Assembly (NCBI GenBank): GCA_051362555.1
Contig: CM120640.1
Coordinates: 52,244,788-52,308,787 of the forward strand
Source: Lingula anatina
Lineage: Eukaryota; Animalia; Brachiopoda
Direction: 5' to 3'
Length of the DNA stretch: 64,000 nucleotides
Part shown: positions 1-64,000 of the stretch, piece after piece
Layout: every line of letters starts with the position of its first letter
Position numbering within the stretch: position 1 is the first letter of the stretch
Notes under the pieces: model-generated
Databases searched by the model: none
Told to the model about the DNA's origin: nothing
What the model saw: the letters and a program-made list of their open reading frames with translations, nothing else
Made by a program: the position numbers and the translations under genes

Positions 1-85
1 TTTTAGCGTGGCATCAAACAGATGTGTCGATTCCGTTTCATTTCCTTTCCGTCGATCAAAAACAGTGCTAGCGCGGACAGTCATC

Positions 86-204
86 GTCTACGACCATACC
101 ACGTTGAAAGCACCGGTTCTCGTCCGATCACCGAAGTTAAGCAACGTCGGGCCAGGTTAGTACTTGGATGGGTGACCGCCTGGGAATACCTGGTGCCGTA
201 GACA
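86..204 (+). rRNA. 5S rRNA gene (first copy; representative of the array; later copies start 168 nt after each + strand ORF-track start, e.g. 462, 839 ... 25293)
   Basis: GTCTACGACCATACCACGTTGAAAGCACCGGTTCTCGTCCGATCACCGAAGTTAAGC...GTTAGTACTTGGATGGGTGACCGCCTGGGAATACCTGGTGCCGTAGACA. The 5' GTCTAC pairs with 3' GTAGAC (helix I). Box A (AGTTAAGC) and box C (TGGATGGG) of the type-1 Pol III internal promoter are present. Confidence 0.99.
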
Positions 205-206
205 CG

Positions 207-219
207 TTTTTGACATTTT
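207..219 (+). terminator. Pol III oligo-T terminator after the 5S gene (present in every unit)
   Basis: TTTTT at 207-211 and a back-up TTTT a few nt later, directly after the 5S 3' end. Confidence 0.85.
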
Positions 220-309
220 ATTCGTAGCCGATTTCAGTTTCTTTCACTTACCACTTTTTTTTCTTTAAGTTTTCAATTTTTTCCAAATCACAGTTGCGCC
301 GTTGTCTTC

Positions 310-359
310 GTCTATCAGTGCGTCGGGCCACGTCTGGACTAGGATGGAAGACCGCCTGG
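310..359 (+). pseudogene. Degenerate partial 5S copy inside the spacer of every unit
   Basis: 321-359 CGTCGGGCCACGTCTGGACTAGGATGGAAGACCGCCTGG matches 5S nt 60-98 at 32/39 without gaps. It is preceded by GTCTA, which resembles the 5S 5' end. Confidence 0.8.
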
Positions 360-3300
360 CCACCTTTACTTGTCCTTTTTAGCGTGGCATCAAACAGATG
401 TGTCGATTCCGTTTCATTTCCTTTCCGTCGATCAAAAACAGTGCTAGCGCGGACAGTCATCGTCTACGACCATACCACGTTGAAAGCACCGGTTCTCGTC
501 CGATCACCGAAGTTAAGCAACGTCGGGCCAGGTTAGTACTTGGATGGGTGACCGCCTGGGAATACCTGGTGCCGTAGACACGTTTTTGACATTTTATTCG
601 TAGCCGATTTCAGTTTCTTTCACTTACCACTTTTTTTTTCTTTAAGTTTTCAATTTTTTCCAAATCACAGTTGCGCCGTTGTCTTCGTCTATCAGTGCGT
701 CGGGCCACGTCTGGACTAGGATGGAAGACCGCCTGGCCACCTTTACTTGTCCTTTTTAGCGTGGCATCAAACAGATGTGTCGATTCCGTTTCATTTCCTT
801 TCCGTCGATCAAAAACAGTGCTAGCGCGGACAGTCATCGTCTACGACCATACCACGTTGAAAGCACCGGTTCTCGTCCGATCACCGAAGTTAAGCAACGT
901 CGGGCCAGGTTAGTACTTGGATGGGTGACCGCCTGGGAATACCTGGTGCCGTAGACACGTTTTTGACATTTTATTCGTAGCCGATTTCAGTTTCTTTCAC
1001 TTACCACTTTTTTTTCTTTAAGTTTTCAATTTTTTCCAAATCACAGTTGCGCCGTTGTCTTCGTCTATCAGTGCGTCGGGCCACGTCTGGACTAGGATGG
1101 AAGACCGCCTGGCCACCTTTACTTGTCCTTTTTAGCGTGGCATCAAACAGATGTGTCGATTCCGTTTCATTTCCTTTCCGTCGATCAAAAACAGTGCTAG
1201 CGCGGACAGTCATCGTCTACGACCATACCACGTTGAAAGCACCGGTTCTCGTCCGATCACCGAAGTTAAGCAACGTCGGGCCAGGTTAGTACTTGGATGG
1301 GTGACCGCCTGGGAATACCTGGTGCCGTAGACACGTTTTTGACATTTTATTCGTAGCCGATTTCAGTTTCTTTCACTTACCACTTTTTTTTTCTTTAAGT
1401 TTTCAATTTTTTCCAAATCACAGTTGCGCCGTTGTCTTCGTCTATCAGTGCGTCGGGCCACGTCTGGACTAGGATGGAAGACCGCCTGGCCACCTTTACT
1501 TGTCCTTTTTAGCGTGGCATCAAACAGATGTGTCGATTCCGTTTCATTTCCTTTCCGTCGATCAAAAACAGTGCTAGCGCGGACAGTCATCGTCTACGAC
1601 CATACCACGTTGAAAGCACCGGTTCTCGTCCGATCACCGAAGTTAAGCAACGTCGGGCCAGGTTAGTACTTGGATGGGTGACCGCCTGGGAATACCTGGT
1701 GCCGTAGACACGTTTTTGACATTTTATTCGTAGCCGATTTCAGTTTCTTTCACTTACCACTTTTTTTTCTTTAAGTTTTCAATTTTTTCCAAATCACAGT
1801 TGCGCCGTTGTCTTCGTCTATCAGTGCGTCGGGCCACGTCTGGACTAGGATGGAAGACCGCCTGGCCACCTTTACTTGTCCTTTTTAGCGTGGCATCAAA
1901 CAGATGTGTCGATTCCGTTTCATTTCCTTTCCGTCGATCAAAAACAGTGCTAGCGCGGACAGTCATCGTCTACGACCATACCACGTTGAAAGCACCGGTT
2001 CTCGTCCGATCACCGAAGTTAAGCAACGTCGGGCCAGGTTAGTACTTGGATGGGTGACCGCCTGGGAATACCTGGTGCCGTAGACACGTTTTTGACATTT
2101 TATTCGTAGCCGATTTCAGTTTCTTTCACTTACCACTTTTTTTTCTTTAAGTTTTCAATTTTTTCCAAATCACAGTTGCGCCGTTGTCTTCGTCTATCAG
2201 TGCGTCGGGCCACGTCTGGACTAGGATGGAAGACCGCCTGGCCACCTTTACTTGTCCTTTTTAGCGTGGCATCAAACAGATGTGTCGATTCCGTTTCATT
2301 TCCTTTCCGTCGATCAAAAACAGTGCTAGCGCGGACAGTCATCGTCTACGACCATACCACGTTGAAAGCACCGGTTCTCGTCCGATCACCGAAGTTAAGC
2401 AACGTCGGGCCAGGTTAGTACTTGGATGGGTGACCGCCTGGGAATACCTGGTGCCGTAGACACGTTTTTGACATTTTATTCGTAGCCGATTTCAGTTTCT
2501 TTCACTTACCACTTTTTTTTTCTTTAAGTTTTCAATTTTTTCCAAATCACAGTTGCGCCGTTGTCTTCGTCTATCAGTGCGTCGGGCCACGTCTGGACTA
2601 GGATGGAAGACCGCCTGGCCACCTTTACTTGTCCTTTTTAGCGTGGCATCAAACAGATGTGTCGATTCCGTTTCATTTCCTTTCCGTCGATCAAAAACAG
2701 TGCTAGCGCGGACAGTCATCGTCTACGACCATACCACGTTGAAAGCACCGGTTCTCGTCCGATCACCGAAGTTAAGCAACGTCGGGCCAGGTTAGTACTT
2801 GGATGGGTGACCGCCTGGGAATACCTGGTGCCGTAGACACGTTTTTGACATTTTATTCGTAGCCGATTTCAGTTTCTTTCACTTACCACTTTTTTTTTCT
2901 TTAAGTTTTCAATTTTTTCCAAATCACAGTTGCGCCGTTGTCTTCGTCTATCAGTGCGTCGGGCCACGTCTGGACTAGGATGGAAGACCGCCTGGCCACC
3001 TTTACTTGTCCTTTTTAGCGTGGCATCAAACAGATGTGTCGATTCCGTTTCATTTCCTTTCCGTCGATCAAAAACAGTGCTAGCGCGGACAGTCATCGTC
3101 TACGACCATACCACGTTGAAAGCACCGGTTCTCGTCCGATCACCGAAGTTAAGCAACGTCGGGCCAGGTTAGTACTTGGATGGGTGACCGCCTGGGAATA
3201 CCTGGTGCCGTAGACACGTTTTTGACATTTTATTCGTAGCCGATTTCAGTTTCTTTCACTTACCACTTTTTTTTTCTTTAAGTTTTCAATTTTTTCCAAA

Positions 3301-6300
3301 TCACAGTTGCGCCGTTGTCTTCGTCTATCAGTGCGTCGGGCCACGTCTGGACTAGGATGGAAGACCGCCTGGCCACCTTTACTTGTCCTTTTTAGCGTGG
3401 CATCAAACAGATGTGTCGATTCCGTTTCATTTCCTTTCCGTCGATCAAAAACAGTGCTAGCGCGGACAGTCATCGTCTACGACCATACCACGTTGAAAGC
3501 ACCGGTTCTCGTCCGATCACCGAAGTTAAGCAACGTCGGGCCAGGTTAGTACTTGGATGGGTGACCGCCTGGGAATACCTGGTGCCGTAGACACGTTTTT
3601 GACATTTTATTCGTAGCCGATTTCAGTTTCTTTCACTTACCACTTTTTTTTTCTTTAAGTTTTCAATTTTTTCCAAATCACAGTTGCGCCGTTGTCTTCG
3701 TCTATCAGTGCGTCGGGCCACGTCTGGACTAGGATGGAAGACCGCCTGGCCACCTTTACTTGTCCTTTTTAGCGTGGCATCAAACAGATGTGTCGATTCC
3801 GTTTCATTTCCTTTCCGTCGATCAAAAACAGTGCTAGCGCGGACAGTCATCGTCTACGACCATACCACGTTGAAAGCACCGGTTCTCGTCCGATCACCGA
3901 AGTTAAGCAACGTCGGGCCAGGTTAGTACTTGGATGGGTGACCGCCTGGGAATACCTGGTGCCGTAGACACGTTTTTGACATTTTATTCGTAGCCGATTT
4001 CAGTTTCTTTCACTTACCACTTTTTTTTCTTTAAGTTTTCAATTTTTTCCAAATCACAGTTGCGCCGTTGTCTTCGTCTATCAGTGCGTCGGGCCACGTC
4101 TGGACTAGGATGGAAGACCGCCTGGCCACCTTTACTTGTCCTTTTTAGCGTGGCATCAAACAGATGTGTCGATTCCGTTTCATTTCCTTTCCGTCGATCA
4201 AAAACAGTGCTAGCGCGGACAGTCATCGTCTACGACCATACCACGTTGAAAGCACCGGTTCTCGTCCGATCACCGAAGTTAAGCAACGTCGGGCCAGGTT
4301 AGTACTTGGATGGGTGACCGCCTGGGAATACCTGGTGCCGTAGACACGTTTTTGACATTTTATTCGTAGCCGATTTCAGTTTCTTTCACTTACCACTTTT
4401 TTTTCTTTAAGTTTTCAATTTTTTCCAAATCACAGTTGCGCCGTTGTCTTCGTCTATCAGTGCGTCGGGCCACGTCTGGACTAGGATGGAAGACCGCCTG
4501 GCCACCTTTACTTGTCCTTTTTAGCGTGGCATCAAACAGATGTGTCGATTCCGTTTCATTTCCTTTCCGTCGATCAAAAACAGTGCTAGCGCGGACAGTC
4601 ATCGTCTACGACCATACCACGTTGAAAGCACCGGTTCTCGTCCGATCACCGAAGTTAAGCAACGTCGGGCCAGGTTAGTACTTGGATGGGTGACCGCCTG
4701 GGAATACCTGGTGCCGTAGACACGTTTTTGACATTTTATTCGTAGCCGATTTCAGTTTCTTTCACTTACCACTTTTTTTTCTTTAAGTTTTCAATTTTTT
4801 CCAAATCACAGTTGCGCCGTTGTCTTCGTCTATCAGTGCGTCGGGCCACGTCTGGACTAGGATGGAAGACCGCCTGGCCACCTTTACTTGTCCTTTTTAG
4901 CGTGGCATCAAACAGATGTGTCGATTCCGTTTCATTTCCTTTCCGTCGATCAAAAACAGTGCTAGCGCGGACAGTCATCGTCTACGACCATACCACGTTG
5001 AAAGCACCGGTTCTCGTCCGATCACCGAAGTTAAGCAACGTCGGGCCAGGTTAGTACTTGGATGGGTGACCGCCTGGGAATACCTGGTGCCGTAGACACG
5101 TTTTTGACATTTTATTCGTAGCCGATTTCAGTTTCTTTCACTTACCACTTTTTTTTTCTTTAAGTTTTCAATTTTTTCCAAATCACAGTTGCGCCGTTGT
5201 CTTCGTCTATCAGTGCGTCGGGCCACGTCTGGACTAGGATGGAAGACCGCCTGGCCACCTTTACTTGTCCTTTTTAGCGTGGCATCAAACAGATGTGTCG
5301 ATTCCGTTTCATTTCCTTTCCGTCGATCAAAAACAGTGCTAGCGCGGACAGTCATCGTCTACGACCATACCACGTTGAAAGCACCGGTTCTCGTCCGATC
5401 ACCGAAGTTAAGCAACGTCGGGCCAGGTTAGTACTTGGATGGGTGACCGCCTGGGAATACCTGGTGCCGTAGACACGTTTTTGACATTTTATTCGTAGCC
5501 GATTTCAGTTTCTTTCACTTACCACTTTTTTTTCTTTAAGTTTTCAATTTTTTCCAAATCACAGTTGCGCCGTTGTCTTCGTCTATCAGTGCGTCGGGCC
5601 ACGTCTGGACTAGGATGGAAGACCGCCTGGCCACCTTTACTTGTCCTTTTTAGCGTGGCATCAAACAGATGTGTCGATTCCGTTTCATTTCCTTTCCGTC
5701 GATCAAAAACAGTGCTAGCGCGGACAGTCATCGTCTACGACCATACCACGTTGAAAGCACCGGTTCTCGTCCGATCACCGAAGTTAAGCAACGTCGGGCC
5801 AGGTTAGTACTTGGATGGGTGACCGCCTGGGAATACCTGGTGCCGTAGACACGTTTTTGACATTTTATTCGTAGCCGATTTCAGTTTCTTTCACTTACCA
5901 CTTTTTTTTTCTTTAAGTTTTCAATTTTTTCCAAATCACAGTTGCGCCGTTGTCTTCGTCTATCAGTGCGTCGGGCCACGTCTGGACTAGGATGGAAGAC
6001 CGCCTGGCCACCTTTACTTGTCCTTTTTAGCGTGGCATCAAACAGATGTGTCGATTCCGTTTCATTTCCTTTCCGTCGATCAAAAACAGTGCTAGCGCGG
6101 ACAGTCATCGTCTACGACCATACCACGTTGAAAGCACCGGTTCTCGTCCGATCACCGAAGTTAAGCAACGTCGGGCCAGGTTAGTACTTGGATGGGTGAC
6201 CGCCTGGGAATACCTGGTGCCGTAGACACGTTTTTGACATTTTATTCGTAGCCGATTTCAGTTTCTTTCACTTACCACTTTTTTTTCTTTAAGTTTTCAA

Positions 6301-9300
6301 TTTTTTCCAAATCACAGTTGCGCCGTTGTCTTCGTCTATCAGTGCGTCGGGCCACGTCTGGACTAGGATGGAAGACCGCCTGGCCACCTTTACTTGTCCT
6401 TTTTAGCGTGGCATCAAACAGATGTGTCGATTCCGTTTCATTTCCTTTCCGTCGATCAAAAACAGTGCTAGCGCGGACAGTCATCGTCTACGACCATACC
6501 ACGTTGAAAGCACCGGTTCTCGTCCGATCACCGAAGTTAAGCAACGTCGGGCCAGGTTAGTACTTGGATGGGTGACCGCCTGGGAATACCTGGTGCCGTA
6601 GACACGTTTTTGACATTTTATTCGTAGCCGATTTCAGTTTCTTTCACTTACCACTTTTTTTTTCTTTAAGTTTTCAATTTTTTCCAAATCACAGTTGCGC
6701 CGTTGTCTTCGTCTATCAGTGCGTCGGGCCACGTCTGGACTAGGATGGAAGACCGCCTGGCCACCTTTACTTGTCCTTTTTAGCGTGGCATCAAACAGAT
6801 GTGTCGATTCCGTTTCATTTCCTTTCCGTCGATCAAAAACAGTGCTAGCGCGGACAGTCATCGTCTACGACCATACCACGTTGAAAGCACCGGTTCTCGT
6901 CCGATCACCGAAGTTAAGCAACGTCGGGCCAGGTTAGTACTTGGATGGGTGACCGCCTGGGAATACCTGGTGCCGTAGACACGTTTTTGACATTTTATTC
7001 GTAGCCGATTTCAGTTTCTTTCACTTACCACTTTTTTTTTCTTTAAGTTTTCAATTTTTTCCAAATCACAGTTGCGCCGTTGTCTTCGTCTATCAGTGCG
7101 TCGGGCCACGTCTGGACTAGGATGGAAGACCGCCTGGCCACCTTTACTTGTCCTTTTTAGCGTGGCATCAAACAGATGTGTCGATTCCGTTTCATTTCCT
7201 TTCCGTCGATCAAAAACAGTGCTAGCGCGGACAGTCATCGTCTACGACCATACCACGTTGAAAGCACCGGTTCTCGTCCGATCACCGAAGTTAAGCAACG
7301 TCGGGCCAGGTTAGTACTTGGATGGGTGACCGCCTGGGAATACCTGGTGCCGTAGACACGTTTTTGACATTTTATTCGTAGCCGATTTCAGTTTCTTTCA
7401 CTTACCACTTTTTTTTTCTTTAAGTTTTCAATTTTTTCCAAATCACAGTTGCGCCGTTGTCTTCGTCTATCAGTGCGTCGGGCCACGTCTGGACTAGGAT
7501 GGAAGACCGCCTGGCCACCTTTACTTGTCCTTTTTAGCGTGGCATCAAACAGATGTGTCGATTCCGTTTCATTTCCTTTCCGTCGATCAAAAACAGTGCT
7601 AGCGCGGACAGTCATCGTCTACGACCATACCACGTTGAAAGCACCGGTTCTCCTCCGATCACCGAAGTTAAGCAACGTCGGGCCAGGTTAGTACTTGGAT
7701 GGGTGACCGCCTGGGAATACCTGGTGCCGTAGACACGTTTTTGACATTTTATTCGTAGCCGATTTCAGTTTCTTTCACTTACCACTTTTTTTTCTTTAAG
7801 TTTTCAATTTTTTCCAAATCACAGTTGCGCCGTTGTCTTCGTCTATCAGTGCGTCGGGCCACGTCTGGACTAGGATGGAAGACCGCCTGGCCACCTTTAC
7901 TTGTCCTTTTTAGCGTGGCATCAAACAGATGTGTCGATTCCGTTTCATTTCCTTTCCGTCGATCAAAAACAGTGCTAGCGCGGACAGTCATCGTCTACGA
8001 CCATACCACGTTGAAAGCACCGGTTCTCGTCCGATCACCGAAGTTAAGCAACGTCGGGCCAGGTTAGTACTTGGATGGGTGACCGCCTGGGAATACCTGG
8101 TGCCGTAGACACGTTTTTGACATTTTATTCGTAGCCGATTTCAGTTTCTTTCACTTACCACTTTTTTTTCCTTTAAGTTTTCAATTTTTTCCAAATCACA
8201 GTTGCGCCGTTGTCTTCGTCTATCAGTGCGTCGGGCCACGTCTGGACTAGGATGGAAGACCGCCTGGCCACCTTTACTTGTCCTTTTTAGCGTGGCATCA
8301 AACAGATGTGTCGATTCCGTTTCATTTCCTTTCCGTCGATCAAAAACAGTGCTAGCGCGGACAGTCATCGTCTACGACCATACCACGTTGAAAGCACCGG
8401 TTCTCGTCCGATCACCGAAGTTAAGCAACGTCGGGCCAGGTTAGTACTTGGATGGGTGACCGCCTGGGAATACCTGGTGCCGTAGACACGTTTTTGACAT
8501 TTTATTCGTAGCCGATTTCAGTTTCTTTCACTTACCACTTTTTTTTTCTTTAAGTTTTCAATTTTTTCCAAATCACAGTTGCGCCGTTGTCTTCGTCTAT
8601 CAGTGCGTCGGGCCACGTCTGGACTAGGATGGAAGACCGCCTGGCCACCTTTACTTGTCCTTTTTAGCGTGGCATCAAACAGATGTGTCGATTCCGTTTC
8701 ATTTCCTTTCCGTCGATCAAAAACAGTGCTAGCGCGGACAGTCATCGTCTACGACCATACCACGTTGAAAGCACCGGTTCTCGTCCGATCACCGAAGTTA
8801 AGCAACGTCGGGCCAGGTTAGTACTTGGATGGGTGACCGCCTGGGAATACCTGGTGCCGTAGACACGTTTTTGACATTTTATTCGTAGCCGATTTCAGTT
8901 TCTTTCACTTACCACTTTTTTTTTCTTTAAGTTTTCAATTTTTTCCAAATCACAGTTGCGCCGTTGTCTTCGTCTATCAGTGCGTCGGGCCACGTCTGGA
9001 CTAGGATGGAAGACCGCCTGGCCACCTTTACTTGTCCTTTTTAGCGTGGCATCAAACAGATGTGTCGATTCCGTTTCATTTCCTTTCCGTCGATCAAAAA
9101 CAGTGCTAGCGCGGACAGTCATCGTCTACGACCATACCACGTTGAAAGCACCGGTTCTCGTCCGATCACCGAAGTTAAGCAACGTCGGGCCAGGTTAGTA
9201 CTTGGATGGGTGACCGCCTGGGAATACCTGGTGCCGTAGACACGTTTTTGACATTTTATTCGTAGCCGATTTCAGTTTCTTTCACTTACCACTTTTTTTT

Positions 9301-12300
9301 CTTTAAGTTTTCAATTTTTTCCAAATCACAGTTGCGCCGTTGTCTTCGTCTATCAGTGCGTCGGGCCACGTCTGGACTAGGATGGAAGACCGCCTGGCCA
9401 CCTTTACTTGTCCTTTTTAGCGTGGCATCAAACAGATGTGTCGATTCCGTTTCATTTCCTTTCCGTCGATCAAAAACAGTGCTAGCGCGGACAGTCATCG
9501 TCTACGACCATACCACGTTGAAAGCACCGGTTCTCGTCCGATCACCGAAGTTAAGCAACGTCGGGCCAGGTTAGTACTTGGATGGGTGACCGCCTGGGAA
9601 TACCTGGTGCCGTAGACACGTTTTTGACATTTTATTCGTAGCCGATTTCAGTTTCTTTCACTTACCACTTTTTTTTCTTTAAGTTTTCAATTTTTTCCAA
9701 ATCACAGTTGCGCCGTTGTCTTCGTCTATCAGTGCGTCGGGCCACGTCTGGACTAGGATGGAAGACCGCCTGGCCACCTTTACTTGTCCTTTTTAGCGTG
9801 GCATCAAACAGATGTGTCGATTCCGTTTCATTTCCTTTCCGTCGATCAAAAACAGTGCTAGCGCGGACAGTCATCGTCTACGACCATACCACGTTGAAAG
9901 CACCGGTTCTCGTCCGATCACCGAAGTTAAGCAACGTCGGGCCAGGTTAGTACTTGGATGGGTGACCGCCTGGGAATACCTGGTGCCGTAGACACGTTTT
10001 TGACATTTTATTCGTAGCCGATTTCAGTTTCTTTCACTTACCACTTTTTTTTCTTTAAGTTTTCAATTTTTTCCAAATCACAGTTGCGCCGTTGTCTTCG
10101 TCTATCAGTGCGTCGGGCCACGTCTGGACTAGGATGGAAGACCGCCTGGCCACCTTTACTTGTCCTTTTTAGCGTGGCATCAAACAGATGTGTCGATTCC
10201 GTTTCATTTCCTTTCCGTCGATCAAAAACAGTGCTAGCGCGGACAGTCATCGTCTACGACCATACCACGTTGAAAGCACCGGTTCTCGTCCGATCACCGA
10301 AGTTAAGCAACGTCGGGCCAGGTTAGTACTTGGATGGGTGACCGCCTGGGAATACCTGGTGCCGTAGACACGTTTTTGACATTTTATTCGTAGCCGATTT
10401 CAGTTTCTTTCACTTACCACTTTTTTTTCTTTAAGTTTTCAATTTTTTCCAAATCACAGTTGCGCCGTTGTCTTCGTCTATCAGTGCGTCGGGCCACGTC
10501 TGGACTAGGATGGAAGACCGCCTGGCCACCTTTACTTGTCCTTTTTAGCGTGGCATCAAACAGATGTGTCGATTCCGTTTCATTTCCTTTCCGTCGATCA
10601 AAAACAGTGCTAGCGCGGACAGTCATCGTCTACGACCATACCACGTTGAAAGCACCGGTTCTCGTCCGATCACCGAAGTTAAGCAACGTCGGGCCAGGTT
10701 AGTACTTGGATGGGTGACCGCCTGGGAATACCTGGTGCCGTAGACACGTTTTTGACATTTTATTCGTAGCCGATTTCAGTTTCTTTCACTTACCACTTTT
10801 TTTTCTTTAAGTTTTCAATTTTTTCCAAATCACAGTTGCGCCGTTGTCTTCGTCTATCAGTGCGTCGGGCCACGTCTGGACTAGGATGGAAGACCGCCTG
10901 GCCACCTTTACTTGTCCTTTTTAGCGTGGCATCAAACAGATGTGTCGATTCCGTTTCATTTCCTTTCCGTCGATCAAAAACAGTGCTAGCGCGGACAGTC
11001 ATCGTCTACGACCATACCACGTTGAAAGCACCGGTTCTCGTCCGATCACCGAAGTTAAGCAACGTCGGGCCAGGTTAGTACTTGGATGGGTGACCGCCTG
11101 GGAATACCTGGTGCCGTAGACACGTTTTTGACATTTTATTCGTAGCCGATTTCAGTTTCTTTCACTTACCACTTTTTTTTCTTTAAGTTTTCAATTTTTT
11201 CCAAATCACAGTTGCGCCGTTGTCTTCGTCTATCAGTGCGTCGGGCCACGTCTGGACTAGGATGGAAGACCGCCTGGCCACCTTTACTTGTCCTTTTTAG
11301 CGTGGCATCAAACAGATGTGTCGATTCCGTTTCATTTCCTTTCCGTCGATCAAAAACAGTGCTAGCGCGGACAGTCATCGTCTACGACCATACCACGTTG
11401 AAAGCACCGGTTCTCGTCCGATCACCGAAGTTAAGCAACGTCGGGCCAGGTTAGTACTTGGATGGGTGACCGCCTGGGAATACCTGGTGCCGTAGACACG
11501 TTTTTGACATTTTATTCGTAGCCGATTTCAGTTTCTTTCACTTACCACTTTTTTTTCTTTAAGTTTTCAATTTTTTCCAAATCACAGTTGCGCCGTTGTC
11601 TTCGTCTATCAGTGCGTCGGGCCACGTCTGGACTAGGATGGAAGACCGCCTGGCCACCTTTACTTGTCCTTTTTAGCGTGGCATCAAACAGATGTGTCGA
11701 TTCCGTTTCATTTCCTTTCCGTCGATCAAAAACAGTGCTAGCGCGGACAGTCATCGTCTACGACCATACCACGTTGAAAGCACCGGTTCTCGTCCGATCA
11801 CCGAAGTTAAGCAACGTCGGGCCAGGTTAGTACTTGGATGGGTGACCGCCTGGGAATACCTGGTGCCGTAGACACGTTTTTGACATTTTATTCGTAGCCG
11901 ATTTCAGTTTCTTTCACTTACCACTTTTTTTTCTTTAAGTTTTCAATTTTTTCCAAATCACAGTTGCGCCGTTGTCTTCGTCTATCAGTGCGTCGGGCCA
12001 CGTCTGGACTAGGATGGAAGACCGCCTGGCCACCTTTACTTGTCCTTTTTAGCGTGGCATCAAACAGATGTGTCGATTCCGTTTCATTTCCTTTCCGTCG
12101 ATCAAAAACAGTGCTAGCGCGGACAGTCATCGTCTACGACCATACCACGTTGAAAGCACCGGTTCTCGTCCGATCACCGAAGTTAAGCAACGTCGGGCCA
12201 GGTTAGTACTTGGATGGGTGACCGCCTGGGAATACCTGGTGCCGTAGACACGTTTTTGACATTTTATTCGTAGCCGATTTCAGTTTCTTTCACTTACCAC

Positions 12301-15300
12301 TTTTTTTTCTTTAAGTTTTCAATTTTTTCCAAATCACAGTTGCGCCGTTGTCTTCGTCTATCAGTGCGTCGGGCCACGTCTGGACTAGGATGGAAGACCG
12401 CCTGGCCACCTTTACTTGTCCTTTTTAGCGTGGCATCAAACAGATGTGTCGATTCCGTTTCATTTCCTTTCCGTCGATCAAAAACAGTGCTAGCGCGGAC
12501 AGTCATCGTCTACGACCATACCACGTTGAAAGCACCGGTTCTCGTCCGATCACCGAAGTTAAGCAACGTCGGGCCAGGTTAGTACTTGGATGGGTGACCG
12601 CCTGGGAATACCTGGTGCCGTAGACACGTTTTTGACATTTTATTCGTAGCCGATTTCAGTTTCTTTCACTTACCACTTTTTTTTCTTTAAGTTTTCAATT
12701 TTTTCCAAATCACAGTTGCGCCGTTGTCTTCGTCTATCAGTGCGTCGGGCCACGTCTGGACTAGGATGGAAGACCGCCTGGCCACCTTTACTTGTCCTTT
12801 TTAGCGTGGCATCAAACAGATGTGTCGATTCCGTTTCATTTCCTTTCCGTCGATCAAAAACAGTGCTAGCGCGGACAGTCATCGTCTACGACCATACCAC
12901 GTTGAAAGCACCGGTTCTCGTCCGATCACCGAAGTTAAGCAACGTCGGGCCAGGTTAGTACTTGGATGGGTGACCGCCTGGGAATACCTGGTGCCGTAGA
13001 CACGTTTTTGACATTTTATTCGTAGCCGATTTCAGTTTCTTTCACTTACCACTTTTTTTTCTTTAAGTTTTCAATTTTTTCCAAATCACAGTTGCGCCGT
13101 TGTCTTCGTCTATCAGTGCGTCGGGCCACGTCTGGACTAGGATGGAAGACCGCCTGGCCACCTTTACTTGTCCTTTTTAGCGTGGCATCAAACAGATGTG
13201 TCGATTCCGTTTCATTTCCTTTCCGTCGATCAAAAACAGTGCTAGCGCGGACAGTCATCGTCTACGACCATACCACGTTGAAAGCACCGGTTCTCGTCCG
13301 ATCACCGAAGTTAAGCAACGTCGGGCCAGGTTAGTACTTGGATGGGTGACCGCCTGGGAATACCTGGTGCCGTAGACACGTTTTTGACATTTTATTCGTA
13401 GCCGATTTCAGTTTCTTTCACTTACCACTTTTTTTTCTTTAAGTTTTCAATTTTTTCCAAATCACAGTTGCGCCGTTGTCTTCGTCTATCAGTGCGTCGG
13501 GCCACGTCTGGACTAGGATGGAAGACCGCCTGGCCACCTTTACTTGTCCTTTTTAGCGTGGCATCAAACAGATGTGTCGATTCCGTTTCATTTCCTTTCC
13601 GTCGATCAAAAACAGTGCTAGCGCGGACGGTCATCGTCTACGACCATACCACGTTGAAAGCACCGGTTCTCGTCCGATCACCGAAGTTAAGCAACGTCGG
13701 GCCAGGTTAGTACTTGGATGGGTGACCGCCTGGGAATACCTGGTGCCGTAGACACGTTTTTGACATTTTATTCGTAGCCGATTTCAGTTTCTTTCACTTA
13801 CCACTTTTTTTTCTTTAAGTTTTCAATTTTTTCCAAATCACAGTTGCGCCGTTGTCTTCGTCTATCAGTGCGTCGGGCCACGTCTGGACTAGGATGGAAG
13901 ACCGCCTGGCCACCTTTACTTGTCCTTTTTAGCGTGGCATCAAACAGATGTGTCGATTCCGTTTCATTTCCTTTCCGTCGATCAAAAACAGTGCTAGCGC
14001 GGACGGTCATCGTCTACGACCATACCACGTTGAAAGCACCGGTTCTCGTCCGATCACCGAAGTTAAGCAACGTCGGGCCAGGTTAGTACTTGGATGGGTG
14101 ACCGCCTGGGAATACCTGGTGCCGTAGACACGTTTTTGACATTTTATTCGTAGCCGATTTCAGTTTCTTTCACTTACCACTTTTTTTTCTTTAAGTTTTC
14201 AATTTTTTCCAAATCACAGTTGCGCCGTTGTCTTCGTCTATCAGTGCGTCGGGCCACGTCTGGACTAGGATGGAAGACCGCCTGGCCACCTTTACTTGTC
14301 CTTTTTAGCGTGGCATCAAACAGATGTGTCGATTCCGTTTCATTTCCTTTCCGTCGATCAAAAACAGTGCTAGCGCGGACGGTCATCGTCTACGACCATA
14401 CCACGTTGAAAGCACCGGTTCTCGTCCGATCACCGAAGTTAAGCAACGTCGGGCCAGGTTAGTACTTGGATGGGTGACCGCCTGGGAATACCTGGTGCCG
14501 TAGACACGTTTTTGACATTTTATTCGTAGCCGATTTCAGTTTCTTTCACTTACCACTTTTTTTTCTTTAAGTTTTCAATTTTTTCCAAATCACAGTTGCG
14601 CCGTTGTCTTCGTCTATCAGTGCGTCGGGCCACGTCTGGACTAGGATGGAAGACCGCCTGGCCACCTTTACTTGTCCTTTTTAGCGTGGCATCAAACAGA
14701 TGTGTCGATTCCGTTTCATTTCCTTTCCGTCGATCAAAAACAGTGCTAGCGCGGACGGTCATCGTCTACGACCATACCACGTTGAAAGCACCGGTTCTCG
14801 TCCGATCACCGAAGTTAAGCAACGTCGGGCCAGGTTAGTACTTGGATGGGTGACCGCCTGGGAATACCTGGTGCCGTAGACACGTTTTTGACATTTTATT
14901 CGTAGCCGATTTCAGTTTCTTTCACTTACCACTTTTTTTCTTTAAGTTTTCAATTTTTTCCAAATCACAGTTGCGCCGTTGTCTTCGTCTATCAGTGCGT
15001 CGGGCCACGTCTGGACTAGGATGGAAGACCGCCTGGCCACCTTTACTTGTCCTTTTTAGCGTGGCATCAAACAGATGTGTCGATTCCGTTTCATTTCCTT
15101 TCCGTCGATCAAAAACAGTGCTAGCGCGGACGGTCATCGTCTACGACCATACCACGTTGAAAGCACCGGTTCTCGTCCGATCACCGAAGTTAAGCAACGT
15201 CGGGCCAGGTTAGTACTTGGATGGGTGACCGCCTGGGAATACCTGGTGCCGTAGACACGTTTTTGACATTTTATTCGTAGCCGATTTCAGTTTCTTTCAC

Positions 15301-18300
15301 TTACCACTTTTTTTTCTTTAAGTTTTCAATTTTTTCCAAATCACAGTTGCGCCGTTGTCTTCGTCTATCAGTGCGTCGGGCCACGTCTGGACTAGGATGG
15401 AAGACCGCCTGGCCACCTTTACTTGTCCTTTTTAGCGTGGCATCAAACAGATGTGTCGATTCCGTTTCATTTCCTTTCCGTCGATCAAAAACAGTGCTAG
15501 CGCGGACGGTCATCGTCTACGACCATACCACGTTGAAAGCACCGGTTCTCGTCCGATCACCGAAGTTAAGCAACGTCGGGCCAGGTTAGTACTTGGATGG
15601 GTGACCGCCTGGGAATACCTGGTGCCGTAGACACGTTTTTGACATTTTATTCGTAGCCGATTTCAGTTTCTTTCACTTACCACTTTTTTTCTTTAAGTTT
15701 TCAATTTTTTCCAAATCACAGTTGCGCCGTTGTCTTCGTCTATCAGTGCGTCGGGCCACGTCTGGACTAGGATGGAAGACCGCCTGGCCACCTTTACTTG
15801 TCCTTTTTAGCGTGGCATCAAGCAGATGTGTCGATTCCGTTTCATTTCCTTTCCGTCGATCAAAAACAGTGCTAGCGCGGACGGTCATCGTCTACGACCA
15901 TACCACGTTGAAAGCACCGGTTCTCGTCCGATCACCGAAGTTAAGCAACGTCGGGCCAGGTTAGTACTTGGATGGGTGACCGCCTGGGAATACCTGGTGC
16001 CGTAGACACGTTTTTGACATTTTATTCGTAGCCGATTTCAGTTTCTTTCACTTACCACTTTTTTTTCTTTAAGTTTTCAATTTTTTCCAAATCACAGTTG
16101 CGCCGTTGTCTTCGTCTATCAGTGCGTCGGGCCACGTCTGGACTAGGATGGAAGACCGCCTGGCCACCTTTACTTGTCCTTTTTAGCGTGGCATCAAGCA
16201 GATGTGTCGATTCCGTTTCATTTCCTTTCCGTCGATCAAAAACAGTGCTAGCGCGGACGGTCATCGTCTACGACCATACCACGTTGAAAGCACCGGTTCT
16301 CGTCCGATCACCGAAGTTAAGCAACGTCGGGCCAGGTTAGTACTTGGATGGGTGACCGCCTGGGAATACCTGGTGCCGTAGACACGTTTTTGACATTTTA
16401 TTCGTAGCCGATTTCAGTTTCTTTCACTTACCACTTTTTTTTCTTTAAGTTTTCAATTTTTTCCAAATCACAGTTGCGCCGTTGTCTTCGTCTATCAGTG
16501 CGTCGGGCCACGTCTGGACTAGGATGGAAGACCGCCTGGCCACCTTTACTTGTCCTTTTTAGCGTGGCATCAAGCAGATGTGTCGATTCCGTTTCATTTC
16601 CTTTCCGTCGATCAAAAACAGTGCTAGCGCGGACGGTCATCGTCTACGACCATACCACGTTGAAAGCACCGGTTCTCGTCCGATCACCGAAGTTAAGCAA
16701 CGTCGGGCCAGGTTAGTACTTGGATGGGTGACCGCCTGGGAATACCTGGTGCCGTAGACACGTTTTTGACATTTTATTCGTAGCCGATTTCAGTTTCTTT
16801 CACTTACCACTTTTTTTTCTTTAAGTTTTCAATTTTTTCCAAATCACAGTTGCGCCGTTGTCTTCGTCTATCAGTGCGTCGGGCCACGTCTGGACTAGGA
16901 TGGAAGACCGCCTGGCCACCTTTACTTGTCCTTTTTAGCGTGGCATCAAGCAGATGTGTCGATTCCGTTTCATTTCCTTTCCGTCGATCAAAAACAGTGC
17001 TAGCGCGGACGGTCATCGTCTACGACCATACCACGTTGAAAGCACCGGTTCTCGTCCGATCACCGAAGTTAAGCAACGTCGGGCCAGGTTAGTACTTGGA
17101 TGGGTGACCGCCTGGGAATACCTGGTGCCGTAGACACGTTTTTGACATTTTATTCGTAGCCGATTTCAGTTTCTTTCACTTACCACTTTTTTTTCTTTAA
17201 GTTTTCAATTTTTTCCAAATCACAGTTGCGCCGTTGTCTTCGTCTATCAGTGCGTCGGGCCACGTCTGGACTAGGATGGAAGACCGCCTGGCCACCTTTA
17301 CTTGTCCTTTTTAGCGTGGCATCAAACAGATGTGTCGATTCCGTTTCATTTCCTTTCCGTCGATCAAAAACAGTGCTAGCGCGGACGGTCATCGTCTACG
17401 ACCATACCACGTTGAAAGCACCGGTTCTCGTCCGATCACCGAAGTTAAGCAACGTCGGGCCAGGTTAGTACTTGGATGGGTGACCGCCTGGGAATACCTG
17501 GTGCCGTAGACACGTTTTTGACATTTTATTCGTAGCCGATTTCAGTTTCTTTCACTTACCACTTTTTTTTCTTTAAGTTTTCAATTTTTTCCAAATCACA
17601 GTTGCGCCGTTGTCTTCGTCTATCAGTGCGTCGGGCCACGTCTGGACTAGGATGGAAGACCGCCTGGCCACCTTTACTTGTCCTTTTTAGCGTGGCATCA
17701 AGCAGATGTGTCGATTCCGTTTCATTTCCTTTCCGTCGATCAAAAACAGTGCTAGCGCGGACGGTCATCGTCTACGACCATACCACGTTGAAAGCACCGG
17801 TTCTCGTCCGATCACCGAAGTTAAGCAACGTCGGGCCAGGTTAGTACTTGGATGGGTGACCGCCTGGGAATACCTGGTGCCGTAGACACGTTTTTGACAT
17901 TTTATTCGTAGCCGATTTCAGTTTCTTTCACTTACCACTTTTTTTTCTTTAAGTTTTCAATTTTTTCCAAATCACAGTTGCGCCGTTGTCTTCGTCTATC
18001 AGTGCGTCGGGCCACGTCTGGACTAGGATGGAAGACCGCCTGGCCACCTTTACTTGTCCTTTTTAGCGTGGCATCAAGCAGATGTGTCGATTCCGTTTCA
18101 TTTCCTTTCCGTCGATCAAAAACAGTGCTAGCGCGGACAGTCATCGTCTACGACCATACCACGTTGAAAGCACCGGTTCTCGTCCGATCACCGAAGTTAA
18201 GCAACGTCGGGCCAGGTTAGTACTTGGATGGGTGACCGCCTGGGAATACCTGGTGCCGTAGACACGTTTTTGACATTTTATTCGTAGCCGATTTCAGTTT

Positions 18301-21300
18301 CTTTCACTTACCACTTTTTTTTCTTTAAGTTTTCAATTTTTTCCAAATCACAGTTGCGCCGTTGTCTTCGTCTATCAGTGCGTCGGGCCACGTCTGGACT
18401 AGGATGGAAGACCGCCTGGCCACCTTTACTTGTCCTTTTTAGCGTGGCATCAAACAGATGTGTCGATTCCGTTTCATTTCCTTTCGGTCGATCAAAAACA
18501 GTGCTAGCGCGGACAGTCATCGTCTACGACCATACCACGTTGAAAGCACCGGTTCTCGTCCGATCACCGAAGTTAAGCAACGTCGGGCCAGGTTAGTACT
18601 TGGATGGGTGACCGCCTGGGAATACCTGGTGCCGTAGACACGTTTTTGACATTTTATTCGTAGCCGATTTCAGTTTCTTTCACTTACCACTTTTTTTTCT
18701 TTAAGTTTTCAATTTTTTCCAAATCACAGTTGCGCCGTTGTCTTCGTCTATCAGTGCGTCGGGCCACGTCTGGACTAGGATGGAAGACCGCCTGGCCACC
18801 TTTACTTGTCCTTTTTAGCGTGGCATCAAACAGATGTGTCGATTCCGTTTCATTTCCTTTCCGTCGATCAAAAACAGTGCTAGCGCGGACGGTCATCGTC
18901 TACGACCATACCACGTTGAAAGCACCGGTTCTCCTCCGATCACCGAAGTTAAGCAACGTCGGGCCAGGTTAGTACTTGGATGGGTGACCGCCTGGGAATA
19001 CCTGGTGCCGTAGACACGTTTTTGACATTTTATTCGTAGCCGATTTCAGTTTCTTTCACTTACCACTTTTTTTTCTTTAAGTTTTCAATTTTTTCCAAAT
19101 CACAGTTGCGCCGTTGTCTTCGTCTATCAGTGCGTCGGGCCACGTCTGGACTAGGATGGAAGACCGCCTGGCCACCTTTACTTGTCCTTTTTAGCGTGGC
19201 ATCAAACAGATGTGTCGATTCCGTTTCATTTCCTTTCCGTCGATCAAAAACAGTGCTAGCGCGGACGGTCATCGTCTACGACCATACCACGTTGAAAGCA
19301 CCGGTTCTCGTCCGATCACCGAAGTTAAGCAACGTCGGGCCAGGTTAGTACTTGGATGGGTGACCGCCTGGGAATACCTGGTGCCGTAGACACGTTTTTG
19401 ACATTTTATTCGTAGCCGATTTCAGTTTCTTTCACTTACCACTTTTTTTTCTTTAAGTTTTCAATTTTTTCCAAATCACAGTTGCGCCGTTGTCTTCGTC
19501 TATCAGTGCGTCGGGCCACGTCTGGACTAGGATGGAAGACCGCCTGGCCACCTTTACTTGTCCTTTTTAGCGTGGCATCAAACAGATGTGTCGATTCCGT
19601 TTCATTTCCTTTCCGTCGATCAAAAACAGTGCTAGCGCGGACGGTCATCGTCTACGACCATACCACGTTGAAAGCACCGGTTCTCGTCCGATCACCGAAG
19701 TTAAGCAACGTCGGGCCAGGTTAGTACTTGGATGGGTGACCGCCTGGGAATACCTGGTGCCGTAGACACGTTTTTGACATTTTATTCGTAGCCGATTTCA
19801 GTTTCTTTCACTTACCACTTTTTTTTCTTTAAGTTTTCAATTTTTTCCAAATCACAGTTGCGCCGTTGTCTTCGTCTATCAGTGCGTCGGGCCACGTCTG
19901 GACTAGGATGGAAGACCGCCTGGCCACCTTTACTTGTCCTTTTTAGCGTGGCATCAAGCAGATGTGTCGATTCCGTTTCATTTCCTTTCCGTCGATCAAA
20001 AACAGTGCTAGCGCGGACAGTCATCGTCTACGACCATACCACGTTGAAAGCACCGGTTCTCGTCCGATCACCGAAGTTAAGCAACGTCGGGCCAGGTTAG
20101 TACTTGGATGGGTGACCGCCTGGGAATACCTGGTGCCGTAGACACGTTTTTGACATTTTATTCGTAGCCGATTTCAGTTTCTTTCACTTACCACTTTTTT
20201 TTCTTTAAGTTTTCAATTTTTTCCAAATCACAGTTGCGCCGTTGTCTTCGTCTATCAGTGCGTCGGGCCACGTCTGGACTAGGATGGAAGACCGCCTGGC
20301 CACCTTTACTTGTCCTTTTTAGCGTGGCATCAAACAGATGTGTCGATTCCGTTTCATTTCCTTTCGGTCGATCAAAAACAGTGCTAGCGCGGACAGTCAT
20401 CGTCTACGACCATACCACGTTGAAAGCACCGGTTCTCGTCCGATCACCGAAGTTAAGCAACGTCGGGCCAGGTTAGTACTTGGATGGGTGACCGCCTGGG
20501 AATACCTGGTGCCGTAGACACGTTTTTGACATTTTATTCGTAGCCGATTTCAGTTTCTTTCACTTACCACTTTTTTTTCTTTAAGTTTTCAATTTTTTCC
20601 AAATCACAGTTGCGCCGTTGTCTTCGTCTATCAGTGCGTCGGGCCACGTCTGGACTAGGATGGAAGACCGCCTGGCCACCTTTACTTGTCCTTTTTAGCG
20701 TGGCATCAAACAGATGTGTCGATTCCGTTTCATTTCCTTTCCGTCGATCAAAAACAGTGCTAGCGCGGACGGTCATCGTCTACGACCATACCACGTTGAA
20801 AGCACCGGTTCTCGTCCGATCACCAAAGTTAAGCAACGTCGGGCCAGGTTAGTACTTGGATGGGTGACCGCCTGGGAATACCTGGTGCCGTAGACACGTT
20901 TTTGACATTTTATTCGTAGCCGATTTCAGTTTCTTTCACTTACCACTTTTTTTTCTTTAAGTTTTCAATTTTTTCCAAATCACAGTTGCGCCGTTGTCTT
21001 CGTCTATCAGTGCGTCGGGCCACGTCTGGACTAGGATGGAAGACCGCCTGGCCACCTTTACTTGTCCTTTTTAGCGTGGCATCAAACAGATGTGTCGATT
21101 CCGTTTCATTTCCTTTCCGTCGATCAAAAACAGTGCTAGCGCGGACGGTCATCGTCTACGACCATACCACGTTGAAAGCACCGGTTCTCGTCCGATCACC
21201 GAAGTTAAGCAACGTCGGGCCAGGTTAGTACTTGGATGGGTGACCGCCTGGGAATACCTGGTGCCGTAGACACGTTTTTGACATTTTATTCGTAGCCGAT

Positions 21301-24300
21301 TTCAGTTTCTTTCACTTACCACTTTTTTTTCTTTAAGTTTTCAATTTTTTCCAAATCACAGTTGCGCCGTTGTCTTCGTCTATCAGTGCGTCGGGCCACG
21401 TCTGGACTAGGATGGAAGACCGCCTGGCCACCTTTACTTGTCCTTTTTAGCGTGGCATCAAACAGATGTGTCGATTCCGTTTCATTTCCTTTCCGTCGAT
21501 CAAAAACAGTGCTAGCGCGGACGGTCATCGTCTACGACCATACCACGTTGAAAGCACCGGTTCTCGTCCGATCACCGAAGTTAAGCAACGTCGGGCCAGG
21601 TTAGTACTTGGATGGGTGACCGCCTGGGAATACCTGGTGCCGTAGACACGTTTTTGACATTTTATTCGTAGCCGATTTCAGTTTCTTTCACTTACCACTT
21701 TTTTTTCTTTAAGTTTTCAATTTTTTCCAAATCACAGTTGCGCCGTTGTCTTCGTCTATCAGTGCGTCGGGCCACGTCTGGACTAGGATGGAAGACCGCC
21801 TGGCCACCTTTACTTGTCCTTTTTAGCGTGGCATCAAACAGATGTGTCGATTCCGTTTCATTTCCTTTCCGTCGATCAAAAACAGTGCTAGCGCGGACAG
21901 TCATCGTCTACGACCATACCACGTTGAAAGCACCGGTTCTCGTCCGATCACCGAAGTTAAGCAACGTCGGGCCAGGTTAGTACTTGGATGGGTGACCGCC
22001 TGGGAATACCTGGTGCCGTAGACACGTTTTTGACATTTTATTCGTAGCCGATTTCAGTTTCTTTCACTTACCACTTTTTTTTCTTTAAGTTTTCAATTTT
22101 TTCCAAATCACAGTTGCGCCGTTGTCTTCGTCTATCAGTGCGTCGGGCCACGTCTGGACTAGGATGGAAGACCGCCTGGCCACCTTTACTTGTCCTTTTT
22201 AGCGTGGCATCAAACAGATGTGTCGATTCCGTTTCATTTCCTTTCCGTCGATCAAAAACAGTGCTAGCGCGGACAGTCATCGTCTACGACCATACCACGT
22301 TGAAAGCACCGGTTCTCGTCCGATCACCGAAGTTAAGCAACGTCGGGCCAGGTTAGTACTTGGATGGGTGACCGCCTGGGAATACCTGGTGCCGTAGACA
22401 CGTTTTTGACATTTTATTCGTAGCCGATTTCAGTTTCTTTCACTTACCACTTTTTTTTCTTTAAGTTTTCAATTTTTTCCAAATCACAGTTGCGCCGTTG
22501 TCTTCGTCTATCAGTGCGTCGGGCCACGTCTGGACTAGGATGGAAGACCGCCTGGCCACCTTTACTTGTCCTTTTTAGCGTGGCATCAAACAGATGTGTC
22601 GATTCCGTTTCATTTCCTTTCCGTCGATCAAAAACAGTGCTAGCGCGGACAGTCATCGTCTACGACCATACCACGTTGAAAGCACCGGTTCTCGTCCGAT
22701 CACCGAAGTTAAGCAACGTCGGGCCAGGTTAGTACTTGGATGGGTGACCGCCTGGGAATACCTGGTGCCGTAGACACGTTTTTGACATTTTATTCGTAGC
22801 CGATTTCAGTTTCTTTCACTTACCACTTTTTTTTCTTTAAGTTTTCAATTTTTTCCAAATCACAGTTGCGCCGTTGTCTTCGTCTATCAGTGCGTCGGGC
22901 CACGTCTGGACTAGGATGGAAGACCGCCTGGCCACCTTTACTTGTCCTTTTTAGCGTGGCATCAAACAGATGTGTCGATTCCGTTTCATTTCCTTTCCGT
23001 CGATCAAAAACAGTGCTAGCGCGGACAGTCATCGTCTACGACCATACCACGTTGAAAGCACCGGTTCTCGTCCGATCACCGAAGTTAAGCAACGTCGGGC
23101 CAGGTTAGTACTTGGATGGGTGACCGCCTGGGAATACCTGGTGCCGTAGACACGTTTTTGACATTTTATTCGTAGCCGATTTCAGTTTCTTTCACTTACC
23201 ACTTTTTTTTCTTTAAGTTTTCAATTTTTTCCAAATCACAGTTGCGCCGTTGTCTTCGTCTATCAGTGCGTCGGGCCACGTCTGGACTAGGATGGAAGAC
23301 CGCCTGGCCACCTTTACTTGTCCTTTTTAGCGTGGCATCAAACAGATGTGTCGATTCCGTTTCATTTCCTTTCCGTCGATCAAAAACAGTGCTAGCGCGG
23401 ACAGTCATCGTCTACGACCATACCACGTTGAAAGCACCGGTTCTCGTCCGATCACCGAAGTTAAGCAACGTCGGGCCAGGTTAGTACTTGGATGGGTGAC
23501 CGCCTGGGAATACCTGGTGCCGTAGACACGTTTTTGACATTTTATTCGTAGCCGATTTCAGTTTCTTTCACTTACCACTTTTTTTTCTTTAAGTTTTCAA
23601 TTTTTTCCAAATCACAGTTGCGCCGTTGTCTTCGTCTATCAGTGCGTCGGGCCACGTCTGGACTAGGATGGAAGACCGCCTGGCCACCTTTACTTGTCCT
23701 TTTTAGCGTGGCATCAAACAGATGTGTCGATTCCGTTTCATTTCCTTTCCGTCGATCAAAAACAGTGCTAGCGCGGACAGTCATCGTCTACGACCATACC
23801 ACGTTGAAAGCACCGGTTCTCGTCCGATCACCGAAGTTAAGCAACGTCGGGCCAGGTTAGTACTTGGATGGGTGACCGCCTGGGAATACCTGGTGCCGTA
23901 GACACGTTTTTGACATTTTATTCGTAGCCGATTTCAGTTTCTTTCACTTACCACTTTTTTTTCTTTAAGTTTTCAATTTTTTCCAAATCACAGTTGCGCC
24001 GTTGTCTTCGTCTATCAGTGCGTCGGGCCACGTCTGGACTAGGATGGAAGACCGCCTGGCCACCTTTACTTGTCCTTTTTAGCGTGGCATCAAACAGATG
24101 TGTCGATTCCGTTTCATTTCCTTTCCGTCGATCAAAAACAGTGCTAGCGCGGACAGTCATCGTCTACGACCATACCACGTTGAAAGCACCGGTTCTCGTC
24201 CGATCACCGAAGTTAAGCAACGTCGGGCCAGGTTAGTACTTGGATGGGTGACCGCCTGGGAATACCTGGTGCCGTAGACACGTTTTTGACATTTTATTCG

Positions 24301-25669
24301 TAGCCGATTTCAGTTTCTTTCACTTACCACTTTTTTTTCTTTAAGTTTTCAATTTTTTCCAAATCACAGTTGCGCCGTTGTCTTCGTCTATCAGTGCGTC
24401 GGGCCACGTCTGGACTAGGATGGAAGACCGCCTGGCCACCTTTACTTGTCCTTTTTAGCGTGGCATCAAACAGATGTGTCGATTCCGTTTCATTTCCTTT
24501 CCGTCGATCAAAAACAGTGCTAGCGCGGACAGTCATCGTCTACGACCATACCACGTTGAAAGCACCGGTTCTCGTCCGATCACCGAAGTTAAGCAACGTC
24601 GGGCCAGGTTAGTACTTGGATGGGTGACCGCCTGGCAATACCTGGTGCCGTAGACACGTTTTTGACATTTTATTCGTAGCCGATTTCAGTTTCTTTCACT
24701 TACCACTTTTTTTTTCTTTAAGTTTTCAATTTTTTTCCAAATCACAGTTGCGCCGTTGTCTTCGTCTATCAGTGCGTCGGGCCACGTCTGGACTAGGATG
24801 GAAGACCGCCTGGCCACCTTTACTTGTCCTTTTTAGCGTGGCATCAAACAGATGTGTCGATTCCGTTTCATTTCCTTTCCGTCGATCAAAAACAGTGCTA
24901 GCGCGGACAGTCATCGTCTACGACCATACCACGTTGAAAGCACCGGTTCTCGTCCGATCACCGAAGTTAAGCAACGTCGGGCCAGGTTAGTACTTGGATG
25001 GGTGACCGCCTGGGAATACCTGGTGCCGTAGACACGTTTTTGACATTTTATTCGTAGCCGATTTCAGTTTCTTTCACTTACCACTTTTTTTTCTTTAAGT
25101 TTTCAATTTTTTTCCAAATCACAGTTGCGCCGTTGTCTTCGTCTATCAGTGCGTCGGGCCACGTCTGGACTAGGATGGAAGACCGCCTGGCCACCTTTAC
25201 TTGTCCTTTTTAGCGTGGCATCAAACAGATGTGTCGATTCCGTTTCATTTCCTTTCCGTCGATCAAAAACAGTGCTAGCGCGGACAGTCATCGTCTACGA
25301 CCATACCACGTTGAAAGCACCGGTTCTCGTCCGATCACCGAAGTTAAGCAACGTCGGGCCAGGTTAGTACTTGGATGGGTGACCGCCTGGGAATACCTGG
25401 TGCCGTAGACACGTTTTTGACATTTTATTCGTAGCCGATTTCAGTTTCTTTCACTTACCACTTTTTTTTCTTTAAGTTTTCAATTTTTTTCCAAATCACA
25501 GTTGCGCCGTTGTCTTCGTCTATCAGTGCGTCGGGCCACGTCTGGACTAGGATGGAAGACCGCCTGGCCACCTTTACTTGTCCTTTTTAGCGTGGCATCA
25601 AACAGATGTGTCGATTCCGTTTCATTTCCTTTCCGTCGATCAAAAACAGTGCTAGCGCGGACAGTCATC

Positions 25670-25771
25670 GTCTACGACCATACCACGTTGAAAGCACCGG
25701 TTCTCGTCCGATCACCGAAGTTAAGCAACGTCGGGCCAGGTTAGTACTTGGATGGGTGACCGCCTGGGAAT
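25670..25771 (+). rRNA. 5S rRNA gene interrupted after nt 102 by transposon 1 (3' remainder resumes at 33376-33392)
   Basis: 5S sequence is perfect to ...CCGCCTGGGAAT, then switches to unrelated GGCCCATGA. ACCTGGTGCCGTAGACA and the normal spacer resume at 33376. Confidence 0.97.
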
Positions 25772-26269
25772 GGCCCATGACCCCCCTGGGTAGTAATCAT
25801 AGTTCCTGGGAATCACGATGGTGGCGCTGAAGGGATAAACCCTTTGATCGTACAAGACGAGCCATGCTGGTTTTGTCAAAATTTATAAGCAGAATATCAT
25901 AATATCCTTCTTTTTGATGTTTACTCATTGTAACAATAAAAGGCATTTTTCATGATTATATAAAATTATTTTTCTTTCTTTTTCGACAGTTTTTAGAGTT
26001 TCCTCTTTAGGTATTTTATATAACACACTCTTCTTCGATTTTAATTTGAAATGAAAATTTTAAAAAGAGAGTAAAATTAAATTGTACTTCTTTGTTTCTT
26101 ACTGCGGTAATTTCATTTATTTCCTGTTTAATTAAATGACTCAAGTATGACAACTGAAATGTCTTCTTCAACACATCTTTATTATGGAAAAAATGAACAA
26201 AAAGTTACTGAAACAACATGAGTATTGAAAATGCACAAATATGAACAACAAGCATGTGCAACATTACTG

Positions 26270-27010
26270 CATTGGACAGAACATATTTGGTTTCTTTGGT
26301 ACCAGTTGCATAGAAAAATCACTGAATATACATTTTGCACAACTAATACAACTGAAAATATTTAAATGACAGTATGTAATATGCATTTCCCACAATCTGC
26401 TCAACATTCTACATGGAAATAGAAAATAAAAACAGTCAAAAAAACTGACCGACTGTGATTTTCTCAATGATAATGCAAAGAAAATCACATTTTACAAAAA
26501 TATATGTTTGATCCAAGTCTGCTGACTGGAATATAAGAATAATACACAGTTTCTTTGGCCTCTGTTGCATAGAAAACAGTACAAACCACTGCATACAAAA
26601 TGTTTTTCACACAATCATTTCACCTTTGGTAAAACAAAGAAAAAAATCTTGTGGGAATTGATTGCTTGTAATACAACTTGTAATACAAAATACTGACAAT
26701 GTAAAGAGGTTCATGTTTCATAAAATACATGGTTTGAGGAAAATCTACCTACAGAAATATAAAAAATAATACATATATACAGTTTCTTTGGCCTCTGATG
26801 CATGGAATTAAATACAAACTGCTGCATACAAAATGCTTTTCACACAATCTCTTGAATGCAACTAGTCATACAAAATACTGATTTCAATGTAAAGAAATTC
26901 ATTTTCCTTACATACATGGTTTGAGCACTCTACTGACTGAAATATAAAAAATAATACATATTAACAGTTTCTTTGGCACCTTGCATACAAAAATACAAAT
27001 CACTGCGAGT
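26270..27010. repeat. Degenerate ~190-260-bp tandem repeats in the 3' non-coding part of element A
   Basis: The motif acagtttctttggcctctg.tgcat...gcatacaaaatg recurs near 26547, 26779 and 26964, with a weaker copy near 26290. Confidence 0.7.
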
Positions 27011-27134
27011 GAAGTCCAGTTAAAAAAAAAAAAGAAAAGTCATTAGCAGTATTTGGAGATTTCACAGACTCATGGCATGCATTGGGCACAAAAAAGTCTT
27101 AGTTCTATCTTCATGTAACATTATAATTTGGGCA

Positions 27135-30100
27135 CTAGAGCTGTGCCAATCTTTGGTCTACAAAAGACTTAAAATCCTCATAATCTTTAAAAACTTCCTT
27201 TTCAAATCCTGCTGTCGTTGACATTTTTGTTGTCGGACAAAAAGTAAAAATTTTTTGTTTGCTTTTGCTTGTTTTTTCCTTTGATGGTGTGTATCTCCTC
27301 CTTTTTCCACCACATTTGGGTACTTTACACAGTGCACATGGTTTCGATGATTTGTTTGGCATGGTAATTTTTGCTGGCAGTGGTGGTAGTGGTGCCTTGA
27401 TTACGGGAGGACCTCCAGGCTGACAAATCACAGACGGGCCCTTTGGCTGAGAGGGGAGCACTATAAGAACAGGGGCATTTACAGGTTTTGGCTTAATGTC
27501 TTCCTTCTTAACTTTGCTTGATGCAGAAGCAACATCACCCTCAGTCTGCGGAGAAATGTCATTAAAATCTAACTTCCTCTTTTGCCCAGGCCTGATGCCT
27601 TTGATGAATGGTACTACAGGGTACTGCACCTGTGGCCGTCTAGGTGGTAAGAGCACCGATGGCAAGGTGTCAGCCTCTGGAATTGCTGCTTCAGATAACA
27701 CTCGCTGATGGGTCTTGACCTTCGGCAAGGAAGTGGCGACATAGTTTGCTTTCTTCTCCTCTTTGGTCAGAAATGCACTGATGGATTTAGCATTTATATT
27801 CGGTAGAGGCAAGTTCAGACTGCACAGCATGGGGTCGTCCCTCACTCGATCTACTATGCGTTTGTAGTGTGCCTTGATGAGTGAAGACAATCTGGACGGA
27901 GAACTGGTGTAACACGTTGGTGGCTTGTTTTTCAGGATTTTTATGAGCAAGTACAAAAGCCTGGACTCCTCTGTGATTTGTGCCGCTTGTGCGTATCTCA
28001 TCCAGCCAAATTTTGTTTTTTGAGCTGCACTGGACTGTGGAGAATCTGGACCAAGGCATCGACCAAAGAGGGTGTAACCCCACTTAGATTCGTATTTCTT
28101 GACAAAATTGGTTGTCGACTTATCATGATCCTGTAGGTTTGAAGCAGCGGTTATGATCTTGTTTCTAAGTGTCGGTGGCACAAGGTGCTTCCCATCTTCA
28201 GCAGCCAATTCCACTAGCTGCAAGGCCAGGTGTTCCACCTCTTCATAACCAGGCAGGTGTAAATGGCTGGGACCCATGAGCACATCTTCCAGCACTGGGT
28301 TTGACAGCTCTGTGACTTGCTCTGAGGTGGTGAAAATAGAGTATTTGACGTTTACTTCATCCAAAGGATCATTGGATTGCTCCTCCTCATCTTCTACGAT
28401 GCCCTCATCTTCCTCATCATCTGTCTGAGCTCCTTCCTCATCACCATCCTCCCTTGACTGCTCTTCCTCAACTGTAAAGAAAAAATACAAGATATACTAA
28501 GACAGATTAAGACAATAAATTACAAACTAAAGACAAGAAATTTGTTCTGTAAAAAAGTGAAAAAAAAAAAAAAGAATATTACAGTACAAAGATTTTCTTT
28601 TTTAAAGTTCATTGCTTATTATGATTTACATTGAACAATGAAAATTAATTTGCTGCAACCATTAACAATTCATTCTATAGACTAATTAAATCATTACAAT
28701 TCATGTGAAAATCTTACCCTTCTCCACATAGTATGATGCAGACTTGAAGTCAGTGGACTGAGCATACGCATACTCGATACCAAGCAACTCTTCTTCTTCC
28801 TCATTATTGTAGACCTCTGGGAATGGCATTGGTGCAGTGAAGTTAGGTTCAAAGAGGTGTTCCCTGCCAAACAAAACCTCTGACTGTTGGTTTAAGAGCT
28901 GCACTTGCCTGGGATCAGTGCACGATGACTTCCGCCCCTGACCACCTGCGACACGCAAGGACTCCATCCTGTGGTTCCACTGGGCAGCAAAACTGATCAG
29001 GTACACCTGGTGAAAAAAATTTTTAAAAATTGATTCAAGGATCAACAATTTCGTGATATTCGGTGAACTTGATTTTATAATTATGGATTCTTAATATTTA
29101 TCAGAAAAAAAAACCTTTAAAATACAGGTAAGTATTCACTGACAATTACAAAAAAATCAATCAATCAATCAATAATTTAAAAAATAAATATATTTTTTAC
29201 CTGAAATGGCATGATGCCACACCTTTTGGAGGGGATAGCATTCACAAGGTGGGAATGTAGACCTTCAAGGGCATTACTTCCTCTACGACAACGGTACTTC
29301 TGCACATCTACACCATTGATTGACACCGTCTTAGTGGTTACATACAGCGGTATGCCAGGAGGATCCTAGAATATACAAATTGTGATAATAAAGAATAAGT
29401 TAAATGGAATTTGTTTTCCCCTTCTATTGGGTAATGAACGCATTCTGCAAAAGGAAACTATAAAGTTGTAAAAAGACTAGATAAAGTAAGACGTACCTGC
29501 AAACAGTTAATGTGCTGACTAGATCTTGCCCAGTGGATATCCACGGCTTCATGAGACTTGAAAAGGGGTATGCCATCTACGTCGAGTCCAGCTGGTCCTT
29601 TAAACTCGTCTATGATGGCTTCTACTGCACACACTGTTGCCTGCAAGTGGAATAACATTTTTATATAATTTTTTTGTTCAGCAAATAAGTTTTAATTTTC
29701 ATGAAAGGTATGCTTATTTTGAAGAAAAATGTTATGTAAATTATTGGTTTGTATGTCATGAAAAAGGCTGAAGTGAAACATACCTCTACACCACGTGTCA
29801 CTCGCCGTACATAAGACTTGAACTGGTGAGGCTTGACAAAGGCAATCATCTCAGTGTCAGAGTATTTTGAGTACATCTGCTCATTGCCTGCCCGCACTGC
29901 CTTGACCAAATGTAGCAGGTCAGCCTTGTTGAATGCCAATACTGCTCCTGCAAGGGCGCTCATGAACACACCATACTTCGCATGACTCTGCTTTATCACG
30001 ACACTGTCCCATCTGTGGAGCCAGTGTCGGATATCCAGTCTGACAACCATGCCCTCCTCAACCCAGTCTGAGAACAATGTCTCATAAAAGGATTCTCCAC

Positions 30101-32669
30101 CATCCCTAATATTCAAATAAGACAAAATATATAAATAAATAAAACAAATCATTCTCATTAAAAAAAACTTACCATAGAATAATTTTTCTAAATGGATTAA
30201 AACCACTTAAAAATTAATGGGATAAAGGACATTTTTTCTAAATAAATGGTCTTCCATTCCTATCATATTAATGATATTTGCATTGAAATAAACACGAACA
30301 ATGATGCTTAACTAGTAACATACCTGCAACAATTATTGTCTGTGTACAGAACTCGTGGGGCTGGAGCATCAGCACGCTTAAAACGCTCAATTAGTCCTCG
30401 AGCCATCCTCCTGTAACACTCCTCGGACTCGGAGGCTACAACAACTGTGGTGAGGAACTGGCCCCATTCATTTAATATGCTGGTCACATACTGCAGTGAT
30501 CCACGTCCATCACCATACACTTTCTTGAGTATCTAGGAGGTTAAAAACAAGAGACATGTTAAGTAAATGAGTATAAATTTCACTGAAATAAATTTTCTGG
30601 AATAAAAAAAAGGAAACTTTTTCTCTTAAAACCACACTAACCTGTTTAGTGCCATCAATACAAAGGATTTCTCCTGTGGTGCTGAGTATGGAGGCCCTGT
30701 ATTCTGGAATTTTTTCCATTTCCATCACCAAGTGGGCACGTCGCAGGACACGAGATGAAGGAAGTGGAGTCTGAGCCATTGGTGGTATGTAGCTCCCGGC
30801 TTTCTTAGTGTACGACAGGATGCTGCTTCTGTCCATATGACCTTGATACAGCAGAGTCTGGTACATCCCTCTTCTCTCCATGTACCACTGGTCATGTTGG
30901 CGCTGTACCAGTCTGTGCACCTTGGTCATTGACACAGCATTCAGCCTGTCAGACAAAATCACAGCTATGTCCTTATCTATAGCCCTTTTTCCACAGATGA
31001 CAGCTGGAAAGAGACTGCGGACTGCCGGTGACAATTTCATCATAATCCGAGGGCTGTAACTGTGAAAAGAATACTGGGTTTCCTCATTTTCTCCCCTCTG
31101 CTGACGTGCATTTTTGCATGGGTAGCAAACCAGCCTTTCCGTCAAAAGGGTATAAAAACTCCGCATTCCACACACCTGCCTGGCAGTTGACCCAAAGCCA
31201 TGCTTGGACAAGAAACTTCCAGGTGGAGCAGGACAGTCCTTATTTGGGCATGGTATCTTGGCCTCCATGACCCCTACTGGTCTCCAGAATATCACAGGCG
31301 ATGTGAAGAAGGCATACATTGAGGGCAGTGATGCCTTAATAGAAATTGGCATTGGTGGTGGGTAAAAGTTGATCTTTTTCTTAAGAACCCTCTTATACAC
31401 AACTTCCCCACTGGCACTTCTGTATGGTATTGGTGCAGTAAAAAGTCCATACTCATCATTTTCCTTGAGCCACTTGATGTTAGGGTCTGGGCTTCCCTCC
31501 CACGACCTCTGCCACCCTTCCAATGCAGGGGCCTCTGGATCAGGGGTGAACTCCGCAGTGATCTCCAGCTCCTTTACAGAGGTCAGGTGGGTAGATACCT
31601 GGCTCTGCTGTAATGCTTCCTCTAAAAGTAACAAATATATAACATCGAGTCCCTGTCTAATGGGATATGTGCTGGATATGGGATACCTGGTGTATTATGC
31701 ATTACAGTCAGGGTATAATAAAGTCAAACTGTAAAGATAATGTTACAATTTCAAGTTGCATTCTTACATTATTTAACTCTGTGTGTTATGTGAAGACAGC
31801 CTTATACATCTGCAAAGGTTAATCATTTTACCTGCTTGTGTCAACAGAATGGAATCCTCAACATATCCAGGATCTTCCTCCATCTCTTTTGCCAACATCA
31901 GTGATCTTTCTGCTCCCTCAATATCTTTAGCTTTCTGTAATTAAATTTACTGTGTGCTAAGTATAGGCACTAACAACATGAATAATCTGAGATTAAAACA
32001 ATAAATAAAGACATCATTTGTAAGGAAAAGACTTTTATAGCAGCATTAGTCATAAATGGGAACAGGGGTATATTTACATTGAAATAAGTGGAAAAAAGCA
32101 TAAAAAACATATGATACCTGTAACTTTCTCTCCAGGTGAATGTTCACAGCAGGAAATTCTTTCACCAAGTCCAGCAGCTGCTGCTTCTGCCATTTGATCT
32201 GCATATTGGACTCTCCCTTCAGACAGTATTCAGCCAACAGCCAGACCACCCATCCAACATCATTTTCAAGGAGCCACTTGTAAGACTTGCCCTGGAATTT
32301 CCCAAATGTCATGACTAGCATAAGCCGCCACTGGTCATTGCCTAGCTGGCGGGCTTTTGCTTCTGCACTGGCTGGGTCTAACCACAACTGGTCTAAAGCA
32401 GACTCTGGGCGGAATGCTTTAGCTTCTGGGGTGGATTGTAGCATAGCTTCTCCTGGCTTGTACATACGAATGGAGGGGTAGAGGTGCTGCCGTGCGTGGC
32501 TCTCGAGGTGCCCCTTCTGATTAAATGTCTTGGAACAGTGTGGACAACTGTAAGCTTTAGCCCTCTCCTCATTGTGTATTAGCTGCATGTGTCTATTTAG
32601 ATTAGCTTTGAATCTAAAATACTTAAGGCATACACCGCACTGGAACTGTGTTTTACTGCTAGGTTCCAT
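27135..32669 (-). CDS. Dada-type DDE transposase with two N-terminal C2H2 zinc fingers, ~1366 aa, 9 coding exons: 32669-32118, 31934-31832, 31621-30642, 30532-30324, 30105-29784, 29640-29497, 29365-29201, 29006-28718, 28471-27135
   Basis: All introns are GT..AG and the exons total 4101 nt in one open frame. Motifs in order: CGVC..HMQLIH and CPHC..HARQH zinc fingers; FGKFQGKSYKWLLENDVG; ILCIDGTKQ (D1); NEWGQ; VLYTDNNCC (D2); VRLDIRHW (DxxH); CLQDPPG..YRCRRGSNALEGLH (E); C-terminal CALCKVPKC..FC. These recall Dada transposases (related to MuDR/hAT/Kolobok DDE enzymes). Confidence 0.88.
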
Positions 32670-33240
32670 ATTTACTGAAAACATAAAAAAAAGTCTACTA
32701 AATACCCAAAATACTGCTGTAATGTTAATTAGTTGCATATATATGTATATATACACATATATAAGCACAAGTCATCGGGAAAATATTTTAATAAAGTTTT
32801 TAAACAGAACACTGTGGCATACTACCCCCCCCCCCCCCCCACCCCGGCGATTAAAGATAAAGGTATTAACAGGTCACTATGAGCTTTATTTGAATGAATT
32901 AAAGTTTAAATACCAAACAGTACATGTTGCGAAATGTATACACTGGCCAAGTGCCGGTACATGCAAAACGCCATACTAATTCAGTTTTGCGGATCAATAC
33001 TAAGTAAACACAAAAAGTACAGCTGCCGGTATTTTCAAAACGGCAACAAATATGTGGTCATATCTTACCTTGAATAAATCCTTACTGCACCCGGAATTGA
33101 AAATATGCACTATGGCCTAAATGGCATCAGCATCGAATGAGAGAGATTCGACAGAGATTTCGAAGCGGAGAAACATGAGGCACCGCCATCTTGCCTTCTT
33201 CTTCACGATCTTTGTTAATTAGAGATTGTTTTACTCTAAG

Positions 33241-33327
33241 CCAATCGTTGAGCCCTGTTGAGGACGAGGACTGCTCAACAGACCAATCAGACGAGGGGCA
33301 GGCTGCTCAACAAAGCTCAATGATTGG
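33241..33327. promoter_or_regulatory. Subterminal inverted repeat with CCAAT boxes upstream of the transposase gene (element A)
   Basis: CCAATCGTTGAGCCCTGTTGAG (33241-33262) versus CTCAACAAAGCTCAATGATTGG (33306-33327). An extra CTCAACA/CCAATC lies between them. A likely non-coding first exon ends at the splice donor at 33068. Confidence 0.6.
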
Positions 33328-33649
33328 TTGGTCGAGCCTAAGTGTTACTACTTGGCTGGGTGAGCGCCTGGGAATACCTGGTGCCGTAGACACGTTTTTG
33401 ACATTTTATTCGTAGCCGATTTCAGTTTCTTTCACTTACCACTTTTTTTTCTTTAAGTTTTCAATTTTTTCCAAATCACAGTTGCGCCGTTGTCTTCGTC
33501 TATCAGTGCGTCGGGCCACGTCTGGACTAGGATGGAAGACCGCCTGGCCACCTTTACTTGTCCTTTTTAGCGTGGCATCAAACAGATGTGTCGATTCCGT
33601 TTCATTTCCTTTCCGTCGATCAAAAACAGTGCTAGCGCGGACAGTCATC

Positions 33650-33768
33650 GTCTACGACCATACCACGTTGAAAGCACCGGTTCTCGTCCGATCACCGAAG
33701 TTAAGCAACGTCGGGCCAGGTTAGTACTTGGATGGGTGACCGCCTGGGAATACCTGGTGCCGTAGACA
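33650..33768 (+). rRNA. 5S rRNA gene (intact, between the two transposons)
   Basis: Identical to the array consensus. Confidence 0.97.
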
Positions 33769-34025
33769 CGTTTTTGACATTTTATTCGTAGCCGATTTCA
33801 GTTTCTTTCACTTACCACTTTTTTTTCTTTAAGTTTTCAGTTTTTTCCAAATCACAGTTGCGCCGTTGTCTTCGTCTATCAGTGCGTCGGGCCACGTCTG
33901 GACTAGGATGGAAGACCGCCTGGCCACCTTTACTTGTCCTTTTTAGCGTGGCATCAAACAGATGTGTCGATTCCGTTTCATTTCCTTTCCGTCGATCAAA
34001 AACAGTGCTAGCGCGGACAGTCATC

Positions 34026-34144
34026 GTCTACGACCATACCACGTTGAAAGCACCGGTTCTCGTCCGATCACCGAAGTTAAGCAACGTCGGGCCAGTTTAG
34101 TACTTGGATGGGTGACCGCCTGGGAATACCTGGTGCCGTAGACA
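34026..34144 (+). rRNA. 5S rRNA gene (single G>T variant in GCCAGGTTAG)
   Basis: Array consensus except gccagtttag. Confidence 0.95.
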
Positions 34145-34402
34145 CGTTTTTGACATTTTATTCGTAGCCGATTTCAGTTTCTTTCACTTACCACTTTTTT
34201 TTCTTTAAGTTTTCAATTTTTTTCCAAATCACAGTTGCGCCGTTGTCTTCGTCTATCAGTGCGTCGGGCCACGTCTGGACTAGGATGGAAGACCGCCTGG
34301 CCACCTTTACTTGTCCTTTTTAGCGTGGCATCAAACAGATGTGTCGATTCCGTTTCATTTCCTTTCCGTCGATCAAAAACAGTGCTAGCGCGGACAGTCA
34401 TC

Positions 34403-34504
34403 GTCTACGACCATACCACGTTGAAAGCACCGGTTCTCGTCCGATCACCGAAGTTAAGCAACGTCGGGCCAGGTTAGTACTTGGATGGGTGACCGCCTGG
34501 GAAT
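34403..34504 (+). rRNA. 5S rRNA gene interrupted after nt 102 by transposon 2
   Basis: Perfect 5S to ...CCGCCTGGGAAT, then GGGCAATGACCC. A degenerate 3' remainder (ACCTGGCACCGTAGACATGTTTTT) resumes at 41727. Confidence 0.95.
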
Positions 34505-34949
34505 GGGCAATGACCCCTCCAAGTACTTATCCTGGTTTCTGATCACCCCCCTTGGGGCGCTGCTGAACGTAATTACACCCCAAGACGAGACAAGTATTTA
34601 AGAACTGTCATGTAATCACTTTCCGTTTCATTTTGTAAATGAAAGGCTTGATTTTTACTAATATTCTAAGTACTGAATGATGTATAATAATATATTTAAA
34701 GAATTCTCACCAACAACATAAGAAACACATGTAATATTGAGAAAGTTTATTAGAAAAAAAAAGTATTCCATTTCAAACTTTATTAAAAATATATTTGTAA
34801 GTCAGTTTAACCGCATGATTTTGCAGTTGCTGAATTCTCACATATCATCAAAATACCCATTTTAAACTTAAAAACAGTTTACATTTAATACAAAAATACT
34901 ACTTGTAGAAAATTATAGTTAATAATTTTCATTTACCACAACTTTTTCT

Positions 34950-35400
34950 AAGAAATTGAGCAATGAACATGTAACTTTGTATGAAAACTTTGCCAATCAG
35001 CAGCATGAAATTGAGCCATTGTTGCATTTCTACATTCTACAATCAAAACAAACATCTGTGAGTTAGAACAGTGTACATCTTACACAAAAACACTGTCTGT
35101 AGAAAGCACCTGTAAAACATGCACTTACTACTCTATTTCTCTATTAAAACGCTAGTCTAATAAAATTGATCAACGAACATGTAACATTACTTCATATGAA
35201 AACTTTGGCACTCATATCAGCATGAAATTGAGCAATTGTTGTATTTCTACATTTTACCAAGAAAGTAAAATCTACTGACTAAAAAACTACATCTTACACA
35301 AAAAATCTGCTCGTAGAAAATGCAAAACAGATAAACATGCGCTTGCAACTTTTATTCAATGAAAACACTATGTTAATGAAACTGAGCAATGAACGTGGGA
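34950..35400. repeat. Degenerate ~210-bp tandem repeats in the 3' non-coding part of element B
   Basis: gagcaatgaacatgtaac...atgaaaactttg...cagcatgaaattgagc recurs near 34958, 35168 and partly at 35384. Confidence 0.65.
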
Positions 35401-37695
35401 ATTCTTTTAATTAATACCCTCCTCATTTGAAAGATTAATAAGGAATGTGTCAACAACAGTTTTAAAATGATCATAATCATTATACACAACACCTTCAAAG
35501 CCTTCTGTCATTGATTTTCTTGTGGTGGGACAATATGTAAAGATCTTCTGCTTTCTCCTTTGAAGGCATGTACCTTTTCTTCATTCCACCACAGTTTGGA
35601 ATTTGGCACAAGCCACATGGCTTTGATGACTTCTTTGGAAGAATGGGTCTTGAGGGAATTGGTAGAGGTGGGGGCTGGAAGACCAAACCACCTGAGGAAG
35701 TCGCAGGCTGGAGAAGAGCTGCAGGACCCTGTGGCTGAGAGGGGACAACTAGGAGAACTGGAACATGTGCAGATTCTTGCGATTTAATAAGAACTGGTTT
35801 TGTCTTGCCGGTCAAGGAGCTGGTTGACTTGGAGCAGGTTGTAGCTGGCTGACTTTCATCAAATTGTAGCTTCCTCTTTTGACCTAATCTTATTCCCTTT
35901 GTGAGTGGTATCACAGGATACTGCACCTCTGGACGGTTGGGTGGTGAGAGGGATGTTGGAAGTTCAGCTGCCTTGGGCATTTTGCTTTCTTCAAGGACTC
36001 TCTGATGAGGCTTAACCTTTGGTATAGCAGTTGCCACTAAATTTGCCCTTTTCTCTTCTTTAACAAGAAATGATGATATTGATTTTGCATTGATATTTGG
36101 CAAAGGCAAGTTCAAGGTACACAGTACAGGATCGTCTCTTACTCTGTCCACAAGGCGTTTATAGTCTGCCTTCACACGGGTGACTAGTTTGGATGGAGAA
36201 GTGACATAACAGGTTGGTGGTCTGTTCTTTAGAAGCTTAATAAGTAGATATAACAATCTTGACTCCTCAGTGATGGCAGCAGCCTGTGCGTAGCGCATCC
36301 ATCCAAATTTGGTTTTTTGTGCAGCACTGTTTTCAGGAGAGTCTGGACTAAGGCAACGGCCAAACAAGGTGTAACCCCACTTGGACTCGTACATCTTCAC
36401 AAAGTTCTTGGAGGTCTTGTCATGGTCATGAAGTTTGGAAGCAGCCATGCGTATCTGTTCTCTGAGAGGCACGGGCACTAAATGCCTGTCATCAGTGGTC
36501 AACTTTGTCAGTAGATTGGCCAAATTCTCCACTTCCTCATAGCCTGGCAGGTGTAGGTGCCTAGGACCCATCAGCACATCCTCTAGTGCAGGACTGGAGA
36601 TTTCTCCTACTTGTTCAGATGTTGTGAAAACAGAGTACTTGGTATTGGCTTCATCCACTGGATCCTCCATGGAGTCTTCTTCAATCCCCCATCTTCTTGG
36701 TCAGATTGAGTCTCCTGCTCCTCCTCCTCTTCACCATCCTCCTTTGACTGCTCTTCATCCACTGTAAAACACGAAATACAATGACCATGAATCATTAAAT
36801 TGAAAGGGAAAACAAGTGCAATATTTTGCGTTCTAAACCTGTTAAGATATTCAGAAATCATCAAAATTACTTTGTTCCTCATAAAATTATGCATTTATTT
36901 TGATTTTCTTTTCTCTATCAAATAATAAAAGTTATATTTGAAATCTGAATACACATCTTACCCTTTTGAATATAATATTCTCTGGATGTAAAATCAGTAG
37001 ACTGGCAAAAAGCATACTCTACTCCTAAGAGTTCTCTTTCTTCAGGATCCTGATACTCTACTGGACATGGCAGTGGAGCAGTAAAATTAGGCTCAAATAG
37101 GTGACGCCTGCCAAACAAAACCTCAGACTGCTGATTCAGAAGCTGAATCTGTCTTGGATCTGAGCAGGATGACAAACGTCCCCGACCTCCAGCAACACGC
37201 AGAGACTCCATTCTGTTGTTCCATTGGACAGCAAAGGAGATGAGGTACACCTGCAGAGATATCTTTAAATTATTCACTATTTCATGTAATAAATTAGGCA
37301 ACCCTTTTGTATCAAATTTCTTAAAAAATTCTACCATGTTTGAGTTCACATCCACTCCTCAATAAATAAAAATTAAATCAAAATGTTTGTTGGTTGTTAA
37401 AAAGTAAATTGCAGTGTACAGGAATGATTGATGCATACACAGTGCTTACCTGGAATGGCATGATACCACATTTTTGAGAAGGAACAGCTCTAAATAGGTG
37501 GGCATGCAGACCTTCCAGAGAGTTGCTTCCCCTATGACACCTGTACTTTTGCAGGGCTACACCATTGATGGTGACCGTCTTAGTGGCTACGTATAATGCT
37601 ATACCAGGTGGGTCCTGAAATATATAAATTTTAATAATTAAGTGCAAAGATTACTGAATCTGATGAATCCAATATGGTGACTTGTTAGTTTGAGT

Positions 37696-37697
<2 letters not shown>

Positions 37698-37749
<52 letters not shown>
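37698..37749 (+). repeat. Poly-T tract (~50 nt) in an intron of element B
   Basis: Uninterrupted T run. Confidence 0.9.
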
Positions 37750-37750
<1 letters not shown>

Positions 37751-39966
37751 TTGAGAGGACTACCTGGAAAAATCCAAATGAAAGCAATATGTATCTAGAC
37801 AAAGAAAACAAACAACATATACCTGCATGCAGTTTATGTGTTGACTTGAACTAGCCACAGTAGTGAGAAATTGACCCCATTCATTAAGCACACTGGTAAC
37901 ATACTGCATGGTACCTTGTCCATCATAATTTCTTAAATGCACTGAAATTCATTTTCCAAAATAACATAACTGCTACCTTAATACACTAAAACATTTAAAC
38001 ATGGAATGCTATTTGAGACATGTTTTTTATTTAATGCTCACAAATTCAAAGTAACTAAAATAATACAGGGGGTAATAAAAAAACATACAATGTTTATAGC
38101 CTAATGGTGTCCATACCTGTCTTGTGCCATCTATACAAAGGATTTCTCCAGTTACACTGAGGATGGATTCCCTGTAGACTGGCATCTTCTCCATTTCACT
38201 CAGCATGTGTGCACGTCGTAACACCCGAGCAGATGGCACTGGAGTAGGGGGGAGTGGTGGAGTGTAGCTACCTGGAGTTTTTAAGAATGAAACTATGCTA
38301 GGCTGGGATGATGCACTGGCACTGTCAGGGGGACTGCTCGAGGTATGGACATATGGACATCATACAACACAGCCTGGTACAAACCCCTTCTTTCAGTATA
38401 CCACTCAGCATGTCCCTGCTGAATGAGACGTTGCACTTTACTCATGGAAATGGAATTTATTCTGTCATTCAGCAGTGTCACGATGCTCCTGTCTACTGCT
38501 CTTTTGCCACACAAAATGGCAGTGAAAATGCTTCGGACAGCTGTTGGCAGATTCATTAAGATCTGTGGACTGCTGGCATTCCACGAATACTGTATGTTTC
38601 TTCCTTCACAACTGACACCATCTTGTCCCTGGCTGACAGTTGGACGAGATTTGAGGCAATGAGGGCAAACAAGGCGTTCTGTCAACATAGTGTAATGGTA
38701 CCTCATTCCACAGACAAGACGTGCGGTGCTGCTGTAGCCATGTTTGATTAAATAATGCCCAGGAGGAGCAGAACACTTCAAATTTGGACATTTAATTTTC
38801 AATCCCATCACACCTACTGGCCGCCAAACAAAGGCTGGGGTTGAAAAAAAGCTAGCTTGTTGGGAATCGAGTCCTTTACTGCAGTTGGTAGTGGTGGAGG
38901 ATGGAAATCCATCTTGGGCTTAAAAGTTTTTCTAATAACCATTATACCTTTGGCAGTACTGTGCTCCTTTCCCATGTAAAAAAGTCCGCACTCATCACTG
39001 TCTCTCAACCACTTGATGTTGGCTGCCATGATGCCCTCCGCCTGATCACTCCAAGACTTCTGCCAGCCTTCTAAAACAACAGAACCTGATGCTTCATCAG
39101 AAGGGACTATTGAAGGTGAAGTGATGTCCTGAGATGCATCAGATTATGTGATATTTCCCCAGGTAGTCAACTGAGAGGAGACAGCCACCTCCAACTTAAC
39201 TAACACATCCTCTGAAAAGTAAAAACATTATCTTAGCTTAATCAGTGACAACACAAAGCCTATGTGATAATGTGGTTAATTTGGTTTTAAAAAATGTTAA
39301 AAGAAAAATTGCATTTTAACAATACACAATTCTTTGTGTGCAGCAGTGGTCTACTATATCTGCAACAGTACATTATTTTACCTACTTGTGTCAACAGTAT
39401 GGAATCCTCGACATATCCAGGGTCTTGTTCCATCTCTCTCTTCAACCTTAGCTCTTTGTCAGCTTCCTTTTTTTCTCTCTTGATTTCTGCAATTATAGGT
39501 TTAAAAGTGTGATAACTATAACCTGTAATTATTTGTATATGAACAATCTAAAATAAAACAACCTGAAATATACATATCACATGGCATGTCATTTATTGTT
39601 AAGATTATGAGTGGGCATATTCAAATTGAATTCACTTATAAAAAAAGAGAAGTCTTACCTGCAACTATCTCTCTAAATGCACATAGACTGCTGGGAATAG
39701 CTTTACCAGTTCCTGTTTTTGCCGCTTTATTTTTTCGTTGTTTTCTCCTTTCAGATAGAACTCTGACATCATCCACACACACATACCAGCCAACATCGTT
39801 CTCCAAAGCCACTTGTAGTTTTGACCACTATACAAAATAAGATGAAAAATAGAGTTAAAAATGTTCAGAAGACTTTACATAAAAAGAAACAAACATTTAA
39901 TAATAATCATTACTTAACATACATAACACAGAATTTATAATATTTAAAAGATCATGTTTTAGTTAA

Positions 39967-40600
39967 AGCAATAATAACTCTTCCCTTGAGATTCAAAATT
40001 CCGCAAGAAATACATTGTAAACAACACATGGAAATATATTTTATTGCATTTTACCACTAAAATGGTCGTAATTGTAGTAAAACTAAAATCTGTGCTTGTC
40101 AATAGGGCTTTCGATGCCTTTCTTCCCGGTTGTCAAGGCATCCGGATTCTCGCGTTCATTCGAGACCAAAATAACATGGCGCCAAACTACTGATGCAATC
40201 TGCAGACGTAAGTTGTGAGTTTTTGTACAGTACGTCGGATAATGAAAAGCCCAGAATTGCACACATCGTAGATATAAATGCATTTTGAGCAATAAGACAA
40301 ATGTATCTTATGAATCTTATATTATTGTTATATAGTGTTGTTGTTGTCTGCTTTTCCCGCTGTTTTAAGTAGGTCACCAGAAAATATCGCTCGATATCTC
40401 GTGATTATGCATTGTCAGAGAGGGTTCCGTCAGTTAAAATCTCTTAAGAGATTTTAACAAAAAACCAAACTTTTAGGGAAAAAACCCTAGACTAACTTTG
40501 AATGCAGGAATGGGGTCGTTGACCATTGGTAAGTAAGGGAAAATTGCCGTTTACTTCAGGAAAATCCAATTTTTGACCAAAACAAAGAGTTATTATGACT
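39967..40600. mobile_element. Non-autonomous TIR element with TTAA TSD (Kolobok-like MITE) nested in an intron of element B
   Basis: TTAA|AGCAATAATAACTCTT ... AAGAGTTATTATGACT|TTAA, with AG..CT termini. The internal sequence resembles 56870-56950 and 59650-59749. Confidence 0.7.
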
Positions 40601-41580
40601 TTAAGCACAATAAATACATAGAAATATCACCTGGATTTCCTTTAGGTGATGAACAACATCAACCACCACTGGTCACCAGCCAATCTTGCTGCAGCCTCTG
40701 CAGTTTCAGGCTCAGACCACATAGGATCCATTGGTTTACTGCACTGCAGTATTGCCTCTCAAATCCTGGCTTGTACATGGGGATGACTGGGTAGAGGTGC
40801 TGCCTAGTGTGTCTTTCCAAATGCCCTTTCTGTGAAAATGTTTTCGGACAATGCAGGCATCTATGTGGCTTCACCCTGGCCTCATCATGGGTCAGCATGT
40901 GCCTGGTCAAGTTAGCCTTAAACGCGAAAGATTTCTGGCACACGTCACACTGGAACACTTTTGTGTCATCCATGCTTATTTACTAGAGAAAAAGGCAACA
41001 AATAGCAATAAATATACGATAACACAAACAGCACTATTAACAAATAGTAGGTATACCCAAATTTTATACATTTTGTACATCTAAGCAATAATGAGTATGA
41101 TATATTAAATTCAGCTAATATAATCTGCACCCCCCCCCCCCCCACCAAGTCAAAATATGTGCGTGAAATGAGGTAACATAATAATTAGTGGAGGAGTAAC
41201 TTCCTTATTTACTGTTTATATATACGTGTATATTTAGTTCAATAATTTCAGAACTACTCAAGAATATGTTAAGCACGGCAAATCTACACTTAAGAGTAAA
41301 GATTCAACAGACTCTGCTATTTTCTTGACCTAAATTTCCTTTGTTATTTGGCCATGGTACACATTAGCTAAATTCAAGGAGTAACTCCTTGCTAAAATTA
41401 ACACTATTTTCATCACAAGCAAGGCAAAGCTTACCTCTGTGATCTCTTTACAAAAATTCCTTTCCAACAGACCAAAAAGCGGGCAGATGGATGAAGCCTG
41501 TGCTAAGTGGATGCAGAAAGAAATTTTGAAGCGGCAATTGCTTCTTCACACTCTTAAACAATTAGAGACTGTTTTAGTGG

Positions 41581-41680
41581 AGCCAATCATTGAGTGCTGT
41601 TGAGGAAACCTCTCCTCAACAGAGCACTGCGATTGGACTTTTGAGCAGAAGGTTTCCTCAACAGGGCTCAATGATTGGCT
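41581..41680. promoter_or_regulatory. Subterminal 31-bp inverted repeat with CCAAT boxes (element B), homologous to that of element A
   Basis: AGCCAATCATTGAGTGCTGTTGAGGAAACCT (41581-41611) versus AGGTTTCCTCAACAGGGCTCAATGATTGGCT (41650-41680), 2 mismatches. Confidence 0.7.
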
Positions 41681-41726
41681 GGTTGAGGGCTTCAATAAGT
41701 ACTTTCCTGCGTGACTGCCTGGCAAT

Positions 41727-42104
41727 ACCTGGCACCGTAGACATGTTTTTGACATTTTATTCATAGCCGATTTCAGTTTCATTCACTTACTACTTTTTTT
41801 CTTTAAGATTTCAATTTTCTGAAAATAGCACTTGCGCCGTTTGTCTTCGTCTACCAGTGCATCGGACTAGGTCAGGACTAGGATAGAAGACTGCTTGGCC
41901 ACCTTTTCCTCTTTAGCATCGCATCAAATACAGATGTGTCGATTCTGTTTCGTTTCTTTTCAGTTTGAAGAAAACAGTGCTGGCGCACCAGCATTCATCG
42001 TCAAAGACCACACCACATTGAAAGCACTGGTTCTCGTCCGATCACCAAAGTCAAGCAAAGTCGGGCCAGGTTAGTACTTGGATAGGTAACCACCTTGTAG
42101 GAAT
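41727..42104 (+). pseudogene. Degenerate terminal 5S unit: 5S 3' remnant, diverged spacer and 5S pseudogene (42000-~42104)
   Basis: GTCAAAGACCACACCACATTGAAAGCACTGG...GTTAGTACTTGGATAGGTAACCACCT-tgta-GGAAT. Many substitutions; similarity stops at about nt 102. Confidence 0.9.
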
Positions 42105-43012
42105 GTCTGAGAGAAATTTTGAAGTGTATTGAAGATCTTGAAATTGTTCTCAATCTATTATACTTGTCAAGTAACTCATCTATTCGCTTTCCCCCAATAT
42201 ATTCTTAATATGCTGTATGTTTGTTATGTTAGGGACTACAATGAACGTTTTTCCAGCTTTTACTTAACATTGAGCAATTATTGCTTTTTCTGAAGACAAC
42301 CTGAAATTTCAATTTTGAAATACAGAATTGGAGGTAAATATCATCCACGCCATTTATCTATAAACAAAAATTAAAGCAGTATTTTAAATCCATTTAACTA
42401 TATTATTTATTTCAATTTCATGTTTCCTGTGTGGACTTACAACTAGAGATATCCCATGGTAACAGTCATGGTTGGCAATGAAAAATTTATGAAGACTGCT
42501 TTACTGAAACAATATTTTGTAAAAAAAAAAAAAAAATACTTCACTAAATAAAATACTCTGGATTACTGCTATTCATGTTATATAAAAAAAAAGCACCATC
42601 TTTTAAAACAGCATTATACAAAAGTGTACAAAAGTGAGCTTGTTGAAAACAATTATGGATATAATATATAAGAGTATTGGACCTGGTCTGAATTACAGAC
42701 AAAGCAATAATATTTTTTAAAATTCCAAACAGGCAAAGAAAAAATATGTATATGTATTTTCTATTGCAGAAATTCACTGATATGTTTGGCACAGCTACTA
42801 AATTTACTGATCTATAGAAAAAAAATTAGAATCTCAATATAAATCTAGTCATCTATAGCAAAAAAATACAATTTCTGGTATCAATACGTTTGGCATAACT
42901 TCAATAGTTGCTCTCTGCCTATTGCAATAGTAAATTTGGCACATCAAAAACCACTTTTGTTTTTCTCATTATCATATTAGAGACCATTCTCAGACCTTAT
43001 CATACTAACTGT

Positions 43013-43205
43013 GGATCGATCTATCTCCAAGGGGATTCTTGCCAAATTGCAATCAACTTAAGCAGCTTAGATGTCTGGCATACCTACTGAAGCTGTTAGG
43101 AGGCTAATTAAATATCATTTGGCAGCTTCAGTAGGCATGCCAGACATCTAAGCCACTTAAGCTGAAAGCAACTAAGCAAGAAACCCCTTGGAGATGGATC
43201 AATCC
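43013..43205. mobile_element. Foldback/palindromic MITE-like element
   Basis: ~80-bp arms: GATCTATCTCCAAGGGG..CTTAGATGTCTGGCATACCTACTGAAGCTG / CAGCTTCAGTAGGCATGCCAGACATCTAAG..CCCCTTGGAGATGGATC. Confidence 0.6.
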
Positions 43206-44499
43206 TGTAACATCGATCTAGGTAAAGGAACCCAGTCGAAGAGAAACAGTAGTGGTTTCAATTCAAATTTAAATAGCAGTAATCATTTAGCTACAACATT
43301 GGGCCAGATTGTATACTGGAACTGGCAGTTCAATAATGACATATGATATTATGCTTGTCAATCAGGGTTTATCTTGAAAGTTTCAATACTTATACAGCCA
43401 CATAAAAGTTGTCATCACTTGTGCACTGCAAACCATTCTTCAATGAAAAGCTATAATCTGTATGCTAGGAAAGCAACAAGGAATGGAATTCCACCATAGT
43501 ACACTTAAAACTGATAGGGCTGAAACAAGATCATCTTTGTTTGTTTTAACTTATTGATTAATATCAAGTTTTCTTTTTAACGGGTTACTCTTTTTCTACT
43601 GGTTTTAACTGCGATTACTTAAAACAATCAGCTCAAATTTAGTTCTCATATTTGGAAGACCAGTTGATCATTTATTCCCAGGAACATTTTGCTTTTTCCC
43701 AGGAAAATTTTGCTTTATTTTTCTCTCATACCAAAGGTGTGCACCAAGTCTATATTTTTTAGGTATATATAATATGCTTTGCAGTGCAGTGCAGTAGAAT
43801 GCAAGATTAGATGCTCTCGAAGTAGCTTGAGGTAAAGGATGAATGTATGAATGATTTCATGCACTGACGTGACACAAACCCAGCGCATGATCTTTGTGCA
43901 GAGGTTCTCTTTGTTAAGGATCACATACTCGAGCTCTTTTGCTACTCCCATGCAATTCCCTGCCTTTTAATCAAACAAAGCCACTTATCAAATTTTAAAG
44001 TAAAACTAAAATGAATCCCCCATTAGTTTATACTTAGTTTCAGTAACTAATTGTGTTAGTATTATCACATTTTATCACATTTGTTTTTCCCTTTCATAGG
44101 ATGTACTAGATACTTCATAAGTGGGCATTTCCTCACAGATGACTACATGGGGAGAAATCCGATGACACGTACCAAGACATTATATTATTTGGCAAAGCCT
44201 CGTCAACCATGCCCTGTTCCTATGTTTTGGATGGTTAGCCATAGTTTTGGAGTTACGATCCATAGGGCATAGTGACAGCCGACATCAAGTGGCTTTAAAA
44301 AAATTATGATTATGATGAATGAAACACATGAAAGAATATTTGGTAGTGAGAAGTGATCTGGATGCTACTGGAGAATTAGTATGTCAGAATCATTCAATTT
44401 TAACTTCAAATGCAAATGCAGAGAGAGATGTCTCATTTGCCTGAAAGTATATTCCACTGCCAGCCAACAAGATGATCAAGAGAATGAAGAGGTTGGGTG

Positions 44500-45825
44500 A
44501 AGGCATTATTTATGGTATTCCAGCAGCCCACAGATTTTGATGAATCTGCCACCAGTTGTCAGAAGCATTTTTCAAGCCACCTTGTTTGGAAAAAGAGCAG
44601 TAGGAAGGAAGGATTGTGACACTGCTGAATGACAGAGTGAATTCAATCTCCATGAACAAGGTGCATTGCCTGATACAGCAAGGACATGATCAGTGGTACA
44701 CTGAGAGAAGGGGCTTGTGCCAGGCTGCACTGTATAAGGTCCATACATCCAGCAGTCACCCTGAAACTGCCAGTGCACCACCTCACCTACTACAGTCCTT
44801 CCAGCGTAGTATCTGGTTCTGTTGTTTTGGAAACCTGGCAGAAGCCATAGAGTGACCAGTCAGAAGGCATAATGGCAACCAACATCAAGTAGCTTAGAGG
44901 CAATGAGTGTAGATTTATAACCCTGGAAAAGAGCACATTAATACCCAAAGTAATACAGTAATAAGAAAAAACTTTCAAACCAAAGATGGGTTTCCATTCT
45001 CCACCACTACGGACTTCAGTCAAGGGCTCAGCTCAGAAAGAGGAGTCCTTGGCAGAAAGACAATGCGAGACCAATAACCCCAATTTTGTTACCGACACCA
45101 AGTTGTTAGAACTGGCTGGTAAGATCACAATGTGACGTTCATGTCAATTAAGAGGGTAGAGAGAGAGAGATGGTAGAGAAAGATGGAACAAGACCCTAAA
45201 TATGTTGAAGATTCCATGCTGTTGACACAAGCAGGTAAAATAATATACTGTTGCAGATATAGTAGACCATTGCCGCACACAAAGAATTATGTATTGTTAA
45301 AATGCAATTTTTCTTTTTACATTTTTTAAAACCAAATTAACCACATTATCACATAGGCTTTGTGTTGTCACTGTTTAAGCTAAGATAATGTTTTTACTTT
45401 TCAGAGGATGTGTTAGTTAAGTCAGAGGTGGCTGTCTCCTCTCAGTTGACTACCTGGGGAAATATCACATAATCTGATACATCTCAGGACATCACTTCAC
45501 CTTCAGTAGTCCCTTCTGATGAAGCATCAGGTTCTGTTGTTTTAGAGGGCTGGCAGAAGTCTTGGAGTGATCAGGTGGAGAGCATCATGGCAGCCAACAT
45601 CAAGTGGTTGAGAGACAGTGATGAGTGCGGACTTTTTTACATGGGAAAGGAGCACAGTACTGCCAAAGGTATAACGGTTATTAGAAAAACTTTTAAGCCC
45701 AAGATGGATTTCCATACTCCACCACTACCAACTGCAGTGAAGGACTCAATTCCCAACATGCTGGCTTTTTTTCAACCTCAGCCTTTGTTTGGCAGCCAGT
45801 AGGTGTGATGGGATTGAAAATTAAA
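44500..45825 (+). pseudogene. Dada family-B transposase relics in inverted (+) orientation, with introns
   Basis: TLLNDRVNSISMNKV..WYTERRG and NIKWLRDSDECGLFYMGK. 45150-45825 closely matches the reverse complement of ~38780-39460. Confidence 0.85.
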
Positions 45826-46100
45826 ATATTATTATGCTTGTATAATAAATTTATTGGGAGGAATAGGAATCTTGAGCTGGCCGCATAATTGTCATAAAGG
45901 GCTAATAAACTAGGCCCTCTTATCCCGCGGGAATAGTCACGTGACTTACCACTGGCCATCGGAAAGGCCATCTGGTAAACAGAACAGACAGAAAGAAGCC
46001 TCCGCCATTGCAACAGAAGCGAACACACAGCGTCGCCTTTAGAACAACTGCGTAGCTTATTGCACACAAACAGAACTGGTAAGTACAATTTACAATTCTA
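45826..46100 (+). repeat. Split direct repeat A1 (copy A2 at 53061-53335)
   Basis: 275-bp near-identical direct repeat, ATATTATTATGCTTG...CAATTTACAATTCTA. Confidence 0.93.
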
Positions 46101-47846
46101 AAGCTCTTGCCAGCGCTGTAAGGTACGAAAGCAGCACTAGATCCGCTACGATATGAGCGAAATTACGATCGTAGCTCAGATTACTGTCACGGAACAAAGG
46201 GTAACAAAAACCCACTACGCCAAAATTTGCTCTCTTCGTGACCCTCATACCTCCTCCGTCTAATCTCCTCCCCCAAAATTTTCCTTCACCTTTCATACGA
46301 GACCTACAACCGAATATACTGCTTACGCTGTGCTCCTTAGCTCACGTGCAAAACAACCACAACAAAAAAAAAAAAAAATTATGCCCGCTAATTGGAACAG
46401 CCTACACTCTCCCATTCCAAGACGATGGCTCAGTTCCCGGATGTAGTGCTCTCTTTAATGCACGGAGGGGTTGTGCCCATTTACCTCAATACCCGTTATA
46501 TTTTAAGCAATTGCCCATACCCCTCTAGGGGCGATACCTAATAATCATTGCTATACCACGCTGCTTTCGTACCTTCCATGCAATGAGATTGCCGTCCATA
46601 CGATGGTTTTTTTTTTTTCGCCTATCGCAGCAAGCGAGGTGCTTGCACTGGCCCATGCATGACTAGCTTAAGGTAATTATTCTGTGCTTTGAGCCTTCAC
46701 GCACCCATGCTGCATTCACAGATGCAGTAAACTCGGCATACCGAACCCCTCGCTTAAAACTTGTAGCTGCCACCATTTTTTCACTGCAGCTCCGTGATAA
46801 ATCGCGTGCCCATTCTATGGTTGTACGCCTTGTTGTCATTAACTTCACCATCTCTCTTTCACTGCTTATAGTGACTGCAGCATGGGAAATGAATGCCACT
46901 CCAGGACCAACGCTAACTCCTTTATTAATGTTAACTAGCTTCCATATATAATTGACGATCTGCTTAAGTTATATTAAGGAGAGCTAACAGTATACCCTTA
47001 TGGCCATATGCTGGCTGTTCTCCCCAGCACTTTGTTGCTTATCTAAGCAGCCTACCACCGGCCCCTAAGCCATGTTCTTGTTTCATAAGCTCCATATTCT
47101 GCATGACTGTCTTGCACAATAAGGGCTGGCAATATATTCGCACGCAGCATCCGCACGCTACTTGGACCTGCTTGCTGGGCAGATCCAGGTTTGAATAATT
47201 GCTTTATCTTTGCACGCACAGTATTTCTATAGCTTACATCCATATGCGAATTCTGATACACATTTGTCATTTTGTACATGGACCTCTGCATGTTGTATTC
47301 GCACGCAAAAAAAAAAAAAAAAAAAAAAAATTGATTTGGGTCCATATTTTGCACGCTACGTGAGGGCAGCCATCCCTCCTATAAATATTTCAATTCAGCC
47401 CACATATACGATACTTGCTACACTCATGAATGACCGCTTCGCACGCAATTGGCCTATTACTTCCTATCGCTGGCTGCTCAATTTCGGGCTTGCCCTATTC
47501 GCACGCTGATTCACCCTGGTTTAACATATATATATATATATATTTATTTTTGCACACTCTGGGCAACATTTTTTGCAATTCTGCACCTACACATGTAGCC
47601 TTAGGTGCATCCCCGCTGATAGGCACCCACACTGGCTTACGCCGTGTTCCATTTTACCCACGCTGGGCTGACACTATGTTATCGTCTTGCTTATTTGTGC
47701 CCTACATATTTCCGATGTGCGCATTTCAGGCATACCTAGTACTTGGACACTAAGACGTTAATGCTGCCTTATTGTAAAGTATATACCCTTTCCTATCCTG
47801 CATGTTTTGCTTAACTGTCACTCTAACACACTCCATTTTTCAGGAC

Positions 47847-48481
47847 ATGTCGCGCCCTCATTTCCTGCTGTTAGGCAGCAGCCTCATTAAACGTATGGCC
47901 AACCTGTAAACATTGACCAAGACACTATAGATAGATGCCCTCCAGACCTGGACCTCCGGGACAAATGTAAAATTACAATGATTGGACTTAGTGGTGGAAC
48001 GCTACGGACAATAAAGGAACTGCCAGTGCTGCGTAGACTTGAGAATTTTGATGGCCTCTTCTGCCAAATGCTAGGCAATGATATCGCTTGGAATACTCCC
48101 AAGGCACAAGTTAAACAGATAGTGTCCGAATATGTGACATTGCTGGAAACCTGGGCTGCCCAACTGCGAGTGGTTTTTGTGGGCCAGTTGATACCCAGAC
48201 GTCACTCCCCCACACCCAGCAGCAGGATCAAGACCCCCGCGCAAGAAGTCCAGTACAGATTGAAAATCAGGTTCGCCAACACATTCTTACAACGGGCTTT
48301 GCAAACTACCAATGTCAAATTTTGGAAAATGAAAGGTACCTATGACGCCGCATCTGCCATGGTGTGCATGGATGGCACACATTTCAACGCTTATGGCCAT
48401 GCCAGGTTTTGGAAAAACCTCAAGTCTGCTGCTAGCAATATGGCTAATAGTAAGTTGCCTAGTATTTTGCTCCCATCCTAA
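47847..48481 (+). CDS. SGNH/GDSL hydrolase-like ORF of the Ngaro element (apparent frameshift near 47905-47910)
   Basis: MSRPHFLLLGSSLIKR (block I-like) at 47847 is out of frame with ORF 47978-48481, which has GLSGG, LGNDI (block III) and DGTHFN (block V DxxH). A splice acceptor TTTTCAG lies just before the ATG. Confidence 0.72.
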
Positions 48482-48569
48482 CTGCATGGTTCTATAGGCT
48501 CATACATAACCGCATGATACTATTCCACACACAAAAAAAAAAAAAGAAAAAGATCAAAACTCATCCCAT

Positions 48570-49490
48570 GTGGTGGGCGGGGCCACTGCCAATAGGCTAA
48601 ACGGCACAGGAATGGGCGTGATAGGGATGCAGCTCCCTCACGCTGGGGTAGCCCAGCAGCCCATTCATGCAGCAGGACTTGGTGGGATAGGGGGGCAGCC
48701 TCCTATAGCTGGTGTAGGCCAGCAACCCACCACAGTCACCGGCTTCGGACCCGGGATGACACAAGCCGGATTAACAGGTAATCAACTTACTCTACTTTCC
48801 ACCCCTCTGGACTCGCACATCCCCCAACCTATCCGGGACAAAATTGCCAGGGAAGAGTATGTGGATTTTCGGCAACTCCTAAACAAAGACCAAAAACAAA
48901 AAATATCGTACAATGGTGAGGTGGACGAAAATGGAAATCTCCAATTTGTGATTGCTACCCCAGCCTCTAAATCCCCAATGACGCTAACAGATTGGCAAGC
49001 AGCTTTTTACGTTTTCCAAACTATCTATATCAGGCTTTTCCCCCATCAAGCCCTCAACCTTCTCAAGTATGGGGACTATATTCTACACCTGAGCAAAATC
49101 CCAGGGATGGACTGGCAGAAATATGATAGGGAATTTCGCCAGAATAGGCTTTATGGGTTGCCATGGGAAATCCCCAACCAAGAACTGATGTTGCGATGTG
49201 CCACCCCTTCAAATACCACTAGCTCCTACCCCACAATTCCGCGGCCGCCCTTTCGTTCAACCAGCTCTTCTTTGGCCCATGCTACCTCCAACCCCCCAAT
49301 ATGCCGAAGGTGGAACAGGGGCGATTTCTGCAACAAATTTCAATGTCGCTACCAACACGTGTGCAGTAAATGCTTTCACCCCACCCACCGCCAAGTCAAC
49401 TGTGGCCGTCACCAACGCACACAGAAAAGGATCCGCTCATTTGGAAATAGGGGTGGCAACGACAACGGGCCTTCTACCCGGCCCTATTAA
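48570..49490 (+). CDS. Gag-like ORF of the DIRS/Ngaro retrotransposon
   Basis: IRDKIAREEYVDFRQLL; W..AF..F..IY; WQKYDREFRQ; C-terminal CRRWNRG..C..C.Y.HVC..C..H zinc knuckle. Confidence 0.88.
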   Translation: MVGGATANRLNGTGMGVIGMQLPHAGVAQQPIHAAGLGGIGGQPPIAGVGQQPTTVTGFGPGMTQAGLTGNQLTLLSTPLDSHIPQPIRDKIAREEYVDFRQLLNKDQKQKISYNGEVDENGNLQFVIATPASKSPMTLTDWQAAFYVFQTIYIRLFPHQALNLLKYGDYILHLSKIPGMDWQKYDREFRQNRLYGLPWEIPNQELMLRCATPSNTTSSYPTIPRPPFRSTSSSLAHATSNPPICRRWNRGDFCNKFQCRYQHVCSKCFHPTHRQVNCGRHQRTQKRIRSFGNRGGNDNGPSTRPY

Positions 49491-51216
49491 TATGTCACAC
49501 CTCTCTAGCCAACAGGAAATTCCCACCTTGGACCTGCACATTCCTCAAGACCCGATGCAAGACCCCGATAACCCCATCATCCCCTTTATATTGGACAACC
49601 GTGAACACCTCGTTTGGCCTTCCAAAATGCCCACACCTATTCGACCATTAGCTCTGAACAATGCCCTACACAACTACGATGAAACCAAGAGAAACTTTCT
49701 TGTCAAAGGCTTTACGGAAGGATTCAAAATCCCTTATTTTGGTCCATTACCTATTTCATCCAAAAACAATCTCAAATCTGCAAATGAACACACGGCCATC
49801 CTCTTAGAAAAAGTTAACACGGAAATCGCTCAAGGAAAAATTGCTGGACCTTTTACAAAAAAACCGACGAAACATTTCATAATTTCTCCGACGGGTGTGG
49901 TCCCCAAAAAAGTTCCGGGCAAATTCAGACGAATCCATCACCTCTCTCACCCAGAAGGGCATTCAGTTAATGATGGTATACCCCAGGCCTTCTCGGCTGT
50001 GCAATATCAAACAGTACAAGATGCTATTAATATTATTCTCCACTTAGGACCGGACACCCATATGGCAAAAATTGATATTGAAAATGCCTATCGGAACCTC
50101 CCCATCCATTCGGATTTTTATTTTCTACTTGGTTTCACCATTGATGGTTTATTTTACTATGATACCACTCTGCCCATGGGAATCTCAAACGCTTGCCAAC
50201 TTTTTCAAATTTTTAGTAACGCCATTGCATGGGCAGCAAAAAACAATTGCCAAATCCACGATATTGTCCACATGTTAGACGACTTCCTTATCCTTGGTGG
50301 TACTGCAGAACAGTGTCAGGAACGATTGTCCAAGTTCACCACCTTGTGTGAGTCACTAGGCGTTCCCTTGGCGCCTGACAAAACTTTTGGGCCAAGTCAA
50401 GTTATGTCCTTCTTGGGTTTGGAATTAGACATTCGGAAACGCGAAATCAGATTACCCCAAGACAAAATTGATGCCTACCTTAGCCTCTTAACGCCATATT
50501 CTAAAAAACAAAAAATTACACTGGAAACGCTGCAACAAATGACAGGAGCATTGGCTTTTTGCTGTACAGTGATTCCAGGTGGCAAAGCCTTTTCCCGCCG
50601 CCTATACACGCTCATGTCCCAAGCCCACAAAAAATGGCATAAAGTTAGGCTAACGAAAGAAAATCGCCGGGACATACAAATTTGGATAACGTTTCTAACA
50701 CAGTTCAATGGCCGGGCCTTCATACATGACAACGATTGGTCTCAAAACGCATGGCACATTTTTACTGATGCCTCCCAATCTTTTGGCTATGGGGCAATTT
50801 TTGGCAACCACTGGATCCAAGGCCGATGGCAAAATGGGGAAAATCTCATCAATGTCGCCATCCTTGAATTGTATGCCGTTTTTGCAGCTCTTACAACCTG
50901 GGCTAAACAGCTGCAAGACAAAAAAGTTATTATACACACAGACAACGAGGCCACTGTTGCCATCCTCAACAAATCCTCTGCCAAAGATAGCAACTTAAAG
51001 CAAATTGTCAGACCTCTAGTATTACTTATTATGTCACATAACATTGTATGTAAAGCAGAGCATATAGCAGGCATTGACAACACTGGCGCAGATGCACTCT
51101 CAAGAAACCGTATGCAAAACTTTTTTCAGTTACACCCAGAGGCCAGGCCACAACAGGACCAGCTACCACCACTAATTTCCTCCAACGGATTACTGCAAAA
51201 CGTAACACACTCCTGA
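49198..51216 (+). CDS. Reverse transcriptase / RNase H ORF of the DIRS/Ngaro retrotransposon
   Basis: GVVPKK..KFRRIHHLS; AKIDIENAYR; LPMG; HMLDDFL; FLGL; RNase H motifs IFTDAS, LELYA, IHTDN, N..ADALSR. Open for 672 aa. Confidence 0.95.
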   Translation: MPPLQIPLAPTPQFRGRPFVQPALLWPMLPPTPQYAEGGTGAISATNFNVATNTCAVNAFTPPTAKSTVAVTNAHRKGSAHLEIGVATTTGLLPGPINMSHLSSQQEIPTLDLHIPQDPMQDPDNPIIPFILDNREHLVWPSKMPTPIRPLALNNALHNYDETKRNFLVKGFTEGFKIPYFGPLPISSKNNLKSANEHTAILLEKVNTEIAQGKIAGPFTKKPTKHFIISPTGVVPKKVPGKFRRIHHLSHPEGHSVNDGIPQAFSAVQYQTVQDAINIILHLGPDTHMAKIDIENAYRNLPIHSDFYFLLGFTIDGLFYYDTTLPMGISNACQLFQIFSNAIAWAAKNNCQIHDIVHMLDDFLILGGTAEQCQERLSKFTTLCESLGVPLAPDKTFGPSQVMSFLGLELDIRKREIRLPQDKIDAYLSLLTPYSKKQKITLETLQQMTGALAFCCTVIPGGKAFSRRLYTLMSQAHKKWHKVRLTKENRRDIQIWITFLTQFNGRAFIHDNDWSQNAWHIFTDASQSFGYGAIFGNHWIQGRWQNGENLINVAILELYAVFAALTTWAKQLQDKKVIIHTDNEATVAILNKSSAKDSNLKQIVRPLVLLIMSHNIVCKAEHIAGIDNTGADALSRNRMQNFFQLHPEARPQQDQLPPLISSNGLLQNVTHS

Positions 51217-51257
51217 GACAGGCAAAAGCACCTAGTACAGCATCCACTTATGGACAG

Positions 51258-52064
51258 GTGGAGAAATATATAGATGCCTTTGAGTTAAAATCTGGACTGA
51301 AATTATTCCCAGGCGATGCCATCACAACATCATTATTTGTCACTTTCCTCAGTGAATGGCTAGCCCCTGGGACAATACGAACGCTACTGTCAGCGCTATC
51401 ATACAAGTACAAAGTCACATGCTGGCCAGACCCAACTAAACATTTTTTAGTAGTAGAAACATGGAAGGGTCACTATAAACATGCGTATGCCAAAGACAAG
51501 AGACTCCCCATAACGCTGGATATCCTCACTAGACTCCACCAACAATGTGCCCACCTTTTCCCACGCCCCTATGACGTCTGCCTTTACCAGACAATGATGT
51601 TACTAGCCTTTTTCGGCTTGCTACGAATTAGTGAACTTGTTCAGACAACAGCTGGGCATGCTGTATTAGCCGAACATGTGGAAATCCACAGCGATAAAGC
51701 AATTATCACACTGCAGTCTCATAAACACAGCTCCTCCCACATAGCCAGTAAAATTACCCTCTGGAGACAACAATATCTGCTGTGTCCAGTGCAACAGCTA
51801 GAACGCTATTTGGCAGTAAGACCATACCCAGTCTCATCTCAACTTTTTGTATCTCACTTGGGCTACCCCATCTCGAGAGCACAATTTGTGAGGGCTCTCT
51901 CTCACCTTTTCCACTCACTGCAATTAAACAGTACTCAATTCAAGAGCCATTCCTTTCGCATCGGGGGGGCAACATTTGCGGCATCCCTAGGTATGTCTAG
52001 TGAGGCCATTCGGCAGCTGGGCCGCTGGAAATCTTCAGCATTTACCAAATATATTAGGTATTAA
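51258..52064 (+). CDS. Tyrosine recombinase of the DIRS/Ngaro retrotransposon (frame probably extends upstream, overlapping the RT ORF)
   Basis: AFFGLLRISEL (R), LCPV, HSFRIGGAT (HxxR), GRWKSSAFTKYIR (catalytic Y). The in-frame upstream sequence reads AKAPSTASTY. Confidence 0.93.
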   Translation: MEKYIDAFELKSGLKLFPGDAITTSLFVTFLSEWLAPGTIRTLLSALSYKYKVTCWPDPTKHFLVVETWKGHYKHAYAKDKRLPITLDILTRLHQQCAHLFPRPYDVCLYQTMMLLAFFGLLRISELVQTTAGHAVLAEHVEIHSDKAIITLQSHKHSSSHIASKITLWRQQYLLCPVQQLERYLAVRPYPVSSQLFVSHLGYPISRAQFVRALSHLFHSLQLNSTQFKSHSFRIGGATFAASLGMSSEAIRQLGRWKSSAFTKYIRY

Positions 52065-52876
52065 AATGTATCGCAAGGCAAAAGACCAAACACTTGGTAG
52101 ACATCAAAGCCTTCCCTATAACGGTTGAGAAACTTATAGTTTTTGCGCTACGCCAAATAAGTGCTATTGATAGCCTTAAATTATGCTGCACATAATGTTA
52201 ACAAGTATGCGCTGATATTATCTGCTGATTTAGCGGTGTACAGTAGCCTCCATGTAGTGTCATTAGCCAAAGGGCACCACGGGACCACAACTGAGTAGCA
52301 CCCGAACAACTGTATATAGGCCCACTTGTACAATATAATACCACTACGCTGCAGCCTAATCTGGCTTACATTACTGCTCTCAGTCTCATCCTTGGGTGCC
52401 CATTAGCATACTGTGATGTTTTATCTAGATGTAATGTTCTACTTGATCTGTCCTCATTCCAAGCGGGTCTGATAAAAAATGTACTGGAGCGTATTACTAT
52501 TAGTCAATTGTTTAATTTTTGTGTTACCTATGTATGATGGCTAGATGTGTAAAGCTCAGGCATATTTGACCTGCTGGGGCTCCAGACCATGTATAGAACT
52601 GAGGACAAATCCATAGAACTGCAACATGAATGCCTATGAAACCTGTCATATAGAAGGCTGATGTTAGTTAAAGGCTTCCATAGAATCGATCTGTTTGATT
52701 AGTGCTATACCCAAAAGCTACAGTTATTCTCTTTTGTTCTCATGCCTGCCCACCGTCCACCCCCATTAGCACTTTCCTAGTCATTCATGCCATGTAAATA
52801 AAAGAGATTATAATCTAGAATCTTGTAGCTTTGTCATTAGTCTCGAAATAGGGTGGGGGAACAGGAAACCTGTTAT

Positions 52877-53060
52877 GGCATTTTTTGCAGAACCCACCTT
52901 ATGCCATGCTAATTATCAGTTTATTCAGTTACTTCAGATGTATATGTTAAAACCAAAAAACAAATGCTTAGGCATGGTCAGCTCACGACTCCTATCTTCC
53001 AATTCAGTAACGGTTAACATAAACTGATCCTGGCATAACCGAGCTATTTTGAACAATAAA
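52877..53060 (+). repeat. Split direct repeat B1 (copy B2 at 53363-53546)
   Basis: 184-bp near-identical direct repeat, GGCRTTTTTTGCAGAACCC...GAACAATAAA. Confidence 0.93.
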
Positions 53061-53546
53061 ATATTATTATGCTTGTATAATAAATTTATTGGGAGGAATA
53101 GGAATCTTGAGCTGGCCGCATAATTGTCATAAAGGGCTAATAAACTAGGCCCTCTTATCCCGCGGGAATAGTCACGTGACTTACCACTGGCCATCGGAAA
53201 GGCCATCTGGTAAACAGAACAGACAGAAAGAAGCCTCCGCCATTGCAACAGAAGCGAACACACAGCGTCGCCTTTAGAACAACTGCGTAGCTTATTGCAC
53301 ACAAACAGAACTGGTAAGTACAATTTACAATTCTACCCTTCCATCCAACCCCAACTCCTCCGGGCGTTTTTTGCAGAACCCACCTTATGCCATGCTAATT
53401 ATCAGTTTATTCAGTTACTTCAGATGTATATGTTAAAACCAAAAAACAAACGCTTAGGCATGGTCAGCTCACGACTCCTATCTTCCAATTCAGTAACGGT
53501 TAACATAAACTGATCCTGGCATAACCGAGCTATTTCGAACAATAAA

Positions 53547-54719
53547 TGTCCAAATTTGAAGTGTTCTGCTCCTCCTGGGCATTATTTAATCAAGCATGTC
53601 TATAGCAGCTCTGCATGTCTTGTCTGTGGAATGAGGTATCATTACACCATGTTGACAGAACGCCTTGTTTGCCCTCATTGCCTCAAATCTCGTCCAACTG
53701 TCAGCCAGGGACAAGATGGTATCAAATGTGAAGGAAGTAACAGACAGTATTCATGGAATGCCAGCAGTCCACAGATCTTGATGAATCTGCCAACAGCTGT
53801 CTGGAGCATTTTCCCCACCATTAAATGGGTGGCAAAAGAGCAGTAGACAGGAGCATCGTGACCCTGCAGAATGACAGAGTAAATTCCTTCTCCATGAATA
53901 AAGTGCAACTTCTCATACAGCAGGGGCACGATGAGTGGTACACTGAAAGAAGGGGTTTGTACCAGGCTGTGTTATATGATGTCCATACCTCATGCAGTCC
54001 CCCTGACAGTACTAGTGCATCAACCCAGCCTAGCATAGTTTCGTACTTAAAAACTCAAGGTAGCTACACCCTACCAACTTCAGTAAAGGACTCAATTCCC
54101 AAATTCCCAACAAGCTAGCTTTTTTCTCAACTCCAGCCTTTGTTTGGCAGCCAGTAGGTGTGATGGGATTGAAAATTAAATGTCCAAATGTGAAGTGTTC
54201 TGCTCCTCCTGGGCATTATTTAATCAAGCATGTCTATAGCAGCTCTGCATGTCTTGTCTGTGGAATGAGGTATCAATACACCATGTTGACAGAATGCCTT
54301 TTTTGCCCTCATTGCCTCAAATCACATCCAACTGCCAGCCTGGGACAAGATGGTAGCAACTGTGAAGAAAGTGACAGACAGCAGTATTCATGGAATCCCA
54401 GCAGTTTACTGATTTTGATGAGTCTACCAACAGCTGACAGAAGTTTTTTCCAGCCATCTTGTGTGAAAAATGAGCAATACATAAAAGCATTGTGCCACTG
54501 CTGAATGACAGTCTTAATTCAATGTCCATGAACAAGGTAAAGCCTCTGATACAGCAAGGACGTGACAAATGGTACACTAAGAAAGGGTGCTGTATTGTAT
54601 GAGTTCCATACATCCAGCAGTTGCCCTAACACTACCAGTACATCCTCTCAGCCTAGCAGTTTTATACGTGACAATGCCAAGTAGCTACACTCCATCCCTT
54701 CCCCTTACTCGAGCCCACA
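53547..54719 (+). pseudogene. Continuation of the interrupted Dada-B relic, with a tandem ~630-bp duplication
   Basis: Resumes TGTCCAAATTTGAAGTG exactly where 45825 broke off. CSAPPGHYLIKH occurs twice (53556, 54190). Confidence 0.85.
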
Positions 54720-54721
54720 TA

Positions 54722-55575
54722 TACTGAACAAAAATATAAACGCATGGAACTAAAATGGTCAGTTGAAATGGATAATCATGAAATATGCCCAGGTTGATGG
54801 TTTATTTGTGAACTGATGGATTTGTTTTGATCAATTAAAGTGGTCTGGTTTCACTTGGCCGCTCCCTGTGAGTATACTCAAAGGTTCAGTTTTTACACCC
54901 ATAAGACTGATGGAGCATGACGGAGTAGAGGTCAATCTGCAAGACCAATACTCGGACACTCTCTACCATCTAGGCAATAAAAGGACACACCAAAATGTGT
55001 ATTTCTGCCACTTGCCAACATGCCACAGATGTCTGAAACCATGATGGAGCATGCCATCAGCATGCTCAATGCTGGCTTGTCAGTGAAAGAAGTTGCAGCA
55101 TGCCTGAATGTGCATCATTCCACTGTCAGCCGTCTGGGAACACGCTTCAGAGACACTGGTAGCATTAGGAACCACCCTCATGCACCATGTCGCCCAACAA
55201 ACACCTGTGGAATGTTCTGGATCAGAGTTTTCAGCCATCATGTTCCAGCTCTCGAAAATGTTCGCCAACTGCAAGAAGCACTCCAGGAGGAATGGGATAA
55301 TATCCCTTAGGCCTCTATTGACAACCTAGTGATGTCCATGTGCCGCTGGTGTACTGCTCTGCACAAATTTAATGGTGTCTGTGAACTCAGGATGTTGACC
55401 CCCATGGTGTATTTGATGCCCTAACTCTTGGACTATGCATTTAAACTTCCCCTAATGCTCTCAAAGTGATGTCTATTTGTCGAGAAAAATATGGTTATTT
55501 TTGGCTATATACTCTAGTTCCATATATGAAAATAAATCCACATATTCTTTCGTGCATATATATTTTTGTTCAGTA
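54722..55575 (+). mobile_element. Internally deleted Tc1/mariner element, TA TSD
   Basis: TA|TACTGAACAAAAATATA ... TATATTTTTGTTCAGTA|TA. The remnant ORF 55020-55310 has a paired-type HTH (AISMLNAG.S..EVA..LNVHHSTVSRL) fused to the C-terminal LQEEWDNIP. Inserted in a Dada relic. Confidence 0.88.
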
Positions 55576-56354
55576 TATTTTGATGAATCTGCCACCAGCT
55601 GACAGAAGTGTTTTTCTAGCCATCACGTGGAAAAAGAGCACCAGATAAGCAAAGATTATTGTTTGTCCATAATGTGATTTATCAAGCTAAAGGATCATTG
55701 CTGAGATGCTTCTTATAGCTGCCCTTTTAAACAATGTTACATGATAAGTTTAAACTACTTGCACTCTTACACAATTAGATTTGACGGACATTACATTTGA
55801 ACAGAAGTAAACACACAACAATTACAGCAGCTGCAGTCTGTTAAGTACTATCACTTTCAAGGGCCCAGGTGCCCAAGGGAGATGGTATCTAGAAATGTGA
55901 TTTCCTTGGTATTGTTCACCCCAGGGTTAGGGGGCTTTGTCTACTTGCAATAAAAGAAGTCCTTCGTTTAACTAACATATGTGTTATTATAGTGAGAAGG
56001 GTGGATACCTCTTAGTGAGTGGCTGGCTTATGACCACATCAGTTTAGAGCTGGGCAGCATAGCCACAACACATAAAATGCAAAGTTTGCAGCTAAGTAAA
56101 GTGTAATGAGTTTAAGTGATTTTTCAAGTTGGGACACTTATTTAATGGACGTTGCTATGGCAGTGAGACCAGAAATTGGAGAAGACACACACACAAGAAG
56201 TAACTTGCCAGCTTGCTAGTAAGCCATACAGACTGGTACAGTTGTCCATGCTGCTTAGTAGTTTTACAGCAGAGTTCCATGAAAGGCTTTAACACATATG
56301 CCTTTAACACATCACCATAAAAAATGTCATAACTGGCCACAGTATTGTAAGACA

Positions 56355-56537
56355 GAGTGCATTCAGATCAGCAGACTAACAGATCCGAGGATCAAATATG
56401 GCAACCCACTAAAAACCTTGCAGCTTAATTCCAGATTAGACACTGAATAGATTCCCTAAGGGGATTAAACAAGCATTCGAGTCGATTGGCCATACTGGAT
56501 CCACAGATCTGATGGTCTGCTGTTCTGAATGCCTTCT
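56355..56537. mobile_element. Palindromic MITE-like element
   Basis: GCATTCAGATCAGCAGACTAACAGATCCGAGGATCAAATATGGC pairs imperfectly with GCCATACTGGATCCACAGATCTGATGGTCTGCTGTTCTGAATGC. Confidence 0.55.
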
Positions 56538-56952
56538 TAGAGCATGACTTGCTCCCTAACCTTATCTTAGACCCATCTCTTTATAATGTTCATTTATGTG
56601 CTAAAATGGGGTGTTTAAACTAATTATCATGTACTGGCTTCCTTAGTAGTATCAAAAAGAGAGACCTCCTGTTATTGCAAATGGACCAAAATTATGTTTT
56701 AAGGGATACCTCTTCATATGAGATCTATATTTCACAATAAAAACATTGTGAACAACTCATAGAAATATATATTCTGTTTTATCACAAAAACGGCAGTTAT
56801 AGCTATTATTCTGATATCCGAACTTGTCTGTAGACCACGTGACCTCCAATGATGGCTTTACTCTGTTGCAATCTCTTAGGAGATTATAACAAAAAAAACA
56901 AACTTTTTAGAAAAAAACTAGGAACTAACTTTGAATGTAAAAATGGATTAAT

Positions 56953-59647
56953 GAGGAATACCAGCCCGCTTGGCGCCAGGTGTCGCTAGTGTGAATTCAG
57001 TCCTTCCACAGTCGCCATGTTGGATATTGTATACGTTGGACTGTGGTACTGGCCTTAATAAACATGCCTCAGTATTGTTGTTTACCTGAATGTCAAAGTC
57101 GGCAAGGTGGGCATAATTTTCTTGAGGATTCAGGGCTTCGTTTGAAGTGAAGAGTTGCCCATGTCAAAACACCTTCCATGTTAAAGGGACAGTTACAACT
57201 TGACCCAGGCACAGTAATTAGGCCCCTAAAGATAGACGGGTTGCCTCAAAAAGAATACACGTAAAAAGGTTAATTGATCTTGGCAAAACTTATAAAGTTT
57301 TGGAAAGAGAGCTCCATAGCAAGAAAGTGCCCCTAGGAAGTACGATTTATCAAAGTGCGTTTTCTTATGTCCGTAATTTCAGAAGAGTTGTCAGTAAATA
57401 TATATAAGTGCCGGTAGCCTACTACCCGCATAAGGTTGTGTTATTAAGTAATATCCTTTTTTATTGATGTATTGAGCATGACCGGTAATGTTAATGAAAT
57501 AATTATTTTTATTTAAAATCATTATTCAGTACCTCGTAAGAATCATAAAACTAGGTATAGTTAGATAATTTATTTGTTCATGTATAGATGCAATTTCTCA
57601 GCCAATGGAATAATGCATGTTTGGAAATCTTTTTGTAACAGTTTAAGAAATAAAATTTAAAGAAAGAAAACATTTTATAAATGAACAGTTTTTGTTCTTT
57701 TTTTACAAAATAGCACTTCTGAATTGTTTTACTTGAGTAGAAACACCATATTATTTCATCGCTCTGAAAATTCATTAAAAAGCAGCAAAACCAAATATTT
57801 TATTTAAACAAAATAATTATTCAGTCCATAGTAAAAACCATGAAACCATGTAATACTTAGATAATTTATTTGTGCTATAACTTTCCTGAATATATAGCTG
57901 CAATTTCTCAGCCAATGGATTACTGTAGGTATGGAAAACTTTTTGTAACAGTTTAAGAAATAAAAATTAAAGAAAGCAAACATTTTACAAATTAACACAG
58001 TTTTTTGTTCCTTTTTACAAAATAGTACTTATGAATTATTTTACTTGAATAGAACCACCACATTATGTCATCACTTTGAAAATTCTTTAAAAAGCACAAA
58101 AACCGAATTATTTGCTGTAAATACAACTAGCAATTTATTTCATCCCACTAAAAATACTTTACAAAATAGCATCATAGGCTTTTTTCATTACAGTTAAATA
58201 TTATTAAAAACAGCATAAAAACATAAGTACTTTTTGTAAAGAATATAGCAGCACCAAATTATTTCATTTTAGTTAAAACATTTTTTAAAATTGCACTTCA
58301 AAATTATGATTGCAGCTAAAACCATCTCATACAGGGGTACTTTCTATAAACTAGCTGACACATACTTCCTATAGTGTTTTTCATTAAAAAAAGTTATCCT
58401 GGGCAAAACACATGTAGAAAAATATCCAGCGTCAGAATGAATCAACCCCAAAAACAGATCTTTGAATGTAAATACAACAGAATAGCAGAATGGGCGATTT
58501 GTAATGAACATCTGGCCTTCTAACTTAGTATAGTATTCGCGGGTTTTCTTTAGGCCCAGATTCGTGCACGAGATACACATTCCAAAAAGGGGAAATCGGG
58601 TCCGGGTCCAACTGTCATGTGTCTGCAATGGTTTTGGAAACAACAATGATTCATACAGTTTGTTTATATACTTCTTCTCTGTAGCTGCAATTATCTCTCC
58701 AAACCTGGAAGCAGTGATCTGCCATTGTCTCTCCTTGTGTCAGATTGCGCTCTTTCCTTGTTATAACTTGCTATGCTCAGTGTCCTTCGCTGTTTGTTCC
58801 TCAACCTGAAATATTCATATCCCATTAAAGCATGGTAGATGGTTACAGCATTAAATAGTTAACATACAATATTATATTTCTATGATGTCACACATCACCT
58901 AGTTTGATAATTCTTTCTCATATTTGGGCCTGATTCTTAAAATTAGACCTCTGTTTTCACTTACATCATTCCCTCTATCCATGCATTTTTGTTTTCATGG
59001 CACTTGGCAATAGTTGTTGTCCATCACAGCCGCCTGTAAGTCAGCTTTAGGGTAGGCATAACTGGTGGCTACATCAATCTTTGCCGCTGATGTGAAGTGA
59101 TGGGTAAGATTCCTGAAGTCATCATTTTATCCTGCTCTTGAAGTTGGCTGTCCTGTGGTCCTGAAATCGACAGTTTCAGGCTTTGCCCCCAATATATGGG
59201 CCTTCTTTGGGTAACCTTATAAAGAAAATAAATAAGTACATTTACTAAGTATAAAAAATCTTCGTCTTTCGTGCTACTAAAACAAAATATGAGCGTAGGC
59301 CTACTCGTACCTACAGTAGTCTACATGTACATAACATGTCAGATTTGACACACACACCTCGACTAATGTTCGATTTTTTTTCAAGGAAAATAGTTAGCAT
59401 TCGTGTTTTTCAAGCACTTTAAATGAAAAGAAAACACATACCTTTCAGTCAATTCACATTTTCATCCAGATGTTATGGCACCACATTCAAGTAAATTGCG
59501 TTTGAGTTGGTTCACTGTCAGCGACGCGTGCACACAATCCATGTTAAACTCTGGTGTAAAGCCGTGAGCGAGATTCTGCGAGATTTAAGAAGGACTGCTT
59601 TCACCCCCACGCCATCTAGCGGCAGACCCTTAAAGCGGGTATTCCCC
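56953..59647. mobile_element. ISL2EU-like (Harbinger-related) DNA transposon relic, AT TSD
   Basis: AT|GAGGAATACC ... GGTATTCCCC|AT. A THAP-like start (MPQYCCLPECQSRQGGHNF..D..LRLK*) lies at 57064 (+). A YqaJ exonuclease-like motif (HKERQWQITASRFGEII) lies at ~58680-58750 (-), convergent with it. Confidence 0.62.
57500..58100. repeat. Two degenerate ~300-bp AT-rich direct repeats
   Basis: gcaatttctcagccaatgga...tttttgtaacagtttaagaaataaaa occurs at ~57590 and ~57900. Confidence 0.7.
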
Positions 59648-60559
59648 ATTAACCATTGGTAAATTTGGTAAAATTGTTGTTTATTTCAGGTAAAGTCATT
59701 TTTTTTTTTTTTTTTTTTTTTTTGGCCAAAAGGAAGACTTACTATCCCTTTAAGGACCAATTCAACATACAGAAGGTTATGAACACCATGTCTCCAGTTT
59801 CAATGCCATGCCTTATCATGTTTGCATTTTTTTACTTAGTTATAAACTGTATATAATTTCAAACAAACCATCATATTTTCGTGATGCTTTTCAACAACAC
59901 TCATTCAACATATGCCATTTGCTCTTCGATTAGCAATTGTATTTTGAATTTTACCAAACATTATTATGATTAAATATCACTAAAATGACCTCAACAGTTA
60001 TGAAATATGCCACTTGGGCTCTATTACAGTATTCGGTCCTATCGGGACATTCTGAGATTATGCAAGAATACGTTTCATTCCCAGAAGGCATTGCGTTATC
60101 ACATTTCCACGAGGGAGGTTAGAAACTTTGTTAGAGCGAGTTTTTTGCCGAAAGGCAACGGAGTGAAGTGAGAAAAAAAGATAAATCCATGAGATCTTGG
60201 CGTTCGTGTGTTCGCGCACGGACCAGTGTGCCTCGTAACTGATAGGGAGGTGTGTTCGCACACTCCCAATTAACTTCATTCAGGCATTGACATTTATGCA
60301 GTCATGCTGAACAGAACAAGAAAATTAACTACCTTTCTACAGACAGACTCTTATTCAGTAGGACGTAGGTGGAGAAAAAGAATGGCAGATTTAGCTGAAA
60401 ACTTAATGAAAGGAATGGACGAAATGTTAGCAGCGGTGGAGCCAGAGGAGGACAAACAAGGCCAAGATTCCAGAAAAAAAAGGGCCTGGATTCTCAGCAC
60501 CACAAGATAAATCCTTGGGACTGATAGCCCAAAAACTTGTTACTGTGGTTTTAAGAAAG

Positions 60560-61540
60560 AACATTTAATATTTTTCTATTCCAGAAAATTTATAATATAT
60601 TTTGGTGCTATTTTATTTCATTTACTTAATATATCTTTAGATTTTAAAATATCTTTTTTGATACCGTAGAAAGTGTAAGGTGATGCTTATGGATCGCTGC
60701 AGTACGTGACCAGCATCTTGAATGGGGCCAATTCATTTACAGTGGAAAATAATGTTGGATGGGTGGTCTGGCTATGGGCAGAATACTGTATGAAGGGAGA
60801 GGGAAGCCCAGACCCTAACATTAAGTGGCTGAAAGAAAACAAAGAATATGAACTTTTCACTCCACCATGACCATACAACAGTGCCAGTATATAAGAGGGT
60901 ACTTAAAAAAAAAGATGAACTTCTACACACCACCTAAACCAGTTTCTATTAAGTCATCAACATCACTGCCCTCAATGTATGCCTTTTTTACATTGCCTGT
61001 GATATTCTGGAGGCTAGTAGGGATCATGAAGGCCAAGATACCATGCCCAAATAAGGACTGCTCTCCTCCACTCAGAAGTTTCTTGTATAAGCATGGCTTT
61101 GGGTCAACAGTGAGGCAGGAGTGTGGGATGCGGAGTTTCTATACCCTTCTGACCAAGAGGCTGGTCTGCTATACATGCAAGAATGCACATCAACACAGGG
61201 GAGGTGATGATGAAACCCATTATTCTTTTCATAGTTATAGCCCTTGGATTATGATGAATTTGTCACCGGCAGTCCCTTTCCAGCTGTCATCTGTGGAAAA
61301 AGAGCTATAGATAAAGACAACCGTAATTTTGTTTGACAGGCTGAACGCTATGTCAATGACCAAGGTGCACAGACTGGTACAGCACCAACATGACCAGTGG
61401 TACATGGAAAGAAGAGGGATGTACTAGACTCTGCTGTATCAAGGTCATACGGACAGAAACAGCATCCTGTCTTTTGCTAAGAAAGCCAGGAGCTACATGC
61501 CACCTATGGCTCAGATCCTACAACCTTCATCTCTTGTCCC
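60560..61540 (+). pseudogene. Rearranged Dada family-A transposase relic
   Basis: Pieces of exon 5 (SLQYVTSIL), exon 2 (ENNVGWVVWL) and exon 4 (PDPNIKWLKEN..KIPCPNKDC..QHDQWYMERRG) are juxtaposed, with stops and frameshifts. Confidence 0.85.
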
Positions 61541-62100
61541 ACTGTATGTTGAATGTTATGTAAAATGTGTTAAGATTTGGTGGAGAATGTTAAGTATGCC
61601 AGAAAATTATGTTAAGCATGCATATGATATGTTGTTTCAATTAGATTGCTCCGGATGCATAACTTGGGTCACTCATATCAAAAACTTATTATTTAAATAT
61701 GCTGGATTGAACAAAATGTAGGTTTTCCCAAAATTAGTTTGTTCGAACAGAGAATTACAGATTGTTCTATGCAGAAAGGCATGAGACTGTAAGTACATGT
61801 CATAAGTTATATATTTGTGCCACTTTCAAACCTTTACTTGACCCAGAGAAATATTTCCATTGTATAGATGTGAAAATATTGAATAGCCTCGACAGGATTT
61901 AGATGTTCAAATCATGAAATAAACAATGAGAGTGGTAGATGGAGAGTTGTTGCAATATTAAACAGAGCTTGTTTAATCTGTGAAAAAAAATTTATTATGT
62001 TGAAGATGAATACCACTTTCTACTTGCACAGAGTATGTAGATATAAAAGCTATATATCTGCCATTGGTTTTATAAGATTACTAACATCAGATTATAGGCA
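61540..62100 (+). mobile_element. Degenerate 3' part of a non-LTR retrotransposon (RTEX-like LINE)
   Basis: CVKIWWRMLSMPENYVKHAY..WVTHIKNLL, and an EDEYHFLL-type C-terminal motif. Confidence 0.6.
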
Positions 62101-62199
62101 TTTTATTTTTAGATTTTTCTACAGATGACTAAGCCCAGATTCTCTCTTGAATTGCATAGCCAAAAAAAAAACTTTGGAAGGATGAGTCTTGTGTAATTC

Positions 62200-62650
62200 A
62201 TAAATCGTTTAAAATGAACGAGAACGACCCACCAGTAAACACTCGTAAGTTCTCCATCCGAGATGGCAAATGCATTGAAAGTGGAATACCAGTGAATTGT
62301 GGAAAGAGTTAGGGACAACCCTATTTTAAAAAACTTAAATATACCCCTGCCCAACATAAATGCCAAGTCTGTCAGCAGCTTGCTCTAAATAGAAAAGAAA
62401 AAGGCTGATTATTTTTCAACAACAGTGCCTTCAGTGACCAGTCAAGGAAGCTGGACTTAGATGAACCCCAGCCACTGAAAAAGACATCAGTAAAGCAGGC
62501 CTCTGCTCGAAGTGGTGAGATGTCTGAGATGGCTGGTGGCCTATCACAAGCTTCATCTTTGTCACCTTTGCCACCACCATTGCGCCCTAAGAATTCATTA
62601 GGTGCACCTGTGTTGTTGGTGGTGCCTGCACAGCAGGTTTGCAACAGTAT
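62200..62650. pseudogene. Dada last-exon fragments in both orientations
   Basis: + strand RVRDNPILKNLNIPLPNINAKS (62300-62370), immediately followed by a minus-strand fragment (SKSSF..APVLLVVPAQ-like). Confidence 0.65.
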
Positions 62651-63660
62651 TATGGCTGACTATGATTATGTTATTCAGTAACCTCAGAGAAAGAAATAAT
62701 CAGACAGGGAGAACAAATGGTGGTATATGCATCTTTGTTAAAAAGAAAATACGAAAGTATATATTAGAAATAGCAAAACCGTGTATTGATTGCCTGTTTA
62801 TATTATGTGCTGAAGACTGAACCAAATGGTGTTTATAATCTTGAGCAGTGTATGATTGAATTATCTGAGAAGTATGACCACCTATTAAACGTAGTAGGGA
62901 AAATGTTTACAAAAGTCCTGAATGAAATGTTAATAAACTGGGCAGCAGATACAAGTAAGTTTTTATGAAGAACAGTGGGTTTAGGAAAGGCTATAGTACA
63001 ATAGAAAATTACTTCACATTGCAAGCCTTAATACAGAAATATCTTACAAAACAGAGGGGAAGATGCTACTGTGTTTTTATCGACTTCGCTAACGAACAAG
63101 ACGTGGGTGATATAAATACCTTTGTTAGCCAGTTTTTACTAAGGCTGAAGGACTGTGCTGGACAAAATTGGGTTGAAAGCATACAAAATAGTCCAAAACT
63201 TTGTAAAAACTATGCATTGTTTAAGAGTTTGTTAGAACCTGAAAAATATTTATTTGATATAAATATTAGGAAATACAGAGTAGCATTTTCAAGATTCAGG
63301 GCTTCAAATCAAAAACTTGCAATAGAAATTGGTAGACATGGAAATTTACAAAAAATTGATAGGTTGTGTAAATATTGCTTAGACAAAAATAGTTATGAAA
63401 TTGAAGATGAGAAGCATTTTTTACTAGTTTGTCCACGTTATGAAGAATTGAGAGCTCGGTACATTCCTAATATGAATATTAATAATACATCTTCAAATTG
63501 TTATATTGCTGTGATGAAAAAAAAAATCCTGATGCTCTGAGCAACCTTGCTAGATTTATTTATCATGGTTTGATTGCTAGAGAAAACTGATACGAAATGT
63601 CAAACTGTAACCTTGTGATGTATTTGCTATGGGCTGGCGGCCTTTATCAATTGAATCAAG
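62650..63660 (+). mobile_element. Internally deleted non-LTR retrotransposon (RTEX-like LINE): endonuclease, RT and C-terminal remnants
   Basis: GRTNGGICIFVK (APE); GFRKGYST...CVFIDF (RT); FSRFRASNQKLAIEIGRH..RLCKYC..EDEKHFLLVCPRY (C-terminal CCHC). Confidence 0.8.
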
Positions 63661-63688
63661 TTGATGACTTAAGTGTTCATTCCATACA

Positions 63689-63829
63689 CATGGGTGAAAG
63701 TTTTCAGGATTATGCCTGATTTCAGGAATTTCGGTCTTCATTTTGATCTTTTTTTTTAATGGTTTAAATGAGATGAGAAATTGCAAGCCATGTTTTCAGG
63801 ATTTTCAGTTTTAACAACTTTCACCTATG
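63689..63829. mobile_element. Small TIR element (MITE)
   Basis: CATGGGTGAAAGTT ... AACTTTCACCTATG, flanked by a duplicated CATACA, with internal TTCAGGA repeats. Confidence 0.45.
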
Positions 63830-64000
63830 CATACAAATTATTTGCATGGCTCCAGATGTTTTATCCTAAATTCTAAACAGTGTGTGTCTGCTTTGTATTA
63901 ACACTTTTAACTTTGAGCGCTCACAAGTGTCACAGAGGACAGAACAATTTTAATGCAATAATTTTGGATGATTGGACTATCATAACCAAAAAGCATTCTG

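Follow-up and report, generated by a model that had tools for sequence, protein, structure and literature searches.

The DNA transposons of the Dada superfamily, defined by Kojima and Jurka in 2013 (PMC3706591), are described as elements of 4.7-11 kb that carry an intron-containing gene, generate target site duplications of 6-7 bp, lack long terminal inverted repeats and bear a short subterminal inverted repeat that is also found in the target at the same distance. That paper gives the spacing of the N-terminal CCCC finger as 4/34/2 in Dada-U6_DR, describes a C-terminal CCHC finger, reports subterminal repeats common to element and target for both Dada-U6 and Dada-U1, and speculates that such repeats serve target recognition. 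A lineage that inserts into the 5S rRNA gene is also on record: Kojima 2022 (PMC8869645) names Dada-5S, with six families – Dada-5S-A/B_CaAu, _ClH, _LaRo, _NoCe and _OrMe – from five fish species and the target ATTCCCAGGCGGTC, describes similar target sequences in unrelated RNA genes among Dada lineages that are related to each other, and reports that only Dada-U6 had been found across phyla. Tandem Dada-U1 copies one duplication apart, and carried-over duplications in Dada-tA, are described in the same two papers (PMC8869645, PMC3706591). The 5S rRNA gene is likewise the target of Mutsu, a non-LTR retrotransposon named in PMC3706591.

The locus described here is a stretch of 64,000 nucleotides from the brachiopod Lingula anatina (hereafter the window), in which a 5S rDNA array is interrupted by two elements, A and B (Table 1). 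We hold with high confidence that both are DDE transposons of the Dada-5S lineage that inserted separately after nt 102 of a 5S gene with a 6-bp duplication, that A is intact and B dead, and that the site is likely found because nt 71-96 of the gene resemble the element ends. A sequence-only reading of the window had proposed a Dada lineage with a new target; this is refuted by Dada-5S, already catalogued with an identical 14-bp target (PMC8869645), and what is new is probably only the host, together with the sign of a lineage that is likely far older than fish. Our search, which covered openly accessible literature and not Repbase, Dfam or subscription journals, turned up no Dada-5S described from a host other than fish.

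Table 1. Elements A and B and the 5S rDNA in which they lie (window positions; nt, position in the 5S gene)
Feature	Position	Strand	Particulars
Tandem 5S rDNA array	1..25669	+	68 whole genes; unit 375-378 bp; >99% identity
5S nt 1-102 left of element A	25670..25771	+	left duplication GGGAAT = 25766-25771
Half-site, 5S nt 71-96	within 25670..25771 left of A		counterpart of element ends
Element A, intact Dada-5S	25772..33369	-	7598 bp; GGGAAT on both sides
A left end	25772..25797		matches target half-site at 14/26; GTAGTAA, subterminal (19-25), recurs inverted at right end
Transposase CDS of A	27135..32669	-	9 coding exons, 8 introns, all GT-AG; 1366 aa, no internal stop
A exons 1-5	32669-32118, 31934-31832, 31621-30642, 30532-30324, 30105-29784	-	
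A exons 6-9	29640-29497, 29365-29201, 29006-28718, 28471-27135	-	
A right end	33344..33369		23/26 like 5S nt 71-96
Right duplication of A, GGGAAT	33370..33375	+	followed by 5S nt 103-119
Whole 5S genes (two) separating A from B	33650..34144	+	33650-33768, 34026-34144
5S nt 1-102 left of element B	34403..34504	+	left duplication GGGAAT = 34499-34504
Element B, defective Dada-5S	34505..41720	-	7216 bp; GGGAAT left, GGCAAT right
B ends			each matches half-site at 19/26; subterminal inverted repeat AAGTACTTAT (17-26)
Broken transposase gene of B	35431..40976	-	at least 4 frame changes, one stop
Right duplication of B, GGCAAT (41721-41726), and last, decayed array unit	41721..42105	+	

The window contains 72 exact 5S starts (73 matches to Rfam RF00001), spaced at 375-378 bp except across element A. 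The reverse complement of ATTCCCAGGCGGTC corresponds to nt 89-102 of the window's 5S gene and occurs 71 times, the four sites past 25700 belonging to the 5S genes at the two left junctions and to those lying between these. Junction coordinates confirm that both elements split a 5S gene directly after nt 102, with nt 97-119 resuming beyond each, and that both transposase genes run antisense to 5S, as had been claimed; the further claim that both duplicate GGGAAT stands for A and fails on the right side of B. Both junctions fall on the identical base of the 376-bp unit. Because of this shared base, and because three of the four ends in the window match the half-site at 19-23 of 26 positions against a maximum of 16 in element interiors, chance placement is excluded. 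The claim of 5S specificity is supported: within the window it rests on the two full-length elements (2/2 in the 5S target), and the published Dada-5S has the identical target; copies with non-5S flanks may exist elsewhere. The insertions likely cost the host little, at least 70 whole 5S genes being present in the window.

Membership of A and B in Dada-5S is firm. At 7598 and 7216 bp, with 8 introns in the coding sequence of A, the elements have the size and gene structure of Dada, and their duplications (GGGAAT/GGGAAT in A, GGGAAT/GGCAAT in B) the published length; subterminal repeats (GTAGTAA in A, AAGTACTTAT in B) lie in register at both ends, AAGTAC occupying 17-22 of the target half-site. 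The spliced 1366-aa protein predicted by the sequence-only reading proved identical to a RefSeq protein of Lingula anatina (LOC106171268; P0001). In it Pfam finds two C2H2 fingers (aa 9-62) and DUF6729, within which lies a CCCC finger (C343/C348/C384/C387, spacing 4/35/2); the catalytic residues, D541, D610, D639xxH642 and E804, make up a DDE triad whose second D is followed by DxxH. Among the non-gap rows of a 96-row alignment these are conserved in 72/83 (D541), 84/91 (D610), 93/94 (D639), 89/93 (H642) and 83/89 (E804), and B in its present state lacks D610 and DxxH. The C-terminal finger of A reads C-x2-C-x4-C...C and lacks a His in third position; the same holds for L005, a fish-type copy discussed below, and for three more proteins of the lineage, whereas Dada-U1-type proteins have the His. 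Its absence departs from the 2013 description and counts against the assignment, though it appears to be a trait of the Dada-5S lineage more than a ground for exclusion from Dada.

L005 came from a scan of metagenomes for the junction. Of six matches, three (L002, L004, L005) represent one fish-type Dada-5S junction; the others (L001, L003, L006) were set aside as chance matches with neither 5S nor transposase. The contig L005 holds a whole element of 8218 bp in a 5S gene, at the identical base as A and B, and by eye both its ends agree with the Dada-5S_ClH entry as published. A search of viral contigs gave 13 pattern matches and no relatives. A, B and L005 fall in one clade (IQ-TREE 100/100; FastTree 1.0) set apart from Dada-U1; the Dada-5S and Dada-U1 labels in the trees were tied to published entries by eye; one of the five Dada-U1-type proteins, P0037, matches a published Dada-U1_TaFl passage. 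Against L005 both A and B show 64% identity, against the five Dada-U1-type proteins 33-40%. Comparison by eye gives, for A against one published Dada-5S entry, 44/58 and 31/32 identical residues in two passages, and for an end of B against two published ends, 35/42 and 34/42 bases. The WMRY motif of A and B, back-translated, occurs three times in one form in the 2022 dataset, each time in a part with Dada-5S entries, and five other forms occur there not at all. The assignment to Dada made from the letters of the window is upheld.

Set against the fish elements, the likeness extends to the insertion point, the antisense orientation, homologous ends, the DIRH form of DxxH and a transposase 64-65% identical. 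What differs is the host, a brachiopod and not a ray-finned fish, the presence of two families 33% diverged at one locus, and a 5′ end of A that is nearer to 5S sequence (23/26) than that of L005 (16/26). Published Dada-5S entries appear to begin one base later, as if the duplication were of 7 bp; the symmetry of the ends favours 6, peaking at that length with 15/26 in A, 18/26 in B and 15/26 in L005 (3-11 bp tested in the window elements). Dada-U1, the sister lineage in Kojima 2022 (PMC8869645), belongs to the same superfamily and resembles the elements here in the sequence of its target, in having subterminal repeats that recur in that target and in the occurrence of two families at one site; it differs in its U1 snRNA target, its DIFH motif and the His of its C-terminal finger.

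A is transcribed at a low level, and its transcripts are spliced: in a sample of about 6% of RNA runs X11 and X14, 85 and 65 reads fall on A, and four reads in each skip the last intron exactly. Provided that the libraries follow the usual stranded design, the strand of the RNA agrees with that of the A gene. Loose poly(A) and poly(C) ends in X11 were discounted, being located at genomic homopolymers.

For other samples and RNA, five different runs among 21 listed were compared, four with A and four with B. Contigs from two DNA runs of separate studies (X2 and X7) extend from both ends of A into 5S. At the left junctions they carry 27-28 letters of 5S, and at the right junction of X2 25, all below a threshold of 31 letters, as would be expected of an assembly graph that branches into an array; the right junction of X7 carries 47. 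The A-type copy differs little from A in X2 and has deletions and a frameshift in X7. The junctions and right flank of B recur in X2, X4 and X7. These insertions are thus common to individuals and not fresh. With 77 and 1033 further rows of loose ends beyond those listed, some copies may have flanks other than 5S.

The sequence-only reading missed that B is defective. B is homologous to A over its whole length (67% identity over 763 positions), and has lost the counterpart of aa ~577-759 of A in a deletion with its junction near 37855, which removed D610 and DxxH; as its sequence stands, B can only be dead or moved in trans. Relative to A it has an extra GT-AG intron near 39833-40630, which contains a high-copy repeat. 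Contigs of X2 and X4 start exactly at 37855 and a contig of X7 spans the junction; such starts could mean an undeleted B-type copy, or a nearby variant. By read depth, 39960-40604, within the extra intron, and 42982-43171 are two very high-copy dispersed repeats.

The array units between A and B are 99% identical to the array. The last unit, right of B, matches the standard unit at 318/370 aligned bases, 11 of its 52 mismatches being CpG transitions, and from this decayed flank B appears to be the older insertion, marking the edge of array homogenisation. The last, decayed 5S gene (42000-42112) itself stops at about nt 102, ending in GGAAT after a 3-base insertion; it is possibly the scar of a third, older insertion, and the sequence beyond has no likeness to Dada ends. 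The split 5S genes (25670-25874, 34403-34634) retain nt 1-102, and the first TTTT lies 100 (A) and 127 (B) bases inside the element, so placed that Pol III read-through RNAs antisense to the 3′ ends of the elements are possible; a read-through 5S-element RNA showed no unusual fold (z -0.42).

A central issue is how the site is found. Read inward from the 6-bp duplication and compared with 5S nt 96 to 71 (26 bases), the left and right ends match at 14 and 23 positions in A, 19 and 19 in B, and 15 and 16 in L005, and AAGTA stands at 17-21 in seven of eight sequences (six ends and two targets). Of 29,204 interior 26-mers of the elements none exceeds 16/26; 18 reach at least 14, which puts the left end of A inside the upper tail of the background. 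Against the four window ends, the right side of the target scores only 7-12/26. Gene conversion from the array may have contributed to the high score of the right end of A. With a right end so like the target, the right junction rebuilds a near-perfect target and leaves the site available, in keeping with the tandem Dada-U1 copies of the 2013 paper (PMC3706591). Position 9 of the promoter-side end equals the host 5S base in two lineages: the base is A in both window elements (33361, 41712) as in the 5S gene that they target, and T in L005 as in the gene that it targets.

These observations probably reflect a shared binding surface: a single DNA-binding surface would recognise the 26-bp half-site in the 5S target as well as at either end of the element, recognition would be one-sided, and the joint would be placed 6 bp from the bound half-site. 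A lead to a possible route comes from the predicted fold of a fish homologue, P0017, 65% identical to A (96-row alignment, pLDDT 86.5; an earlier model built from 27 rows, pLDDT 48.5, gave no fold match). The model is of an RNase H-like DDE fold, and its top match is ISCth4 (Foldseek E 4.7e-5; Z 13.4, rmsd 7.5, 353 aligned), followed by integrases, Hermes (hAT, Z 8.3) and P (Z 7.9); a likeness of Dada to the latter three had been proposed from sequence in 2013 (PMC3706591). In ISCth4, a member of the IS256 family, the attack by one end falls 6-8 bp away from the second end, which is bound, and the ends are joined across a 6-8-bp spacer; its insertions make 8-bp duplications in unspecific A/T-rich targets (PMC7780238). 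The structural match, the binding of 26 bp of the end and the spacer-joined ends are shared features or candidates for such; ISCth4 is nonetheless bacterial, 10% identical, has true terminal inverted repeats and no fixed target, and it offers a lead as to how Dada-5S might work and not a claim of membership.

Tentatively, then, and with rather less conviction than for the shared surface, Dada-5S may follow an IS256-like copy-out/paste-in route through a spacer-bearing circle, in which the attack on an end takes place a constant distance away from a bound recipient end and the 5S half-site would stand in for that recipient. A comparable proposal has been published for KolobokP (PMC9587614). The tandem Dada-U1 copies and carried-over Dada-tA duplications fit a spacer-bearing intermediate, a reading that is ours and not that of the original authors. 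Among the joints listed for A and B, in contigs that drop rare forms, there was no end-to-end circle junction.

A competing account, which we judge rather unlikely, has Dada-5S move by ordinary cut-and-paste, with a distinct module selecting the site – either the two N-terminal C2H2 fingers or a tether to TFIIIA/Pol III factors on the internal promoter – and with the likeness of ends and target a by-product of conversion or of carried-over flank. The two fingers at aa 9-62 of A would suit such a module, the half-site overlaps the 5S internal control region, and Hermes and P, which share the predicted fold, are cut-and-paste enzymes. Conversion would also account for the right end of A, flanked by homogenised array, being the most 5S-like (23/26 versus 14-19 in the others), but it leaves the left ends, which face away from like sequence and hold the motif in register (B 19/26, L005 15/26). 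The account also sits poorly with related Dada lineages having similar targets in unrelated RNA genes (PMC8869645) and with the subterminal repeats that Dada-U6 and Dada-U1 share with their targets (PMC3706591).

Two further accounts concern the origin of the insertions. That one insertion was duplicated with its 5S unit and diverged in place is very improbable: A and B do share base and orientation, lie ~1.1 kb apart and are sisters in the corrected tree (FastTree 1.0), yet their proteins have diverged by 33% with the frame of A intact, and their intron number differs, while the units between them remain 99% like the array. The sisterhood is weak in the IQ-TREE tree, where part of the B projection was intron sequence and the pair shows 65% identity with support of 79.9/47; it points to an old split of two families and not to a local copy, and the view of two diverged families inserted separately, first formed from the letters alone, is sustained. 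Scarcely credible is that unspecific Dada copies, or a 5S-specific retroelement such as Mutsu, happen to lie in 5S. End-less Dada fragments do occur outside the array, but two families and a fish copy occupy the identical base, A has introns, a DDE fold and no reverse transcriptase match, and B has no reverse transcriptase; the site common to the published Dada-5S refutes both variants.

The end-less Dada-5S fragments lie on the opposite strand at 44200-45825, 53537-54713, 60464-61539 and 62245-62445; they are 74-96% like B or 73-91% like A, with no termini matched. Inside a B-like fragment sits an apparently intact tyrosine-recombinase retrotransposon (45814-53546, + strand), which by its layout we take to be of the Ngaro type. 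It has split direct repeats (45814-46100 = 53049-53335, 99%; 52877-53060 = 53363-53546, 98%) and reading frames for a GDSL/SGNH-like protein, a gag-like protein, RT-RNase H and a recombinase.

Returning to the Dada-5S lineage, named homologues of its transposase occur in lancelets, crinoids, sea stars, urchins, a sea cucumber, Priapulus and Dreissena, and their target would presumably also be the 5S gene. All 107 matches of one search score higher against a Labeo Dada-5S-type protein than against two Dada-U1-type proteins, a result biased in that direction by the query, an exon of B. Lancelet proteins (P0004, P0019, P0022) nest among fish ones in the IQ-TREE tree, and a priapulid protein (P0091) pairs closely with an urchin protein (FastTree), patterns for which horizontal transfer is a possible cause. 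Since the lancelet proteins nest among those of fish, old descent and transfer have likely both played a part. The lineage itself is likely far older than fish.

The 5S junctions verified here for A and B would make Dada-5S the second Dada lineage to cross phyla. More broadly, the match to ISCth4 together with the likeness of ends and target provides a concrete, testable mechanism. The available text of the two Dada papers (PMC8869645, PMC3706591) reports no assay of how Dada reads its site; A, by its sequence an intact and site-specific DDE transposase, is transcribed, has a target nearly the same as that in fish, and could be used for such a test. The boldest reading – that Dada-5S is pan-bilaterian and has kept to one 5S base since before the protostome/deuterostome split, and that an IS256-like enzyme finds this base by end mimicry through a circular intermediate – is, taken whole, unlikely. 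If true, it would explain the specificity of Dada, its tandem copies and its 'replaced' duplications together, and A would be an intact enzyme with which to test it.

What the first reader, a model, noticed from the sequence alone, without database searches (positions are those of the whole stretch)
25742..33375. All four transposon ends mimic the 5S target half-site: a possible mechanism of target specificity
Seen, each read toward the TSD. 5S target nt 72-96: TTAGTAC-TTGGAT-GGGTGA-CCGCCT|GGGAAT. A right end (33345-33369): TTACTAC-TTGGCT-GGGTGA-GCGCCT. A left end reverse-complemented (25796-25772): TTACTAC-CCAGGG-GGGTCA-TGGGCC. B left end rc (34529-34505): TAAGTAC-TTGGAG-GGGTCA-TTGCCC. B right end (41696-41720): TAAGTAC-TTTCCT-GCGTGA-CTGCCT. 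Spacing is identical (7-6-6-6) in all five. The heptamer is family-specific and co-varies between the two ends of each family (TTACTAC in A, TAAGTAC in B). This symmetry also fixes the TSD as 6 bp. Inference: the transposase binds one bipartite motif at its own cryptic TIRs and at the target, which would explain both site and orientation specificity. Alternatively, since the motif overlaps 5S box C, host TFIIIA could be co-opted as an end/target factor.
Basis: partly seen in the sequence, partly recalled or inferred. Interest (0 to 1): 0.88.

Follow-up and report, generated by a model that had tools for sequence, protein, structure and literature searches.

The report
Dada-5S transposon ends mimic their target
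Two jumping genes of a known kind (Dada-5S) sit at the same spot in 5S ribosomal RNA genes, and all four of their ends resemble the 25 bases next to that spot, likely because the transposase treats the target as if it were one of its own ends; this likeness was already published for sister families, though not in the text for 5S.

Summary
All four ends match 5S nt 72-96 without gaps (22, 14, 19, 19 of 25; background mean 6.2). The elements are Dada-5S DNA transposons. A is intact (1366-aa DDE transposase, identical to a Lingula anatina protein, one intron seen spliced in two RNA runs); B is broken. [quoted passage not shown] Kojima 2022 described Dada-5S at this site, in fish only. This scan also noted it for Dada-U6 (e1-9941068).

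Added here: the motif holds in 14 of 14 Dada-5S ends examined. The heptamer matches between ends in 5 of 5 two-ended families. The likeness stops at -25 (7 held ends tested), and the target resembles the right end. GGGTGA is not conserved at fish right ends, and TFIIIA co-option is unlikely. Predicted folds rank ISCth4 (IS256 family) first; it grips 25-26 bp of its end and prefers a 6-bp junction. Dada therefore likely inserts 6 bp beside a decoy end, like IS30 IR-targeting. No circle junction was seen. New member of a known kind.

The parts
1..25771 (+). 5S rDNA tandem array, 376-bp unit, 68.5 copies, 99% matches; last gene broken after nt 102
25741..25765 (+). Target half-site upstream of A (5S nt 72-96), the predicted decoy right end
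25766..25771 (+). Left TSD of A, GGGAAT (5S nt 97-102)
25772..33369 (-). Element A, intact Dada-5S transposon, 7598 bp, transposase opposite to 5S
25772..25796 (-). A left end, 25-bp cryptic inverted repeat, 14 of 25 to target
27135..32669 (-). A transposase CDS, 9 predicted exons (32669-32118, 31934-31832, 31621-30642, 30532-30324, 30105-29784, 29640-29497, 29365-29201, 29006-28718, 28471-27135), 1366 aa: two C2H2 fingers, CCCC (343/348/384/387), D541, D610, DxxH 639-642, E804, C-terminal Cys cluster
   Evidence: (identical to P0001); last intron spliced in 2 of 2 RNA runs
33241..33337 (.). Right-end-only inverted modules containing CCAAT (likely promoter or extra transposase sites)
   Evidence: also in B, L004 and the published fish records
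33345..33369 (+). A right end, 22 of 25 to target
33370..33375 (+). Right TSD of A, GGGAAT, followed by the 3' part of the 5S gene
33650..34144 (+). Two whole 5S genes between A and B (33650-33768, 34026-34144)
34474..34504 (+). Target half-site and left TSD of B
   Evidence: 22-bp inverted repeat with B left end across the TSD
34505..41720 (-). Element B, defective Dada-5S of a second family, 7216 bp; frameshifts, and no match to A residues 587-765 (second Asp and DxxH)
34505..34529 (-). B left end, 19 of 25 to target
41581..41687 (.). B right-end inverted CCAAT modules
41696..41720 (+). B right end, 19 of 25 to target
41721..41726 (+). Right TSD of B, GGCAAT, followed by an old, diverged 5S unit
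   Evidence: no change listed in three other samples

Best explanation
A and B are Dada-5S DNA transposons whose two ends and upstream target half-site share one 25-bp degenerate motif, and the transposase likely binds the 5S half-site with the surfaces that it uses for its own right end, so the incoming left end would be joined a fixed 6 bp beyond this decoy end. Shown: the motif, its register, its sharp edge at -25, the match of the heptamer between the ends of a family, and the closer likeness of the target to right ends at -13, -9, -8 and -1. Predicted: the catalytic core folds most like ISCth4 TnpA of the IS256 family. Inferred: (1) binding in two parts, a sub-terminal block (about -25 to -15) and a tip block (about -12 to -1), as in ISCth4; (2) the target takes the place of the recipient end in an IS256/IS30-type end-next-to-end strand transfer, which would fix site and orientation together; (3) right end plus TSD rebuilds a target, which would allow the tandem insertions published for Dada-U1; (4) less certain, a circular right-end/6-bp/left-end intermediate would carry a donor spacer and explain the published TSD replacement in Dada-tA and Dada-tY.
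For: Non-chance, register-specific match of all four ends. A scan whose pattern held only 5S box C, the TSD and two more bases returned 4 loci, all with the motif at the left end: 2 distinct left ends, 14 and 15 of 25; the right end in L004 and L002 has 17 of 25. Seven more ends from the published fish records carry it (read by eye). Over all 14 distinct ends, T-25, A-20, G-12 and G-10 are kept in 14 of 14, and C-19, T-18 and T-17 in 13 of 14. Left and right heptamers agree at 7, 7, 6, 6 and 7 of 7 in the five two-ended families; between the three held families they agree at 4-6 of 7. Position -9 follows the host target in 6 of 6 right ends and 2 of 8 left ends (the fish target base was checked only in L002-L004). 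Position -8 is C in 8 of 8 left ends and purine in 6 of 6 right ends (target G). Position -1 is C in 8 of 8 left ends and T, as in the target, in the 3 right ends where it is shown. Two AlphaFold models of homologues both rank ISCth4 first: Z 14.8, rmsd 3.9, 270 aligned, next Hermes 9.1; Z 11.5, rmsd 7.3, 323 aligned, next 9.4; Foldseek E 1.8e-4 and 5.8e-5. ISCth4 binds bp 14-25 and 1-12 of its end, and integrates junctions best with a 6-bp spacer (PMC7780238). IS30 IR-targeting yields only IRL-IRR junctions and sequence conversion (PMC9333248). Dada-U6 and Dada-U1 show the same design on unrelated targets, with tandem insertions separated by the TSD (PMC3706591). Dada-tA carries a foreign 6-mer at both sides or at the right side only.
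Against: No binding, cutting or integration was tested. No right-end/left-end joint was listed in the 4 runs laid on A; contigs drop rare forms. The heptamer middle departs from an unchanged target (-24 matches in 2 of 14 ends, -23 and -21 in 6 of 14), and -13 matches in 2 of 14, so the target is at best a loose fit. A shared fold does not fix the pathway: eukaryotic MULEs are also IS256-related and excise by double-strand breaks with hairpins (PMC5499845, abstract). Both models are of homologues (P0009, P0061), not of A itself. The -9 tracking is one lineage contrast, since A and B are sisters (99/100). Held heptamers can also agree at 6 of 7 between families (B versus L004). ISCth4 itself integrates without sequence specificity, and Dada has C2H2 fingers and a long C-terminal region that could read the target separately. 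The doubled GGGAAT in L002 could be a cut-and-paste excision footprint.
Confidence: 0.6

Rival explanations
1. Ordinary cut-and-paste (MULE/hAT-like) with a separate target reader, such as the two C2H2 fingers or the C-terminal region. The ends resemble the target because end and target readers arose from one ancestral specificity, or because a right end that rebuilds the target favours tandem stacking.
For: Two C2H2 fingers in A and B. The heptamer middle drifts away from a constant target. MULEs cut and paste. The doubled TSD in L002 looks like an excision footprint.
Against: It does not explain why left ends, which cannot rebuild a target, keep the same register and -25 edge in 8 of 8 cases, nor the replaced TSDs of Dada-tA.
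Confidence: 0.22
2. The likeness is passive: the right end is captured or gene-converted 5S flank, spread by recombination in the array, with no role in targeting.
For: Right ends match best (22, 19, 17 of 25) and follow the host base at -9. The array is homogenised at 99%. This may account for part of A's 22 of 25.
Against: Left ends lie inverted and on the other side of the TSD, yet match at 13-19 of 25. The heptamer follows the family, not the host. The edge is at -25 in all 7 held ends. No change was listed in A's left end in 2 other samples, in A's right end in X2, or in B's right end in 3 other samples (the tables are cut, and contigs hide rare forms).
Confidence: 0.1
3. Host TFIIIA binds box-C-like sequence at the ends and at the target and bridges them.
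For: The motif overlaps box C (5S nt 80-97); A's right end meets 10 of 12 informative positions of the published box C consensus.
Against: The other six held ends meet only 5-8 of 12. Four of the best-kept positions (nt 72, 77, 78, 79) lie upstream of box C. A conserved host factor would not give family-specific heptamers. Dada-U6 and Dada-U1 show the same design on genes that TFIIIA does not bind (the last point from general knowledge).
Confidence: 0.05

Closest known systems
Dada-5S DNA transposons of ray-finned fish (Kojima 2022, PMC8869645; Dada-5S-A/B_CaAu, _ClH, _LaRo, _NoCe, _OrMe)
   Same: Same site (published target ATTCCCAGGCGGTC), same left-end GGGTCA block, same right-end CCAAT modules. 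A's core is 67-73% identical to a group of fish and invertebrate proteins that includes a Labeo rohita protein, and 48% identical in the C-terminal exon to the L004 element, whose termini equal those of Dada-5S_ClH.
   Different: Host is a brachiopod by the source name of the identical protein; the paper surveyed vertebrates only. The heptamers are new (TTACTAC, TAAGTAC). The paper's text does not describe end-target likeness for 5S; its figures could not be seen.
Dada-U6 and Dada-U1 sub-terminal inverted repeats (Kojima and Jurka 2013, PMC3706591)
   Same: [quoted passage not shown]
   Different: There a 7-9 bp motif shared among families; here a degenerate 25-bp match with family-specific heptamers and a left/right asymmetry.
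ISCth4 / IS256 family transposase (PMC7780238)
   Same: Best structural match of two predicted models; two-part grip on about 25 bp of the end; attack next to a recipient end; 6-bp junction preferred.
   Different: Bacterial, 8-bp TSD, AT-rich non-specific targets, true TIRs, about 400 aa; no host-gene decoy. Works-like only; not a member.
IS30 and IS911 IR-targeted insertion (PMC9333248)
   Same: Insertion next to an end-like sequence with strict orientation, giving a left-right junction, with sequence conversion.
   Different: Different transposase families, 2-bp spacer for IS30; the target is a real IS end, not a conserved host gene.

Membership tests
Dada superfamily | DDE triad with DxxH after the second Asp | tested here: met
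   D541, D610, D639-H642, E804 in A (spacing 69 and 194; Dada-U6_DR 68 and 176); kept in 71/80, 82/88, 90/90, 87/90 and 82/87 ungapped rows of alignment A2
Dada superfamily | N-terminal CCCC zinc motif | tested here: met
   C343, C348, C384, C387 (spacing 5, 36, 3; published 5, 35, 3)
Dada superfamily | C-terminal CCHC zinc motif | tested here: inconclusive
   A has C1300, C1303, C1308 and C1333: three conserved Cys but Cys in place of His and other spacing. The same pattern stands in the L004 element with the termini of published Dada-5S_ClH, so it seems to be the 5S-lineage form. The 2013 protein alignment was not held as text.
Dada superfamily | Insertion at a fixed site in a multicopy small RNA gene with 6-7 bp TSD | tested here: met
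   A and B both after 5S nt 102 with nt 97-102 repeated; 1 mismatch in B's right copy
Dada superfamily | No true TIR, short sub-terminal inverted repeats also found in the target | tested here: met
   Left versus right end 15 and 17 of 25, heptamers 7 of 7
Dada superfamily | Length about 4.7-11 kb with an intron-containing transposase gene | tested here: met
   7598 and 7216 bp; 9 exons; one intron seen spliced
Dada-5S lineage | Target ATTCCCAGGCGGTC in 5S rRNA genes | tested here: met
   Reverse complement of window 5S nt 89-102
Dada-5S lineage | Clusters with published Dada-5S transposases against other Dada lineages | tested here: inconclusive
   The 14-row tree held no U1, U6 or tRNA outgroup with a known target and was midpoint-rooted; identity bands (about 70% versus 45% and 33%) are consistent
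IS256-type copy-out/paste-in pathway (works like) | Transposase fold with HTH, RNase H core and helical insertion like ISCth4 | tested here: met
   Rank 1 in both models of homologues
IS256-type copy-out/paste-in pathway (works like) | Circular intermediate with right end, spacer, left end | tested here: inconclusive
   No such joint listed in 2 DNA contig sets and 2 RNA runs; these cannot show rare DNA circles
IS256-type copy-out/paste-in pathway (works like) | Single-strand transfer to a figure-eight; donor site kept | not testable with these tools
   Needs biochemistry

The most novel reading that the evidence does not exclude
Dada is a eukaryotic copy-out/paste-in transposon of IS256 type that has turned end-next-to-end (IR-targeted) strand transfer into its only way of integrating. 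A conserved host gene serves as a permanent decoy right end. New targets are gained when a multicopy gene happens to resemble the end, and TSD replacement is the donor spacer carried on the circle.
Probability: 0.3. Interest if true: 0.8.

Novelty: new member of a known kind. Interest (0 to 1): 0.45.

Why it matters
How Dada finds its target has been open since 2013, and both founding papers name it as a route to site-specific gene delivery. The end-target likeness was known, but here it is resolved to base positions over 14 ends, given a polarity (target = right end) and tied to a solved structure with the same 25-bp footprint and 6-bp spacing. That makes the question directly testable with an intact, transcribed invertebrate copy. 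It also extends Dada-5S from fish to a brachiopod and to a further, non-fish-type 5S gene (L001).

Tried and rejected
No whole genome is held for this window, so copy number and other copies could not be counted. A profile search of PDB sequences found nothing at E up to 1. No RNA holder was listed by the run index; raw RNA reads were laid instead. No circle joint was listed; the one 'goes back' joint is the contig of B's right end and the next 5S unit. Poly(A) and poly(C) loose ends at 27038-27040 and 32845 and the opposite-strand joints there look like homopolymer artefacts and were not used. Run X8 gave no cover on B's right end. The downstream target half matches the ends less (11, 7, 9, 12 of 25), so only the upstream half is mimicked. 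No end motif and no 5S remnant were found near the decayed Dada pieces beyond 42.1 kb. A paper search for TFIIIA base contacts found none, so box C was scored by a published consensus only. Dada-tA and Dada-tL termini were looked at (first 15 places of each term) but not scored against their targets. Searches for later work: 'Dada-5S' occurs in 1 paper; among the 25, 12 and 10 rows listed (titles and abstract starts only) none proposes a Dada mechanism. Repbase and subscription journals were not searchable.
Full report
Setting. The window opens with a 5S rDNA array of 376-bp units (68.5 copies, 99% matches). Two insertions interrupt 5S genes after nt 102, with nt 97-102 repeated: A at 25772-33369 and B at 34505-41720. 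B's right repeat is GGCAAT and is followed by an old, diverged unit at the array edge.

Observation. The ends match 5S nt 72-96 at 22 (A right), 14 (A left), 19 (B left) and 19 (B right) of 25. Among 29,212 internal 25-mers the mean is 6.2 and the maximum 15. Shuffles of each end reach the observed value in 0 of 200,000 trials for three ends and at p about 0.0013 for A left. The match peaks only at shift 0 and falls to 2-6 of 15 in the 15 bases further in, in all 7 held ends. The 7-6-6-6 spacing is one ungapped block.

What the elements are. Nine predicted exons on the minus strand of A give an unbroken 1366-aa protein, identical to P0001, which its source names a Lingula anatina protein. It has two C2H2 fingers and DUF6729, a CCCC motif, and D541, D610, DxxH and E804, all conserved in homologues. 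These are the Dada hallmarks of Kojima and Jurka 2013 (PMC3706591; parts 1-3 of 4 of the text and supplementary figures S3 and S4 read; main figures not visible). The C-terminal motif has Cys where that paper gives His, as in the L004 element. B is a second family (64% identity in the last exon) with frameshifts and no match to residues 587-765. In two RNA runs, about 6% of each read, 85 and 65 reads lay on A; 4 and 4 of them join 28471 to 28718, the predicted last intron. Kojima 2022 (PMC8869645; whole text read, supplement searched by passages, figures not visible) describes Dada-5S in fish at exactly this site.

What is already in print. The 2022 text does not describe it for 5S; its figures may. 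The term Dada-5S occurs in that one paper of the library.

Tests on other copies. A metagenome scan for box C, the TSD and two further bases, blind to the rest of the element, gave 4 loci. All 4 have the motif at the left end. L002-L004 share one left end; L004 is a whole element, and its termini equal those of Dada-5S_ClH. L001 has a different, non-fish-type 5S gene and no transposase match in the 700 bases held. Seven further ends were read by eye from the published dataset: CaAu-A right, CaAu-B left, LaRo both, NoCe both, OrMe left. The partial ends (CaAu-A left, CaAu-B right, OrMe right) were left out, and ClH was counted once with L004. Hand counts over the 14 distinct ends: positions -25, -20, -12, -10 match the target in 14; -19, -18, -17 in 13; -22 in 12; -15 and -11 in 11; -16 and -14 in 8; -23 and -21 in 6; -24 and -13 in 2. 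Left and right heptamers agree at 7 (A), 7 (B), 6 (ClH/L004), 6 (LaRo) and 7 (NoCe) of 7. Between held families they agree at 4-6 of 7. The target is right-like: -1 is T in the target and the 3 right ends where it is shown, C in 8 of 8 left ends; -8 is purine in 6 of 6 right ends, C in 8 of 8 left ends; -13 T occurs only in the two window right ends; -9 follows the host (T here, A in L002-L004) in 6 of 6 right ends. The last point rests on one lineage contrast, because A and B are sisters, and the fish base was checked in one host type only. In other samples of the same organism no change was listed in A's left end (X2, X7), A's right end (X2) or B's right end (X2, X4, X7); the tables are cut and contigs hide rare variants.

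TSD length. The symmetry argument favours 6 bp. L002 adds a direct case: its right end is followed by GGGAAT GGGAAT, a 6-bp unit. It is a single locus, and the published records start one base later at the right end.

Mechanism. After insertion the target half-site and the left end face each other across 6 bp (a 22-bp inverted repeat in B), and the right end stands where the half-site stood. AlphaFold models of two homologues (P0009, 71% identical to A in the core, mean pLDDT 71; P0061, about 41%, pLDDT 92) both match ISCth4 TnpA of the IS256 family best among 48,161 representative chains (Z 14.8, rmsd 3.9, 270 aligned; Z 11.5, rmsd 7.3, 323 aligned), and in Foldseek. A distant link to IS256 was already noted in 2013. 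ISCth4 binds its end in two parts, bp 14-25 and 1-12, attacks DNA beside a loosely held recipient end, and integrates junctions best with a 6-bp spacer (PMC7780238, passages). IS30 inserts next to its own ends with strict orientation and with sequence conversion (PMC9333248, passages). I infer that Dada-5S uses the 5S half-site as a decoy right end (0.6). The stronger claim, that it does so from a circle (0.3), would explain why Dada-tA carries a foreign 6-mer in place of the target bases. Against it: no circle joint was listed, MULEs are IS256-related yet cut and paste (PMC5499845, abstract), and the doubled TSD of L002 could be an excision footprint.

Rivals. A separate target reader with cut-and-paste remains possible (0.22). 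Capture or conversion of flank may raise the right-end match but cannot make inverted left ends or family-specific heptamers (0.1). TFIIIA fits poorly: 6 of 7 held ends meet only 5-8 of 12 informative box C positions (consensus from PMC3369914, passages), and several of the best-kept bases lie upstream of box C (0.05).

Verdict. Real, non-chance, and a new member of a known kind: Dada-5S in a brachiopod, showing the 5S form of a published feature. Its value lies in the base-level map and the IS256-type hypothesis, which is untested. Interest 0.45.

Noticed in passing
window 47891-52064 (+): ORFs with GDSL/SGNH hydrolase, reverse transcriptase-RNase H and tyrosine recombinase domains, the layout of a DIRS/Ngaro-like retrotransposon (name recalled).
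   Followed up: no
window 44082-45825, 53537-55649, 60464-62445 (+): Decayed Dada pieces in the opposite orientation, up to 96% identical to B and 84% to A, outside the 5S array, with no end motif or 5S remnant found.
   Followed up: partly
window 42000-42110: The last 5S copy has 3 extra bases right at the Dada cut site and breaks off near nt 107; possibly an old excision or one-ended scar. Contigs of three other samples span it.
   Followed up: partly
window 5S array, 1 of 73 units scanned: One whole unit carries GGCAAT at nt 97-102, the same variant as B's right TSD.
   Followed up: no
window 26468-27006 and 34953-35397: A and B each hold a diverged tandem duplication of about 210-230 bases downstream of the stop codon.
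   Followed up: no
window 33241-33337, 41581-41687; L004 8250-8336: Right ends only carry repeated, inverted CCAAT-containing modules, also seen in the published fish records; likely the promoter or extra binding sites that tell the two ends apart.
   Followed up: partly
L002 6306-6317: Right end followed by a doubled 6-bp TSD; the element also lacks the catalytic middle.
   Followed up: partly
proteins P0004, P0020, P0016 (tree): Two amphioxus proteins nest among fish proteins (100/100 with an Eleginops protein), a hint of horizontal transfer; unrooted 14-row tree, not tested. Close homologues also occur in echinoderms and a priapulid, targets unknown.
   Followed up: no
published Dada-tL and Dada-U1 records: Dada-tL ends also show an imperfect sub-terminal inverted repeat, and several Dada-U1 left ends end in a GGTC...GCC block like that of Dada-5S, so part of the left-end motif may predate the 5S target.
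   Followed up: no
window 27097-27441 and 32634-33201: Contigs of run X7 skip these stretches: internally deleted copies of A in another sample.
   Followed up: no
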